DNA of 64,000 nucleotides, taken from a bacterium. GTDB lineage: Bacteria > UBA8248. The stretch's first letter is position 1, and every line of letters begins with the position of its first letter. The notes beneath the pieces are model-generated. The model was not told where the DNA came from. It made no database searches and saw nothing but the letters and a program-made list of their open reading frames with translations. The translations under genes were made by a program, and so were the position numbers. The stretch is from assembly GCA_965204535.1 (NCBI GenBank), contig CBDBEV010000001.1, forward strand, positions 1,632,001 through 1,696,000. The letters are read 5' to 3'. Shown piece by piece: positions 1-64,000 of this stretch.

Positions 1-45
1 TGCCCCTTCGACGGACAGGATATTCGCCAAGGAAAACCTCCATCA

Positions 46-79
46 CGCCTCCCCCGGCCGTTTATCGCCGGGGGAGGCG
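46..79. terminator. GC-rich stem-loop downstream of the binding-protein gene
   Basis: Inverted repeat cgcctcccccggc (46-58) / gccgggggaggcg (67-79) just after the stop at 91; no clear U-tract. Confidence 0.5.
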
Positions 80-90
80 ACCGCTAACGT

Positions 91-1428
91 CTAACCGTAA
101 CGCCTCTTCAGTCTGTTCCACTGCTTGGTCAGGGTCTTGAGCGTGCCGACAATATCGGCCTGACCCAGGATCGCCTTGTGGACGCGCGGACGCATGAACT
201 GATCCCACTCGGCGTACCATACGGCCTTCTGTCCGTCCTTGGGCTTGCTGAGCCCCATCTGGCTCTCGAACAGTTTCGCCTCGCCCCACTTGTTCGCGGC
301 TGAGATAATGTCGGGGTCCTTGAACAGCGGTGCGTGGCCGAAGCCCAGACCGAACTCCGTGAACCACTTCTTTGCCGTGCGGTAGGTGCCCGATTTGTCC
401 TTGCCGCCCAGGAAGTCCACCATCTTCCAGGACATCGCCTTGCGAGCGGGGTCCTTCGCGGCCGAGGCGGTCATGCTGTAGCACCGCGTCCATCCGCAGA
501 CGTGTGGTTTGGCGTTGTTGGCGGTCGGAATCAGCGCCATCTTGATCTTGCCGGCCACCTTCGAGGACTTGGGCTCGTTCGCGGCCCGCAGCCGGTAGTT
601 CGGCAGGATGGCGAAGCTGCCCGTGCCGCTGCTGAAGGCCTTGAGCGCGGCGACCTCGTTCATCTCCATGAAGCCGGGCTGCGTGATCTTGTGCTTCTTG
701 GCCGCGTCGATGATCCACTGGATCGACTGCGCCACCGCTGAATCCGGTTTGTCGTAGCCCATGACGTTGTATTTCTCGTCGACGAACCTTCCGCCCCGGC
801 TGTACATCATGGTGAAGAGCATCTCGCCCATCCAGAAGTCGGCTTTCAGGAACTGCAGGAAGGGATACTCCTGAATCCCCTTGCTCTTGATCTGGAGGCT
901 CTGCTGGACCACCTCGTCCCAGGTCTTGGGCGGAGCGCCGATGCCCGCCTTCTCCAGATGCTCCTCGTTGTAGAGGAACGCCATGTGGCCCACGTAGTAG
1001 GGCAGGCCGTAGAGCTTGCCGTTGTAGGTGAGCGCGTCGGCGGTCGGGCCGATGAACTCTTTTCTGTACTCATCCACGCGCGGGAACTCGTCGATGGGAT
1101 ACAGCCAGCCCGCCTCCACGAACTCGGCGAGGTGTCCGTCGATCATGTAGATGACGTCCAGGGGCGTGTTGCCCGTGAACTTGACCACCAGCGCGTCGTG
1201 GTACTTGCTGCCCGGCGTGTTCCCGTAGTTGATCTTGACCTTGGCGAGCTTCTCGAATTCGGCGATGCGCTGCTTCACGAAGCTGATGCCGTAGGTCCAG
1301 CTGTAGAAGTTGAGCGTCTTCACCATCGCCGCCGAGGGCGTCGCCCGCGATACAGGCAAGGCCATGGCGGCCGTTCCAAGTGCGGCATTGCGAAGGAGTT
1401 TCCGACGACTCAATCCGAGTTCTTTCAT
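91..1428 (-). CDS. ABC transporter substrate-binding protein (family 1, sugar-type), Tat-exported
   Basis: N-terminal SRRKLL twin-arginine motif; YNGKLYGLPY..FLYN..L...G...PKTWDE signature; GGAGGG RBS upstream of ATG at 1428. Confidence 0.9.
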   Translation of the reverse strand: MKELGLSRRKLLRNAALGTAAMALPVSRATPSAAMVKTLNFYSWTYGISFVKQRIAEFEKLAKVKINYGNTPGSKYHDALVVKFTGNTPLDVIYMIDGHLAEFVEAGWLYPIDEFPRVDEYRKEFIGPTADALTYNGKLYGLPYYVGHMAFLYNEEHLEKAGIGAPPKTWDEVVQQSLQIKSKGIQEYPFLQFLKADFWMGEMLFTMMYSRGGRFVDEKYNVMGYDKPDSAVAQSIQWIIDAAKKHKITQPGFMEMNEVAALKAFSSGTGSFAILPNYRLRAANEPKSSKVAGKIKMALIPTANNAKPHVCGWTRCYSMTASAAKDPARKAMSWKMVDFLGGKDKSGTYRTAKKWFTEFGLGFGHAPLFKDPDIISAANKWGEAKLFESQMGLSKPKDGQKAVWYAEWDQFMRPRVHKAILGQADIVGTLKTLTKQWNRLKRRYG

Positions 1429-1805
1429 GGTCAACCCTCCATCGTCGCCCAGGAGAACCGTGCTCCCCTATGGCAGGGCGACCGCCATCGGGGGCAGAAC
1501 CAAGCCACAACACCAATCAAGAAGCCCTCCGCCGGGCTCCTGAATCACTCAGATGTGCAGACGAAGAGAGGGAAGGGTTCTCACGGCAGGAGGCGAAACG
1601 GGGCACGAAGGCCCTGGAGGCGACGATACCACCGGTTCGCGATTCCCACTCTCCGGCGTTCGATAAATCCTCTTGCAACCTCGACCAACCTTACAAGTAT
1701 GCCGAAATGCTAGCAGGGTTCCCCCAGTCTGTCAATTTTGCGCTTTTCGGGCAAACCTAGGAAACCCCCACCCGTGCGGGCTGTCGTCTCCCGGTAAATC
1801 CGATC

Positions 1806-2198
1806 CTAATTGCGCGAGACGAGCTCGATGCTGATGTCGTCAGGCCCTCTGATGAAGGCGATCTTGGTCCCCGGGCCGATCTCCCACGGGTCGCAGATGA
1901 AATCAGCCCCTTTCGCGCGCAGGTCGGCCTCGGCCCCCTCCATGTCGTCGACGACGAGGCCGAAATGATCGAGGCCATAGCGCGGGTCGCTCGTCGTGCG
2001 CACGGGGTTCTCGCCCTCCGCCCGGCCCGATACCAGAAAGCTCATGCCGTTCAGATCGAAGCGGAAAATCGGCGAGCCGCCCAGGTCGCCCTCATCCATC
2101 ACCTTCGCGCCGAACATCTCCTCCCAGAACTTTCTGGCGGCATGGGGGTCCTCGCTTCGGAAGTGCAAGTGATCGTAACCATAGGTGGGCATGGACAT
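1806..2198 (-). CDS. VOC/glyoxalase family protein
   Basis: DHLHF, DHFGLVVDD and FIRGPDDISIEL motifs. Confidence 0.88.
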   Translation of the reverse strand: MSMPTYGYDHLHFRSEDPHAARKFWEEMFGAKVMDEGDLGGSPIFRFDLNGMSFLVSGRAEGENPVRTTSDPRYGLDHFGLVVDDMEGAEADLRAKGADFICDPWEIGPGTKIAFIRGPDDISIELVSRN

Positions 2199-2432
2199 CG
2201 TTTCCCCTCCAGAAAAAGTGAGCTGAAAAAGAGGAGGCCTCCTCCCTCCCGGCTGTTCAGGTCGAACTTGAATAGATAAGAGAAATTATAGTGGCGTTTG
2301 CGGTTTGGTTGTCAAGAAGGGAGATTTGGCGGCTGTTGAAAAAGCATTGATACATGAGATTTTGACATGACAGTTCACGGAAGACGTGCTGAATTCGCTT
2401 TTACTCGTCATTGTTCGGTCGGCAAACAAGAA

Positions 2433-2460
2433 TGTAGGGACAGGCCCCCGTGCCTGTCCG
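2433..2460 (+). repeat. GTAG-type REP-like palindrome
   Basis: tGTAG-ggacaggc-ccccgt-gcctgtcc: GTAG followed by a hairpin. Confidence 0.6.
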
Positions 2461-2490
2461 AGGCCCCCGTTTTACAAGGAACAACCACAG

Positions 2491-2697
2491 GGGGTTGTTG
2501 AATAAGTCATTGTCAAAAGAATAACCCCCCCTACCCCCCCTTGTCAGGGGGGCAAGAAAAAGCAAAACCCCCTCGGCCCGGAGGGGGCGCATCGCCTTTT
2601 TATACCCCCCTGACAAGGGGGGGTAGGGGGGGTTGCTTTTCCAGTCGAGCGGGACGTCCACTCTACCCCCGAAAAAGGGGACTTTTTCAACAGCTCC
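2491..2697. mobile_element. MITE-like non-autonomous element, copy A
   Basis: Imperfect 18-bp terminal inverted repeats ggggttgttgaataagtc / gactttttcaacagctcc; internal ~30-bp inverted repeat (2523-2552 / 2605-2634); no credible ORF. Confidence 0.65.
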
Positions 2698-2740
2698 CCT
2701 TAAGGGGAAGTGAAGTCACTCCCCGGTCGGTTATGACCCC

Positions 2741-3118
2741 TCACCCTCCCGGCAGGATGACGTAGAGATCCTCCCCGTCGACCTCCACGGGAAAGCGCTG
2801 AATTTTTCTTCTCCTGTTGGCGAGGCATTCCCCCGTCCTGACCTCAAACTCCCAGCCGTGCATGGGGCACGCGAGAACGTCCGCCTCATCGCGCGCGTAG
2901 CGCTCGCGCACCCTGCCGTCATCCGCCACAGTTGCCGTGATCTCGCGGAAGAGGTTCCCCGAGCACACGGGACCCTGCTGGTGCGGACATTTGTCCTCCA
3001 GCGCGAAAAAGCCGTCACTCAAGCGGAATATCCCGAGATTGAGGCCGCCGAGTTCGAGGCGAATCCGCTCGCCGGGGCCTATTTCGGAGGCGCGCGCCGC
3101 CCAGAGCCGCCTCGCCAT
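2741..3118 (-). CDS. Rieske [2Fe-2S] ferredoxin
   Basis: CPHQQG...CPMHGWEF Rieske ligand motifs; abuts the amidohydrolase stop. Confidence 0.92.
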   Translation of the reverse strand: MARRLWAARASEIGPGERIRLELGGLNLGIFRLSDGFFALEDKCPHQQGPVCSGNLFREITATVADDGRVRERYARDEADVLACPMHGWEFEVRTGECLANRRRKIQRFPVEVDGEDLYVILPGG

Positions 3119-4231
3119 CTAGGCGCTCGCCTCCAGGTTCACCGTCTTCTCCGTGAAGCGGAAGACGCCGAGCGCGTTCTCGCCCATGATCTTGCGGCGG
3201 CCCGCATCGCTTAAGAACGGGAGGTCGGCGACCGCCGAGGGTTCGTCGTAATCGAAATGGGGCCAGTCGCTCGCGTAGATGAAGGTGTTCTCCGCATCGA
3301 GCAGGCCGAAGAACATCTTCAAGTGCTTTCTCGGCATATCCTCCATCGGCTGGGTGCCGAAGTAGAAATCCTTGATGTATTCGCTCGGCAGCTTCCGGAG
3401 CAGGGGGGCTTCCACGCGGCGGCGCATGTATTCGGTGTCGAGGCGGTACATGAGGCCCGCCACCCAGGTGATGCCGCTTTCCTGAAATACGATCTTGAGG
3501 TCCGGGAACCGTTCGGGCACGCCCTCCATCACCATGCTCACGAGCTGCACCTGGTTGCACCACGTCATGTCCAGCGCGTGGCTCTCCAAAAAGGAGGGAA
3601 ACTTGGCGAAGCTCGAAAGGTCGGGCCCGAGGAAGTTCGCGTGCAAGACGACCGGGAGCCCGTGGTGCTGCGCGGCCTCGTAGATGGGGTTGTACGCCTC
3701 GGCCCCCAGGGGAAGCTCGACGCTTCCGAGCATCTCCACCCCGCAGACGGCGGGGTCGCCCGCCACGCGGTCTATCATCTTCGCCGCGCGCACCGGATCA
3801 CGGCCCGCGGCCACCACCAGCGTGTAGATTCCTTCTTCTGGCGCGCATACGCCGTCCAGCATGTAGTCGATGTAGCCGTTGCAGATGTCCATGGCGTGGT
3901 TCGCGTTGCGCACGAACTCGACCATGAGCATGTAGGTGGGGATCATGACGATGGTGTCGATCCCGAAGCGCTCCATCACGACGGGAATGTCGGCGGGACT
4001 CGACATGCCGAGCATCTCGTCCTGATCGCCCTTGCCCGCTTCCGCCCCCCGCACGGTGCGCCCGTGGAGCATGACGTCGTACTGCTCCCCCACCAGGGCG
4101 GGCATGTGGTACTGCCCGCTCCAGTCGGCGAAGCGCTCGACGGAGGGGCCCTTGAGATACTTGGCGAAATCGCGGATTTCCTCGAGATAGTGCGCGTCGG
4201 CGTCCACGACGTGCATGCCCCGGTAGCCCAT
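3119..4231 (-). CDS. Amidohydrolase family protein (Amidohydro_2 type)
   Basis: DADAH, LPVVLH, RFPDLKIVFQESG and ASDWPH motifs; start trimmed to MGYRGMH. Confidence 0.88.
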   Translation of the reverse strand: MGYRGMHVVDADAHYLEEIRDFAKYLKGPSVERFADWSGQYHMPALVGEQYDVMLHGRTVRGAEAGKGDQDEMLGMSSPADIPVVMERFGIDTIVMIPTYMLMVEFVRNANHAMDICNGYIDYMLDGVCAPEEGIYTLVVAAGRDPVRAAKMIDRVAGDPAVCGVEMLGSVELPLGAEAYNPIYEAAQHHGLPVVLHANFLGPDLSSFAKFPSFLESHALDMTWCNQVQLVSMVMEGVPERFPDLKIVFQESGITWVAGLMYRLDTEYMRRRVEAPLLRKLPSEYIKDFYFGTQPMEDMPRKHLKMFFGLLDAENTFIYASDWPHFDYDEPSAVADLPFLSDAGRRKIMGENALGVFRFTEKTVNLEASA

Positions 4232-4339
4232 GACTTTCTCCCTGCCAGGCTGAAGTTGATTCCAAAAGGTTTCGCCGGATGATAGCATTCTCCCCGTTTC
4301 CTGAACACGCAGGCGAACGCTTTCTCGTGAGGACAATCC

Positions 4340-5551
4340 ATGAACGATGAACAAACCGCGCGCATGCCCCTCGCGGGCGTGCGGGTCGTGGACATGTCGA
4401 ACTATCTGGCGGGGCCGCTCTGCACGATGTATCTCGCCGACTACGGGGCGGATGTCGTCAAGATCGAAAATCCCAGGGGCGGCGACCCCATGCGCCTTTG
4501 GGGCCACAACAAAAACGGCGTGGGCCTCTACTACAAGATGATCAACCGCAACAAGAAGAGCGTGACGCTCGACTTGAGAACCCCCTTCGGCGTCGAGGCG
4601 GTGAAGAAACTCGTGGCCGGGGCCGACGTGGTGGTGGAGAACTACCGCACCGGCGTACTCGAAAAATGGGGGCTCGATTATGAGAACTTAAAAGCGGTGA
4701 ACCCCGCCGTCATCATGCTCTCCATCACGGGATTCGGCAGGACGGGGCCGTACAGGAACCGCCCCGGCTTCGGCTCCCTGGCCGAGGCCTTCGCGGGCTT
4801 CAGCCACATCAACGGCTACCCGGACGGCCCGCCGCTCAGCCCCTCCTGGGGGCTGGGGGATTGCTCGACGGGCATCGGGGCGGCGTTTCTGGTGATGACC
4901 GCCCTGTTCGAGCGCGAGCGGAGGGGCGGCGAGGGCCAGCAGATCGATCTCGCCATCTACGAGCAGCTGCTCACCATGCTGGGCCCCCAGGTGATCTACT
5001 ACGACCAACTCGATTTCATTCAGGGCCGGAGCGGCTCGCGCCTCGAGTTCGCGGTGCCGAGGAACAACTTCGAGACCAAAGACGGCCATTGGGTGCTCAT
5101 CGCGGGGTCGAACCAGTCCATCTTCGAGAACATCTGCAAGGGTCTGGGCCGCGAGGATTTGATTGCGGATCCGAGGTTCGCCGACAACCGCGAGCGCATG
5201 AAAAACGCGGACGCCATCGAGGACGAACTCCAGAAGACGTTAAGGACTCTGACGCTCGATGAGGTGATGGCGCGCTTGACCGAGTTCGAGGGCGCCGCCA
5301 CCCCCATCAACAACGTGAAAATGGTGGTGGAGAACGAACAGATCGTCGCGCGCGGGAACATCACCGAGGTGCAAGACGCCGAACTCGGCGGCCCGGTGCG
5401 GATGCAGGATGCCTTCGGCAAACTGTCGCGCACGCCCGGCAAGGTGCGCCACGCGGGCGAGCCTCTCGGGAACAGCAACCGCGAGGTCCTGGTGGAGCGC
5501 CTCGGCTACACGGAAGAAAAACTCAAGAGCGAGGGAATCGATTTGGGGTGA
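4340..5551 (+). CDS. Class III CoA-transferase (CaiB/BaiF family)
   Basis: PLAGVRVVD, AGPLCTMYLADYGADVVKIE, NRNKKSVTLDL and ADVVVENYR motifs. Confidence 0.93.
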   Translation: MNDEQTARMPLAGVRVVDMSNYLAGPLCTMYLADYGADVVKIENPRGGDPMRLWGHNKNGVGLYYKMINRNKKSVTLDLRTPFGVEAVKKLVAGADVVVENYRTGVLEKWGLDYENLKAVNPAVIMLSITGFGRTGPYRNRPGFGSLAEAFAGFSHINGYPDGPPLSPSWGLGDCSTGIGAAFLVMTALFERERRGGEGQQIDLAIYEQLLTMLGPQVIYYDQLDFIQGRSGSRLEFAVPRNNFETKDGHWVLIAGSNQSIFENICKGLGREDLIADPRFADNRERMKNADAIEDELQKTLRTLTLDEVMARLTEFEGAATPINNVKMVVENEQIVARGNITEVQDAELGGPVRMQDAFGKLSRTPGKVRHAGEPLGNSNREVLVERLGYTEEKLKSEGIDLG

Positions 5552-5633
5552 TGGGAAGTCAATCGCGACCGGTAAAGGGTAGTTGAAAACACCCTCGGCG
5601 GGGACGCCTTTCACGGGCGATGGTTTTGCATTT

Positions 5634-5658
5634 GTAGGGTCAAACATATATGTCTGAC
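5634..5658 (+). repeat. GTAG-type REP-like palindrome
   Basis: tGTAG-ggtcaaacat-at-atgtctgac imperfect hairpin. Confidence 0.45.
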
Positions 5659-5688
5659 ATGCCATGCGACCCGAATTCCGAACAGGAA

Positions 5689-5957
5689 GGGGCTGTTAAT
5701 AAAGTCATCCTTGGTCGTAATGACGGCCAAAACCCGAAACCGGGCGGAGGCGCAGTCTGTCGCCTTGAAAACCAACCCCCCCTATCCCCCCTTGACAGGG
5801 GTCAAACGCGAGTGATGAACGAGCGTTTGCATGAGCCATTGATGAGAAACACATCGTCTTGCAAAACCTCCCTCTTCGGTCGGTTTTGACCCCTGTCAAG
5901 GGGGGATAGGGGGGGTTGCCTTTATCCCCTGACAAGACGGGCTTTTTCAACAACCCC
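5689..5957. mobile_element. MITE-like non-autonomous element, copy B
   Basis: Terminal inverted repeats ggggctgttaataaagtc / ggctttttcaacaacccc resemble copy A; internal 33-bp inverted repeat 5774-5806 / 5885-5917. Confidence 0.65.
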
Positions 5958-5976
5958 CAAAAGGGCCGCATGTATG

Positions 5977-6010
5977 CGTGGGCAATCCCGAGGAGGGATT
6001 GTCCACTACA
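5977..6010 (-). repeat. GTAG-type REP-like palindrome
   Basis: Minus strand reads tGTAG-tggacaatccc-tcctc-gggattgccca. Confidence 0.5.
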
Positions 6011-6029
6011 AAACCCTCGTCCCGCCCGC

Positions 6030-7022
6030 TTAGAACCGCACGGCCAGTTCATCCACCGCCTGGGTGGTGCGGGCGTCCTCATCCACGAGGAGCCACTCGG
6101 GCGTGGGCGTCTTCGTGAAGCTCTTGCCCGCCTTTAACACCGTGCCGTGCAGGGGCGCTTCCATGGCGTCGGCCAGCTTTTCCGCCAGGCGGACCAGGGC
6201 GTCCACGTCCACCCCCGTTTCCACCTCCATCAGCCAGAGCATGTGGGCCAGGTCTTCAGTCGATATGTTGCCCGAAGCGTTCGGCGCGAAGGGGCATCCC
6301 CCGATGCCGCCCAAGGAACCGTCCAGCACGGTGGCCCCCGCCTGCATCGAAGCCAGGGCGTTGGCGAGGCCCATCCCGCGCGTGTTGTGGAGATGGACGA
6401 CGAGGCCCTTCTCCGGCCAGCGCTTCTTAAGCTCGCTCACCATGCGCGCCATCCGCGCGGGGTCGCCCATGCCCATCGAATCGCAGAGGAAAAACTCGTC
6501 CACGCCCAACCCGACGTATTTTTCGGCGACATCGTAGACCACCTCTTCCGCCACGCGCCCGGTGTAGGGACACCCCGTCGAGAGGCTGATCGCCCCGCTG
6601 AAAGGGATGCCCGCGCCCTTCACGATCTTGGAGATTTTGGCCATCTCCTCCAGGCTCTGCTTCACGGAGCGGTTCACGTTCGCGCGGTTGTGCACGTCGG
6701 TGATGGAGATGACCTGCTGCACCCCGTCGCTTCCTGCGTCCACCGCCCGGCGCGCGCCGCGCTCGTTGGCGACGAGGCACTCGTAGGTCACGCCCGGCTT
6801 TCGCTTGATGCGGCGCATCACCTCGTCCGCGTCCGCCGTGGCCGGCACGGCCTTGGGGTTCATGAAGCTCGTGGCCTCGATGCGGCGGATGCCTGCGTCC
6901 GCCAGACCTTCGATGATCTCGACTTTTAATTCGGTGGGCAGCACCTGTTTCAGGTTCTGGATGCCGTCGCGCATGACGACGTCGCGCACGAGAACGCTCG
7001 AAGGAAGCTGGGGGTTCGACAT
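6030..7022 (-). CDS. Hydroxymethylglutaryl-CoA lyase-like protein (DRE-TIM metallolyase)
   Basis: RDGIQN, EATSF, HLHNTRGMGLAN and GGIGGCPFAPNASGNISTEDL motifs. Confidence 0.92.
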   Translation of the reverse strand: MSNPQLPSSVLVRDVVMRDGIQNLKQVLPTELKVEIIEGLADAGIRRIEATSFMNPKAVPATADADEVMRRIKRKPGVTYECLVANERGARRAVDAGSDGVQQVISITDVHNRANVNRSVKQSLEEMAKISKIVKGAGIPFSGAISLSTGCPYTGRVAEEVVYDVAEKYVGLGVDEFFLCDSMGMGDPARMARMVSELKKRWPEKGLVVHLHNTRGMGLANALASMQAGATVLDGSLGGIGGCPFAPNASGNISTEDLAHMLWLMEVETGVDVDALVRLAEKLADAMEAPLHGTVLKAGKSFTKTPTPEWLLVDEDARTTQAVDELAVRF

Positions 7023-7047
7023 GGAAGGTATCCTCCCGCCGGGGGCG

Positions 7048-7977
7048 CTACTCGGCCAGACGCTTCATTCTCGGGTCGAGCACGTCGCGCAGCCAGTCGC
7101 CCAGAAGGTTCACGCTCAACACCGTGAGCATGAGGATGAGGCCCGGGAAGAGCGCTATCCACCAGGCCGTGTCGAGGAAACTCCTGCCGTCGGCGAGCAT
7201 TCCGCCCCACGTCGGCGTGGGAGGCGGCACGCCCAGCCCGAGGAAGGAGAGCGCCGATTCGATGATGATCATCCGGCCCAGGTAGAGGGTGGCGATGACG
7301 ATGGTCGTGGAAGCCACGTTCGGGAAGAGATAGATGAACAGAATCCGCACCGTGCCGCAGCCGGTCGCCCTCGCTCCGGTGACGAACTCGTTCTCCTTGA
7401 TGGAGAGCACCTCCGCGCGCACCACCCGCGCGTAGACGAGCCAGGTCCTGAGCGCGATGACCAGGACGATGTTCTGGAGACTCGGCCCCAGTATCGCCAC
7501 CAGGCTGATGGCGAGCAGGATGAACGGAACGGCAAGGGCCGTATCGATGATGCGGCTGATGATGGTGTCGATCCAGCCGCCGAAATAGCCCGCGATGATG
7601 CCGACGGTGATGCCGATGAGTCCGCTCACGATGACGGCGGCGATGCCGACGATGAGCGAGATGCGCGACCCCCAGACGATGCGGCTCAGGATATCGCGGC
7701 CCTGCTGGTCGGTGCCGAGCCAGTAGGTGTCTCCCGCCTTGTCCACGAAGCCGGGGGGTTTCAGGTAGCGTCCCAGGTCCTGGGAGAGCGGGTCCAGCGG
7801 AGAGAACAACTCGGGCACGAGGGCGAAGATGATGACGAGGGAGACGAAGAACGCGCCGAATATCGCCGGCGGCCTGCGCCTTAACTCCTGCATGGCGAGT
7901 TGAAAATCGCTCGGCCCCCGTTCGGTATCCTCATCGATTTCGATGTCGAGCGTCGCCGCCCTGTCGTCGACAACCAT
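7048..7977 (-). CDS. ABC transporter permease, DppC/OppC family
   Basis: LGTDQQGRDILSRIVWGSRISL, EAA-like loop and ESALSFLGLG..PPTPTWG. Confidence 0.93.
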   Translation of the reverse strand: MVVDDRAATLDIEIDEDTERGPSDFQLAMQELRRRPPAIFGAFFVSLVIIFALVPELFSPLDPLSQDLGRYLKPPGFVDKAGDTYWLGTDQQGRDILSRIVWGSRISLIVGIAAVIVSGLIGITVGIIAGYFGGWIDTIISRIIDTALAVPFILLAISLVAILGPSLQNIVLVIALRTWLVYARVVRAEVLSIKENEFVTGARATGCGTVRILFIYLFPNVASTTIVIATLYLGRMIIIESALSFLGLGVPPPTPTWGGMLADGRSFLDTAWWIALFPGLILMLTVLSVNLLGDWLRDVLDPRMKRLAE

Positions 7978-7993
7978 CGTGTGTCCTTACCCC

Positions 7994-9013
7994 TTAGCTA
8001 TAGGAAATCCTCGGGTCGAGCCATGCGTACAAGATGTCGACCACGAGGTTCACGAAAACGAACACGAACGCCAAAAGCGCCACCGCCGCCTGGACGATGG
8101 GGTAGTCCTGGTTGTTGATGGCGTCCACCACCAGAAAGCCCACGCCCGGCCACGCGAAGACGGCCTCGGTCACCACCGTGCCGCCGAGCAGAATGCCGAG
8201 TTCGAAACCCACCAGGGTGACGACGGGGATGGATGCGTTCTTGAGCGCGTGGCGAATCACCACGAGCCACTCCACGATTCCCTTCGAGCGCGCCGTGCGC
8301 ACGTAGTCCATGCCCAGCACGTCGAGCATCTGGGAGCGCACGAGGCGCGTGATGCGCGCGGTGGCGTAAAGACCCGCCGTGATCGACGGCAGGATGATGT
8401 AATACCAGGCGTCGTAACCCGAGGTGGGAAGCCAGCCGAGATACACGGCGAAGAATATGATGAGCAAAAGGCCGAGCCAGAAGTTCGGCATCGACTGGCC
8501 GAACATCGCGCCGACCGAACTGGAATAGTCGATCCACGTATTGCGGAAGGTGGCAGACAAGACTCCGGCGGGTATGGATATCACCACGGCTATCAGGACC
8601 GCCACCAGGGCGAGGAGAACGGTGTTGGGGAAATGCTCGAGCACGAGGCCCATCGCCGGTATCTCGTGCCTATAGGAAAACCCGAAATCGCCTCGAATCA
8701 CGCCCTTGGTGCGGACGATCTTGGGCGCGTCGGGGTCGCGTTCGAGTTCATCGACCTTCACTTTCTCTCTGTCTGTGCCGAGCAGGTCGTCCACCAGGTC
8801 CGATCCCAGGATGAACTTGGCGAACTGGATCGGTATGGGCTGATCGAAGCCCATCTCCTTGCTGAAGGCCTCGATGTCCTCTTCGGTGGAATCGAGCGGC
8901 ATGAGGACCGCCGCGGGATTCCCCGTGATCTGGAGCATCGAGAACACGAGGATCAGTATCGCCCCGAACACGATGAAGCTTTGCAGGCAGCGTCTGATGA
9001 TATAGGTGCGCAT
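7994..9013 (-). CDS. ABC transporter permease, DppB/OppB family
   Basis: GDFGFSY, SMPNFWLG, DYVRTARSKG, RHALKNA and YAWLDPRI. Confidence 0.93.
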   Translation of the reverse strand: MRTYIIRRCLQSFIVFGAILILVFSMLQITGNPAAVLMPLDSTEEDIEAFSKEMGFDQPIPIQFAKFILGSDLVDDLLGTDREKVKVDELERDPDAPKIVRTKGVIRGDFGFSYRHEIPAMGLVLEHFPNTVLLALVAVLIAVVISIPAGVLSATFRNTWIDYSSSVGAMFGQSMPNFWLGLLLIIFFAVYLGWLPTSGYDAWYYIILPSITAGLYATARITRLVRSQMLDVLGMDYVRTARSKGIVEWLVVIRHALKNASIPVVTLVGFELGILLGGTVVTEAVFAWPGVGFLVVDAINNQDYPIVQAAVALLAFVFVFVNLVVDILYAWLDPRISYS

Positions 9014-9271
9014 GGTGAAACCCTTGCCGAAAAACGATTGAATACAAATACGCCATATATACGTGAGAGATTACTTATCCCCTTCTTTCGGCGGCTCGTC
9101 AAGAGCCGTGGCACTTGCGCATAACCTGAAGCCATTCAAACCTGCATGCGCGGTGCGCCTCCCCGCTTCATGGACAACCCGCGCCTTCGTTCTGTAGGAT
9201 GCGGAAATTGCGATGCACGACCCCCATACATGCGAAAATCTTTGCGCTTTCATCACCGAAAGGAGAAACCC

Positions 9272-10255
9272 ATGAAACTCGCCACCTACAGAAACCTCTC
9301 GCCGGGCGCGACCGGAGACCGACTGGGCGCCGTTCTGAAAGACGGGCGAACCCTCGACCTGCGCCTCGCCTACGCGAGCTATCTCGCGGAAAAAGAGGGC
9401 GAAGGACGCCCCTACGCCATGGCGAACGCGCGGATTCCCCGGGACATGCGCGAATTTCTATGCGGCGGCGAACCGGCCATGGCGGCGGTCGGTGCGGCGC
9501 TCGGCCATGCGGAGGCCATCATCGCCTCCGGCGGAGAGCCTGCGGGGCCGGACGGCGAACTCGCCGCCCTGAAAGACCGGCACGTGCGACTCAGGGCGCC
9601 TATCCCCCATCCGGGCAAGTTCTTCCACACCGGGCTCAACTCGAACAAGCACGTCGCCAACACGGGTCATGCGGTTCCCGAAAACGTGCCCGGCGCGCCG
9701 CGCTTTGACTCCTCGCTCGTCGGCCACGAGGAACCCGTGCTCTATCCCAAACAGACCCAGATGCTGGATTACGAGGTGGAGGTCGGCTTCATCATCGGCA
9801 AATACTGCAAGGACGTGAAACCCGAGAACGCCTTCGACGCCATCATGGGCTATACGGTCTACAACGACATCACGGCGCGCGAGGTGCAGCGCTCCGCCGC
9901 TTTGGGCGGCGTTTTCCTGGGCAAGAACTTCGACACCACCAACCCCATCGGCCCCTACATCGTCACCGCCGACGAGGTGCCGAACCCTGAATCGCTGCGC
10001 GTGCAATGCCGGGTGAACGGAGAGACGCGACAGGACGAACTCCTGACCGACATGATCTTCAAGATACCCGAACTCATCGCCTTCTACAGCCAGATGTCGC
10101 TGGAGCCGGGCGACATCATCTCATCGGGCACGTTCTGCGGCGTGGCCCTGGAGCAGGAAGACCCGGAACCCTTCCTCCTAAAACCGGGTGACGTGGTGGA
10201 ATGCGAGGTCGAGCACGTGGGAGTTCTGAGAAACCCCATCGTCGCCCAGGACTAG
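9272..10255 (+). CDS. Fumarylacetoacetate hydrolase (FAH) family protein
   Basis: LDYEVEVGFIIGK, NDITAR, GKNFDT..PIGP and GDIISSGT; AGGAG RBS before ATG at 9272. Confidence 0.9.
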   Translation: MKLATYRNLSPGATGDRLGAVLKDGRTLDLRLAYASYLAEKEGEGRPYAMANARIPRDMREFLCGGEPAMAAVGAALGHAEAIIASGGEPAGPDGELAALKDRHVRLRAPIPHPGKFFHTGLNSNKHVANTGHAVPENVPGAPRFDSSLVGHEEPVLYPKQTQMLDYEVEVGFIIGKYCKDVKPENAFDAIMGYTVYNDITAREVQRSAALGGVFLGKNFDTTNPIGPYIVTADEVPNPESLRVQCRVNGETRQDELLTDMIFKIPELIAFYSQMSLEPGDIISSGTFCGVALEQEDPEPFLLKPGDVVECEVEHVGVLRNPIVAQD

Positions 10256-10256
10256 A

Positions 10257-11240
10257 TCAGGCGGCGACGCCCAGGGTCTTGCGGACCGCCGCGACGACTT
10301 TCTCCGTGCTCGGGAGCACGAATTTCTCGAGTTTCGTCTGAACGGGAATCGGCGCCATGAGCGCGGCCACGCGGCCGATGGGCGCGTCGAGGTATTCGAA
10401 AACCGCCTCCTGTATGGCGGCCGAAATCTCCGCGCCCACGCCGCTCCTCAGGTGGCCCTCTTCCACGATGACGCAGCGGCTCGTCTTGCGAACGGAGGCC
10501 GTGATGGTTTCCACGTCCAGGGGCGAGAGCGAACGCGGGTCGATGACCTCGCACTCGATACCCTCTCCCGCCAGCGCCTCCGCCGCTTCGAGGCAATGGC
10601 CCATCTGATAGCCGATACCCACGATGGTGGCGTCCGCACCCGACCGCTTCACGTCGGCCACCCCGATGGGCGTGGTGTGATCGCCTTCAGGAACAGCCTG
10701 CTTCGTCTTTTGCGCGTAGAGCAGCCTGTGCTCGATGAACATGACCGGGTTGTCGTCGCGAACGGCGGCCTTGAGCAGCCCCTTGGCGTCGGGCGCGCAA
10801 CTCGGGTAGAGGACTTTCAGCCCCGGCACCTGCATGAACCACGCTTCGAGCGACTGCCCGTGCGTCGCGCCGTACTGAAGGCCCGCGCCGCTGGGTATCC
10901 GCGCCACCATGGGAACCGATAGCTGTCCCCCCAGCATGTAGCGCAGCTTCGCCGCCTGGTTCACGATGGGGTCGAGCGCGTATGTGGTGAAGTCCATGAA
11001 GCGCAAGTCCACGATGGGGCGGAAACCCGCCATCGCCGCACCCACGCCTGCGCCCGTGAAGCCGAGTTCGCAGATGGGCGTGTCGCGCACCCGGTCGCGC
11101 CCGAAGCGATCGGCCAGCCCCGAACACACGCCGAAATAATCGAACGCCACGTCCTCGCCCATGAGGAACACCTTCTCATCGCGCGCCATCTCCTCGTGGA
11201 GCGCCTCGTTCAGGGCTTCGACGTATGTGAGTTCTGGCAT
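10257..11240 (-). CDS. TPP-dependent dehydrogenase E1 beta subunit (AcoB/PdhB-like), copy 2
   Basis: MGEDV, RVRDTPICELGFTG, NQAAKLRYM, HGQSLEAWF and DAKGLLK. Confidence 0.92.
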   Translation of the reverse strand: MPELTYVEALNEALHEEMARDEKVFLMGEDVAFDYFGVCSGLADRFGRDRVRDTPICELGFTGAGVGAAMAGFRPIVDLRFMDFTTYALDPIVNQAAKLRYMLGGQLSVPMVARIPSGAGLQYGATHGQSLEAWFMQVPGLKVLYPSCAPDAKGLLKAAVRDDNPVMFIEHRLLYAQKTKQAVPEGDHTTPIGVADVKRSGADATIVGIGYQMGHCLEAAEALAGEGIECEVIDPRSLSPLDVETITASVRKTSRCVIVEEGHLRSGVGAEISAAIQEAVFEYLDAPIGRVAALMAPIPVQTKLEKFVLPSTEKVVAAVRKTLGVAA

Positions 11241-11251
11241 CCCGGATTACC

Positions 11252-12220
11252 TCAGGCGAAGATGTCCTCGAGCGCCACGCTTTCTTCGGGCTCGGGACTG
11301 CTCTCCGCAAAGTCGATTGCTTCCTGAATCTCCGCCTCCACCGCGTCGGCGTGCGCTTTCTTTTGTTTCTCCGTCATCTTGAGCATCTTCTCACACACGA
11401 TGAGGGGGTCTCTCTCCTTCCAGCCCTCCCATTCCTCTTTCGTGCGGTACATGCCGTAGTGCGGGTCGCCACGCGAGTGGCCGAAAAACCGGTAGGTCTT
11501 CGCCTCGATGAGACTCGGCCCCAGACCGCGCCGCGCGTGGGCCACGGCCTCGCGGCTCGCCTCATACACCGCCGCCGCGTCCATGCCGTCCACCGTCAGG
11601 CCGGGGGCGTCGTAGCCCTTCGAGCGTACACTGATGTCGTTCACCGCCGTGGAATACTCCGCCGGCACGCTGACGGCGTACTGGTTGTTCTCGCAGAAAA
11701 ACACGACCGGCAGCTTCCAGATGGCGCACAGGTTCATCGCCTCGTGAAAGGCGCCGTTGTTCGAAGCGCCGTCACCGAAGAAAACCACCGCCACCCGGTC
11801 TTTCCCTTCGAGCTGATACGCGAGGCCGATGCCCGCCGCCATCGGCATGTTCGCGCCCACGATGGAATGCGCGCCGTAGTGGCCCTTCGACACGTCGGCG
11901 ATGTGCATGGAGCCGCCCTTCGAGCGGCAAAGGCCGGTCACCTTCCCCATCAGTTCGGCCAGCATCTCGGGCAGGCGCGTTCCCTTGGCGATGGAGTGTC
12001 CGTGCCCCCGGTGGGTGGTGAGTACGGCGTCATCCTCCCGCAAGGCCGCGCATACGCCTGCCGAACACGCCTCCTGGCCGATGCTCACGTGCACGCCGCC
12101 CACCACCTTGCCCGCCATGTACATATCGTCCGCCGTCTCCTCGAAGCGACGGATCCGGAGCATGGTGCGGTACATCTCGCCCATGCGTTTTCGGGATAAC
12201 CCGGAAGTCGATTTCGCCAA
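11252..12220 (-). CDS. TPP-dependent dehydrogenase E1 alpha subunit (AcoA/PdhA-like), copy 2
   Basis: THRGHGH, KGGSMH, TPP motif FFGDGA...ENNQY and TYRFFGHS; TTG start inferred. Confidence 0.92.
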   Translation of the reverse strand: MAKSTSGLSRKRMGEMYRTMLRIRRFEETADDMYMAGKVVGGVHVSIGQEACSAGVCAALREDDAVLTTHRGHGHSIAKGTRLPEMLAELMGKVTGLCRSKGGSMHIADVSKGHYGAHSIVGANMPMAAGIGLAYQLEGKDRVAVVFFGDGASNNGAFHEAMNLCAIWKLPVVFFCENNQYAVSVPAEYSTAVNDISVRSKGYDAPGLTVDGMDAAAVYEASREAVAHARRGLGPSLIEAKTYRFFGHSRGDPHYGMYRTKEEWEGWKERDPLIVCEKMLKMTEKQKKAHADAVEAEIQEAIDFAESSPEPEESVALEDIFA

Positions 12221-12230
12221 GACAGGTCCT

Positions 12231-13217
12231 CTACGCAAGCAGCTTCTTCGCCGCCGCCACGATCTTCTCCGTGCTGGGCAGGACGATGGCTTCTAATTTC
12301 GTGTGAACGGGCACGGGCACGTCGAGGGCCGCCACGCGGACGATGGGCGCCTTCAGCGCGCCGAAGGCCGCCTCCTGCACCGATGCGGCTATCTCGGCGC
12401 CCACGCCGCCGCTTTTGTGCCCCTCTTCGGCGATGACGCATCGGCCCGTTTTTCGGACAGAGGCCGCAAGCCCCTCCACGTCCAGGGGATTGATGGTCCT
12501 GGGGTCCACCACCTCGGCGTCGACCCCCTCCCCAGAGAGCAATTCCGCGGCTTCCAGACAACTACGCGCCTGGCTTCCGATTCCGATGAGGGTGATGTCG
12601 CTCCCTTTTCTTTTGACCGCCGCCTTCCCGATGGGTTCGGTATAATCGCCCTCCGGCACGGGACCTTCCAGGGAGTAAAGTGAGCGGTACTCCACGAAGA
12701 GCACCGGATTGTCCTCCCTGATGGCGGATTTCAGGAGCCCCTTCACATCGGCGGGGTCGCTCGGCACGATGACGCGCAGGCCCGGCACCTGGATGAACCA
12801 GGCTTCGAGGCACTGGCTGTGCGTGGGGCCGTTCTGGGAGTAGCCGCCCTCGGGCGCACGGATTACCAGGGGCACGCTCACCTGCCCGCCGAGCATGTAG
12901 CGCAGCTTGGCCGCCTGATTCGCGATGGGGTCGATGGCCAGCATCATGAAATCGATGCGCCGCATGTCGAGCACGGGCCGGTAGCCCGCCATCGCCGCAC
13001 CGACGGCCGCTCCGGTGAAACCAAGTTCGCTGATGGGCGTGTTTCGCACCCGCTCGGGGCCGAACCTGTCGCCCAGACCCGCCGTGGCGGGCGAGATGGC
13101 GGAGAGCGCCACGTCCTCGCCCATCAGGAACACTTTCTCATCGCGCGCCATCTCCTCGTGGAGCGCTTCGTTGATCGCCGCCGCATAGGAAATGGTTCGC
13201 GTCTTCACATCAGGCAT
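12231..13217 (-). CDS. TPP-dependent dehydrogenase E1 beta subunit (AcoB/PdhB-like), copy 1
   Basis: Same E1-beta motifs; start MPDVK overlaps the E1-alpha stop. Confidence 0.92.
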   Translation of the reverse strand: MPDVKTRTISYAAAINEALHEEMARDEKVFLMGEDVALSAISPATAGLGDRFGPERVRNTPISELGFTGAAVGAAMAGYRPVLDMRRIDFMMLAIDPIANQAAKLRYMLGGQVSVPLVIRAPEGGYSQNGPTHSQCLEAWFIQVPGLRVIVPSDPADVKGLLKSAIREDNPVLFVEYRSLYSLEGPVPEGDYTEPIGKAAVKRKGSDITLIGIGSQARSCLEAAELLSGEGVDAEVVDPRTINPLDVEGLAASVRKTGRCVIAEEGHKSGGVGAEIAASVQEAAFGALKAPIVRVAALDVPVPVHTKLEAIVLPSTEKIVAAAKKLLA

Positions 13218-14178
13218 AGAGATCCTCATACACTTCTTCGGGCTTGGGCTCGGGGCTTTGCCGCGCGAAGGCGAGCGCATCCCGTAATTCGTTCTCCACC
13301 GCTTCCGCATGCGTTTTTTTCTGCGCCTCGCTCACGCCGAGTATCCCTTCCGCCACGAGGAGGGGGTCTTTCGCCTTCCACTCGTTCCATTCCTCCTCGG
13401 TGCGATACGGTCCGAACTGGGGGTCTTTTCTCGAATGACCGAAATAGCGGTACGTCTTCGCTTCGATCAGGCTGGGACCCAGGCCCGCTCTCGCGCGGGA
13501 GACGGCCTCGACCATCACCTCGTGCACCGCCAGCACGTCCATGCCGTCCACCGTCACGCCGGGCATGTCGTATCCCGCCGCCCGCGAGCTGATGTCCGCC
13601 ACCGAGGTGGCGTAGCCCACCCGGGTGCTCGAGGCGAAATGGTTGTTCTCGCAAAAGAAGATGACGGGGAGCTTCCATATCGCGGCCAGGTTCATCGACT
13701 CGTGGAAGCTGCCCTCGTTCGCCGCGCCGTCGCCGAAAAAGACGACCGCCACCTGGCCCTTTCCCTCGAAGTGAAATGCGAGGCCGATGCCCACCCCCAT
13801 GGGCATGTTCGATCCCACGATGGAATGCGCGCCGTAGTGGCCCTTCGATACGTCGGCGATGTGCATGGAGCCGCCCTTGGCGTGGCATAGCCCGGTGGCC
13901 TTGCCCAGAAGCTCCGCCATCATCTCGGGCAGGCGCGTCCCCTTGGCGATGGAATGGCCGTGGCCCCGGTGGGTGGTGAGAATCGCATCATCATCCTTAA
14001 GCGTGCTGCACGCGCCGACCGAGCAGCCCTCCTGGCCGATGCTCACGTGGATGCCGCCCACGACCTCGCCTTTTTCGAACAACTCGAACGCCGTCTCCTC
14101 GAAGCGGCGTATGCGCAGCATGTCGCGGTACATCGCCTGCTTGCGCTCATCGCTCAAAGGCGCTTTTTCTTCAGACAA
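13210..14178 (-). CDS. TPP-dependent dehydrogenase E1 alpha subunit (AcoA/PdhA-like), copy 1
   Basis: THRGHGH, KGGSMH, FFGDGAANEG..CENN and TYRYFGHS. Confidence 0.92.
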   Translation of the reverse strand: MSEEKAPLSDERKQAMYRDMLRIRRFEETAFELFEKGEVVGGIHVSIGQEGCSVGACSTLKDDDAILTTHRGHGHSIAKGTRLPEMMAELLGKATGLCHAKGGSMHIADVSKGHYGAHSIVGSNMPMGVGIGLAFHFEGKGQVAVVFFGDGAANEGSFHESMNLAAIWKLPVIFFCENNHFASSTRVGYATSVADISSRAAGYDMPGVTVDGMDVLAVHEVMVEAVSRARAGLGPSLIEAKTYRYFGHSRKDPQFGPYRTEEEWNEWKAKDPLLVAEGILGVSEAQKKTHAEAVENELRDALAFARQSPEPKPEEVYEDLYA

Positions 14179-14263
14179 AAGATGCTCTCCTTAGCGTGGA
14201 TAAATGGATTTTTCTCGTCCGGAGAAGACAAGATTCTCACAAATCGCCGCCTGAGGCCAACAC

Positions 14264-14671
14264 TCAGCCGGATTTCGCTTTTTCCTCCTCGGCCTGCTCG
14301 TCGGCGATTCGCTTGAGCGCGTAGAGACCCTCCATCAGCACGGGCGCGCCGCCGCCGATGCTCGCCACCTCGAAGGCTTCGAGCGCCTCTTCCATCGTCG
14401 CGCCCAGGCGCAAGGCCTTTTTCGTGTGGGTGTAGACCTCGTGTTTCATGCCCTTGAAGGCGAGCAGACCGATTTCGATGAGTTCGCGCGTCTTGGGGTC
14501 CAGATGCCGCGGCTCTTCCTTGAAAAACCCCCAGTGCATCTGCGAGTAGATCTCGAAATAATCCGGGTCCAACTGCGCGCCGAAGCCGAGCACGTCGTAC
14601 ACGAACCCCCGGTCGCCATGAATCTTCTCCGTAATGCGCTTTACCTTTTCCTCTCTGGTTTCTTCCGCCAT
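14264..14671 (-). CDS. Carboxymuconolactone decarboxylase (CMD/AhpD-like) family protein
   Basis: LDPKTRELIEIGLL...HTKKALRLGATMEE motif; GGAG RBS before MAEET. Confidence 0.8.
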   Translation of the reverse strand: MAEETREEKVKRITEKIHGDRGFVYDVLGFGAQLDPDYFEIYSQMHWGFFKEEPRHLDPKTRELIEIGLLAFKGMKHEVYTHTKKALRLGATMEEALEAFEVASIGGGAPVLMEGLYALKRIADEQAEEEKAKSG

Positions 14672-14744
14672 TTTCTTCTCCTTATGGGAACAAGATAAAG
14701 GCGGAGGTCTCCGAATCAGGAAACCCCCGCCTGAAAAAGCAGTC

Positions 14745-15917
14745 CTACGCCGTACCGAACCTGTCCATCCACCAGTCCGCAATCCACTCCCCGCACATCG
14801 GCAGGTTGTCGAACACGCAGTGCTGGCTGCCGCCGTCCTCGACGCTGAAAATCTTGAGTTCCTTCTCCTCGGAACCGCAGGCTTCATAAAGCCTGTGGGC
14901 CATATCGACCGGCACGATGTTGTCGTCCTGGCCGTGTGTGATGCAGATGGGCATGCGTATCTTCTCGGCGACACCCGCCAGAGTGTAGTTCTTGCACTTT
15001 TCCATCGCGGAATCCATGTCCGGCGTCCCGAGCACCCAAGGCAGTTGCCAGATGGCGGATGAGGAGATGGTGCCGCCGCTTTCGAGCACCTTTCTCCTGT
15101 GCACCCAGACCTCGTGGTAATCGAAATGCGCCCCCCAGGTCAGGCACGCCGCGTAGCGGTGCTCGAAAGCGGCGATGCGCGGGGCGTAGTAGCCGCCCAT
15201 GCTCATGGCCATCAGGCCGATGCGCCCAGAATCCACCTCGGGTCGCGCGTCCAGAAAATCGAACGCAGCAGTTCCCGCCACCTCGTAATCCGGGCGGCTC
15301 GGTATCTTCCCGAGCCTGAGCGTCTCCCCCTGGCCCGGTCCGTCCACGCAGAGCACCCCGACGCCTCGCTCGATCAAAGCGAGTGCACCCCACAGAACGG
15401 TGATCTCCTTCGAGCCGTCGAGTCCATTGAAAAAGGCGACGTAAGGATCATTGCCTGTGGGATTCCTGGGCGGAAGGAGGTATGCCGCCAGGGGGCCTTC
15501 CTCGTAGGGAACGTCGGCGCGCTCGAACCCGGGCACGCGGTATTTCATCCCCTTCTCGTAGTGGGGCAGGAGTTTTCTGTAGGATTCGGATTTTCTCGGA
15601 TCGTCGGGGTGGACGAAGCGCTCGCTCGCGTAGCGGTAAATCGCGCTCCGCACGTAGGCCGCCATGGCGGTGCGCGTGTGGCCCTTTCGCTCCTCATCCT
15701 CCGCGCGGGCGAGCGTCTTGTCCGACATCCAGGACCAGGCGTCGTGCCAGGCTTCGGCGTCGCCCGCCCGTCCGCTCAGGCGTTTTCCGATCTGATCGAT
15801 TTCGTGAAAGTTCGATCCCCCCATCGCGGCGATGTTGATCTGCCCGCTCATCAACTGCGACCAGAGATAGTGCTCCGGGAAATATCGAAACCACGAACCG
15901 ATGATGTTCTCCGACAT
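14745..15917 (-). CDS. Alpha/beta hydrolase (2,6-dihydroxypseudooxynicotine hydrolase/FrsA-like)
   Basis: GLDGSKE, VDGPGQGE, nucleophile elbow MSMGGYYAPRIAA, HGQDD and SQHC. Confidence 0.85.
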   Translation of the reverse strand: MSENIIGSWFRYFPEHYLWSQLMSGQINIAAMGGSNFHEIDQIGKRLSGRAGDAEAWHDAWSWMSDKTLARAEDEERKGHTRTAMAAYVRSAIYRYASERFVHPDDPRKSESYRKLLPHYEKGMKYRVPGFERADVPYEEGPLAAYLLPPRNPTGNDPYVAFFNGLDGSKEITVLWGALALIERGVGVLCVDGPGQGETLRLGKIPSRPDYEVAGTAAFDFLDARPEVDSGRIGLMAMSMGGYYAPRIAAFEHRYAACLTWGAHFDYHEVWVHRRKVLESGGTISSSAIWQLPWVLGTPDMDSAMEKCKNYTLAGVAEKIRMPICITHGQDDNIVPVDMAHRLYEACGSEEKELKIFSVEDGGSQHCVFDNLPMCGEWIADWWMDRFGTA

Positions 15918-16182
15918 GAAAAGTCTCCTCCCAGGTTGAATCCATTCACATAGCAAGCCGTTTTGCGATGCGGAGAACATACACGCAACGCCCGCGCGTT
16001 CACAAGGAAACTTTGTGGCGGATCAACCGCCCCGAGCTTTGACCCTTGATTCGCATCCGTGATAATTTTCTCAAATACAAGGGCAGACAAACTACTTGAC
16101 ACTCTCAGAAATTCAAGAGGTGTTTTCATCTTCACCGGAGCAGGTTTTATGACCTGCTCTATTCCTTAAAGGAGGAAAACCT

Positions 16183-17712
16183 ATGCGGAAGTTTCTCGTA
16201 ATCCTGGCCGTCTTCGCCATTCTGGCGATGGGCGCGCCCGTGACGGCTGACGCGAAAAGCACCGTCACCATCGCCCTCTCGGGCGAACCACCGACAATGG
16301 ACCCGCACCGCGTCTCGAACTTCGTCGGCGCGATGGTCTGGCGTTGGAGCTACGATACCCTTCTTCACGCCGAGACCGGAACGGGCGAGAAAAAGCCATG
16401 GCTCGCCACCAAGTGGACCCAACTCGGTCCCCTGAAGTGGAAGTTCCAGCTGAGAAAAGGCGTGAAGTTCAGCGACGGCTCGCCTTTCACGGCGGAGAGC
16501 TTCAAGTACACCATCAGCCGCATCATGAAGTCCGCGCGGCAAAGGCAATACTTCAAAAACATCGATAAAATAGAAGTCGTCGACGACCATACCTTCATCT
16601 ATCACAACAGAGAACCCGATGGCGGCATGTGGAACCGCCTGACCCGCTGGGCCGGCCCCATCAGCCTGAAGACCAAGGGCATGGAACTCGCCCACATCTC
16701 GCGCAACACCTACGGCACGGGACCCTATGTCCTCAAGTCCTGGACCAAGGGCCAGAAGATGGTGTTCGACGCGAACCCGAACTGGTGGAACAACAAGAAC
16801 TTCCCGAAGCGGCCGCAGCGCATCGTCCTCCGCCGCATCCGCGAGAGCGCCACGCGCGCCAAGGCGCTTCAGGCGGGCGAGATCGACGTGGCCTGGGGCA
16901 TCATGCCGCAGTTCATCCCCCAGCTCGAGAAAAACCCGAAGACGAAAGTCGCCGTCGTCCCCGCCGTGCGCATCATGCACATGGGCTTCTTCACGAGACA
17001 CGGCGGCCCGATGGCCAACGTCAAGGTGCGCCAAGCGATCAACTACGCCATCGACGCGGAGGCGATTCGCACGACCATCCTGGGCGGACGCGCGGACCTG
17101 TTCGGTCAGATGCTCCACCCCTGGAACTACTCGGGCTACAACCCCAAGAAAAAATGGTACGGCTATGACCCGGCCAAGGCGAAGGCCCTCTTGAAGGAAG
17201 CCGGCTACGAAAAGGGCTTCAAGATGGAAGTCATCGCCACGAACGGCCGCTACCCGGGCGACAAGGCCACGTGTGAGGCCATCGCCGGGATGGTCAAGAA
17301 AGTCGGCGTGAACGCCACGTGTAACTCCCAGCGCTTCCCGCTCTTCAAGAAGCTGCACCGCGCCTACAAGGCCGGCAAGAAGAAGGGCGCCGCCGCCTAT
17401 TACATGGGCTTCGGCAACGGCCAGGGCGACTCCACTTCCGTGCTTCGCGGAACGTCGAGCTGCAAGGGCCCCTGGAGCGGCATGTGCTACCCGGAGTTGG
17501 ATAAGGCGATCGACGCGGCCACGGCTACCGTCGACCCGAAAAAACAGCAGATGGCGTTCGAAGGCGTAACCGACTTGATGAAAAAACTGGTCACGCACAA
17601 GATCGTCGTGAAGATCCACGACGTGCTCGGCCATGGTTCGAACCTGAAATGGATCCCGCGCCACGACGAGACGCTTCTCCCCTGGGAGATCGGAGTGCTC
17701 GGCATGAACTAG
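16183..17712 (+). CDS. ABC transporter substrate-binding protein, family 5 (DppA/OppA-like), copy 1
   Basis: Signal peptide; PWLAT.W...F.LRKGVKFSDG; GTGPY; VRQAINYAID. Confidence 0.93.
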   Translation: MRKFLVILAVFAILAMGAPVTADAKSTVTIALSGEPPTMDPHRVSNFVGAMVWRWSYDTLLHAETGTGEKKPWLATKWTQLGPLKWKFQLRKGVKFSDGSPFTAESFKYTISRIMKSARQRQYFKNIDKIEVVDDHTFIYHNREPDGGMWNRLTRWAGPISLKTKGMELAHISRNTYGTGPYVLKSWTKGQKMVFDANPNWWNNKNFPKRPQRIVLRRIRESATRAKALQAGEIDVAWGIMPQFIPQLEKNPKTKVAVVPAVRIMHMGFFTRHGGPMANVKVRQAINYAIDAEAIRTTILGGRADLFGQMLHPWNYSGYNPKKKWYGYDPAKAKALLKEAGYEKGFKMEVIATNGRYPGDKATCEAIAGMVKKVGVNATCNSQRFPLFKKLHRAYKAGKKKGAAAYYMGFGNGQGDSTSVLRGTSSCKGPWSGMCYPELDKAIDAATATVDPKKQQMAFEGVTDLMKKLVTHKIVVKIHDVLGHGSNLKWIPRHDETLLPWEIGVLGMN

Positions 17713-17735
17713 GCGGGTGTTTTCGCTGCACCGCG

Positions 17736-17771
17736 CCGCGGGGGGCGGCCGACGCCCCCCGCGGTTTTTTT
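17736..17771 (+). terminator. Rho-independent terminator
   Basis: ccgcggggggc / gccccccgcgg stem followed by T7. Confidence 0.8.
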
Positions 17772-17809
17772 ACCTTCACGAATTAACCGCTCATCTTCGA
17801 GGCTCAACC

Positions 17810-17840
17810 ATGAAGTTCGGCATTTTTGGTCCGCTCAGCA
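17810..17840 (+). pseudogene. 5' remnant of the LLM oxidoreductase gene (duplication breakpoint)
   Basis: atgaagttcggcatttttggtccgctcagca matches atgaaattcggcatctttttgtccgcacagca at 19815, with a 1-nt deletion and a few substitutions. Confidence 0.75.
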
Positions 17841-18186
17841 ACTGCGTCCAAAGATAGCCCTCCCCGAAATTCCGAAGCCACGAGCCCATTACGTTCTCCA
17901 CCAAGAAGCCTCCTCCTCGTTGAAACGTTGGACGCATTCATACATTTCGCGTTGCGGGGGACATACACCATATCCCGGCTTTCACTACTTACACCCCGCG
18001 TTCACCTGGAATCCGGGCGGAGATAAGTCGTTTTCCTGTTTTGACGTTTTATTCTCATCCGTGATAGATTTTTAATATACAATAAAAGGGAAAAAGTGAC
18101 GTAACTCTCTCAAGGAACCAAAGAAGTGTATTTGTTCTTCACCGGGGCAGGTATCGCAACCTGTCCCTCGTAAAGGAGGAAAACCC

Positions 18187-19716
18187 ATGCGGAAGTTTCT
18201 CGTAATCCTGGCCGTCTTCGCGGTTCTGGCGATGGGCGCACCCGTGACGGCTGACGCGAAAAGCACCGTCACCATCGCCCTGACGGGCGAACCACCGACG
18301 ATGGACCCGCACCGCGTCTCGAACTTCATCGGCGCGATGGTCTGGCGTTGGAGCTACGACACCCTCATTCACGCCGAGACCGGAACGGGCGCGAAAAAGC
18401 CTTGGCTCGCCACGAAGTGGGTGAAAGTAACCCCCAAGAGCGCGAAGTTCCATCTGAGGAAGGGCGTCAAGTTCTCGGACGGCACGCGCCTGACGGCGGA
18501 AAACTTCAAGTACACGATGACCCGTGTCTTGAAATCCGCGCGCCAGAGAACTTACTTCAAGAACTTCGACAAAATCGAAATTCTCGACGACAACACCTTC
18601 ATCTACCACAACAAACAGCCCGACAGCGGTATGTGGAACCGCCTGACCCGCTGGGCCGGCTCCATCAGCCTGAAGACCAAGGGCATGGAACTCGCCCACA
18701 TCTCGCGCAACACCTACGGCACGGGTCCCTATGTCCTCAAATCCTGGACCAAGGGCCAGAAGATGGTGTTCGACGCGAACCCGAACTGGTGGAACAACAA
18801 GAATTTCCCGAAACGGCCGCAGCGAATCGTCCTCCGCCGCATCCGCGAGAGCGCCACGCGCGCCAAGGCGCTGCAGGCGGGCGAGATCGACGTGGCCTGG
18901 GGCATCATGCCGCAGTTCATCCCCCAGCTCGAGAAAAACCCGAAAACGGCAGTCGCCGTCGTCCCCGCCGTGCGCATCATGCACATGGGATTCTTCACGA
19001 GACACGGCGGCCCGATGGCCAACGTGAAGGTGCGCCAGGCGATCAACTACGCCATCGACGCGGAGGCGATTCGCACGACCATCCTGGGCGGGCGCGCCGA
19101 CCTCTTCGGCCAGATGCTCCATCCCTGGAACTACTCGGGCTACAACCCCAAGAAGAAATGGTACGGCTACGACCCGGCCAAGGCGAAGGCCCTCTTGAAG
19201 GAAGCCGGCCACGAAAAGGGCTTCAAGATGGAAATCGTCGCCACGAACGGCCGCTACCCGGGCGACAAGGCCACGTGTGAGGCCATCGCCGGGATGGTCA
19301 AGAAAGTCGGCGTAAACGCCACGTGTAACTCCCAGCGCTTCCCGCTCTTCAAGAAGCTCCACCGCGCCTACAAGGCCGGCAAGAAAAAAGGCGCTGCGGC
19401 CTACTACATGGGCTTCGGTAACGGTGGAGGTGATTCCTCCGGCGTGCTTCGCGGAACGTCGAGTTGCAAAGGCGCCTGGAGCGGCATGTGCTTCAAGGAG
19501 CTGGACGCTCTGATCGACAAGGCCAACGCCACCGTCGACGAAAAAAAACAGCAGATGGCGTTCGAAGCCGTGACCGACAAGATGAAAGCGCTGGCCACGC
19601 ACAAGATCGTCGTGAAGATCCACGACGTGCTCGGCCACCGGGCGAACCTCAGGTGGACACCGCGCCACGACGAGACGCTTCTCCCCTGGGAGATCGAAGT
19701 GCTCGGCATGAACTAG
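18187..19716 (+). CDS. ABC transporter substrate-binding protein, family 5, copy 2
   Basis: 509 aa, colinear close paralog of 16183-17712 at an offset of 2004 bp. Confidence 0.93.
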   Translation: MRKFLVILAVFAVLAMGAPVTADAKSTVTIALTGEPPTMDPHRVSNFIGAMVWRWSYDTLIHAETGTGAKKPWLATKWVKVTPKSAKFHLRKGVKFSDGTRLTAENFKYTMTRVLKSARQRTYFKNFDKIEILDDNTFIYHNKQPDSGMWNRLTRWAGSISLKTKGMELAHISRNTYGTGPYVLKSWTKGQKMVFDANPNWWNNKNFPKRPQRIVLRRIRESATRAKALQAGEIDVAWGIMPQFIPQLEKNPKTAVAVVPAVRIMHMGFFTRHGGPMANVKVRQAINYAIDAEAIRTTILGGRADLFGQMLHPWNYSGYNPKKKWYGYDPAKAKALLKEAGHEKGFKMEIVATNGRYPGDKATCEAIAGMVKKVGVNATCNSQRFPLFKKLHRAYKAGKKKGAAAYYMGFGNGGGDSSGVLRGTSSCKGAWSGMCFKELDALIDKANATVDEKKQQMAFEAVTDKMKALATHKIVVKIHDVLGHRANLRWTPRHDETLLPWEIEVLGMN

Positions 19717-19739
19717 GCGGGCGTTTTCGCTGCATCACG

Positions 19740-19775
19740 CCGCGGGGGGTGCTCGACGCCCCCCGCGGTTTTTTT
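19740..19775 (+). terminator. Rho-independent terminator/attenuator
   Basis: ccgcggggggt / gccccccgcgg stem plus T7; duplicate of the one at 17736. Confidence 0.75.
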
Positions 19776-19814
19776 GCACCTTCAAGGATAAACCGCTTTT
19801 TCTGAGGTTCAGAC

Positions 19815-20822
19815 ATGAAATTCGGCATCTTTTTGTCCGCACAGCAGAACCTGGACGCCAATCTGGTCGACGCGTTCCGCTCCCAAATCGATCTTGTTCG
19901 CCTTACGCGTGACAAGGGTTGGGATTCTTTTTTCACCGGACAGCACTACCTGAGCGAGGGGAACGTGCAGCACCTGCAGAACCTGCCCTTTCTCGCGCGC
20001 TTAAAAGCCGAGGCGGGCGACATGATGCTCGGCCTCGGCGTCTTGCTCATCAATCTGCACAACCCGGTCTACGTGGCGGAGACCGTCGCCACCATGGACG
20101 TCATCGCCGAGGGTAACATGGCGTTCGGCGTCGGCCTCGGCTACCGCGACGTGGAGTTCGACGCCTTCGGCGTCCGGCGGGGAGAGCGGGTGAAGCGCTT
20201 CGTGGACTGCCTCGAACTGGTCAAGCGCCTGTGGACGGAAGAATCCGTTTCGTTCGAGAGCGAATACTGCACGCTGAAAGACGTGCGCATGAACATGCGC
20301 CCCGTCCAAAAGCCTTATCCCCCCATCTGGTTTGCGGCGAACAGCGACCCGGCCGTGAAGCGCGCGGCGCACTTGGGCGATACCCTTCTCATCAATCCCC
20401 ACGCCACCACGCAGACCATCGCGCGCCAGATGGATGTCTACCGCGAAGGCCTGGCGGAGGCGGGAAAATCCATGCCTGAGGAGCTTCCCTGCATGAAGGA
20501 GGTCTTCTGCGCCAGGGACAGGAAAACGGCGCTCGAACTCGCAGGCCCCTACCTCGGCCAGAAATACAAGGACTACGCTCGCTGGGGGCAGGACAAGGCC
20601 CTGCCTGAGGACGAGACCTTCGACCAGCCCTTCGAGGACCTGCTCAAGGATCGCTTCGTCATCGGTTCACCGGAGGATTGCTACGAGCAACTCAAACCCT
20701 ACAAGGATATGGGCGTGAACCACCTCATCATCCGTACGCACTGGATCGGCATGCCCGCTTCCTCGGCGCTGGAAAGCGCGCGGCTCATTTCCGACGAACT
20801 CATGCCCGCGCTGAAAGCATAG
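19815..20822 (+). CDS. LLM class flavin-dependent oxidoreductase (luciferase-like)
   Basis: MKFGIF, NPVYVAETVATMDV, GVGLGYR..EF, PVQKPYPPIW and VIGSPED. Confidence 0.92.
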   Translation: MKFGIFLSAQQNLDANLVDAFRSQIDLVRLTRDKGWDSFFTGQHYLSEGNVQHLQNLPFLARLKAEAGDMMLGLGVLLINLHNPVYVAETVATMDVIAEGNMAFGVGLGYRDVEFDAFGVRRGERVKRFVDCLELVKRLWTEESVSFESEYCTLKDVRMNMRPVQKPYPPIWFAANSDPAVKRAAHLGDTLLINPHATTQTIARQMDVYREGLAEAGKSMPEELPCMKEVFCARDRKTALELAGPYLGQKYKDYARWGQDKALPEDETFDQPFEDLLKDRFVIGSPEDCYEQLKPYKDMGVNHLIIRTHWIGMPASSALESARLISDELMPALKA

Positions 20823-20853
20823 GACGCTCCCGAGCCCGGAAGGAGACACCATC

Positions 20854-22044
20854 ATGGCCTCTGCAAAAGACTTTCCCCGCTACCCGAAAACCGAATACGC
20901 CCGCCGCTACCGCGAGATCAGAAAAAGGATGCGTGCGCGGGGAATCGACGTCCTCATCTTCTACGGGGATTCGGGAATGCAGGGCGGCAATCAGGCCAAC
21001 CTCAAATACGTCACGAACTACAAGGACCCGGTGAGCAGCTTCTTCGTCTTTCCGCTCAGGGGCGCGCCCGCTCTGTTTATTTCGAACCGGCTTTATCTCC
21101 CCTACGCGAAAAAGATGAGCATCATCGCGAAAACAGAGGCCGTGGACTACGAACCGGGCCTTAAGGTCGAAGGACGCATCCGTGAACTGGGGCTTGAGAA
21201 AGGAACCATCGGCCTGGTCGGCTTTCGCGGCATTCTACCCGTCTCCCTGCCGTTCAGCGTGGTGGATCACTGGCGCAAAGCTCTCAAGGGCGCGAGCTTT
21301 ACAGACGCTTCGGACATTCTCGCCGAAGTGAGGCTCATCAAAAGCCGCGAGGAACTCAAGTGGTTCCGGCGCGGGGCGGCGCTTACGGATATGGCTTTTG
21401 AAGCTCTGGACAAGAAAGCAAAAATAGGCATGAGCGAGTTCGAACTCGCCGCCACCATCTCCGGCGCATATGTGCCCAGAGGCGGAAGCCCGCAACTCAT
21501 CTTCGTGGGCTCGACCTCCATGGCGAGGCCGCAGTTGATCTTCCCCAACCAGTTCCCATCGCACCGCAAGATCAGAAAAGGCGACATCGTGCTGACGGAG
21601 TTATCCGCCGATTACGAGATGCACCCCGGCCAGGCGCACCGGCCCATCTCCGTCGGGGTGGAGCCGACGCCCATCTACCGGAAACTCTACGAGGTGGGCG
21701 TGGAGGCCTACGAGCGAATACTCAAGGCGTTGAAACCGGGCAATACGCACGAGGACATCAAGCGCGCGGGCGCCATCATCGAAGAGGAGGGCTTCACCAC
21801 CTTCGACACCACCTTCCACGGCTGGGGGCTGCTCATCGAAAACCCCCGCGTCGACGTGGCCGCCACCATCCTCAAACGGCCCCAGAACGAAATCACCTTC
21901 ACCGAAGGCATGCTCATGGTGATTCAGCCCAACGTCTGCACGGTGGACGGCAAGCGCGGCCTTCAGGTGGGAAACCTCGTGGAAGTCACCAAAACAGGCG
22001 CGCGCACCCTCCAGAAATTCCCCATGAAGTTCATGCGCATATAA
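20854..22044 (+). CDS. M24 (pita-bread fold) hydrolase, creatinase/Xaa-Pro peptidase-like
   Basis: Creatinase-like N-domain, RLIKSREEL, GDIVLTE and FHGWGL; several canonical metal ligands appear substituted. Confidence 0.8.
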   Translation: MASAKDFPRYPKTEYARRYREIRKRMRARGIDVLIFYGDSGMQGGNQANLKYVTNYKDPVSSFFVFPLRGAPALFISNRLYLPYAKKMSIIAKTEAVDYEPGLKVEGRIRELGLEKGTIGLVGFRGILPVSLPFSVVDHWRKALKGASFTDASDILAEVRLIKSREELKWFRRGAALTDMAFEALDKKAKIGMSEFELAATISGAYVPRGGSPQLIFVGSTSMARPQLIFPNQFPSHRKIRKGDIVLTELSADYEMHPGQAHRPISVGVEPTPIYRKLYEVGVEAYERILKALKPGNTHEDIKRAGAIIEEEGFTTFDTTFHGWGLLIENPRVDVAATILKRPQNEITFTEGMLMVIQPNVCTVDGKRGLQVGNLVEVTKTGARTLQKFPMKFMRI

Positions 22045-22083
22045 AAAGCCGCTCTGCAGGCTCATCCTGCGGGGCGGCTCTTT
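22043..22083. terminator. Bidirectional terminator between convergent genes
   Basis: aaaaagccgctctgcagg / cctgcggggcggctcttt inverted repeat with A/T flanks. Confidence 0.7.
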
Positions 22084-22096
22084 ATGATCAAGAGAA

Positions 22097-22540
22097 TCAG
22101 TTGGCCGGCATGGCCGCGATTTTCTTTTCGAGATCCTCGGCGAGGGGAGAACCCAGGCTCTTGAGTTTTCCTAAATCCGCCAGGGCGGCCGCCTTGTTTT
22201 CGGCCATGACGTGGGCGACGCCCCTGTATTCCAGGGCAGGCGCATAGTCGGGCTTGATGGAGAGCGCCCTGTCGTAGGCGGCGATGGCCTCTTTCGCCTT
22301 GCCCATCTTCCTCAGTGAATAGCCCAGCATGTTGAAGGCCTTATAGTGCTCGGCGTCTTCTTCGATCACCTTCCGGAAAAGAGCCGCCGCCTCCGCCCAT
22401 TTTCCTTCTCGCGCCTTTTCCTCTCCTTGCGCATAATTCTGTCCGGCCATCTCGGGTTTGGGGTCGCCTGCCGGATGAGAGGGCGACGCCAGGGTGAGCG
22501 ACATCACGAACGCGAGAGCAACGAAGGATAAAATCTTCAT
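22097..22540 (-). CDS. Secreted tetratricopeptide-repeat protein
   Basis: Signal peptide MKILSFVALAF; TPR helices AFNMLGYSLRKMG..AIAAYDRAL..P. Confidence 0.85.
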   Translation of the reverse strand: MKILSFVALAFVMSLTLASPSHPAGDPKPEMAGQNYAQGEEKAREGKWAEAAALFRKVIEEDAEHYKAFNMLGYSLRKMGKAKEAIAAYDRALSIKPDYAPALEYRGVAHVMAENKAAALADLGKLKSLGSPLAEDLEKKIAAMPAN

Positions 22541-22707
22541 GGCATCATCTCCTGAAAAACGAAACTTTCTCTCAAGGCGGCAACTCAAGGGATTGCGCGC
22601 GTCCGCATCAATGATCGAACGCTACTTTCAGGCTCAGGTATACGACAAAAAAAGAGGGCCGTCATTCACCCCTTCGGGTGAGCGACAGCCCCCAAGTGAA
22701 ATACCCG

Positions 22708-23133
22708 CTAGTTGTTGAGCCCGCTTTGGTTCGCCACGGAAATACGGGTGATGGCGCGCTTCAGAGCCAACTCGGCCCGATCGAAATCGAGTTCTTCCTC
22801 GGCCTTCTGACCCGCCATGCGTTCCTGCGCGCGCTGGCGCGATTCCTGTGCGCGCTCGGCGTCGATGTCTTCGGCCCGTTCGGCGCTCTCCGCCAGGATG
22901 GTTATCTTGTCGGGGCCTACCTCGGCGTATCCCTCGATGATGGATACGAAATACCGCGCGCTGCCCGTGCGGTAGCTGAGCACGCCGACCCCCAACTGGC
23001 ACAGGTAGGGCGTGTGCTGGGACAGCACGCCGAACTCGCCGTAAAACCCCGGGGCCGTCACCTCGTCCACCTCGGCGGAGACGAGCTTGCGCTCGGGCGT
23101 CACGATGTCGAGCATCATTTTGCCTTCAACCAT
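22708..23133 (-). CDS. atpC: ATP synthase F1 epsilon subunit
   Basis: IVTPER, PG..GEFGVL..H; position in operon. Confidence 0.96.
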   Translation of the reverse strand: MVEGKMMLDIVTPERKLVSAEVDEVTAPGFYGEFGVLSQHTPYLCQLGVGVLSYRTGSARYFVSIIEGYAEVGPDKITILAESAERAEDIDAERAQESRQRAQERMAGQKAEEELDFDRAELALKRAITRISVANQSGLNN

Positions 23134-23137
23134 TCTC

Positions 23138-24598
<1,461 letters not shown>

Positions 24599-24645
24599 TC
24601 ATCAGTCGGCTCTTTTCGGGGTTGTCTTCTCTGATCCGTAATCCT

Positions 24646-25527
24646 CTACGCCAGCGCATCGGCGCCGGCCACCACTTCGAGCAACTCCGTGGTGATCGAA
24701 GCCTGGCGCACGCGGTTCATCTGCAACGTCAGCGTCCCTATCATCTCCTCGGCGTTTCTGGACGCGTTGTCCATCGCCGTCATGCGGGCGCCGAACTCGC
24801 TCGCCTCCGCGTCGAGAAGCGACCTGTAGATCTGCACCCGCACGTGCCTCGGCAAGATGCTGTCCAGCACACCCTCCATCGAGGGCTCGTAAATGTATTC
24901 CGCCGCCACGGGCTCGCCCTGATCGTCGAGCGAATCGGGCACCGGAGGCGCCAGAGGCAAAAGCCGCGAGAGCCTCGGGCTCTGGCTCAGAATCGTGCGA
25001 AACTCCGTGGTGATGATGTGGACCTCATCGAAGCCCTCTTCGAGATACGCCCTGGTCATAAGCTCGGCCAGTTGGGTGGCGAGGGCGAAGTCTATCTTCC
25101 CGTAGACGTCCGTGAATTGCTCCTTGAAGGAAAACTCCCGTCGCGCCAGAAAATCGCGTCCCTTGCGGCCCACGACGATGATCTCGGTTTCCTTGCCCTC
25201 TTCCTCGCGCTTCCTCAGGAACTGAAATGCCTGGCGAAGCAGGTTGGTGTTGTAGCCGCCGCAAAGCCCCTTGTCCGAGGTGATGACGAGCAGAAGCACG
25301 CGATCGTCCTTCATGTCGTCTCGAAGAAGGGGGTGCGTGTCCGCCGATACCTTTGCGGCCAGCGAATTCACCAGTTCCTCCATCTTCTCGCTATATGGCC
25401 GGGCGCTCTCGATGCGCTCCTGCGCCCGGCGCACCTTCGAGGCCGCAACGAGCTTCATCGCCCGTGTGATCTGCTGGGTGTTTTTTACGCTGCGTATGCG
25501 GCGCTTGTAATCTCTGGTAGAGGCCAT
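24646..25527 (-). CDS. atpG: ATP synthase F1 gamma subunit
   Basis: ITRAMKLVAASK, DKGLCG and RQASITTEL. Confidence 0.97.
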   Translation of the reverse strand: MASTRDYKRRIRSVKNTQQITRAMKLVAASKVRRAQERIESARPYSEKMEELVNSLAAKVSADTHPLLRDDMKDDRVLLLVITSDKGLCGGYNTNLLRQAFQFLRKREEEGKETEIIVVGRKGRDFLARREFSFKEQFTDVYGKIDFALATQLAELMTRAYLEEGFDEVHIITTEFRTILSQSPRLSRLLPLAPPVPDSLDDQGEPVAAEYIYEPSMEGVLDSILPRHVRVQIYRSLLDAEASEFGARMTAMDNASRNAEEMIGTLTLQMNRVRQASITTELLEVVAGADALA

Positions 25528-25534
25528 TTTCCAC

Positions 25535-27076
<1,542 letters not shown>

Positions 27077-27113
27077 GATTGCCCCCTTGATCCTTCAATT
27101 TATTCAGAGAGTA

Positions 27114-27656
27114 TCAACTCGTAATCAACGTATTCCTTAAATTGCGCAACTGGTTCTTGATGCTGCCGTCCATGACGACGCCGCCCACGCGGCAGACCAA
27201 TCCGCCAATCAGCGTCTCGTCCGTCTCCACCTCCATGAGTACCTCGCTGCCCGTAATCTCGGAGAGCTTCGCCCGCAGCCCTTCGATGGCCTCTGCGTCC
27301 ATGTCATAAGCCGTCTTCACCTGGGCGCGAACACGCCCGCGCCTCTCGTCCGCAAGCTGCTGGTAGCTGTGCGCCATATCGGAGAGTTCGCCGATGCGAT
27401 CCTTTTCGGCCACCACTCGCACGAAATTACGCAACAACTCGTTCGCGCCCGATGCGGCCATGATCTCATCGATTATCTTCACCCGTTCGGCGCGCGCGAA
27501 TCGCGGGTTGAGCAAAACGCGCCGCAACTCCTGGTTTCCCTGAAACTCGCCCGCTATCTCCGTAAGCGCTTCACCGGTCTCGTCCAGAACGCCGCGGCTC
27601 TCGGCGATATCCACCAATGCCCGCGCGTAGCGGCGCGCCGCCTCGCCTCCAATCAC
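27114..27656 (-). CDS. atpH: ATP synthase F1 delta subunit
   Basis: ARRYARAL, LIGG and DGSIKNQL. Confidence 0.95.
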   Translation of the reverse strand: MIGGEAARRYARALVDIAESRGVLDETGEALTEIAGEFQGNQELRRVLLNPRFARAERVKIIDEIMAASGANELLRNFVRVVAEKDRIGELSDMAHSYQQLADERRGRVRAQVKTAYDMDAEAIEGLRAKLSEITGSEVLMEVETDETLIGGLVCRVGGVVMDGSIKNQLRNLRNTLITS

Positions 27657-28255
27657 AGCGACCCTCCGTTTCTATCGTCGAGCCCGGCAAGATAATTCTC
27701 GACGAATCTTTCCTGATCCGCCTCGCCCAGCTCTTTTTTCAGCATCTCCTCGGCCAGGCCCAACGCCAGACTCGCCGCCTGATTCTGAAGTTCCGCGCGC
27801 GCCTTGGAAGCCTCGAGCTCGATGGTCGTTCTCGTCTGCTCCAGCAAGCGCTGGGCCTGATTCTCCTGTTCTTCTTCAAGTCTTTCGCGCATCGCGGCGC
27901 GCTCTTTTCCGCCCTGCTCGCGAACGCGCACGAATTCGGCTTCCAGGTCGGCCACCTTGGAACGTTGCTCGGCGAGCTCTTTTTCCGCTTCCTTGCGGGC
28001 CGCCTCGGAATCCTCGAGCGCCTTGCGAATCCCCTCTCTTCTGTCCTTCAGGAAGTTCCTGATGGGGTGATATGCGACTTTATAGAGAATGCCCACGACG
28101 ATGAGCGTGTTGATGAGCTTGAAGAGTTCTTCGGTAAAACTGAACGCCTTATGATGTGCGCCGGCCTCTGCGGCCCAGACCCATTCTGCTGAAAGCAGAG
28201 CCGCCGCCAGAACCAGGAGGCCCGAAAGGCTGCTGAATTTTTTCTCTGAAAACAC
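27653..28255 (-). CDS. atpF: ATP synthase F0 subunit b
   Basis: N-terminal TM (KLINTLIVVGILY) then charged coiled coil; directly upstream of atpH. Confidence 0.9.
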   Translation of the reverse strand: MFSEKKFSSLSGLLVLAAALLSAEWVWAAEAGAHHKAFSFTEELFKLINTLIVVGILYKVAYHPIRNFLKDRREGIRKALEDSEAARKEAEKELAEQRSKVADLEAEFVRVREQGGKERAAMRERLEEEQENQAQRLLEQTRTTIELEASKARAELQNQAASLALGLAEEMLKKELGEADQERFVENYLAGLDDRNGGSL

Positions 28256-28270
28256 GGCTTGTCGAATCCT

Positions 28271-28849
28271 CTATGCGATACTGCGGCCCGCAAGCCTTGT
28301 GGCGATTTCACTCGCCAATCGGCTGGCGCCACCCTCCAGTTCGGAGGCCGCCTGTTTCGCCTGTGCCGCGATGGACTGGCGCGTTTCCTCGATCTCACGG
28401 CCCGTCCTCTCTCGAATCTCATCGAGGCGATTGCGTGTCGCCTCGGTCATCTCCTGCTGGAGCGCGATGAGGGCTTCGGTGTTCTCGCGCTGAATCTCCG
28501 CCAAGGCGTCCTCATACTGGCTGATGTAACCCGCCGCCTCGCTTCGGTCACGCTCGGCGGTCTTGAGGTCGCCGGTGATCTGCGCGTCGCGCGATTCCAT
28601 GTGGTTTAGCAGGGGTTTGATGAGGATTTTGTTGAGAACGATCAGCAGGATCAGAAAATTGGCCCATTGAATCAGGATAACGACCGGGTTGATGACAAGG
28701 GCGCCGCTACCCACGTTGAAACTTGCGAGCCAGGCGCCGAAGCCGCTGGTGGGTGCGCTCGCCGCCCATGATATGGACGGGGCGGCCAGAAGCATGAGAA
28801 TCGGCGTCAGACCGAAAGCGAATCGTTTCAAACGGAAAAGACGGACCAT
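28271..28849 (-). CDS. ATP synthase F0 subunit b'
   Basis: QWANFLILLIVLNKILIKPL TM plus coiled coil; first gene of the operon. Confidence 0.88.
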   Translation of the reverse strand: MVRLFRLKRFAFGLTPILMLLAAPSISWAASAPTSGFGAWLASFNVGSGALVINPVVILIQWANFLILLIVLNKILIKPLLNHMESRDAQITGDLKTAERDRSEAAGYISQYEDALAEIQRENTEALIALQQEMTEATRNRLDEIRERTGREIEETRQSIAAQAKQAASELEGGASRLASEIATRLAGRSIA

Positions 28850-29172
28850 CGTTTCCTCTGCATCCTGCCCCCTGCCGGGCGCAAACCCACCCCCATGAGG
28901 TCAGGCGCTTCCACGAAAACCGTCGGGGAATGGCATATGAATTCGTATGGTTTTCAGGAGCATATCTAAATGTCCTGCCCCGAAAAACGCCTAAAACTAC
29001 CCACAGCCATGGCCGAAGTCAAGCCCCGGAAGTATTTTTTACAACTTCCTGGATTCAGGAGATTTGCTCTTGGGTCTTCGTGCGCTTCGCCTCCCCTCGC
29101 GGGGAGGATTTGTGTTATTTTCCGGGCAATCTGATAACTCACGTATCGCTTGCCTCATTCATGGAGAGAGCA

Positions 29173-30165
29173 ATGAAACTAGTAACTTTCGAGATCAGCA
29201 CCCCACTCGGAAGCATCTGCCGCGTCGGCGCTCTGTCTCAGGGTACCGACGGGCAAATCGCCATGGACCTCGCTCACGGCTACGCCGCGCTTCTTCAGGA
29301 ACAAGGCGAGGAACCGCGTTTCCGGGAATACGCAGACTTCAGGCTTCCCCAGGACATGTGCGAATTGATGGCGGGTGGGGAACCATCCCTGCAGGCCGCC
29401 CGGTCGGCGCAGGAATTCATCCTCGCCGACACCGCGAGACGCGGACCGGGCGGTGAGCAACTCGTTTTCTCTCTTAAAGAGATTCGTTTGCGCGCTCCGG
29501 TGCCCCGGCCCGTCACGTTTCGCGATTTTCTTATCCACGAAGGCCATAAAGCCGCTGGTGCGCGGCGGCGGAACACCACCATCGACCCCATCTGGTACGA
29601 GCTTCCCTCCTGCTACAAGGGAAACCGCCTGACCATCATCGGCCCGGATGATGAACTCAAATGGCCGCACTACACCGAAAAACTCGACTATGAACTCGAG
29701 CTCGCCATGTTCATCGGAAAGCGCGGCAAGGACATCACACAGGAAAACGCCATGGATCACGTTTTCGGCTACAGCGTGATGAACGACTTCAGCGCGCGCG
29801 ACATCCAGATCAGTGAGATGAAGAACTGGCTGGGACCCCACAAGGGGAAGGACTTCGGAACGGCGATCGGCCCGTGCGTCGTCACGGCGGATGAATTCGA
29901 CCCCACCGACGCAGTGATGATAGCCCGCGTCAACGGCGAGGAATGGAGCCGCGGCAACGCGGGCGACGCCTACTACTCCTGGCCCAGGATGATCGAGTAC
30001 GCCTCCATGGAGGAAGAACTCGTGCCGGGCGAAATGTTCGGCTCGGGCACCGTGGCCACCGGCTGCGGGGCGGACCTCGACAGATGGATAAAACCCGGCG
30101 ACGTCATCGAACTCGAAATCGAGGGTATCGGGGTTCTCAAAAACAAGATTGCGAGAGAGGCTTAA
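29173..30165 (+). CDS. FAH family protein
   Basis: LDYELELAMFIGK, NDFSARDIQ, KGKDF and GSGT; GGAG RBS. Confidence 0.9.
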   Translation: MKLVTFEISTPLGSICRVGALSQGTDGQIAMDLAHGYAALLQEQGEEPRFREYADFRLPQDMCELMAGGEPSLQAARSAQEFILADTARRGPGGEQLVFSLKEIRLRAPVPRPVTFRDFLIHEGHKAAGARRRNTTIDPIWYELPSCYKGNRLTIIGPDDELKWPHYTEKLDYELELAMFIGKRGKDITQENAMDHVFGYSVMNDFSARDIQISEMKNWLGPHKGKDFGTAIGPCVVTADEFDPTDAVMIARVNGEEWSRGNAGDAYYSWPRMIEYASMEEELVPGEMFGSGTVATGCGADLDRWIKPGDVIELEIEGIGVLKNKIAREA

Positions 30166-30689
30166 AGAGCGGGCGGCCATTCGCTCAGTTCTAATTCCCC
30201 GTTCCACATGAGGCCGTGCCGGGGATGGCCGAGCTTGGTCGGAGCACCGAGGGCGCGAACGCGGACGCCTTCGAGCAGGTGCGAAACCTCGGCGATTCTC
30301 CTCTCGTATTTCTGGGAGTCGACGCCGTTCGGATTCCCCCAGGCGACAAGCACCACGTCCGCGCCTTCGAGGCTCCGCGTAATCCACGCATCGTTATCCC
30401 GCCCCACCATCACCCGGTAAGAGTGGCCATTCAACTCTTCGGGATAAGGGGAGCGCAGCGCGAAGAGGTTCACGTAGCGGATGAGATCGAAGCGGTTCCT
30501 GCGCGCCCAGGCTTCGACTTTCCCCACGGTGGGGTCGCTGCTCTCCGCAGACGCTGTGGAGGGATTCTTGAGGATAACGGTGAGCGTCCGCGCCTGCTCC
30601 TCCGCAATCCGCACCTCGAGAAAATAGCGGTACCGTCCGTACGCCCAAGGCGCGCATTCGGTGACTTCCCTCACCTTTTTCGGCGGCAT
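30162..30689 (-). CDS. DUF1643-like protein
   Basis: YRY.L, NPSTA, DPT, VNLFALRS, VAWG and TK.GHPRH motifs. Confidence 0.75.
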   Translation of the reverse strand: MPPKKVREVTECAPWAYGRYRYFLEVRIAEEQARTLTVILKNPSTASAESSDPTVGKVEAWARRNRFDLIRYVNLFALRSPYPEELNGHSYRVMVGRDNDAWITRSLEGADVVLVAWGNPNGVDSQKYERRIAEVSHLLEGVRVRALGAPTKLGHPRHGLMWNGELELSEWPPAL

Positions 30690-30753
30690 GCTTTTCCTTC
30701 CAGCGAAAAGAGAAATACAATGCCCGCCCAGCCATACAGGAGAAAGGACGGCC

Positions 30754-31530
30754 ATGCCATACGAAAACGTATTATATGAAGTCGAGGGGCCCCTCGCCCT
30801 CATCACCATCAACCGCCCCGATCGGCATAATGCCATATCCCTCGCCACGCTGGACGCTCTCCACGCCGCCATCGCCGAAGCGGCCGATGACGAAGCAGTC
30901 CGCGTCATCGTCATCACCGGGGCGGGAGAGAAGGCGTTCGCCTCGGGTTCCGATCTCAAGGAAGTCGAACACCGAAACCTCGCCATTGCGCTCACCCCGC
31001 TGGTGCAGGGCGTGGCGGAGCGCCTGGAGAGAACGCCCAAGGCGACGATTGCCGCGATCAACGGCTACTGCATGGGCGGGGGTCTGGAGGTGGCGCTCGG
31101 CTGTGATTTGCGGGTCGCGACGCCTCAGTCGAAATTCGCCACGCCGGAGGGGAGAATCGGCATCATCCCGGGCGGGGGCGCCACGCAGCGCCTGCCCCGC
31201 CTCATCGGGCGCGCCTGGGCGATGGAAATGCTCCTGATGGGGGAGACTATCGACGCCGAGCGGGCGCTGGAGATCGGCCTCATCACACGGCTGGTCGAGG
31301 CGGAAGAGCTCATGCCCACCGTGAAGAAGATGGCCGATAAGCTGGCGGCCTATGCGCCTTTCGTGCCCCAGTTCATGAAGGCGATGGTGCATTACGGCAT
31401 GGAGGGCAGCATGACGGCGGGTCTGGCGCTCGAGAAATTCGCCCAGGGAGCGCTCTGCGAAACCGAGGATAAGGCGGAGGGTCTGCGCGCCTTCCTTGAG
31501 AAGAGAAAACCCGAATGGAAGGGCCGATGA
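30754..31530 (+). CDS. Enoyl-CoA hydratase/isomerase (crotonase)
   Basis: ITINRP..HNA, AFASGSDL, AINGYCMGGGLE and PE..IGIIPGGGATQRL. Confidence 0.93.
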   Translation: MPYENVLYEVEGPLALITINRPDRHNAISLATLDALHAAIAEAADDEAVRVIVITGAGEKAFASGSDLKEVEHRNLAIALTPLVQGVAERLERTPKATIAAINGYCMGGGLEVALGCDLRVATPQSKFATPEGRIGIIPGGGATQRLPRLIGRAWAMEMLLMGETIDAERALEIGLITRLVEAEELMPTVKKMADKLAAYAPFVPQFMKAMVHYGMEGSMTAGLALEKFAQGALCETEDKAEGLRAFLEKRKPEWKGR

Positions 31531-31531
31531 G

Positions 31532-31954
31532 TTGAGCCTCGAAGTCGCAGGCGTCCTGGAAACGTGCATCTACGCTGAAGATCTTGAAGCGGCGGAGGCG
31601 TTCTACCGCTCCGTTCTGGGGCTGGAGGCGTTTCAGAGAGCGCCCGGCCGCCACGTTTTCTTTCGCTGCGGGCCGCATGCGGTTTTCCTCGTCTTCAACC
31701 CCGAAGCGACCGCCCGGCCCGACGTGAATCTCGGCGTGCCGACGCACGGCGCGGCGGGGCCGGGGCACGTGACGTTCTCCATTCGTGAGGCCGAGATGGC
31801 CTCCTGGCGGGAGCGGCTGGCGGAACAGGGGGTAGGCATCGAGCAGGAGGTCAACTGGCCCGGCGGCGGACGCTCCATCTATTTCAGGGACCCGGCGGGG
31901 AACAGCGTGGAGCTCGCATCCCCTCGCATCTGGCGGCTGCCCGAGCCGACCTGA
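31532..31954 (+). CDS. VOC/glyoxalase family protein
   Basis: ETCIYAEDL..A..FY, GPGHVTF and SIYFRDPAGNSVEL; TTG start inferred. Confidence 0.88.
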   Translation: MSLEVAGVLETCIYAEDLEAAEAFYRSVLGLEAFQRAPGRHVFFRCGPHAVFLVFNPEATARPDVNLGVPTHGAAGPGHVTFSIREAEMASWRERLAEQGVGIEQEVNWPGGGRSIYFRDPAGNSVELASPRIWRLPEPT

Positions 31955-32251
31955 CTTTCAAGTCATTGTAAATACTTTCGTTTCGCGTTCGATCTCCCGA
32001 TTTTATTTTCGTTTATTTATCGAAAGACACGTTCATAGTCCCGCCCTATCGACAATCGTACGATTGAACACCCATAAGCACGATAAACTGCTGTATTCAA
32101 AGCGATAATTATCATATTTTCTTTTTCGTCTCCCCTTGCATTTACGTCATATTTACGCTATAACGGACGCATATTTGAGGCCGGACGTGTGCGATTTGAT
32201 TACGGATCGTCCATATCCTCCGGCCTGTGACACGATTTCCTGGGAGTCCCC

Positions 32252-33433
32252 ATGCCCAAAAGAAGCGAACGCAAGCTTACCAAACGCGTGGTCGACGCGC
32301 TATCCGTCGAGACGAACGACGCCGTCTTCTGGGACCGGGAACTGGCGGGCTTCGGAGTGCGGGTCTACGCCACGGGCCGGAAGATCTACGTGGTGCAGTC
32401 ACGGGGTCCGTGGGGTCCCAAACGCGTGACGCTGGGCAAACACGGCGAGATGTCCACTGATGAGGCGAGGAAGACGGCGGCCGGCGTCATCGACCGCATC
32501 AAGCGGGGCGAGGAGCCAGAGCCCAAGCCGCCCGAGGCCGCGCCCACGGTGGCGGGGCTTGCCGGGCGCTTCATGCGCGACCATGCCGAAACGCACTGCA
32601 AGCCCGACACCGTCAGACTGTACCGTTCACTGCTCGGGAACCATGTCGTTCCGGCGCTGGGCGGGACCAGGCTCGTCGATGTCGGCCGTGCGGAGGTATC
32701 GGAGTTGCACCACCGGTTGCGCGAGACGCCCGCCGTGGCCAACGCGGTGGCGGGACTACTCTCCAGGATGTTCAAGATGGCCGAGGCGTGGGGACTGGTT
32801 CCGCCCGGGGAGAACCCCTGCCGGGGGCTGCGCCGCTACCGGACGCGCAAGCGCGAGCGGTTCCTGACGCCAGAGGAGTTCCGCCGCCTGGGCCGGGCGC
32901 TCAGGGAGATCGAGGCCGAGGGGAATGCGTGGCCGGCCGCGGCCGCGGCGATCAGGCTCCTGGCGCTGACCGGGTGCAGGCGGAGCGAGATACTGGATCT
33001 CAGGTGGGACGACGTGGACCGCACGACGGGTGAACTCAGGCTCCGGGACGCCAAGGCGGGCCCGCGCATGGCGCCCCTGACCAAACCCGTATCGAGGGTG
33101 CTGGAGGGGATCCCCCGCTCGCCGGAGTACCCCTGGGTGATCTCCAGAGGGAACGGGAACGGCCGCCCGTTGAACCTCTCCTACTACTGGGAGGCCGTAA
33201 GGGAGCGGGCGGGGCTTCATGATGTCCGCATTCATGACCTCCGGCACTCGTACGCCAGCCGGGCGCTGGCGCTCGGCGAGAGTCTGCCGGCGATCGGCAG
33301 GCTGCTCGGACACCATCACGTGGTGAGCACGGCGCGCTACGCGCACCTGATGCGAGAGGCCGAGAAGGCGGCGGCCGCCCGCGTGGGCGAGAGCATCGGC
33401 GTTCACGTCACGAACGGGAGGATGGAGCGATGA
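32252..33433 (+). CDS. Tyrosine integrase with N-terminal arm-DNA-binding domain, copy 1
   Basis: FWD.EL.GFGVRV arm domain; TGCRRSE, AKAG, HDLRH, LLGH and ARYAH catalytic set intact. Confidence 0.95.
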   Translation: MPKRSERKLTKRVVDALSVETNDAVFWDRELAGFGVRVYATGRKIYVVQSRGPWGPKRVTLGKHGEMSTDEARKTAAGVIDRIKRGEEPEPKPPEAAPTVAGLAGRFMRDHAETHCKPDTVRLYRSLLGNHVVPALGGTRLVDVGRAEVSELHHRLRETPAVANAVAGLLSRMFKMAEAWGLVPPGENPCRGLRRYRTRKRERFLTPEEFRRLGRALREIEAEGNAWPAAAAAIRLLALTGCRRSEILDLRWDDVDRTTGELRLRDAKAGPRMAPLTKPVSRVLEGIPRSPEYPWVISRGNGNGRPLNLSYYWEAVRERAGLHDVRIHDLRHSYASRALALGESLPAIGRLLGHHHVVSTARYAHLMREAEKAAAARVGESIGVHVTNGRMER

Positions 33434-34629
33434 CGAAGCCCGCCATGAAAACGCTATCGAACCGGCTGGTGAGGAAACTCACTGTCGAGAAGGACACTGT
33501 CTTCTGGGACCGTGATCTGACCGGCTTCGGGGTGCGGGTATATCCCACCGGCTCAAAAGTCTACATCGCCCAGGCGCGGGGTCCCGAGGGCCCCAAACGC
33601 GTGGCGGTGGGCCGCCACGGCGTTATCCATGCGGAGGAGGCCAGGAAGCGCGCGGCGCTCGTCATCGCGCGCATCAAGGCGGGCGAGGAACCTGTGCCCG
33701 AGCCGATGAAGCCGGCCTGCGGTCCTACGGTGGCAGAACTCGCGAAGCGCTATCTCGAAGAATACGTCTCGGTGCGGTGCAAGCCGCGCACCGTGAAGAC
33801 GCTCCGCTCCGTGGTCGGCAGGAACATCGTCCCGGCGCTTGGCGCGATGCCGATATCCGCGGTCGAGCGCAAACACGTGGCGGAACTCCACGGGCGGCTG
33901 AGCGCCACGCCCGCGTCGGCGAACCATTCCGTCCGGGCGCTGTCCGCGATGTACCGCCTCGCAGGTGAATGGGGTCTCGTGCCCGAGGGCATGAACCCGT
34001 GCCGCGCCATCGCCGAATACCCGGTCGGCCGGCGGGAGCGCTTCCTCACCGAGGCGGAATTCGAACGCCTGGGACGCGCGCTCGACAAAGTCGAGACGGA
34101 AGGCGGCGCGTCCGCGTCAGCCGTGGCCGCCATCCGTCTCCTGATGCTGACCGGGTGCCGGAAGTCGGAGATCCTCACGCTGCGCTGGGAGGAGGTGGCG
34201 CTCGATCAGGCGGAACTGCGGCTCACCGACTCCAAGACGGGCGCGCGGGTCGTTTCGCTCTCGGAGCCCGCGGTGAAACTCCTCGCGGGTCTGCCGCGCA
34301 CCCCCGGGGTCCCCTGGGTCATTCCCGGCAGGAAGCCGGGAACGCACCTCCGGAAGCTCGATGACGCCTGGCAGTCCGTCCGCTCGCGTGCGGGGCTGGC
34401 CGACGTGCGCCTCCATGACCTGCGCCATTCGTTCGCATCGCGCGCTCTCGCGCTCGGCGAGGGACTTTCCGTGATCGGGAAATTACTCGGCCACGCCAGG
34501 ATCGAGACCACCTCGCGCTACGCCCATCTCGCGCGCGATTCGGTGCGCGAATCCGCCGAGCGGGTTGCCACGAGCATCGCGGCCGACATCTTGGATTGCG
34601 CTAGTGCACAGCGTCCCGAAGGGCCCTAG
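33430..34629 (+). CDS. Tyrosine integrase with arm-DNA-binding domain, copy 2
   Basis: ATGA overlap with integrase 1; TGCRKSE, SKTG, HDLRH, LLGH and SRYAH. Confidence 0.95.
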   Translation: MTKPAMKTLSNRLVRKLTVEKDTVFWDRDLTGFGVRVYPTGSKVYIAQARGPEGPKRVAVGRHGVIHAEEARKRAALVIARIKAGEEPVPEPMKPACGPTVAELAKRYLEEYVSVRCKPRTVKTLRSVVGRNIVPALGAMPISAVERKHVAELHGRLSATPASANHSVRALSAMYRLAGEWGLVPEGMNPCRAIAEYPVGRRERFLTEAEFERLGRALDKVETEGGASASAVAAIRLLMLTGCRKSEILTLRWEEVALDQAELRLTDSKTGARVVSLSEPAVKLLAGLPRTPGVPWVIPGRKPGTHLRKLDDAWQSVRSRAGLADVRLHDLRHSFASRALALGEGLSVIGKLLGHARIETTSRYAHLARDSVRESAERVATSIAADILDCASAQRPEGP

Positions 34630-34835
34630 CGGCCCTGAAAAAGGGAACCTTCGAAGCGGGGACTTCGACACTCTCTCCGATCCGGAGTTTTCGTCCCTTC
34701 CGCGTTGGCCGACCCCTAGCCGAAAACGCGCCGAACTCCGGTACGGAGACCGTCTCCCCGCTTGCGGGAACGCCCCGGACGATCTCGAAAGCGCATCCAT
34801 CGCGCTTCGCGTCTCGGCCATCGACATGGAGGCCT
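34601..34835 (-). pseudogene. HU/IHF-like DNA-binding protein remnant
   Basis: GETVSVPEFGAFS..RPTRKGR...GESVEVPASKVPFFRAARALRDAV is an HU beta-arm pattern; N-terminal helices and start are degraded. Confidence 0.7.
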
Positions 34836-34904
34836 GACTTGGTATCAGGTGAGGTAACCCTTCCGCAGGTGAAGGAACGGGTCAGCGTGACAGACCACGA
34901 AATC

Positions 34905-37058
34905 TTAACGCGATAAGCAGCACTTTTTGTACTTGAGTCCACTGCCACACGGGCAAGGCGTATTGCGGCCTATCTTTCTCGTCGCTCCCTGAGGCGATCG
35001 GGATATTGAGGCTACTAGGTCGAGAAAGTCTCGGGTCTTGGCGTCCATTTCGGCGCTTCGCTCCCATTTATGATCGAGGCTCACACTGAATCTCAACGTG
35101 GCAGTCTCGGGTGATATGCATATACCAAACCAAGTGTCCGCTTTTGCAATGTATTTCCGCTGAATGCAATACGCCCTCAACCGGCGGTCCGCCACAACCA
35201 CAGGGTCATTATTGCAATGAATGATAAGACCAGTTTTGCCCTCTCGAAAGGGCATCGTTAAATCATGATCTTTCCCATCTCTCCTTGCCAAGCCTACAAT
35301 TTCATCAATTTTATCGCTCACATGAACGAAGGTTTCCTCACTAAACGTCATCAGCATAAAACCAAGGTCAATCGTTGCGGGGCTAGGACTTGCTTCAATC
35401 GCTTTGACGATGCGTCCCAAGGTCGTTCTTCCGAGGCAGGTCAATATGCCGTCAGGTGTGCGTTTTCCTGGAAAACCCTCGCGTCGAACGGTCATAGCAG
35501 CATCGAGGTCCGTGGATATGTCATCACCGAGGAAGACCAAATCATGCTCGTCATCTACCCAAAGGTTGGTTTTGATGTGATGCGAAAGAATCGTCAACTC
35601 GTGGTTTGCGTGTAGTCGGTCAGAATAGTTCGTGCGCCGATTTATATAACTGAGCAGTGTGAGCGGCGACTGCAACATTTCCGTCATTGCATCAAGCGTG
35701 AACACTTCCATGATGAACGGGGGAGGTATGATATCGGTACTTTGAGACTTCAGGAACTGCCTCGCCTGAGAGCTCAGTGCCGGATAGTAACTGGAAACAA
35801 CGCAGATGACATATATCTCTTTGAGCTTGTGGCGCACGGTAATTTTCTGGGTATCAGTACCCTTCAGTTCGAATTCTCCGCGGGCCAGAAACTCCGCGCA
35901 CTTGTATCCTTGGTCATAGGCGTTCTGGACGCTCCTTGTGAAATCATCTCTGATTTTTCGGTCATTCCCCTTCCTTGCTTCTAATGTTAATTTCTTGGAC
36001 TTGGCTTGGAGTACGATAGCTCTGTTGCCAAAAAGCACCAGGACATCAATCTCGCCGATTTTTTCACCTTTCGATTTAACGATATCGACATTCGAGTGGA
36101 CATTCTTCTTCCCAAAAACAAGTTCCAACCTTTCTTGACAGAACTCTTCGGTAAACCGCCCTCTGTTCTGCATGGCAGTAGCTCTATACTGCCGATCTTC
36201 ACACATCCAGTAAAAGGGAGATTCGTACATCGCTTCGACTAGGCTATGGTTTTGAAAGAGGACGAATGAATCATCACTGTAACGAATTAGCGGCGCGGCA
36301 TTAACGATATTGAAGTCATTAAGCGTCTGAAAACTTCTGTTATTTTCTGCTGGCGGAACAGAGAACGCGGCAAAAACTCTCTGGGCTATGGCGACATCTA
36401 TGTCAGCGCGTTCTGCGACTTCACGGTCCGTGAACGTGAATGCTGGCAGGATAGACCAAGTATCCGGTGAAGTCTTTTGCATTCCTGCGAGTGTATGGGA
36501 GAGCTTTTCGTTCTGAATCTTCGCAACCACATACCCGATTTCTCGGGCTGTGTTGATAGAGAAGCCTTTGTTCGTTTCGAGCCACGCCTCATCGTTCTCG
36601 TATTTCCTGGGAGCCAGATCACGAAATTGAAAAGTATAGGCGGATTCATCCCCGTAGAATATCGTCTCTCGCAGTACTTTCCCGGAACCAAGTGGGTTGA
36701 AACCGCTCCCGGCAGGTGTCTCTTGCTCTGATTCTTCACTTGCTGCCGCAATCACAGGTTGGAGCATCGATTCATGTAGTTCTTGGAGCAGAGCTTCCGT
36801 TTCGTCTAAGTACTGTTGCATTACTGGAGGAGCAGGTAATGTCCAATCAATATCGTCTTTTACCAAAAGGCCGATCAGCGTGGATATCTCTGCTCTGGTT
36901 ATTGAGTGGTCGCGGTTCATGGCATCGGGTGTCAGACCTTCACCCTCACTATACGTGACGCAATTTTCTCTGTAGCACAGATAAGCGATTGCGTGCGCAT
37001 AACCCGGCGACACGCATAGCCGTGCAAGTTCGTCGAATATATCTTGCTCTTTTCTCAT
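34905..37058 (-). CDS. NERD/PD-(D/E)XK-like nuclease with C-terminal SEC-C zinc motif
   Basis: RGRFTE...GEIDVLV...VLQAKSK nuclease motif; terminal KIGRNTPCPCGSGLKYKKCC. Confidence 0.8.
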   Translation of the reverse strand: MRKEQDIFDELARLCVSPGYAHAIAYLCYRENCVTYSEGEGLTPDAMNRDHSITRAEISTLIGLLVKDDIDWTLPAPPVMQQYLDETEALLQELHESMLQPVIAAASEESEQETPAGSGFNPLGSGKVLRETIFYGDESAYTFQFRDLAPRKYENDEAWLETNKGFSINTAREIGYVVAKIQNEKLSHTLAGMQKTSPDTWSILPAFTFTDREVAERADIDVAIAQRVFAAFSVPPAENNRSFQTLNDFNIVNAAPLIRYSDDSFVLFQNHSLVEAMYESPFYWMCEDRQYRATAMQNRGRFTEEFCQERLELVFGKKNVHSNVDIVKSKGEKIGEIDVLVLFGNRAIVLQAKSKKLTLEARKGNDRKIRDDFTRSVQNAYDQGYKCAEFLARGEFELKGTDTQKITVRHKLKEIYVICVVSSYYPALSSQARQFLKSQSTDIIPPPFIMEVFTLDAMTEMLQSPLTLLSYINRRTNYSDRLHANHELTILSHHIKTNLWVDDEHDLVFLGDDISTDLDAAMTVRREGFPGKRTPDGILTCLGRTTLGRIVKAIEASPSPATIDLGFMLMTFSEETFVHVSDKIDEIVGLARRDGKDHDLTMPFREGKTGLIIHCNNDPVVVADRRLRAYCIQRKYIAKADTWFGICISPETATLRFSVSLDHKWERSAEMDAKTRDFLDLVASISRSPQGATRKIGRNTPCPCGSGLKYKKCCLSR

Positions 37059-37176
37059 ATGCTGAAGCCTTTATGCTGTTCCATGTCTAGGCATCACCGA
37101 TTTGCGCTGGCGGCGTGTCGGCTTTGTCCCCAATCAAGCGGCACATGCATCTTCTCATAGAGCATGAACAGATGCT

Positions 37177-37443
37177 CTATCCCCTCGCGTTCGAAAGCAA
37201 AACCTGAGCGTCGATAGAGCAGTCCATGGCGCAGTCGAGGGCTTGGTGAGCCTTGCGGAGAGTGAACGACATGAGGTCGGAGTCGTAGAGATCGGCCTGC
37301 GTCGCAGCGGGATGGTTTGCACGGGCTGCGAGGACGGCATCGGCGTGGGATGCGATGCGTTCCAGTTCCTTTTCTCTAAGAGGTGGTAGCGGGAAAGTGT
37401 TGTAGACGATGCCAACGAAATATAATAGCGATTCGCTCCCCAT
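37177..37443 (-). pseudogene. C-terminal fragment of an MmeI-like (type IIL/IIG) restriction-modification enzyme
   Basis: VYNTFPLP...AVLAARANHP.AT.ADLYD.DLM...LRKAHQALD.A.D matches the MmeI-family C-terminus. Confidence 0.72.
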
Positions 37444-37559
37444 GAGGGTGCTCGCCGCCAGTCCATTTCAAGAGGAAGGCCGAGGACGCGCCCAACGGTG
37501 CACGCGAGCCTGAGAACCGCCGCAGAATAACCCGGGAGCGGAAAAGGAAGTGCAGGCAA

Positions 37560-38090
37560 GAGCGCAGGGAGGCCAGCCTTTGCACGACCTGCGGAGAGCG
37601 TCACTCGGCAGAGGGGGCGCGGTTTGTGAGACCTGCCGCGATGCGAGGCGCGCGGCCGAGCGGGAACTCTACGCTGCCAGGAGAGCGAAAAGGCTTTGCG
37701 GTAGGTGCGGAGGAGCTGTCTTCGTGGGGGTTTCCAAATGCGGCCCGCGCCCGGCGCTCGAAGGTGGCCGCGCTCCCCGGAAGAACGCCGCGAGTCGCAG
37801 GCGCTATCGCGACAGGCGCGCCAGTCGGCTTTGTGTCGACTGTAGTGAACACGCAGGCGTAGCGGCGAGGTGTACGCCCTGCGCGTACCGCTTTTATGTG
37901 AGTTCGGGCGAGCATAAGGGCATTCCGCTCTACCCGCCGCGCTACACCGTGATCGAACTCGCCACGGGCGAAGACTTAGGTCCCTGGGAGAACTGGGAAG
38001 AGGTCTCTATATGCCTTGCCTTTACCAAGCTCTCCCAGGGTGGAAATCGAGATTATAAGCGATGCCTCGGTAATGGCGACGCTCATCGCT
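37560..38090 (+). pseudogene. 5'-truncated, degenerate paralog of the multi-CxxC protein at 62724-63533
   Basis: GGAVCETCR, LCGRCGG, LCVDC and EHKGIPLYPPRYTVIELATGEDLGPW align with the intact copy. Confidence 0.75.
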
Positions 38091-38099
38091 ATGTAGAGC

Positions 38100-38230
38100 T
38101 CTACATAACCGTCAAACGCGACATCCTTGACGTGGCCTTAGCCATACTCGGAAAGGTAACTTTAGATGTTTATCTGAATGACCGTGCTTTTATGCGTGAT
38201 GTCGCCGCCGCCTGGCATTACAAGCTCTAC
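38100..38230 (+). pseudogene. Fragment resembling the C-terminal domain of a type ISP restriction-modification enzyme
   Basis: LGKVTLDVYLNDRAF.R.V.AAW.YKL resembles the recalled DVYLN..A.W..VP..VW.Y.LGGY motif. Confidence 0.5.
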
Positions 38231-38448
38231 GATCTATACAGATGACCACAGATGCTATTGACTTGCTCTTGGACAACATGACTTGCGGGCCGAGAGGCAG
38301 TACGTGGAGCGGCGCCGTCATCACCTCCCGAACTGCGGATTCAATATCGATTGCCAAGTCGAGGACCCCATACTTTGAAGTATCGCGAAGACCGGGTCAG
38401 ATTGAATTGTAGCCACAGGATTTCCTTCCGGTTGTGAGCAGTTCAGGC

Positions 38449-39618
38449 CTAGATGTCCATCGCTATTAGAAGACGCCGTGTTTCGGAATGAAGATACAGT
38501 TCGTCATCCTGAGTGATAATTCGGGAGTGCATTGTGCAGACGCGTATCGGGTAGAGTCTTTGGAATGACTCTTCGACCAATGACTTTCGACGGAATACCG
38601 GGGCAAATGCTTCGTCCCAATTATCCTTCCGTACGATGATTTTCACGTAATCGGTAAAATCCGCGTAGGCGATCAATGGTTGTTCGGATTCGCCTTCATC
38701 GCGCGCCTTTGCTTGTTTCTCGATCCATTGTTGGCGCATTTCGCCGGGGATACGATGCTTGATCCAGTTTTTGCACACGGTCTCCGTCATGCGTTGGTCG
38801 ATGAATGCGCGGACACGGGTCTCGAAACGCAGTAGACGGTCATGTGCGTCATTGGTGCGTTCAAACCCAGCTTCCTCCTCGTTTAGCTGATGGTCGGGCT
38901 CATGGTCGTAGGCACGGATGAAGTGTGCTGGGGCGCTTTTGATGCCCGCAATCGTGATGGCTTGGTCGAAGGCGCTGGCCGGGAAGTCAGTTAACTCTGG
39001 ATCGAGGCCGCGCTCAACGTAGAAATCTGAACGCGCCAGTGGATCGGTAAAGATTTCCTTGGGCCAGTCGATCCTTGCTTGCCAGTCGCCGAAGTGGGGC
39101 CGCAACTGCTCCGCTAGCTCGACATCGAAGGGAGATTTCGTGCGCAAAATATGGCCAATTTGCTGCAATCCAACAAATCCTGCAAGAGACTGAAGTTGGT
39201 TCTCTGTGTTGAGCCACGGGGTAGTCATCGCTTCGATCGCGTGGAGGAGCTGGTTCTTGTGATCGTGATAGTGAGCAACTGCTCTGGCCGATCCGGCCAT
39301 CTGCAGTTCCTGGAGAAGTTTTGTGGTTACCGACAATTGCGGTAAGTGGAACTGATTTTCGATTTCCACCCCTAAATTTCGAATGACATCTAGCTCAGTA
39401 GCAACGCTCGAAAGGGGGTGGAGCTGAAGGCTGCGACGTAGATCCTCAACCGGACCTAGAGCAGCGCGTCTAAGAGTGCGGGTACGGTCAGCATCCGCAA
39501 TGAGGTTCCGAATTCCCAAATCGGGTTGTAGAGCTTCGATCTGAGCCGACAACGGTTTAAGTTGACGCCGTATGGCTTCGTGCGCCGTAAGCGCTCTTTT
39601 GAGTGTTTCATCCATCAT
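38449..39618 (-). CDS. Swt1-like HEPN domain protein
   Basis: C-terminal LLRFETRVRAFI, YADFTDY..II....NW...F and Rx4H motif RVCTMH; helical N-terminal region. Confidence 0.75.
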   Translation of the reverse strand: MMDETLKRALTAHEAIRRQLKPLSAQIEALQPDLGIRNLIADADRTRTLRRAALGPVEDLRRSLQLHPLSSVATELDVIRNLGVEIENQFHLPQLSVTTKLLQELQMAGSARAVAHYHDHKNQLLHAIEAMTTPWLNTENQLQSLAGFVGLQQIGHILRTKSPFDVELAEQLRPHFGDWQARIDWPKEIFTDPLARSDFYVERGLDPELTDFPASAFDQAITIAGIKSAPAHFIRAYDHEPDHQLNEEEAGFERTNDAHDRLLRFETRVRAFIDQRMTETVCKNWIKHRIPGEMRQQWIEKQAKARDEGESEQPLIAYADFTDYVKIIVRKDNWDEAFAPVFRRKSLVEESFQRLYPIRVCTMHSRIITQDDELYLHSETRRLLIAMDI

Positions 39619-39713
39619 GTCATGCTCCAATATCTATATGTTCAGCATAACCGGGCGCAACTTAGTGGCGCAGAGAACCTGGATACTTGTTGTCGCCGCG
39701 CCCTTATTGAAGA

Positions 39714-40931
39714 TCATAGCAGTTTTCCAAGGATGTAATCCAATTCGCTAGATGCTTCGAGGAATTTGAGAAAGCCCTTACCCCAGAACGCATAGGTGCA
39801 GTTTTTATCTATACTCCAGCCAGTCCCGTGTCGTGTAAGTCCATGATCCGAGAAAGGCATGCGTAGAGTGTGGATCATCGCGATTTCTTTTTGGTGTTCG
39901 TGAATTGTATAGGAGTCAGGGAAATGATCGTGACAGAGATCGATAAAAATGAGCGGCGGTTTTGGGTCGCGACGCCGTGCTTCACCCAGCCATGAGTTGA
40001 GGTGCAGGTCATTGAGCCCGGAACCGATCACGTAAATTATGTCGGCCGTCATCGCATCGCGGGCCATACTGGCGTAGTAGTGCGAGAATGGTTGTCGTTG
40101 TAGAGGGAAGAGCTTGTCGAGACCGATGATGATCTGCGTGCGGACGGCTCTTCCGCCATCCATCCTCGGATCGTCAGATACCCCGCGAAACGAATTGGCC
40201 AAGGCCTCGTCTCGATCGTCATACCAGTAGAGATCGCCCAGATCCGAATCGTATGACGGGGGGTGACCGAAGTTTAAATGCACGGAACCGTGCAGATGGA
40301 AGATGCAGTCTCGGTCAAAGGCCGCCCAGAATGCTTGGCGATCAAGTTCTTTTTGACCGGAGCATCGGGCAGGGGCAAATCCGGTATAGAGATCCGGGCA
40401 AGCTTGAAGGATAAAATCATCGTAATTGGTAGTATAGATGCGGGTGATGTGGTTTTCTTGTAACTTCGCAACGAACGCACTCAACGATTCAAGGTGCTTT
40501 GTCGGCGCTGCGGAGACGTCCGAGAGTTCGGCGAGAATGAGTTCCGCCATACGGTAGAGTAATTCCCTGAAGGTTTCTCGAGTAACGTCGATGCGACGTT
40601 CGACAAAAGGAACGAGGACCGGTTGATATTCTGGGGCGGTACCCAGAATTGGCTTGAAAGTGAACATCAGTTCATGGGCGCAATGATAGATGTGCTCGAA
40701 GTTGACAAGACCCTCACAGGCAACTTCGTCGGATACTTCCTTGTAGTAGCTCGTGAGAGCATGCTTAATCTCTAGCCAAGCACGGCCGCTTGCGCAATCC
40801 CGCTTCCTGTCGCCCGCAAGCATTTTTTTCTCAATGGATTTGGTCAGATCGGCGGTAGAAGACGCGCCGAAATCCATCGAAGCACCCGCCCCTGTCAATA
40901 CCAGTGCACGTTTTTTCCGCAAGGTCGGCAT
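39714..40931 (-). CDS. SIR2-like (SIR2_2) domain protein, putative NADase
   Basis: LVLTGAGAS, YTTNYDD, HLHGSV and VIGSGLNDLHL. Confidence 0.82.
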   Translation of the reverse strand: MPTLRKKRALVLTGAGASMDFGASSTADLTKSIEKKMLAGDRKRDCASGRAWLEIKHALTSYYKEVSDEVACEGLVNFEHIYHCAHELMFTFKPILGTAPEYQPVLVPFVERRIDVTRETFRELLYRMAELILAELSDVSAAPTKHLESLSAFVAKLQENHITRIYTTNYDDFILQACPDLYTGFAPARCSGQKELDRQAFWAAFDRDCIFHLHGSVHLNFGHPPSYDSDLGDLYWYDDRDEALANSFRGVSDDPRMDGGRAVRTQIIIGLDKLFPLQRQPFSHYYASMARDAMTADIIYVIGSGLNDLHLNSWLGEARRRDPKPPLIFIDLCHDHFPDSYTIHEHQKEIAMIHTLRMPFSDHGLTRHGTGWSIDKNCTYAFWGKGFLKFLEASSELDYILGKLL

Positions 40932-41404
40932 TCCTTTCTGCAATTCCTATTGTACGGAGAACAGTAAAATCATCATTGGGCTCGTAGCGCGAGACTGTCT
41001 CATTTATGAAGGAAACATGACAGGGCTCGACGGTTCGCGCCGGAGCGCTTCTCTCTCGTCTTCTTCCATCGCGTTTTCTCACGTTTTTCTGTCATACCCC
41101 AGCGCACCGGAGCATATCTGTGAGCGTATTTGGAACAATTCCGTAGGATATGAGCTATTAAAACCTGTTGCCCCCGAGAAATTTTCGTATTAAATACGCT
41201 TCGATGAATGCGATCGAATCCCGCACCGGGACCACCCCGGCCTGTCAATCGAGACGCAGCATCCAGACCCGGCTCGCAAGCCGTCCGGCATCGCCGCCGT
41301 GGACCGGTTGGGCGAACGCGTCTCCACCCCACCCGGGAGAGGCCGGCAAGTGACTCCCCGAGGAAAATCACAGCCATCCATCAAACCCTGAAAAGGAGAA
41401 CCGA

Positions 41405-43489
41405 ATGACCATCGGAAACGCCACCCTGCGGGGCGGCCAGACCCTGCTCCACGACGCCAGGATGTGGGGCCAGCTCGCGCGCTGGGGGATTTTTGGACTC
41501 GTCCTGACTGTCGTCCTGACGCCCGCGGTCAGCGTCTTCACGACGACGACCGCGCACGAGTGGCGCGTCGTGGGCCTGGGCACCCTCGCCGAGGCCAAGC
41601 TCGCCATCGGGTATTCCCCCGATTCGGGCCAGGTGTACGAGTGGGGCGCGCGTGAGCGGACGATCGAGCGGATTGAACTCATCGCTTCGGACCCCAGGAT
41701 CGAGCGGATCAGGAGGCGCATGCTCGATACCATTTATGGGAAAGCCTGGCTGGGCCTCTGGCTCGGCCTGGGCGGCGTGGCCCTGTTCGCGTTCTTCTTC
41801 TGGATCCTGGGCCGGCGCATGGCGAGAGCGCACCGGGTCCGGGGTGCGGAGATGACCTCGGCTCAGGCGCTCGGGAGGCGTGTCCGGCCCCTCTCCTACC
41901 GCCTGGCGGAAAAATTCTTTCCGGCGGCGCGCAGACCCACGCCCCGCATCGCGGGCGTCCCCTGGCCCGCGCGCGCGGAAACCCAGCACACCATCGTCTC
42001 GGGCACCACGGGTTCGGGCAAGACCGTCCTGATCTCGGACCTGGTTGCGCAGATCAGGGAACGCGGCGAGCGCTGCATCCTCTACGACAAGATGGGGAGC
42101 TACACGCGGGCGTTCTTCGACCCCGCCCGCGACGTCCTCATGAATCCCCTCGACGCCCGGGCGCCGCGCTGGTCGCCTTTCCTGGAAGCCAGGACGCCCA
42201 GGGATTTCGACACGATGGCCGCCGCCCTGATACCCCAGCAGAAGGACACGGTGGACCCCTTCTGGGTCACGGCCGCCCGGCAGCTGTTCGCGAACGGCGC
42301 GGGCGTCCTCTGGAAGCGCGGCGTGACGGAGAACCGGATACTCGTCGAGCACCTGCTCAAGACGGAGCTGACCTCCCTGGCCGAGGCCATGGAGGGCACG
42401 GTGGCGCAGTCGATCGTGGACCCCGAGAACCCCAAGACGGCGCTCTCGGTGCGCGCCATGCTGACGGCGCACCTTGGCGCGCTCGAATGCCTGCCCGACT
42501 CGGGCGTCCCCTTCTCGATCAGGGAATGGGTGGAGCGCGAGGACGAGACGGGCTTCCTGTTCCTGACCTCGCGCGGGGACCAGCACGCGAGCCTCAGGGG
42601 CCTCATCTCGACCTGGCTCGAGATCGCGGTGAACGCGCTCCTCTCACTCGGCCGGGACGACGCGCGCAGGATATGGATTGTGCTCGACGAGCTTCCCACC
42701 CTCCATCAGGTGCCGAGCCTGCAGCCCGGACTCACCGAATCGCGGCAGTTCGGCGGGTGTTTCGTGCTCGGGATCCAGGTGATCTCCGCCCTGCGCGATT
42801 TGTACGGGCGAAACGGCGCCGAGACCGTATCGGGTCTCTGCGGCACCCGGGTGGTGCTGGCCGCGCCCGACCAGGAGACGGCGCGCTGGTCGGCCGAGAG
42901 CCTGGGACGCGGCGAGGTCACCGAGTACGCGGAGGGCCTGAGCTACGGCGCCAGCGCCATGCGCGACGGTGTCTCGCTCACCGAGCGCCGCGAGATGCGG
43001 CCCCTGGCGCTGCCGTCCGAGATCATGCGCCTCGAGAATCTGCACGGCTACCTCAAGTTCCCCGGTCCCTGGCCCGTGGCGCGCATCGAGCTCGACTACG
43101 TGAAGAGGCCCGTGGCGGCCGAGAGTTTCATGCCGAGGGAGAATGCGCCGACGCAAGAAACGGGAGGCGCCGAAGCCGGGGCATCGAAGACCGGGAAAAC
43201 ACACGAGTCCGGGAGGGCGACTGAATCCGGCGAGGCGGCGAATCGGCAGGAAGCCGAATCGCCCGGCGATACGACCGCGAACGGCGAGGCGGAAGACGGG
43301 GGTGAACGACCCTCTCCGCCGCCGGACTCAGGCCTGGCGGGGCCCGAGCAGGCCCCCGAACCATCCGGGGCGCCGCAACCCGCGGTCCGCTCCGCGGATG
43401 GGGATGACGCCGGTGCGACCGATGACGATGAGCAAAACCGGGGCGAAGAAGGCGAAGAGGCCGGGTCCCGCACACCGGACTGGTTGTGA
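41405..43489 (+). CDS. traD: Type IV coupling protein (TraD/TrwB family)
   Basis: Two N-terminal TMs, Walker A GTTGSGKT, YDKMG, NPLDAR, DPFW and Walker B LDELPTL; acidic low-complexity tail. Confidence 0.92.
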   Translation: MTIGNATLRGGQTLLHDARMWGQLARWGIFGLVLTVVLTPAVSVFTTTTAHEWRVVGLGTLAEAKLAIGYSPDSGQVYEWGARERTIERIELIASDPRIERIRRRMLDTIYGKAWLGLWLGLGGVALFAFFFWILGRRMARAHRVRGAEMTSAQALGRRVRPLSYRLAEKFFPAARRPTPRIAGVPWPARAETQHTIVSGTTGSGKTVLISDLVAQIRERGERCILYDKMGSYTRAFFDPARDVLMNPLDARAPRWSPFLEARTPRDFDTMAAALIPQQKDTVDPFWVTAARQLFANGAGVLWKRGVTENRILVEHLLKTELTSLAEAMEGTVAQSIVDPENPKTALSVRAMLTAHLGALECLPDSGVPFSIREWVEREDETGFLFLTSRGDQHASLRGLISTWLEIAVNALLSLGRDDARRIWIVLDELPTLHQVPSLQPGLTESRQFGGCFVLGIQVISALRDLYGRNGAETVSGLCGTRVVLAAPDQETARWSAESLGRGEVTEYAEGLSYGASAMRDGVSLTERREMRPLALPSEIMRLENLHGYLKFPGPWPVARIELDYVKRPVAAESFMPRENAPTQETGGAEAGASKTGKTHESGRATESGEAANRQEAESPGDTTANGEAEDGGERPSPPPDSGLAGPEQAPEPSGAPQPAVRSADGDDAGATDDDEQNRGEEGEEAGSRTPDWL

Positions 43490-46395
43490 TGGTCGTCTCG
43501 ATCGGCGCCGTCGCCGCCCCCGCCCAGGGCGCCTCCTACTACGAGCGCGACGGCTACTACGCCAAAGACGACCCCGCCCACAGGGAGGTGAGCGCATGGG
43601 CCGGCAGGGGAGCGGAGGACTTAGGCCTCACGGGCCCGGTCGACCCGGAAGTGTTCAAGGCGGTGCTCGAGGGCGAAGTGCCCGACGGTTCGGGGAGAAA
43701 GCTCGGCCGCAGGCGCAAGGACGGCGTCCTGGAGCACCGTCCCGGACGCGATCTCACCTTCTCGGCCCCCAAATCCGTCTCGCTCGCCGCGCTGGTGGGC
43801 GGCGACGCCCGTGTCGTCGAGGCCCATGACCGGGCCGTCGAGCGCACCCTCGCCTGGGTCGAGGGCCACGCCGCCGAAACCAGGATGAAGGACCCGGAGA
43901 CGGGACGCATGGTCCGGGCAGGCGATCAGAAAACGGTGGCTGCGACCTTCCGCCACGACGCCTCGCGCAACCTCGACCCCCAGCTTCACACCCACGCGGT
44001 GCTGGCCAACATGGTCCGGGGTCCGGACGGCAAATGGAGGACGATGTCCAACGAGGCGCTCTACCGCAGCCAGAAGCTGATCGGCATGCTCTACAGGAGC
44101 GAGTTGGCGCAAGGACTGGGGAAGCTGGGCTACGGGATAGAGAAGACGCACGCCGACGGGCGGTTCGAGGTCGCCGGCGTCCGCCGCGAGGTGATCGAGG
44201 CGTTCTCGACCCGGCGGGCGGAGATCGAGGCGGCGATGGCCGAGCGGGGTCTGGGAACGACGGCGGAGAACCAGCGCACAGCCGAGCGCGCGGCGCTCAT
44301 GACCCGCGCCCGCAAGCGAGACGTGGACAAGTCCGCGCTCAGGGGCATATGGGAGAAACAGGCCGTGGACCTCGGGTTCGACGCCAGGGCCCATGCGGCA
44401 GAAGCGACCTCAAGGGTCGTTGGCCTTGAAGGCAAAGGAGCCGCCCGGGAGAGCGGTCCGGCCGGAGAGGCCGTGGAATGGGCCGTGTCGCATCTCGCGG
44501 AGCGCGAGGCCGTGTTCGCCCGCGCCGACGCGCTGGCTGCCGCGCTGGCCTGGCGGCCGGGCGTGGTGTCCGTCGAGGCGGCGGAGAGGGCGCTGAGCGA
44601 TCTCGAAAGAGGGGGACGGCTTCACCCCGCGCCGGGGCTGCACGGGAGGGACGACCTGGCGACTGACAGGGCGCTGGCGGACGAGCGCGAGACGATCGGG
44701 CTGATGCGGGACGGCCAGGGCCGGGGCCGGGTGGCGATGCGCAGCTGGATCGCGCAGGCGCATCTGCACAAGGGAGCGCTGACGCAGGGCCAGAGGGAAG
44801 CGGTCAAGCTCATCCTATCGACCAAGGACCGTGTCGTCGGCGTGCAGGGCTATGCCGGGACCGGCAAGACCACCATGCTGAACCGCGCCCGTGTGTTACT
44901 GGAAAAACGCGGGTTCGAGGTCAAGGGCCTCGCGCCCTCGGCCTCGGCGGTGAAGACGCTCGGAACCGAGGCCGGGATCGAGAGCGAGACGCTGCAGCGT
45001 TTCCTCGCGCGAAACGCCGGCGTGGCCGGAGGCAAGCTCACCAGAAAGGCCGAGAAGCGGATGCGCGCGGCATGGGGCAAGACGGTGCTCGTGGTGGACG
45101 AGGGGTCCCTCGCCTCCACACTGCAGGCCCGCGACCTCCTGCGGGTCGCGCGCGCCCTGCGCATCCCGAGGGTCGTGCTGGTGGGCGATGAGAAACAACT
45201 GGACGCCGTGGACGCCGGCAAGCCCTTCGCGCAGCTCCAGCAAGCCGGCATGAAGACCGCCGTGATGGACGATATCCTCCGCCAGCGCGACCCGGACCTC
45301 AAGGCCGCGGTCGAGGCGAGCCTCGCCGGCGAGATCGGCCGCGCGTTCGAGAAGCTGGGATCCAACGTCGCGCAGGTGAAGGCCGACAACATCGCGGGCG
45401 CGGTGGCGGCGCGCTGGCTCGCGCTCTCGCCCGAGGCGCGCGAGAACACCGGCGTCATGGCGCCCAGTCATGAACTTCGCCGGAAGATCAACACCCATAT
45501 AAGGGAGCGTCTCGCGCGCGAGGGCAGTATCCACGGCCCCGCCTTCAGAGGGGAGCGGCTCGTCTCGCGCGGTTATACGAACCCCGAGAAATCGCTCGCA
45601 GCGAACTACGCCCCGGGTGACGTCGTGGCCTTCCACCGCCCCTACAAGCGCCTGGGTGTGGAGAAGGGCGACGAACTCCGCGTATCGGGCGTGGATCACG
45701 AGAACCAGGCGGTGGTGCTCGAAGGCAAGGACGGCGGGCGCGTCTTGTGGAAGCCCGGGCGGATCGCCGGGCGGACGGGTGGCGCCGAGGTCTACCGGGC
45801 CGAAGAGATAGAGCTTCGCGCCGGCGACCGTATCCGCTGGACCCGCAACGACAAGGGATCAGGCCTCGTCAACAGCCGCACAGCCGAGGTCCTATCGGTC
45901 GGGAACGGCCGTGTCTCGTTGCGCCTGGAAGACGGGCGCAGGCTCGCTATGACCCCGGGCGATCCCCAACTGCGTCACCTCGACCATGCCTGGGCCTCGA
46001 CCGTGCACGCCTTCCAGGGCCGGACCGTAGACAACGTGATCGCCGCGATGCAGGCGAACCACCCTCACCTCACTACGCAGAAGAGCTTCTACGTGGAGAT
46101 CAGCCGCGCCAGGGACCGGGCGGAACTCGTGACCGACGACGCAAAGGCGTTACGCGAGCGGCTCGAAACGGCCACGGGCGAACGGGTATCGGCGCTCGAG
46201 GGGATCGGAGAAGCCGCACGGGAGGCATCCGGAGAGGAGAAGGTGAAGTCGGGGGAGGCGGAACCGGAGGCCGGAAAGGATACGGAGAGGTCAGAGAAAG
46301 CGCCCCAACCCGTTGAACGGCGGACGCAGAAGCCCGAGAAGACGCCGGGGATGGAGAAGGTCCGGACGGCGCGCGGGATAGAGATGGAGATGTAG
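43486..46395 (+). CDS. MOBF relaxase-helicase (TrwC/TraI family)
   Basis: YY-x4-YY (SYYERDGYY), DLTFSAPKSVS, HDASR..DPQLHTH HUH motif, Walker A GYAGTGKTT and TVHAFQG. Confidence 0.95.
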   Translation: MMVVSIGAVAAPAQGASYYERDGYYAKDDPAHREVSAWAGRGAEDLGLTGPVDPEVFKAVLEGEVPDGSGRKLGRRRKDGVLEHRPGRDLTFSAPKSVSLAALVGGDARVVEAHDRAVERTLAWVEGHAAETRMKDPETGRMVRAGDQKTVAATFRHDASRNLDPQLHTHAVLANMVRGPDGKWRTMSNEALYRSQKLIGMLYRSELAQGLGKLGYGIEKTHADGRFEVAGVRREVIEAFSTRRAEIEAAMAERGLGTTAENQRTAERAALMTRARKRDVDKSALRGIWEKQAVDLGFDARAHAAEATSRVVGLEGKGAARESGPAGEAVEWAVSHLAEREAVFARADALAAALAWRPGVVSVEAAERALSDLERGGRLHPAPGLHGRDDLATDRALADERETIGLMRDGQGRGRVAMRSWIAQAHLHKGALTQGQREAVKLILSTKDRVVGVQGYAGTGKTTMLNRARVLLEKRGFEVKGLAPSASAVKTLGTEAGIESETLQRFLARNAGVAGGKLTRKAEKRMRAAWGKTVLVVDEGSLASTLQARDLLRVARALRIPRVVLVGDEKQLDAVDAGKPFAQLQQAGMKTAVMDDILRQRDPDLKAAVEASLAGEIGRAFEKLGSNVAQVKADNIAGAVAARWLALSPEARENTGVMAPSHELRRKINTHIRERLAREGSIHGPAFRGERLVSRGYTNPEKSLAANYAPGDVVAFHRPYKRLGVEKGDELRVSGVDHENQAVVLEGKDGGRVLWKPGRIAGRTGGAEVYRAEEIELRAGDRIRWTRNDKGSGLVNSRTAEVLSVGNGRVSLRLEDGRRLAMTPGDPQLRHLDHAWASTVHAFQGRTVDNVIAAMQANHPHLTTQKSFYVEISRARDRAELVTDDAKALRERLETATGERVSALEGIGEAAREASGEEKVKSGEAEPEAGKDTERSEKAPQPVERRTQKPEKTPGMEKVRTARGIEMEM

Positions 46396-46511
46396 AAAAC
46401 CGTATCCGGTCTTCTCCGGCCGGGATCATGGAAAAATATCGCATATGTCCGGGGCGGGATACCGCGATGAATCCCTTGTCGATCCGGCATCCTCCGAAAA
46501 GCGCCCCGCCT

Positions 46512-46763
46512 TCAGATCATCCCGCCGACGAAACCCTGCCTGCGGGTCCTGGCGACCGGCTCGATATGCGCCTCCCTGCGGCCGCATTCCCGGCAGCACA
46601 GGAGGGGCTTCAAATCTTCCACGCGCATTCCGCGGTGCACTTTTCTCGTCTCGGGCCGGGACAGGAGTTCGGCAGGCTCCAGGGTCTTCTCCCGGCCGCA
46701 GGCCTTGCACCTCACGATAAAATACCAGTCTCCCCCGGCGTAATCGCCCAGACTGAGCGCCAT
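46512..46763 (-). CDS. Small putative zinc-binding protein (CxxC...CxxC)
   Basis: CKACG and CRECG; TAATG overlap with the upstream polymerase stop. Confidence 0.65.
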   Translation of the reverse strand: MALSLGDYAGGDWYFIVRCKACGREKTLEPAELLSRPETRKVHRGMRVEDLKPLLCCRECGRREAHIEPVARTRRQGFVGGMI

Positions 46764-48001
46764 TACTGAAAGTCCTCCAGCCTAGGAATGCGGCCGTAGG
46801 CGATCTTGGCCCCCGCGTAGCCGCCCGGAGGAGCGCACCCGCCGTAGCCCACGAGGGTGCGCGCATAGCGGCCGTTGATCGAATCGACGGCGGCGGTAAG
46901 CCTCGCCAGTCGGCGCTTCTCGTCCGGATTCTCAAAAGGCAGTTCGAGCTGCGCTTCATCCGAGGGGATGAACCTGTCGAACGACACGGTGATCCGGAAC
47001 AGGGTGGCCTGGCCCCGCGCCCTGGCGAGCGCGCCCCACAGCGCCGAGAGGGCGTCCAGGCAGGTCAGATCGTCGTTCGCTCTCGCGACGATCGTCGAGG
47101 CCGTCCAGGCGGGCGCATTGAAAAAGTCGGTCGAGAGGATGAGCCTCCGGGCGAGGAACCCCTCCCGCCGCAGGCGCCGGGCGGCCTTCACCACCAGTTG
47201 CCTGGCCATCGGCCGGGCGAGTTGCACGCTGCGCTCCCCCGGTGGCAGGACCCGGCTGTGGCCAATCGAGCTTGGCCGCGTTACCGGCGGTTCCACGGCG
47301 TAGCCGTGCAGCGCGTACCAGAAGCGCGCGCCGTTCACGTTCCCCCACAGGGAGCTCAGCCGTCCGGGGCTGGCGTTCCAGACGTCCTCGACCGTCGCTA
47401 TCCCGCCCCGCTTCAAGCGAGCGCGCATGCGTCCCCCCACCCCGGGCAGCGCATCCAGCCCGAGGTCGAGCAGCGGACCCGGCAGATCGTCCGGAAACAG
47501 CACTGTCAAGCCGTCGGGCTTGTCCAGGTCGGCGGCGATCTTCGCGAGCCACCTGTTGGGTGCGCAGCCGATGGAGCAGGTGATGCGCTCACCTACGGCC
47601 CTCCGTATGCGGTGTTTGATCCTTCCGGCGATCTCTTCGGGGCGGTCCCGCTCCCCCAGAACGGCGGCCAACTCGTCGATCGAGCAGACGACGTCGACCG
47701 GCAGCACGGAGAGCACCGTGGCCACGACGCGGTGGTGGATCCGGACGTAGTGGTCCGGGCGCTGCGACGCGAGCGTTATCCGGGGACACAACCGGCGGGC
47801 TTCCGCGATCGTAGTCCCGGTCTTGACGCCAAACCGCTTGGCCGCGGCGTTCGCGGCGATCACGCAGCTGTTGCGCGCCCCCGCAAACGGTATGACGCCG
47901 ACGGGACAGCCGTGCAGGCCGGGGTCCGCCTGCTCCTCGCAGGACGCGAAAAAGCCGTCGAAATCGATATAGAGCCGCTTCGGTTTGGCTGGTCGTCGCA
48001 T
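46763..48001 (-). CDS. Y-family DNA polymerase (DinB/UmuC-like)
   Basis: YIDFDGFFASCE, SIDE catalytic motif, LAKIAADLDKPDG, LPGVG HhH and QLELPF clamp-binding-like motif. Confidence 0.92.
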   Translation of the reverse strand: MRRPAKPKRLYIDFDGFFASCEEQADPGLHGCPVGVIPFAGARNSCVIAANAAAKRFGVKTGTTIAEARRLCPRITLASQRPDHYVRIHHRVVATVLSVLPVDVVCSIDELAAVLGERDRPEEIAGRIKHRIRRAVGERITCSIGCAPNRWLAKIAADLDKPDGLTVLFPDDLPGPLLDLGLDALPGVGGRMRARLKRGGIATVEDVWNASPGRLSSLWGNVNGARFWYALHGYAVEPPVTRPSSIGHSRVLPPGERSVQLARPMARQLVVKAARRLRREGFLARRLILSTDFFNAPAWTASTIVARANDDLTCLDALSALWGALARARGQATLFRITVSFDRFIPSDEAQLELPFENPDEKRRLARLTAAVDSINGRYARTLVGYGGCAPPGGYAGAKIAYGRIPRLEDFQ

Positions 48002-48014
48002 GGCGGACTCAGGA

Positions 48015-48029
48015 GAACAAAAAACGAAA
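48015..48029 (-). promoter_or_regulatory. Candidate LexA (SOS) box of the alphaproteobacterial GTTC-N7-GTTC type
   Basis: GAAC-aaaaaac-GAAA (one mismatch), 13 bp upstream of the polymerase ATG. Confidence 0.5.
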
Positions 48030-48039
48030 ATACCACAGA

Positions 48040-49042
48040 ATGAGCGGCCCACGCAAGACGAAAATCGACCGGGCGAGGCGCCTGGCACAGGACCTGCTCG
48101 GACGCGTTGCCCGGGGCGAGGACCCCACCGGTGAGCGGGCAGACGTCCGAGGCGTCCCCACCCTGGTCCGGGCCTTCGAGGTCTACATGGCGGCGAACCC
48201 CGACCGCGCGAAAAATACCGTCAGGCTCTACCGGCAGAACCTGCGGGTCAACCTCTCCGACTGGCTGAAGCGCCCGCTCGACGCCATCACCCGCTAGGAC
48301 GTGGAGGACCGCTTCAATCTCATTACAGGCAAACACGGCTGGTCGGTGGCCAACCAGACGCTCTCGATGCTTCGCTCGATCTACCCAAGACCTTGTGTCG
48401 ATTTCGAGGGATTGCGCAATCCGGTCGATCTTTTGCTGGCCGGCCGGGGGGCGCTTCCACCGCAAGCGCAGGCGGCGGATATCGAGCCCGGCCGAGGTGT
48501 TGCCCCGCTGGTGTGCGGGCATCGAGGCCGCCGACCTCGAACCGGAGGTTCGTGACATCTTCCTGATCGGCATCTACACCGGCATGCGTCGGGGAGAGAT
48601 CGTATCCCTGCGCCGGGAGCAGGTGGAAACGGAACGGCGCATCCTCAGGGTCGAGGAGACCAAGACCGGGGAGCCTCTTGAGCTTCCGATCACCCGGCAA
48701 CTTGCTGTCATCTTCGAGCGGCGCCTCGCGGATGGCGACGGCCCGTGGGTGTTTCCGTCCCCCAGGAGCGAAGCCGGACACGTGGCGGATGTTGCACGGT
48801 TCTATGGCGAGATTTCGGAGAAAGGTGGAACCCGGCTCTGGTCCCACGGGCTGCGCTACGCCTTCATCACGGTGGCGGAGCGCGAACTCATGCTGCCGTG
48901 CTCGCTCACGAAGCGAATGGTGAATCACGCCCGGCCAAGCGACGTGACCGAGGGCTATGCCGCCGACTGGACGGTCGAGCAGCTACGCGAACCCGCGCAA
49001 CGTGTCGCCGACCGGATCGACCAACTGATGCGGGGAACGTGA
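48040..49042 (+). pseudogene. Tyrosine integrase pseudogene
   Basis: TGMRRGE, ETKTG, HGLR, MVNH and TEGY motifs; 5' truncation, in-frame TAG at 48295-48297 and a frameshift near 48450. Confidence 0.88.
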
Positions 49043-49142
49043 CGGTGACTTGCAAAGTGAAACGGACAGGAGTGACGCATGATTCACGACGTCCATACAA
49101 CAAATTTGTAAGTAGTTCCCTCGCTACATCTCGGGCCGCCAG

Positions 49143-49757
49143 TCATTTGACAAGGCCATTTTCTTTCGCTAACTCGGAGGTAAGCCGTTCAGAGCGGTCG
49201 AGAAAGTCCAGCATTGGGTCGAGATCGTTCAAATAGTGCCGCCACTTTCCATTGAGTTGTTCCCAAGCAAATCGCTTGCTCCACAGCCCGACATCCTCAT
49301 CAAGATAAGCGCAAATGTCCATCAGCGTATCCAGCCTTCGATTTGGAGGTCCCTCCGGAGGTTCAGGTTCTTGAGTGCTGATGAACGCCAGAAGAGTCAA
49401 AGTTTTTTCGGCCATGGCCTGCCGGTATATTGTTTCGAGCCGATTCGACATTTCAGAAGGCAGCTGTTCAAGTAACTTACTTAAGTAATGGCCTTGGGCT
49501 CCACGTTTCTCCGGCTGTATGCGATGCAATGCCAACAGGCATTTCAATCGCAATTCAAGTGCGACACCAAGGTTGAAATGGCTCACCGTTTTGAGCGACT
49601 CCCAAACGTCGTGTTTTCGCCACCCGGTAGCCCCGCCAATGGGAGAGAGATCGCCCTCTTTGGCGCCCAACTCCAGTATTCGACGTTCGATCAGCCAAGC
49701 GGTCTCCGCAAACGCTTTGGTGTCCGCCAATATTCTGATGTACTGGTCACCATTCAT
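49143..49757 (-). CDS. Hypothetical protein, HEPN-like
   Basis: FNLGVALELRLKCLL...GHYLSKLL pattern typical of HEPN helices; ATGA-coupled to the upstream gene. Confidence 0.55.
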   Translation of the reverse strand: MNGDQYIRILADTKAFAETAWLIERRILELGAKEGDLSPIGGATGWRKHDVWESLKTVSHFNLGVALELRLKCLLALHRIQPEKRGAQGHYLSKLLEQLPSEMSNRLETIYRQAMAEKTLTLLAFISTQEPEPPEGPPNRRLDTLMDICAYLDEDVGLWSKRFAWEQLNGKWRHYLNDLDPMLDFLDRSERLTSELAKENGLVK

Positions 49758-50197
49758 GCTGCAGGTTTATGAAGGTAGTATTGGGAGGTCGGAGATGGAG
49801 GAACGCTTGATAGCCAATCAATTCTTTCAATCCCTGGCTGGATGTTCTGCATAGTTGACGCAACCGAGGCGTCCGGCACCTCCTCCCGTATAGCCTGAAG
49901 AAGGCTTCTCAACTGGTTCTTGGCGAACCCGGGGGTGGCACCGTCGTCCAGCCACCGAACCGCGACTTCCTCTGCTTTGGCAAACTGCTTGGCTTTGTAG
50001 TGCAACGAGGCCGCGCTCACCGCAGAGATGCCGAGCGTCCGCGTTTTGGATACATCCAAGGATCCAAGGGCACTCATCTCCGCATCGGCGGCACGGGCAT
50101 ACAACTCCAAAGCGTCTTGCTTCCGACCTTCCCGCAGGGCTGCTTGCGCGTCAGAAGCCAGACGTTCACTGACATTGTGGTGTTCGATCCAGGACAT
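49754..50197 (-). CDS. Hypothetical alpha-helical (TPR-like) protein
   Basis: A..LY..AA.AE..AL and SAASLHYKA...AEE helical pattern; GGAGGG RBS before MSWIEHH. Confidence 0.65.
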   Translation of the reverse strand: MSWIEHHNVSERLASDAQAALREGRKQDALELYARAADAEMSALGSLDVSKTRTLGISAVSAASLHYKAKQFAKAEEVAVRWLDDGATPGFAKNQLRSLLQAIREEVPDASVASTMQNIQPGIERIDWLSSVPPSPTSQYYLHKPAA

Positions 50198-50217
50198 TGT
50201 ACCCTCCGAGAAGGAGT

Positions 50218-50754
50218 TCAAAGTTTGGCCAACAGAATCAAACGCGCCCTGAAGCCGACGACGCCCGCGATCGCGGGCAAGTTACTGTTTCCACTTTCGG
50301 CTTGCTTGAGTTTGGAGCGGAGACGCTGCTTGATCGTGCCCTCCTCTCCACGATCCACACCGGATATTTCAAGCCGCCAACAATCTTCCAGGTCAGTCGG
50401 AATTCTATCCTTGAGAGCAACATAGTAGTCTGCACCGGTCTGTGTCTCCGCCCGGCTGACGGCAACGAGGTTATTGGAAAGCTCAACCGCTGCCAGGACG
50501 CAGGCATAGGCACCAGCTTCCGTCGTGTCGATATAATTGGCCCATGCCTGCCCAATACGTGTATCGGGGGCTTCCCACTCGACCACGGTTATTGAACGCG
50601 CCTCGCTGTTGTCGAGATGGAATTCCGTCGGTGATTTGTGATGGCGGTCCATGCATACGCTGGCGGCCTCCGTGTACGAGTCTGCAATTGCCTTCGTCAA
50701 ACCAAAGTGGCGCTGTTCCATTTCGTGAATAGGCAAAATTGGTACGGTTGCCAA
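50218..50754 (-). CDS. Hypothetical protein with restriction-endonuclease-like motifs
   Basis: TE.GA helix, TGADYYV and RLEISG resemble an E...D...E-x-S variant of PD-(D/E)XK. Confidence 0.6.
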   Translation of the reverse strand: MATVPILPIHEMEQRHFGLTKAIADSYTEAASVCMDRHHKSPTEFHLDNSEARSITVVEWEAPDTRIGQAWANYIDTTEAGAYACVLAAVELSNNLVAVSRAETQTGADYYVALKDRIPTDLEDCWRLEISGVDRGEEGTIKQRLRSKLKQAESGNSNLPAIAGVVGFRARLILLAKL

Positions 50755-50861
50755 AATGTCCCCCTGTACTGCCGCGTATCACGGTTGTGAGCAACCGTAT
50801 GAGCTTATATGCATCCCTTGATTACGGTAGGCAAACACTGTTGTTGAGTCAACCCGTATAG

Positions 50862-51025
50862 ATATCTTGCGGATGGTCGACGGGAAGGTGAACATCGGCA
50901 CGACGTGCTTCCAGGCGCGCCGCCAGACTGGGGCTACCGCCGAATAGCGGTCGCCCCAGTGGGTTTCGAACTCCACGAGCCTAACCTCTGCGGCTTCGGC
51001 CGTCTCGGCCCGGTAGATCGCATTG
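50862..51025 (-). pseudogene. IS256-family (Mutator) transposase fragment
   Basis: IYRAETAEAA...EFE..WGDRY.AV...WRRAW..VVPMF.FP..IRK. Confidence 0.8.
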
Positions 51026-51196
51026 TCCCGCACCAGACCCTCGTCGCAGGCCTTTTTGCCGACGACTTCGGGACGAGCGCACTCGGATCATGAACCGAAC
51101 ACGCAGTGGGAGGAAGGAGGAGTCATTTATCCGATTCGCAAGCAGTGATAAAGTGAGGGGAATAGAATATTCGCCGGTCGGGAGGTTGAGCGCATC

Positions 51197-51898
51197 GTGA
51201 AAAAGCGGGTTTGGCGTAATGGGGAATTGGCTCCGTTTTCCCTGAGTCTCAAAGAAATGGGAAGTGTTTGCTCGTCGTTGTCGGAGGAGTTCGACGAGCC
51301 GGATGATGTTCGCATTTCGATTGATGTAAATCTCCCCGGCGGAGTGCGTCTGGAATTTGAAAGCATTGAAGAAATGATTGGGCATCCATCATTACCCGAT
51401 GTCATCAACGAGTACGTTATACGGATGAGCAACGAGAGAGGGCAATCTCTTAGCGTAAATTATCCTGCTCCCATATATTCAAGAGCGACCGTCTCAGCGA
51501 GTTCCGAGCATGAGGGGTGGTGCACCGGAGTCGTCGAGGTGGCTTCCTCGGCCTTGCGGAAGCATCTGGTCTGGCATCGCTGGATTCCCCGCCATTACCT
51601 CGTCTGGCTAATGGTTCAACTTTTATATTTTCTTTCAGTATTCAAAGTGTGGCCAGCGCATCAAATTCGGAGGGAGATTGATTCACCACTCGAATTGGTG
51701 GTTTTCACTGCTGTTTGGGTTTTTAGTTTTTTGATGTGCTTAAGACCCGAACTCGTACTTCCGGCGGGTGCGATACGGGTGAGAGAGAAGGAAGGTTTTA
51801 TACACCGCTACGCTACCCAGATCATGATGGGCCTTGGTCTCATTACGGCTACCGCCGCGATTATCAACTTGTTCAAACCTTGGATATTCGGCTCGTAA
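51197..51898 (+). CDS. Hypothetical membrane protein (soluble N-domain, about three C-terminal TMs)
   Basis: 233-aa ORF with GTG start after GGAGG; hydrophobic segments in the C-terminal half. Confidence 0.6.
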   Translation: MKKRVWRNGELAPFSLSLKEMGSVCSSLSEEFDEPDDVRISIDVNLPGGVRLEFESIEEMIGHPSLPDVINEYVIRMSNERGQSLSVNYPAPIYSRATVSASSEHEGWCTGVVEVASSALRKHLVWHRWIPRHYLVWLMVQLLYFLSVFKVWPAHQIRREIDSPLELVVFTAVWVFSFLMCLRPELVLPAGAIRVREKEGFIHRYATQIMMGLGLITATAAIINLFKPWIFGS

Positions 51899-51986
51899 GT
51901 GGACACTCCCATCAAGATGGAACGGCGCGGATGATCCGCGAACGCCCGCCAGTGAGAACCGGAAACAAACATATGGACCATAACCC

Positions 51987-53228
51987 ATGCCTACCCTGAA
52001 CTGGCTGAAAAACGCGATGATTCCTTTTCTTGTTTTTTTGCTGGCCGTCCTGTTAGTGGCTTTTGTGGGCGTTATGTTCTCAGAAAGCGCTGAAAAGTGG
52101 ATCGGCGGATTTCTCGGTTTATCGGGAAAAAACGGAACCCTGAAATTCTTGGGATTCGGCATGGGCGGCGTTCTGCTGGTTATCCAAGCCGGAATATCCT
52201 ACAGGCGTGCCCAAGCGATGGAGGATGCGGCCAACGCGCAGGCGGATGCGGCGCGTGCGCAGGCCGGGGCCACGGTGGAGCAGGCCAAGGCCAACCAGAA
52301 TACCGAGAAGGGCTTGCGGCAGGAGCGCCTGAAAAACGCCATCGAGCATCTGGGCCACGGGTCGGATTCCGTGCGCTTGGGCGGGGCTTATGAACTTTTT
52401 CATCTGGCGGAGGAAACCAAAGAATTGCGCCGGACGGTGTTCGATATTCTCTGCGCCCACATCCGCCGGACGACGGGCGAGGCGGAATATTGGGAAGCGT
52501 ATGAGTCGAAGCCCTCGGAGGAAATTCAAAGCCTGTTGACTCTTCTTTTTGTGCAGGAGCATGAGGTTTTCAAAGGTCTCCATATCAACCTGCAGGGAAG
52601 CTGGTTGAAGGGAGCCTACCTCTGGGGAGCGCGTTTATATGGGGCCTCCTTGACCTTAGCCTGCTTAAAAGAGGCTTTTCTGATGAATGCGAATTTGAAG
52701 GGAGCTCTTCTTCGTAGTGCGTGCTTGCAAAGGGCTGATCTTCGTGGTGCACGCTTGCAAGGGGCTGTACTTCACTTGGCTGAATTGCAATTAGCTGATC
52801 TGAAGGAAGTGTGGTTGCAAGGAGCTTATCTTGGTGGCGCGAAACTTCAAGCAGCTGATCTTAATAGAGCACAATTTCAAGGAACCAGAGTCTGGCTCGA
52901 TCATCTTGGAACATTTGACAGGCTGAAAACATTCGCGGAGCGTATGCGGGAGGGGGTTAACCAAGAGGGGGATCTGTTTTCGGCAGAAGCAAAATTCTCC
53001 GGAGCGAAGTTCCAAGGTGGAATTAAAAAGGAAGATATTGATTCCCTAGTCGAAGGCATTCCTTATGCAGCGGCGAAGACCTTACGAGAGAAATTGGAAT
53101 CTTATATCGGTCAGCCCGAAAGTCGTGAACTGCCGGAAAATAGCGGAGCCATTCTTGGTGTCTACACTAAAAAAGAAGCCGAAGAATGGATTGCCGAGTA
53201 TGAGAAGGCCATGACGGAAAGTGAATAA
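51987..53228 (+). CDS. Membrane-anchored pentapeptide-repeat protein
   Basis: Two N-terminal TMs, ERLKNAIEHLG...RLGGAY.L, then repeated A.L.G / ADL..A.L pentapeptides. Confidence 0.88.
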   Translation: MPTLNWLKNAMIPFLVFLLAVLLVAFVGVMFSESAEKWIGGFLGLSGKNGTLKFLGFGMGGVLLVIQAGISYRRAQAMEDAANAQADAARAQAGATVEQAKANQNTEKGLRQERLKNAIEHLGHGSDSVRLGGAYELFHLAEETKELRRTVFDILCAHIRRTTGEAEYWEAYESKPSEEIQSLLTLLFVQEHEVFKGLHINLQGSWLKGAYLWGARLYGASLTLACLKEAFLMNANLKGALLRSACLQRADLRGARLQGAVLHLAELQLADLKEVWLQGAYLGGAKLQAADLNRAQFQGTRVWLDHLGTFDRLKTFAERMREGVNQEGDLFSAEAKFSGAKFQGGIKKEDIDSLVEGIPYAAAKTLREKLESYIGQPESRELPENSGAILGVYTKKEAEEWIAEYEKAMTESE

Positions 53229-53249
53229 ACTGGAGATGAGTGCTGACCC

Positions 53250-53435
53250 ATGCCGATACTGAACTAGCTGACGAGAGACGAGGACGTTCGTACGGCATCG
53301 CGCGCGCCTTACCGCCTGCTGGAGGAGGCGTCCGATCTCTCCGCCGGAGACGCGGAGACCGACAACATGCTCGTTCAGGGAGACAACCTGAAGGCGTTGA
53401 AGGTGCTTTTGCCCTTCTACGCCTCGCCAGAGTAG
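53250..53435 (+). pseudogene. N-terminal remnant of a type III R-M Mod-like DNA methyltransferase
   Basis: Translates MPILN*LTRDEDVRTASRAPYRLLEE...DNMLVQGDNLKALKVLLPFYA; TAG at 53265; homology ends at the convergent DSR-like gene end. Confidence 0.78.
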
Positions 53436-56400
53436 TCTCCAGGCGTAGGACTCGCATGTCGTATCTCTGGAAGAGGATCGTCTTTAGCGTTCTCTACCCA
53501 GCCGGCGACAGCTGGCTCATGATCGAAACCATGTTCGGCCATGGCAATCGACAAGTGTGTACAACCCCACCTCAGCAATGGCACGTCGATATCGTCATCG
53601 TGTATTGCATCGTACCTTAACTCCTTTGCAAGATAGCCGAGCCCTTCCGTTACTAATTCCTTAATAGCATTTCGCTGTTCCTCGCTACCTTTAAGAAACA
53701 CCCATCTAGCGATTCTGAGCGCCTGTATTAGAGCTGCCTTCCGTTGCGTAGCAACCATAAAGCCAATTTCTCGCACCAAATCAGTTGGCGGATGCTTCAA
53801 TTCAACACCCGCATCATGTCCGGCCTCCAACCAGAACTCCAATGCTTCTGCAGCGTTTTTCGCGGACTTTTTCTCGTCGGACGCTAATCCCATCTTCATC
53901 GACTTCACTATTTCCTCGAAACACTCCGGTAAAGTTTTGACCAATCCGGCCGAAAGCACTCGAGCCGGCATTTCCAATTTGTTCAGCTTTCGGAATTTCT
54001 CAAGCAATGTTTTTGCAATTTTTTCAGAAACATCGATCTCTAACAGAATATGTTGCAGGCCGATAATCGTTTTCCGAACCTTGACGTCCGCATCACCCGC
54101 AAAAATCGGCTCCGATTGTCCGGTAAGCGGAATAGGAACCGGTATCGATTCCTCGCCCCATTGTCCAGCTACATCCGCAAGATATGACCGTTCTGCATCG
54201 GAAAGCGATAGAGGTTTTCCATGAATCCTGAGGTTGGCTATGGCAATACCCACTTGCCAAAGAACTTCACCCGCTCTCAGGCTCACCCCATCACTCGATT
54301 CGTTCGGCAGTAGCCATTTTGCCCGGAACCGTTGTTCGGCAAGACCCGGCTTGGGCTCCGGCAATACCAGAAACTCCCACTCAAAGAAATTAGTCCCGCT
54401 CGGCAGATTTTTGCTGCTAAGATAATCTTCACTCCAAAGCGCCTGCGCGATCTCGGAAATTTCTTCACCATCCAGAACTTTGAGATCAACCAGACAACTC
54501 ATTCTGGTGGCGGCTCGCCTTCGCGCTTCTTCACTACCGCGCATGCCCCGCACAAGATTGACTGTAATCTCGTTCCATCTTGATCCCTTGTCTGGAGTTC
54601 GGACGACCGCTGGGATATCGGTCCTCAAAAGCACCTCACAGGGGTCCGGATATCGCCCCGCCCCTGCTAATCCAGCCGCAAATCCGTCCATTCCGACAAT
54701 GGGAGCACTCAGTAAATCGAGAATGCGCTTCTCCCGCCGTTCTTCCGGCATCGTTTCCCAGCATCTGGCAAGAATGCTCCTGACGGGATCCGCGAGCAGA
54801 AATTCACCGGCGATTACATTGTTTTCGTACCAACCTAAAGCCTTGGTGAAGATGGATTCCACCCGCTCTGGATCAAGGCGAAGCACGAACCGCGACAAGG
54901 CTTCAACTACAACCGGTAGCCTGTCCCTTCCGTGCGATCCGGCTTTCAAAGCGGTATTTCTCGATAAAATGAATTCGACTGCATCAACGCAGATTTCAGA
55001 CAACCGGCGGACAGCATCAAGTGGGATAATCGCAACGCGCGCCCGGGACAGAATGAAATTCAGCGCACCCTCCGCCTCGTTTCCGGCAGCCCTCAGAACG
55101 AGGCGAGCTGCTAATTCAGGTTCATGCGGCGACAACCGCCTTGCCGCAAGTTCGAGATTTCTCGAAGCCACCTTCCTGCCAGGAATGAAGGGAGGCAGAC
55201 CGGCGACTTCAGCAAGGCGAACTGCCCTGTGAGCGGCAGCCCAGCGCAAATATTCACCTTGAGAGAAGCTGAATCCCTTTTGCCACACGTTGCCGAGATC
55301 AAAAGGTTGCCCCCCCGCCAGATTGCTCTCACCCTTGATTGCCTCAGCGCAGTTACGCATTTCAAGTGGTGCGTTACACTTGATCGGCGTCAACTTGTCC
55401 CACCTGTGCCGCCATTCAATTGTTGCGTCCCAGAATTCCTCGTAATCCAGTGTCGTCCCTGTGCAATACAGTGCCCAAGACTCCCGTGACGACATACCTA
55501 CATCACTGTCATCCGAGACAACTCTACGCGTTGCGGCCAGCGCGGTAGCGTTCAACTCCTGCGCTTTTTGGTTTTCCCCCATTTCAAAGAGGAGGGATGC
55601 TTTCCGCATCATCCAGACCGGATCGCAACCGCTCGTATCCCAATCTATGAGCTCTTTCTCAAGAGAGGCATAGTCCAGTGAATAGATTGCCCAAAGGCAT
55701 TTTTCGTGGCGGATTTGGTGGGCAATGCCCTGGTCTTCTTCACTGAATGGTGAAACGGCCGAAATTCGTCGATTGAACTCATCTGCATCAAATTGAAATC
55801 GTGACGCCGTGACGAGTGCCAGTGCGACTGAAACCCATGCTTCCCGGATAGTAACCCAGTTAGCTGTCCCTACGGTTTCTCCGTCAATTTTTCGACTGCG
55901 GCAATCAATCCGGTCAAGGACATCCGTTGCCGTCTTTTCCAGCTTTGAAGATATTTCTTCCATGCGTGATATCGGTTCCAATTGTATTTCCCGGCGCCAT
56001 ATCAGTTCACGAAGCAAGAGCAAGGCTTCTACCAGATCAAGATTCGGCAATACCTCCATTACCAGAGGCGCTCTTTCCCTGGTAGAAGACATCATCGAGC
56101 GAACCTCGGCGGGAGCGGGCAACCACCCTGGGTAGGTTTCTTTCCTGTTATACCTCCAAACGTCAACGAGTTTTCGAACAGCCGCAACCTTTTTCTCAAC
56201 CGACGATTCGTCTCTTGACGGAACATGAGGTTCCGGTTTGGGTTCATTGATTGTGACCCGGTGTATAGGTTCAAGATATTCCGGTACCAAAGGCTCGACA
56301 AGACGGGAAGGTGAGGGCCATTTAGAAACGTTATAAGGACGGCCATACTCCAATGTGTGTAGAATCCAGTCCGTAGAACGCTCGTGCTGAATATGCTCCG

Positions 56401-57229
56401 GATGCTCCCGCCACTGAGCGGCTTTCGGATGGCGGGCCAGATCGATAGGGATAACGTTTCGAGCCTCCAGCATGCGACGACGATGGATGGACAAATCGAG
56501 CCATCCGGCCAGATAGATTCTGGGCGCTGACGTCCCAAGATTGTCGCGGACCCACCCCGACCAGTGCAGAAAGTTCGGATCGTCCCCGGAGAAACCGATC
56601 AGGCAAAAGACCGTCTCCATCATGGCTTGCTGTACCGTGTTCACGAATGGCGCAAATCGCGCGGGGTAGGTTCGGTAATGCTCTTCCGTAAAGATAAGTG
56701 AAGACCGAGCATCCACCGACCCGTGTAGCTTCACGATTCGTGGGCTCGCAGCAAGTGGAATCTCATCTGTATTGAAAAGGACGCTGTAGTCTTGTTCCGG
56801 AACGGACGGGCGCGTTCTCTCAAGCAACGTATCCCAGTTGGTGGTGAATACGTCGCGCCAGGGAAGTCGCAAGAGACGTTCGTGCATTCGTCCGGGCCGG
56901 AACTCATCATCCCGTATCGATTCTCGCAAAAAGCCGTGGAGGCCGGCTGGCCCGAAGGCGGCCTCGTATTCCTGCGCCAACCTCAATGCACCGCTTGTTT
57001 CCGAACTAGCGGCTGATGTCCCGTGCCTGACTTCTTCATCCGGATACAGTTTTTCGTGCATTGCTTTTCTGAGATCACTCCAGGTAGGCGGTGCAAGGGT
57101 AGACGGTAGAAGTTTCTCTGCATTTCTGGTGAATCCCGCTCCGACCATTACGGTCGCTCCTCGGGACCGTTTCCAGAGAGCGTCCCGAACGTGATTGATA
57201 TGGCTTTGGTCAGAAAACTGCATGATCAT
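53417..57229 (-). CDS. Defence-associated sirtuin-like protein (N-terminal SIR2, long helical C-terminus)
   Basis: VMVGAGF, FTTNWDTLLE, VKLHGS and LIGFSGDDPNF; 1270 aa, the size and architecture of DSR proteins. Confidence 0.82.
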   Translation of the reverse strand: MIMQFSDQSHINHVRDALWKRSRGATVMVGAGFTRNAEKLLPSTLAPPTWSDLRKAMHEKLYPDEEVRHGTSAASSETSGALRLAQEYEAAFGPAGLHGFLRESIRDDEFRPGRMHERLLRLPWRDVFTTNWDTLLERTRPSVPEQDYSVLFNTDEIPLAASPRIVKLHGSVDARSSLIFTEEHYRTYPARFAPFVNTVQQAMMETVFCLIGFSGDDPNFLHWSGWVRDNLGTSAPRIYLAGWLDLSIHRRRMLEARNVIPIDLARHPKAAQWREHPEHIQHERSTDWILHTLEYGRPYNVSKWPSPSRLVEPLVPEYLEPIHRVTINEPKPEPHVPSRDESSVEKKVAAVRKLVDVWRYNRKETYPGWLPAPAEVRSMMSSTRERAPLVMEVLPNLDLVEALLLLRELIWRREIQLEPISRMEEISSKLEKTATDVLDRIDCRSRKIDGETVGTANWVTIREAWVSVALALVTASRFQFDADEFNRRISAVSPFSEEDQGIAHQIRHEKCLWAIYSLDYASLEKELIDWDTSGCDPVWMMRKASLLFEMGENQKAQELNATALAATRRVVSDDSDVGMSSRESWALYCTGTTLDYEEFWDATIEWRHRWDKLTPIKCNAPLEMRNCAEAIKGESNLAGGQPFDLGNVWQKGFSFSQGEYLRWAAAHRAVRLAEVAGLPPFIPGRKVASRNLELAARRLSPHEPELAARLVLRAAGNEAEGALNFILSRARVAIIPLDAVRRLSEICVDAVEFILSRNTALKAGSHGRDRLPVVVEALSRFVLRLDPERVESIFTKALGWYENNVIAGEFLLADPVRSILARCWETMPEERREKRILDLLSAPIVGMDGFAAGLAGAGRYPDPCEVLLRTDIPAVVRTPDKGSRWNEITVNLVRGMRGSEEARRRAATRMSCLVDLKVLDGEEISEIAQALWSEDYLSSKNLPSGTNFFEWEFLVLPEPKPGLAEQRFRAKWLLPNESSDGVSLRAGEVLWQVGIAIANLRIHGKPLSLSDAERSYLADVAGQWGEESIPVPIPLTGQSEPIFAGDADVKVRKTIIGLQHILLEIDVSEKIAKTLLEKFRKLNKLEMPARVLSAGLVKTLPECFEEIVKSMKMGLASDEKKSAKNAAEALEFWLEAGHDAGVELKHPPTDLVREIGFMVATQRKAALIQALRIARWVFLKGSEEQRNAIKELVTEGLGYLAKELRYDAIHDDDIDVPLLRWGCTHLSIAMAEHGFDHEPAVAGWVENAKDDPLPEIRHASPTPGDYSGEA

Positions 57230-57690
57230 GTTGTCTCGCTACAGGAAATAGAGCTTCCTCGCACATATCGATTGACGAATGCGGCGCCAGCTTTGTATTC
57301 CTTAACTCCTGTCACGGGGATTCGTCCTGTCCGTACCTACCAACTCTTCGTAAAATAATGAACCGAACCCTGCGACGGCGACTGATTCTCAGTTCGCGAA
57401 AATATGCTGGATGGTTTCGAACAATGCGTTCACCGCACTCTCCGGCTGAGTTTTCTACAACGAAGCTCGGTATGGGACATGACCAAAAAATCGGATTTCT
57501 AATTTCCCTGTCTCTCCTGAACTTTGTTCGAATGCACGTACAAACTAAGATAACACCATCTCGGAATTGTGCAGCCGCATCGTTCCCTCCGCAACCAAAG
57601 ATGGGTCTATGCAATGTGTGAAGCCTGCTCGGGTTTCCTGGTTCGCTCGGCAATTCCGGTGCGATTTCGGAGATGCAAGAGGGTATTATC

Positions 57691-58074
57691 TCATTTTGAA
57701 GTATCGTCCAGGAGCGCAGACTGCGAGTCACGGGCGTCTTTCATGGTCCGGTCGAGCTCATCCCGGCGTCCTTCGCGCACCAATTCATCCCGCTTCAGCG
57801 TGGAAAGAAGGTAAACCCCGCGATAGATCCGCTCTATCTGGGCTGCGATTTCAGGTGGAAACCCCGGAGAATTTGCGGTCAGCTTGCCCGTAGCGAAACC
57901 CAATGCGGCATGGCGAACGAGTTCGGCGGCCGTCATTCCGCGCTCCCTGGCCTCCTTTTCAATGCAAGTCCACTCGGAATCGGAGAACCGGATCGAGCGT
58001 GGCGAACGCGATTCACTGTGTTTTTCGTCGGGATTCTCGCTGGAATCGCCGGCGATGGAATGGTTTTCGGTCAT
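57691..58074 (-). CDS. Ribbon-helix-helix protein, putative relaxosome accessory factor
   Basis: RSIRFSDSEW..IE..ARERGMT.AELVR.AA RHH pattern; adjacent to the candidate oriT. Confidence 0.7.
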   Translation of the reverse strand: MTENHSIAGDSSENPDEKHSESRSPRSIRFSDSEWTCIEKEARERGMTAAELVRHAALGFATGKLTANSPGFPPEIAAQIERIYRGVYLLSTLKRDELVREGRRDELDRTMKDARDSQSALLDDTSK

Positions 58075-58360
58075 GTTTTTCCCCCAATGGTTCGATTTTT
58101 TCAGCCGGGAAATCGCTGGTATCGTTGCATTTACGGATCAAATCCCGTCGCTCCGGGCACAGATTCATTTGTAAGCTCATAGCACACAAATTTGGGAAAT
58201 ACTATATCCAGAGTATGCCATGAGCATACGCCTCTCGTGAGGCTCAAGGAATTCAATGAGATACGGGCGTGTTACGTCGTAATACGCTCTCCCAGCGAAA
58301 GCGGGGCGGTATTTGAGGGCGTTTGAGCAGGGAACGCCATGCCTGGAGCACGATTGGCCT

Positions 58361-58392
58361 GCACCCAGCAGCCCGCTGCGTGGGGTGTGAAA
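58361..58392 (+). other. Candidate oriT nic site
   Basis: TGCGTGGGGTGTG (58377-58389) matches the F-plasmid nic core TGCGTGGGGTGT^G; non-coding; lies between the RHH gene and the leading-type genes. Confidence 0.5.
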
Positions 58393-58604
58393 CCCGAAGC
58401 GCCGAAGGGCGTCAGATTGCCGAATACGTGAGAACGAACGACGGGGGAACTTTCGCCGGAGAGAATGGCGGGCGGGAGCCGCCGCGGCGAGTGAGCGGAG
58501 AAGACGAGAGGAGAGCAACCAGGAGAGGAGCGGTGGAGTGATCGAGGAGAGAGGCGACGGGCCGCACCACCTGTGTGGCGATGCGACCCGCCGTGTCGAA
58601 CGTC

Positions 58605-59564
58605 CTATGCCGCGATTTTCTGGACGGGGATGCCGAGCGCTCTGGCCTTGTCGACGAGGTTGTCGGTGATGCCCGAACCGGGGAACGCGATCACACCCCT
58701 GGGGAGGAGGCTGAGCAGCTCGTCGTTGCGCCTGAAGGGAGCGGCCCTGCCGTGGGCGTCCCAGTCGGGCTTGCAGACGACCTGGTGGACGCCGTTCCGC
58801 TCGGCCCAGCCTGCCGCAATCTTCTCGGCGCCGGGGCCGCCGCCGTGGACGAGGACGACGTCGGCGTACTTGGCTTTCAGCTTGTCGAGCTGGCCGATGA
58901 TTTTGCCCGCGTCGGTGGCCTCCTTGCCGCCCGCGACGGCGACGAGCGTTCCCTGGGGGAGGTGGGCCGTGTTCTCGCGGTCCTTTTTCGCCCGCTGGAA
59001 GTCGCGCGCCTCGATCACCGCCGACGTGAGCTTGCCGGTCTGGCTGACGTGCGATCCTCGCCGGGGCCGCCAGACCTCGCCGGTCTCGACGCGGTAGGCC
59101 TCGGCGGCCGTGTCCCTGAGCCCTTCGAAGGCGTCGCGGCGGGCGGTGAGATTCTCGGCGCGGTCGGTGGCGAGTTCGAGTTCGCGAGACCTGATCTCGG
59201 AGCCGTCCTGCTCGCGCTGGAGTTCACGGATGCCGGGGATGAGTTTGTCGGCGGCGCGGTCGAGCCGCTGTGTCTGTGCGTCGAGGGTGTTGACGAAGCC
59301 CCACAGGAGACTCGCCCGCTCATCCGCGAGTTGAGTGCCGTCGGGTACTGCCTCGGCGAGCAGGTGGAATGCCTTGAGGACGGCGGCGGTGGACTCCGCC
59401 TCGCCCCAGACGGGCCGGTTGTCGAATTCGTCCGGCCCGGGGGTCGCGCCGAACAGGGCGGCCTGTTCGCAGACCATTGCGGTGAAGGATTCGTTCTGCG
59501 CTTCGATGTTGTCAACCTCGTGCATGATGCTCTCCTTGTGGTCGTGTGTCGCGGTGGCGGTCAT
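58605..59564 (-). CDS. DUF2493 (YspA/SLOG-like) domain protein of conjugative elements
   Basis: C-terminal VAVAGG, VLVHGG..GAE.IA..WA, AAPFRRN and IAFPGSG. Confidence 0.82.
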   Translation of the reverse strand: MTATATHDHKESIMHEVDNIEAQNESFTAMVCEQAALFGATPGPDEFDNRPVWGEAESTAAVLKAFHLLAEAVPDGTQLADERASLLWGFVNTLDAQTQRLDRAADKLIPGIRELQREQDGSEIRSRELELATDRAENLTARRDAFEGLRDTAAEAYRVETGEVWRPRRGSHVSQTGKLTSAVIEARDFQRAKKDRENTAHLPQGTLVAVAGGKEATDAGKIIGQLDKLKAKYADVVLVHGGGPGAEKIAAGWAERNGVHQVVCKPDWDAHGRAAPFRRNDELLSLLPRGVIAFPGSGITDNLVDKARALGIPVQKIAA

Positions 59565-59585
59565 CGTTCACTCCTTTCGTTGTCC

Positions 59586-59957
59586 TCAAGCGAGGGGATG
59601 GTCGTATTCCGGAAGAGCGTAGCCACGCTCGTTGCGCCCCACTTCTTTGGGCATCTCGTCGAGATACCTGGCGGCCCACTCGGCGGCGCGTGCGAGGACG
59701 TCGCCGTGACACGGGAGGGGATGGCAGTGGCAGCCGAGCTCGCAGCCTTGAAGGTCGGCGAGTTCGTAGAGGTCCTGCTCCTCGCGCCGGATTCTTTCCC
59801 ACAGCCATCGCCGGTATTTCTCGATCACCTCGGCGCGCTCGCCGTCCTGGCCGATGCGGAAGGGGTTTCCCCACTTCGTCATGCGGTCGATCCTGACCAG
59901 CAAGCCGCTGCCCATATCCGCCACATAGTTGTTCAGGTTCACCACGGTGGTTTCCAT
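59586..59957 (-). CDS. DUF4326 domain protein
   Basis: IDR.TKWGNPF and L.G.ELGC.C.P.PCHGDVL. Confidence 0.85.
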   Translation of the reverse strand: METTVVNLNNYVADMGSGLLVRIDRMTKWGNPFRIGQDGERAEVIEKYRRWLWERIRREEQDLYELADLQGCELGCHCHPLPCHGDVLARAAEWAARYLDEMPKEVGRNERGYALPEYDHPLA

Positions 59958-59992
59958 GCCTTTCTCCTTCGTAGAGAGTTAACGGATGCGCT

Positions 59993-60183
59993 TCTTAGCG
60001 CCCCATTTTCAGCACGTGCCAGGCGTGGGCGTCAGGGGCGGTTTTCAGTCTTTTTTCACCCGGAGGGCGCGCAGCGGAAAAAATCCACGCTTCACCGATT
60101 TTTTCTGAAAAAAGATGCTTTTGCGCTTTTTGCAAAAGCACCCTTGACCCCGCGCCGTGCGTGCTAAAATGGGGACGCTAAGA
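59993..60183 (+). promoter_or_regulatory. Frpo-like single-strand hairpin promoter
   Basis: Imperfect inverted repeat 59993-60038 / 60141-60183 carrying TTGACC (60144) and TAAAAT (60165), with internal A/T-rich stem-loops. Confidence 0.7.
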
Positions 60184-60477
60184 GAGAGAGGGTAGTACCG
60201 CCACCGGGACACAAGAGCTTTTGGTGTTTCACGATGAAGGCGAAGCTCATCGGGAAACAGTCTCTCATGCTGCGGAAAGGGTCATTTCGGGCCGCATTTT
60301 CCGGCCCGAAATTCCCGCAGCGGGGGGTGGACCGAGCCACTATCCAGAACATGGGATGATTGCAGGAGCATGCCGAGCTTCCGGGAACACGGTTCATCGT
60401 TCACGGAACCGGAGATTTACCGGGTGGTCCCGGTAGCGGAGAGAGCCGGCAGGGCGGACCTTCTCTGGATAGCGAGC

Positions 60478-60513
60478 AAAAGAAAAGGGCTGACGCCGAA
60501 GCGCCAGCCCCTT
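60478..60513 (-). terminator. Rho-independent terminator after ssb
   Basis: Minus strand: gggctggcgc-ttcg-gcgtcagccc-ttttctttt. Confidence 0.8.
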
Positions 60514-60520
60514 GAAGCGC

Positions 60521-60967
60521 TCAAAATGGGATGTCTTCGCCCACTACGCCGGCGGTCGCCGCGACGTCCGCCGTCTCGGCGTGCGCGCCGTTTCCGTTGC
60601 CATTGCCGTTCCCGTTCACCTTGTCGAGGAACTGCACGCGCCCGCCCGGCGCGATGAGGATCTCGGTCGAGAACCGGTCCGAGTCCTCCTCGTCCTTCTT
60701 CCAGCGGCGGGTCTGGAGCTTGCCCGCGACGTAGACCAGGCGGCCCTTCTTCGCGTGCCGCTCGAGCATGTCCACCAGGCCGGGCTGGAAGGTGACGACC
60801 CGGTGCCATTCCGTCTTGTCCACCCGGTCGCCGGACTGCTTGTCGACGTAGCCCTCGTCGGTGGCGATGGATAGATTGGCCACGCGCCCCCCGCTCGTGA
60901 GGTGGTTGACGGTGACGTCGGCGCCGAGACGCCCGATCAGTTCCGCGCGGTTGAGTCCGAATGCCAT
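60521..60967 (-). CDS. ssb: Single-stranded DNA-binding protein
   Basis: LNRAELIGRLG.D, ATDE, TEWHRVV, G.LQTR.W and C-terminal EDIPF; GGAG RBS. Confidence 0.95.
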   Translation of the reverse strand: MAFGLNRAELIGRLGADVTVNHLTSGGRVANLSIATDEGYVDKQSGDRVDKTEWHRVVTFQPGLVDMLERHAKKGRLVYVAGKLQTRRWKKDEEDSDRFSTEILIAPGGRVQFLDKVNGNGNGNGNGAHAETADVAATAGVVGEDIPF

Positions 60968-61046
60968 GGTGATTCTCCTTCGTGGTGTGAGTGAGAAAAA
61001 GTGACAGGAGGGAGAGAGCCTTTCTCTCCACCCCCCCCGGTTCGCC

Positions 61047-61187
61047 CTACACGCTATAAAACTCCTCCGCCTCGCCTTGCGCCTCGTCGCGGATCTTCCT
61101 GATCGTGTACGCGTCGAGTCCGAGTTCTGCGAGCAACTCGTCTGCGGTGGGAACATCGACGTCGAAGTCGTTCTCGTACATGGCCAT
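61047..61187 (-). CDS. Small acidic hypothetical protein (46 aa)
   Basis: AGGAGG RBS immediately upstream; MAMYENDFDVDVPTADELLAELGLDAYTIRKIRDEAQGEAEEFYSV. Confidence 0.55.
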   Translation of the reverse strand: MAMYENDFDVDVPTADELLAELGLDAYTIRKIRDEAQGEAEEFYSV

Positions 61188-61367
61188 GCCTCCTGTCGGG
61201 GTTGTCGCCGGCAACGGGAGCTGGAGACCGTCTCCCTCTCCCCTGCCGGGCCTTTGCCCGGCTCCCCGCTTCGCTCCACCTCTCACGGTCAGGTTCACTG
61301 CCGATGAGGACCGCCCGCCGACCACGCCCGGACTTGCGCCTGCCTCGGGATTGGGGTCAGATGGGAC

Positions 61368-61727
61368 ATGGACGATCGCAGACGTATCGGGCGTGTCGGC
61401 TTCCGGGTGCTTGCGCTCCTTTGGCTGCCGGCCGGGGTGTTCACGACGGCGGCCGTGCTCTTCTGGACGGCGCCCGCGGCCTGGACGCCGATGACGCCTG
61501 CATCGGCGGCAACGCTTGCGCCAGGCGGTATTCCGCTCGCCCTGGCGTGCCGGCAGTTGTGGCGGCTGGGCCGGCGCCGCGCCGCCTGGGCGACGTGGGA
61601 GGTGCTCGGCGGGGTGACGGCGCCGCTTGTGGCGGGACTGTCCGGCCCGCTCGCGATAGCCGCCTGTGCGGTCCTTCTCAGCCCCCCGGCCTGGATCGTC
61701 TGGTGGTGGCTCGCGGGGCGGGACTGA
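61368..61727 (+). CDS. Hypothetical membrane protein
   Basis: 119 aa with about four hydrophobic segments. Confidence 0.55.
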   Translation: MDDRRRIGRVGFRVLALLWLPAGVFTTAAVLFWTAPAAWTPMTPASAATLAPGGIPLALACRQLWRLGRRRAAWATWEVLGGVTAPLVAGLSGPLAIAACAVLLSPPAWIVWWWLAGRD

Positions 61728-61850
61728 AAACGGCCGAGGGTGGGCCGGCTGCGTAGCAGGGCGGCGTCAAACCCTCCTCCCCGGCCGGGTCCGGTCCCCC
61801 GGCGGCCGGCCGTACGTACCCCCGGAGGGCGGAGAGAGGAGGCTTCCGGG

Positions 61851-62702
61851 ATGATCAGGGTCGTGAGCTGGAATATCGCCAGGCACCAGGAGCCGTGGCG
61901 CGAACTGGAGAGGATGGCGAGGCGGGACGAGGCGGACGTCGCGCTGCTCCAGGAAGCCGGGAGTCCGCCCGGCGAGCTGGCGCACCTGCTCCCCCGCGAG
62001 GACGAGACGTTCTGGAGCCGTCACCTCTATGACCGATGGTGCCTGGTCGCGGGTTTGTCCGGCCGGGTCCGGGTCGAGCGCTTCCGCGAGGTCCCCCCGA
62101 TCAGCTATCTCGGCGAGGGCGACGTCGGCGTGAGCGGCATCGGCACCATCGCCGCCGCGCGGGTGGTCCCCCACGAGGACGAAGCGGAGGCTTTCGTGGC
62201 GGTCTCGATGTACGCGCGCTGGATGAAGCCCCACCCCTCGACCGGAAGTCCCTTCAGGGTCGGCGCTTCCGACGTTTCGGCGCACCGGATCATCTCGGAC
62301 CTCTCGGCCTTCATTGGTCACGTCGACCCGTCCAAACACCGCATCCTGGCCGCGGGCGACCTGAACATGTTCTACGGCGCGACGGGTCATGAACTCTCGC
62401 TGCCGGAGCGAGAGCGCACGGTCTGGGCGCGGATGGAGGCGCTCGGGCTGGAGTTTCTCGGGCCGCAGGCGCCGGACGGACGCCTATCGGCGACGCCTCA
62501 GCCCGATGTGCCGGCCGACACGAAGAATGTCCCGACATTCCACATTATCGGGCAATCTCCGGCGGATGCCGACCGCCAGTTCGACTACGCCTTCGCCTCG
62601 CGGGGTTTTCACGAGGGAGTGCGGGTCCGCGCGCTCAACGACGTGGATGAGTGGGGCGCCAGCGACCATTGCCGGCTGCTGATCGAGGTCGACACGGGAT
62701 GA
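61851..62702 (+). CDS. Endonuclease/exonuclease/phosphatase (EEP) family protein
   Basis: VVSWNI, DVALLQEA, AGDLN, DYAF and SDH catalytic motifs. Confidence 0.9.
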   Translation: MIRVVSWNIARHQEPWRELERMARRDEADVALLQEAGSPPGELAHLLPREDETFWSRHLYDRWCLVAGLSGRVRVERFREVPPISYLGEGDVGVSGIGTIAAARVVPHEDEAEAFVAVSMYARWMKPHPSTGSPFRVGASDVSAHRIISDLSAFIGHVDPSKHRILAAGDLNMFYGATGHELSLPERERTVWARMEALGLEFLGPQAPDGRLSATPQPDVPADTKNVPTFHIIGQSPADADRQFDYAFASRGFHEGVRVRALNDVDEWGASDHCRLLIEVDTG

Positions 62703-62723
62703 AGGACTTGGCGGGGACGGCGA

Positions 62724-63533
62724 CTACCAACCGGTCATGGACGCAATGAGCGGTGCGTCTTCGATGACTTCCACTTCCTCCCGGGAGAGCTTCTCGAATG
62801 CGAGGCACATCGCCACCTCCTCCCAGGAGTCCCAGGGTCCGTGCTCCTCGCCCGTGGCAAGTTCTATTACGGTGTAGCGCGGCGGATAGACGGGCATTCC
62901 CTTGTGCTCATCCGAGGAGTGATACGACCGACGCGCGCAGGGAGTACATCTCACCCCTGCGTCCGCATTGACACCGCAGTCGACGCAAAGTCCGAGGGCC
63001 CGCCTGTCGTGATAGCGCGCCCGGCTCGCGGCGTTCTTCTTCGTTGAACGGGACTGCTCGCGCGCGGCGCAGGCTTCGCACCTGGAAGCTCCTGCGAAGA
63101 CCTGTCCTCCGCACCGACCGCATCGCCCCCCGGCGCGCCTTTCGGCGTAGAGTTTCTTCTCGGCCGCGCGCCTCGCCTCTCGGCAAGGTTCGCAGACGGC
63201 GCCACCCTCTGCCGGAGGAAGCTCGCCGCAACGGGTGCACAACCCGGCTTCGGTGCGCTCGCGCCTGCGGCGTTTGCTCCTCTCCCGCGCCATGCGCCGG
63301 CGGCTCTCGGGGTTTCTCCCCCCGTAGGGATCCCCGGCAGCTTTCCGCCTCTCGTAGCGGGCGCGCTCGGACTTGCGGCTTTTTTCGAGGCAGACCTCGC
63401 AAAGACTTCGCCCGGACGCAGGGCGTCTGCGTCCGCATTTGATGCAAAGGCCTTGCGCGCGGCGTTCGGCGACGCGCCGCCTGTGGCGTTCGCGATCGAA
63501 CTTGCGCCTCGTCTCCGGGTCCTTGTGCGGCAT
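62724..63533 (-). CDS. Arg-rich multi-CxxC (zinc-ribbon repeat) hypothetical protein
   Basis: Four repeats of (GL)CxxCG-x6-8-CxxC separated by basic helices; GGAG RBS before MPHKDPE. Confidence 0.75.
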   Translation of the reverse strand: MPHKDPETRRKFDRERHRRRVAERRAQGLCIKCGRRRPASGRSLCEVCLEKSRKSERARYERRKAAGDPYGGRNPESRRRMARERSKRRRRERTEAGLCTRCGELPPAEGGAVCEPCREARRAAEKKLYAERRAGGRCGRCGGQVFAGASRCEACAAREQSRSTKKNAASRARYHDRRALGLCVDCGVNADAGVRCTPCARRSYHSSDEHKGMPVYPPRYTVIELATGEEHGPWDSWEEVAMCLAFEKLSREEVEVIEDAPLIASMTGW

Positions 63534-63622
63534 GGTTTTCTCCGTATGTTGGTGAAGTCGTTCGGACGGCGCCGGGTCGGCAAGACGTCTTGCGGGCGGA
63601 AGTCCTCCCGGGGGGGACTCCC

Positions 63623-63919
63623 TCACCGGCACAGCATGCGGGCCCACACGAGGTGCTCGCCCCAGAGCTGAAGCCCGCTGCCGGGGACCCGGAGCCCCGT
63701 GCAGACGATGAGTTCATCTCGTGCGGGACGCATCTCGCAGACCGCCCGGCGTGAGGCGGTCACGCGTTTGCTCTTGCGTTTCCCACTCTCCCTGTCGGGC
63801 ACGGGCCTGATGTCGCCATCGGCGGACTTGTAGCGTTTCACTTCGTAGCGCTCATCCTCGAGGCCGCGTCCGAACAGGTGGGTGAGGAAGGTGCTCGCTT
63901 CGGGTTTGGGTTTTCGCAT
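63623..63919 (-). CDS. Hypothetical protein
   Basis: 98-aa ORF with GGAG RBS, co-oriented upstream of the CxxC gene; no recognised motif. Confidence 0.4.
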   Translation of the reverse strand: MRKPKPEASTFLTHLFGRGLEDERYEVKRYKSADGDIRPVPDRESGKRKSKRVTASRRAVCEMRPARDELIVCTGLRVPGSGLQLWGEHLVWARMLCR

Positions 63920-64000
63920 CTCGTGAGTCTCCCTGTATTGGATGATTTGCGCGTAGCGGGGAAACGCCCTCTCCCAGACGCCCCTGCTCCGCCCCCTCCC

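Follow-up and report, generated by a model that had tools for sequence, protein, structure and literature searches.

Three short genes that are read in the same direction in a 64,000-nucleotide stretch of bacterial DNA (hereafter the window) raise the question of whether they constitute a new three-part defence system or an assembly of genes with separate histories. An earlier note had proposed the former, namely a DNase with a REase fold, a TPR-like partner and a HEPN-like RNase, while allowing that gene 2 might be truncated and that the core might consist of genes 1 and 2. Our analysis indicates that the locus is likely to be a defence cassette in the style of a toxin-antitoxin pair and not a fixed system of three parts, and, from sequence comparison and structural models, we incline slightly towards the more specific reading that the gene 1 nuclease is held by a helical domain, that the C-terminal sensor of its partner has been lost and that an otherwise solitary HEPN gene has been captured.

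The cassette and its mobile setting

The three open reading frames, with a 20-bp gap between genes 1 and 2 (50198-50217) and an ATGA overlap between genes 2 and 3 (49754-49757), were all found as the earlier note had described them, together with the motifs TEAGA, GADYY and RLEISG in gene 1 and ALELRLK...GHYL in gene 3 and a lowered GC content (0.55, 0.57 and 0.51 for genes 1, 2 and 3, respectively, against a genome-wide 0.605 and 0.66-0.69 in the genes for integrase and relaxase). The parts of the cassette are as follows:

50824 to 50852, minus strand: candidate promoter TTGACT-N17-TACCGT, at the 5′ edge of the cassette homology
50218 to 50754, minus strand: gene 1, 178 aa, TTG start with an alternative ATG at 50721
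49754 to 50197, minus strand: gene 2, 147 aa
49889 to 50197, minus strand: gene 2 residues 1-103, conserved helical domain, the predicted guard or antitoxin part
49754 to 49888, minus strand: gene 2 residues 104-147, a tail that stands in for the usual ~265-aa C-terminal part
49143 to 49757, minus strand: gene 3, 204 aa

The trio does not represent chance open reading frames, as each gene has many homologues (1037 among 1185 candidates for gene 1 at 90% clustering, 127 longer homologues among 3708 candidates for gene 2, and 103 among 261 candidates for gene 3) and as dN/dS is below 1 throughout. Across three cassette copies the ratio was 0.29-0.34 for gene 1, 0.33-0.51 for gene 2 and 0.16-0.25 for gene 3; all three genes are under purifying selection, which is strongest on gene 3. 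Nor is the cassette an assembly artefact, since it is spanned as a whole, at ~94-95% identity, by single contigs from two other studies (X5, covering 48965-51117, and X8, covering 49005-51049). These contigs come from two of the four sequencing runs compared, the remaining two runs covering the cassette piecewise, and three of the four bear the label sponge metagenome. The promoter scan called no sites; the candidate at 50824-50852 scored 8 of 12, below calling, and is given as a lead only, with like hexamers being present in the cassette copies L002 and L003.

None of the three genes had a match beyond noise in Pfam, PADLOC, NCBIfam or PHROGs, and the view that the trio corresponds to no named system thus held in these collections. 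PADLOC v2.0.0 (systems to 2023) returned no family at E<=0.1 for genes 1-3, and only marginal matches (E 5e-4 to 0.02) for a few relatives. PDB sequence searches with all three family profiles gave nothing meaningful, and Foldseek searches of the PDB and BFVD with the gene 1 and gene 3 models gave nothing at E<=0.001.

The cassette sits in an integrative mobilisable element, the cargo of which also includes a Y-family polymerase, two SIR2 genes (one of them Dsr2-like) and a SLOG protein. The flanks had been described as an integrase pseudogene and an IS256 fragment lying inside defence cargo, and this description is matched by PF00589, PF00872 and PADLOC Dsr2:

39714 to 40943: second, divergent SIR2 gene, with weak PADLOC matches only
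41405 to 43489: coupling protein
43486 to 46395: TrwC relaxase
48040 to 49042, plus strand: broken tyrosine integrase (PF00589, E 8e-12) with a stop and a frameshift, flanking the cassette and outside the module
50779 to 51033, minus strand: Mutator/IS256 transposase remnant (PF00872, E 1.9e-8), on the other flank
53417 to 57229, minus strand: Dsr2-like SIR2 protein, 1270 aa (PADLOC Dsr2, E 1.5e-158)

In NCBIfam the Dsr2-like protein scores 557 bits, under the equivalog cut-off of 1400. Besides the broken integrase the element carries two tandem integrase-like ORFs at 32252-34629, and two further lower-GC cargo genes lie on the minus strand, one at 34905-37058 (717 aa, with a SEC-C motif at its C-terminus) and one at 38449-39630 (393 aa, of no clear family). 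The plus-strand gene at 51197-51898 is possibly a membrane defence gene; its product of 233 aa is hydrophobic in its C-terminal half and matches nothing in the libraries, and the 5′ part of the gene is joined to the IS256 remnant in contigs X4 and X7. The window contains no tRNA that could mark an insertion site, and two were found in 56 loci.

A predicted nuclease and its helical partner

The AF2 model of gene 1 (pLDDT 94) contains, in order, a helix at residues 74-94, strands at 96-101, 110-114 and 126-133, a helix at 138-154 and a strand at 161-167, and this is the alpha-beta-beta-beta-alpha-beta core of PD-(D/E)XK enzymes. The top VIA match, at Z 6.6 and rmsd 2.9 over 95 residues, is the phage-type LHK exonuclease, tRNA splicing endonucleases match over the full length at Z 5.0-5.8, and lambda exonuclease, HsdR and Hjc are among the further matches; some 44 of the 50 rows, classed by reading their titles, are REase-fold entries, each with a modest score. 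The REase fold suggested for gene 1 is therefore borne out by the model and its VIA matches, albeit with a best Z of 6.6 that lies inside the range which VIA calls common, a point that, together with the empty Foldseek searches, counts against a nuclease restrained by a guard. In the ESM Atlas gene 1 matched unnamed clusters at 0.97-0.98 and a cluster bearing Hjc at 0.78.

Conservation was assessed in 138 sequences of 150-290 aa, being the query and 137 of 149 new representatives. D109 (99%), E129 (97%), S131, K148 and Q151 (94% each) and G132 (94-99%) are conserved, and the helix-1 acid is E79 in 62% of the sequences, while variants with R79 carry D80, such that an acid occupies position 79 or 80 in 137 of the 138. 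This compensation points to a maintained active site, and all three acidic ligands of the PD-(D/E)XK site (the helix-1 acid, the strand-2 D and the strand-3 D/E) are present. Where the classical E-x-K has its lysine, gene 1 carries serine (S131, 94%), which also counts against the guarded-nuclease reading, and K148 on the next helix probably supplies the catalytic lysine, giving a predicted site composed of E79 (or D80 in relatives), D109, E129-x-S131-G132 and K148/Q151. Gene 1 is thus modelled as a PD-(D/E)XK-fold nuclease with a variant site, in a family of 1765 clusters at 50% identity (E<=0.001) that extends over many phyla. Outside the nuclease core, its N-terminal part has a His/Cys cluster (H16, C34 and R37-H38-H39, 85-97% conserved) that may possibly bind metal or a partner.

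Directly downstream of gene 1 the helical domain was present in 80 of 80 loci, these being the best 80 of the 168 confirmed in GTDB, at a spacing of mostly -4 to +31 bp. The pairing extends to the distant gene 1 relatives L095-L097 (profile E ~1e-21 to 1e-24) and to 3 of 3 IMG/VR loci. Across the 80 loci the partner is full-length in 63, broken or partial in 5 and without its C-terminal part in 12, two of which are cut by contig ends. The canonical partner is a protein of ~370 aa, strongly conserved across its full length, in which a helical start and a conserved middle are followed by a C-terminal domain of ~60 residues that may be OB-like, judging by its sequence pattern. Gene 2 leaves this canonical protein after residue ~103, and it is regarded as a truncation because the usual partner has ~370 aa and no leftover canonical C-terminal part was found in the source genome. 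The suspicion that gene 2 is a truncated form and that genes 1 and 2 make up the core proved well founded in view of this linkage and partner length. The helical domain may be TPR-like, the sequence evidence comprising a weak BTAD match for gene 2 (E 0.015), a weak TPR_12 match in one of 38 proteins scanned (E 0.005) and the label TPR protein given by one source to P0344. One 250-aa protein, P0469, joins a partial gene 1 nuclease directly to the helical domain, as either a natural fusion or a frameshift artefact. Complex prediction for gene 1 with the helical domain gave 0.80, 0.26 and 0.26 in three runs, the median lying below the 0.32 mark.

The tail of gene 2 recurs in L002, L003, L004 and L146, and its dN/dS of 0.35-0.75 on 40 codons is more relaxed than in the rest of the cassette; compared with the linkers of sacsin/REase fusions it gave shuffle p values of 0.003-0.22 over five related linkers. 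The canonical C-terminal part matched unnamed ESM Atlas clusters at 0.90-0.92 and a DUF6575 cluster at 0.85. The latter is a lead only and had no PADLOC match, and DUF6575 is listed among new defence domains in PMC9519451. Canonical and distant family members likewise had no system match in PADLOC.

Truncation at this place is not peculiar to the window, as 27 of 120 longer gene 2 homologues have no middle domain and depart from the rest of the family near residues 101-104, and residues 101-110 form a family-wide junction for truncation or re-fusion. The cargos fused there comprise a Tiamat-like sacsin-helicase, a PDC-S06 ABC ATPase, DruH3 (Druantia DruH), PDC-S32/AbiJ-HEPN, a MORC-type ATPase-kinase (histidine kinase), a DEAD helicase, DUF7002 and a second, nuclease-like domain with or without Xre/MbcA; short junk tails also occur. 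In a quick tree of 119 helical domains, in which many forks are open, truncated or fused forms fall in several separate clades, and in one clade (support 98) near-identical helical domains are joined at the same residue to four unrelated cargos. At L023 (6531-8405) the domain is fused in frame to a GMC oxidoreductase, labelled as such by the same start as a Pfam-matched protein in L020, and at L159 and L171/L172 to what we take to be malate synthase G and an ECF sigma factor, respectively, with gene 1 intact upstream in each case. Site-specific recombination at the junction was considered and is rejected for now, as 25 non-canonical junctions and 40 of the canonical ones shared no DNA motif outside coding sequence. 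On the simplest view, the helical domain has to remain whole, such that deletions can reach its end but not enter it. The range of cargos also invites the view that the helical domain is a plug-in adaptor that would wire one nuclease to many sensors with a guard-like release, whereby a fused partner that senses phage, or is attacked, would make the domain free the nuclease, the HEPN gene of the window being an unfused version of the same capture; we regard this as rather doubtful.

The loss pattern of the pair bears on whether the helical domain restrains the nuclease. With the helical domain as anchor, 37 new loci were obtained; gene 1 is intact in 26, a fragment in 5, absent in 5 and cut by a contig end in one, and at 9 of the 37 the domain is whole with gene 1 broken or absent. 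Conversely, the helical domain is broken in the middle at 3 of 87 loci anchored on gene 1, and two of these three carry a change in the E-x-S-G of gene 1, G132R (L077) and S131P (L097). This asymmetry fits a toxin that has to go first, but is suggestive only, since neither the taxa nor the target size are the same in the two samples; many of the loci, moreover, are metagenome assemblies. A stop at helical-domain residue 97 in L076, and an insertion that splits the domain at residue ~71 in L094 beside an apparently intact gene 1, count against a guarded toxin. The split tolerated at L094 would agree with a partner that acts as an activator or recruiter and targets the nuclease to foreign DNA, in which case the truncated copy would be crippled and gene 3 alone functional. 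Such a role would also suit the strong conservation of the canonical partner over its full length, the commonness of broken copies and the particularly strong selection on gene 3, but it leaves the dN/dS of 0.3-0.5 for gene 1 and the helical domain among truncated cassette copies unaccounted for, as well as deletions that end at the domain border without removing the domain, and we consider it somewhat unlikely.

Gene 3 and the integrity of the trio

The AF2 model of gene 3 (pLDDT 89.5) is a four-helix HEPN bundle. Its VIA matches are 4nqf (Z 10.3, rmsd 3.3 over 135), 1ufb (9.2), HepT 5yep (8.8), sacsin HEPN (8.1) and AF0298 (7.9), and the top 14 rows are all HEPN or nucleotidyltransferase substrate-binding domains, with the caution that Z values under 13, and hence the best value here, are common for helical bundles. 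These matches bear out the HEPN fold that had been proposed. PF05168 matches 8 of 66 gene 3 family members (best E 0.0014), and the window protein itself has no Pfam match.

The canonical HEPN Rx4-6H at the end of helix 3 is absent, as Y/F-x-W-E comes after the invariant R162 and positions +5 to +7 hold no H, and the sole Rx4H string (R85-H90) lies in an insert and has an R85 that is not conserved in the family. Instead gene 3 has the features of the HEPN-T alternative-site class: an Ex3K in helix 2 (E68 in 65 of 66 members and K72 in 66 of 66), a histidine in the helix 2-3 insert (H90, 63 of 66) and a retained basic residue (R162, 66 of 66). An alternative active-site pattern of this kind has been described for HEPN-T and AbiV in PMC3710099. 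As Ex3K, H90 and R162 are kept, RNase activity of gene 3 is plausible. It is not one half of an MNT-HEPN pair, no nucleotidyltransferase having been found in the window or, by reading of ORF lists, beside gene 3 in seven loci where it stands alone.

Gene 3 lies downstream of the pair in only 3 of the 80 gene-1-anchored loci (L002-L004), and seven further gene 3 loci (L085, L086 and L088-L092), from searches of 40 and 41 genomes, have no gene 1 or helical domain within 1.5 kb. Gene 3 is therefore accessory, and the trio is a mobile, lineage-specific cassette and a derived form of a widespread pair; the DNase, partner and RNase proposed by the earlier note are not supported as a general unit. 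The trio could nevertheless have become one system in this lineage, the HEPN protein replacing the C-terminal part of the partner and the helical domain coupling DNase and RNase. We consider this unlikely: it agrees with the occurrence of the trio in at least three genomic settings (the window, L002 and L003/L004) as well as on contigs from two further studies, with a gene 2/gene 3 overlap that outlives 6- and 7-base indels and with dN/dS below 1 for all three genes, but, besides the rare linkage and the solo loci, L146 retains the tailed gene 2 and gene 3 with gene 1 reduced to its last codons, and no HEPN-helical fusion occurs among 103 gene 3 homologues of 112-357 aa. L143 is a decayed cassette copy.

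One of the solo loci, L092 (G000:C1:843621-843860), is a second, broken copy of gene 3, a pseudogene in the source genome, and a nearby ORF resembles, in our reading, a HigA antitoxin. At L090 the solo gene 3 homologue adjoins ORFs that look like the NikA-like and SLOG genes found on the element in the window, which suggests that such HEPN genes are a recurrent cargo of this family of elements.

Mode of action and relation to known systems

The nearest neighbours of the core pair were compared with control genes from 20 hand-picked stretches in 18 of the same genomes. At loci L005-L081, using a crude ORF caller and our own classing, and with generic helicases and four Uma2 genes left out, RM, TA, Abi, BREX, HEPN or RT families accounted for 30 of 120 nearest neighbours as compared to 6 of 106 controls (Fisher p 9e-5), and in matched genomes the count was 8 of 34 against 6 of 106 (p 0.006), the p values being overstated because kin are not independent. 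The enrichment in defence genes for which the earlier note had suggested a check is thus present at core-pair loci, although 90 of the 120 neighbours are not defence genes, which counts against a guarded toxin with a defensive role. So does the near-absence from phage and plasmid collections: plasmids yielded few members of the core family (1 to 4 records), and neither plasmids nor 50,697 phage records gave a match to the canonical partner.

A further alternative is a cassette that serves addiction alone, is purely selfish and does nothing against phages, the defence neighbours then reflecting shared insertion hotspots. Its scattered occurrence (2 of 61 genomes, the source genome and G090, have close copies and 3 have distant ones), the many copies among housekeeping genes and beside TA loci, and the fusions of the helical domain to housekeeping genes at L023, L159 and L171 speak for such a cassette. 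We nonetheless judge it improbable, given neighbours that include, besides TA genes, type I/III RM, BREX, GmrSD and a retron-like RT, and a large conserved C-terminal part that would be superfluous for simple addiction.

On the reading that we favour, genes 1 and 2 would be a cut-down copy of the widespread two-gene module. Gene 1 would encode a metal-dependent nuclease that, once free, poisons its own cell and that the helical domain of ~103 residues would bind and restrain. In the canonical partner the middle and putatively OB-like C-terminal parts may detect a trigger or contact nucleic acid, and a trigger such as phage infection would cause the partner to free the nuclease. The window copy has no such sensor part, and its pair would then be an addiction module or answer only to guard loss or turnover. 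Gene 3, independently evolved and likely an RNase, would have been captured behind the pair, sharing its promoter and translational coupling while working on its own.

In its working the pair would most likely resemble a type II TA module or an abortive defence module. It shares with type II TA systems a coupled two-gene operon (80 of 80 loci), a predicted nuclease, a loss pattern that fits a toxin lost first and frequent TA neighbours, but the toxin gene comes first in the pair, and the partner, normally of 370 aa, has no HTH or RHH match. PD-(D/E)XK effectors are frequent in defence, with 13-14 such systems in the DefensePredictor report (PMC13092281) and others among the PD systems of Vassallo et al. 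(PMC9519451). Similar to such effectors (HamA of Hachiman and the SPARDA nuclease, chains of both being among the weak fold matches of gene 1), the pair has a small REase-fold protein in an operon without a methylase and a mobile, defence-associated context; unlike them, it has an E-x-S site, a likely relocated lysine and an obligate helical partner, and no close relative was found in phages and few in plasmids. Table S6 of the DefensePredictor supplement contains no TPR and none of four motifs.

Gene 3 resembles the HEPN-T family (PF05168; AF0298/2hsb, TT1696/1ufb and sacsin HEPN) and AbiV in fold and in Ex3K, H90 and R162, but differs from HEPN-T in its length (204 aa with inserts as compared to ~125), in having no MNT partner and in the additional invariant residues S54/K56/S59/H60/N62/D153/Y175. 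TOTE and TALON, as described in PMC12458937, combine a TPR-CSD/OB protein with TBP-domain genes and an effector, with a YprA helicase in TALON. The module is similar to these in that a nuclease-fold gene shares an operon with a partner that may combine helical repeats and an OB-like domain, but TBP genes, a YprA helicase and a long TPR-CSD protein are all missing from it, and as TOTE/TBP Pfam models had no match in canonical partners or nearest neighbours it is not assigned to TOTE/TALON.

No published description of the core pair was found in the literature within reach, and the pair represents a large family without a name in Pfam, NCBIfam, PHROGs or PADLOC v2. This family matters more than the trio of the window, since the trio is a derived cassette. 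If gene 1 is indeed a toxin under the guard of its partner, the family would constitute a new nuclease TA or defence family with a variant active site, in which natural truncations map the minimal antitoxin to residues 1-103. Defence genes have been captured time and again at a single junction, and composite defence genes in symbiont genomes may originate in this manner.
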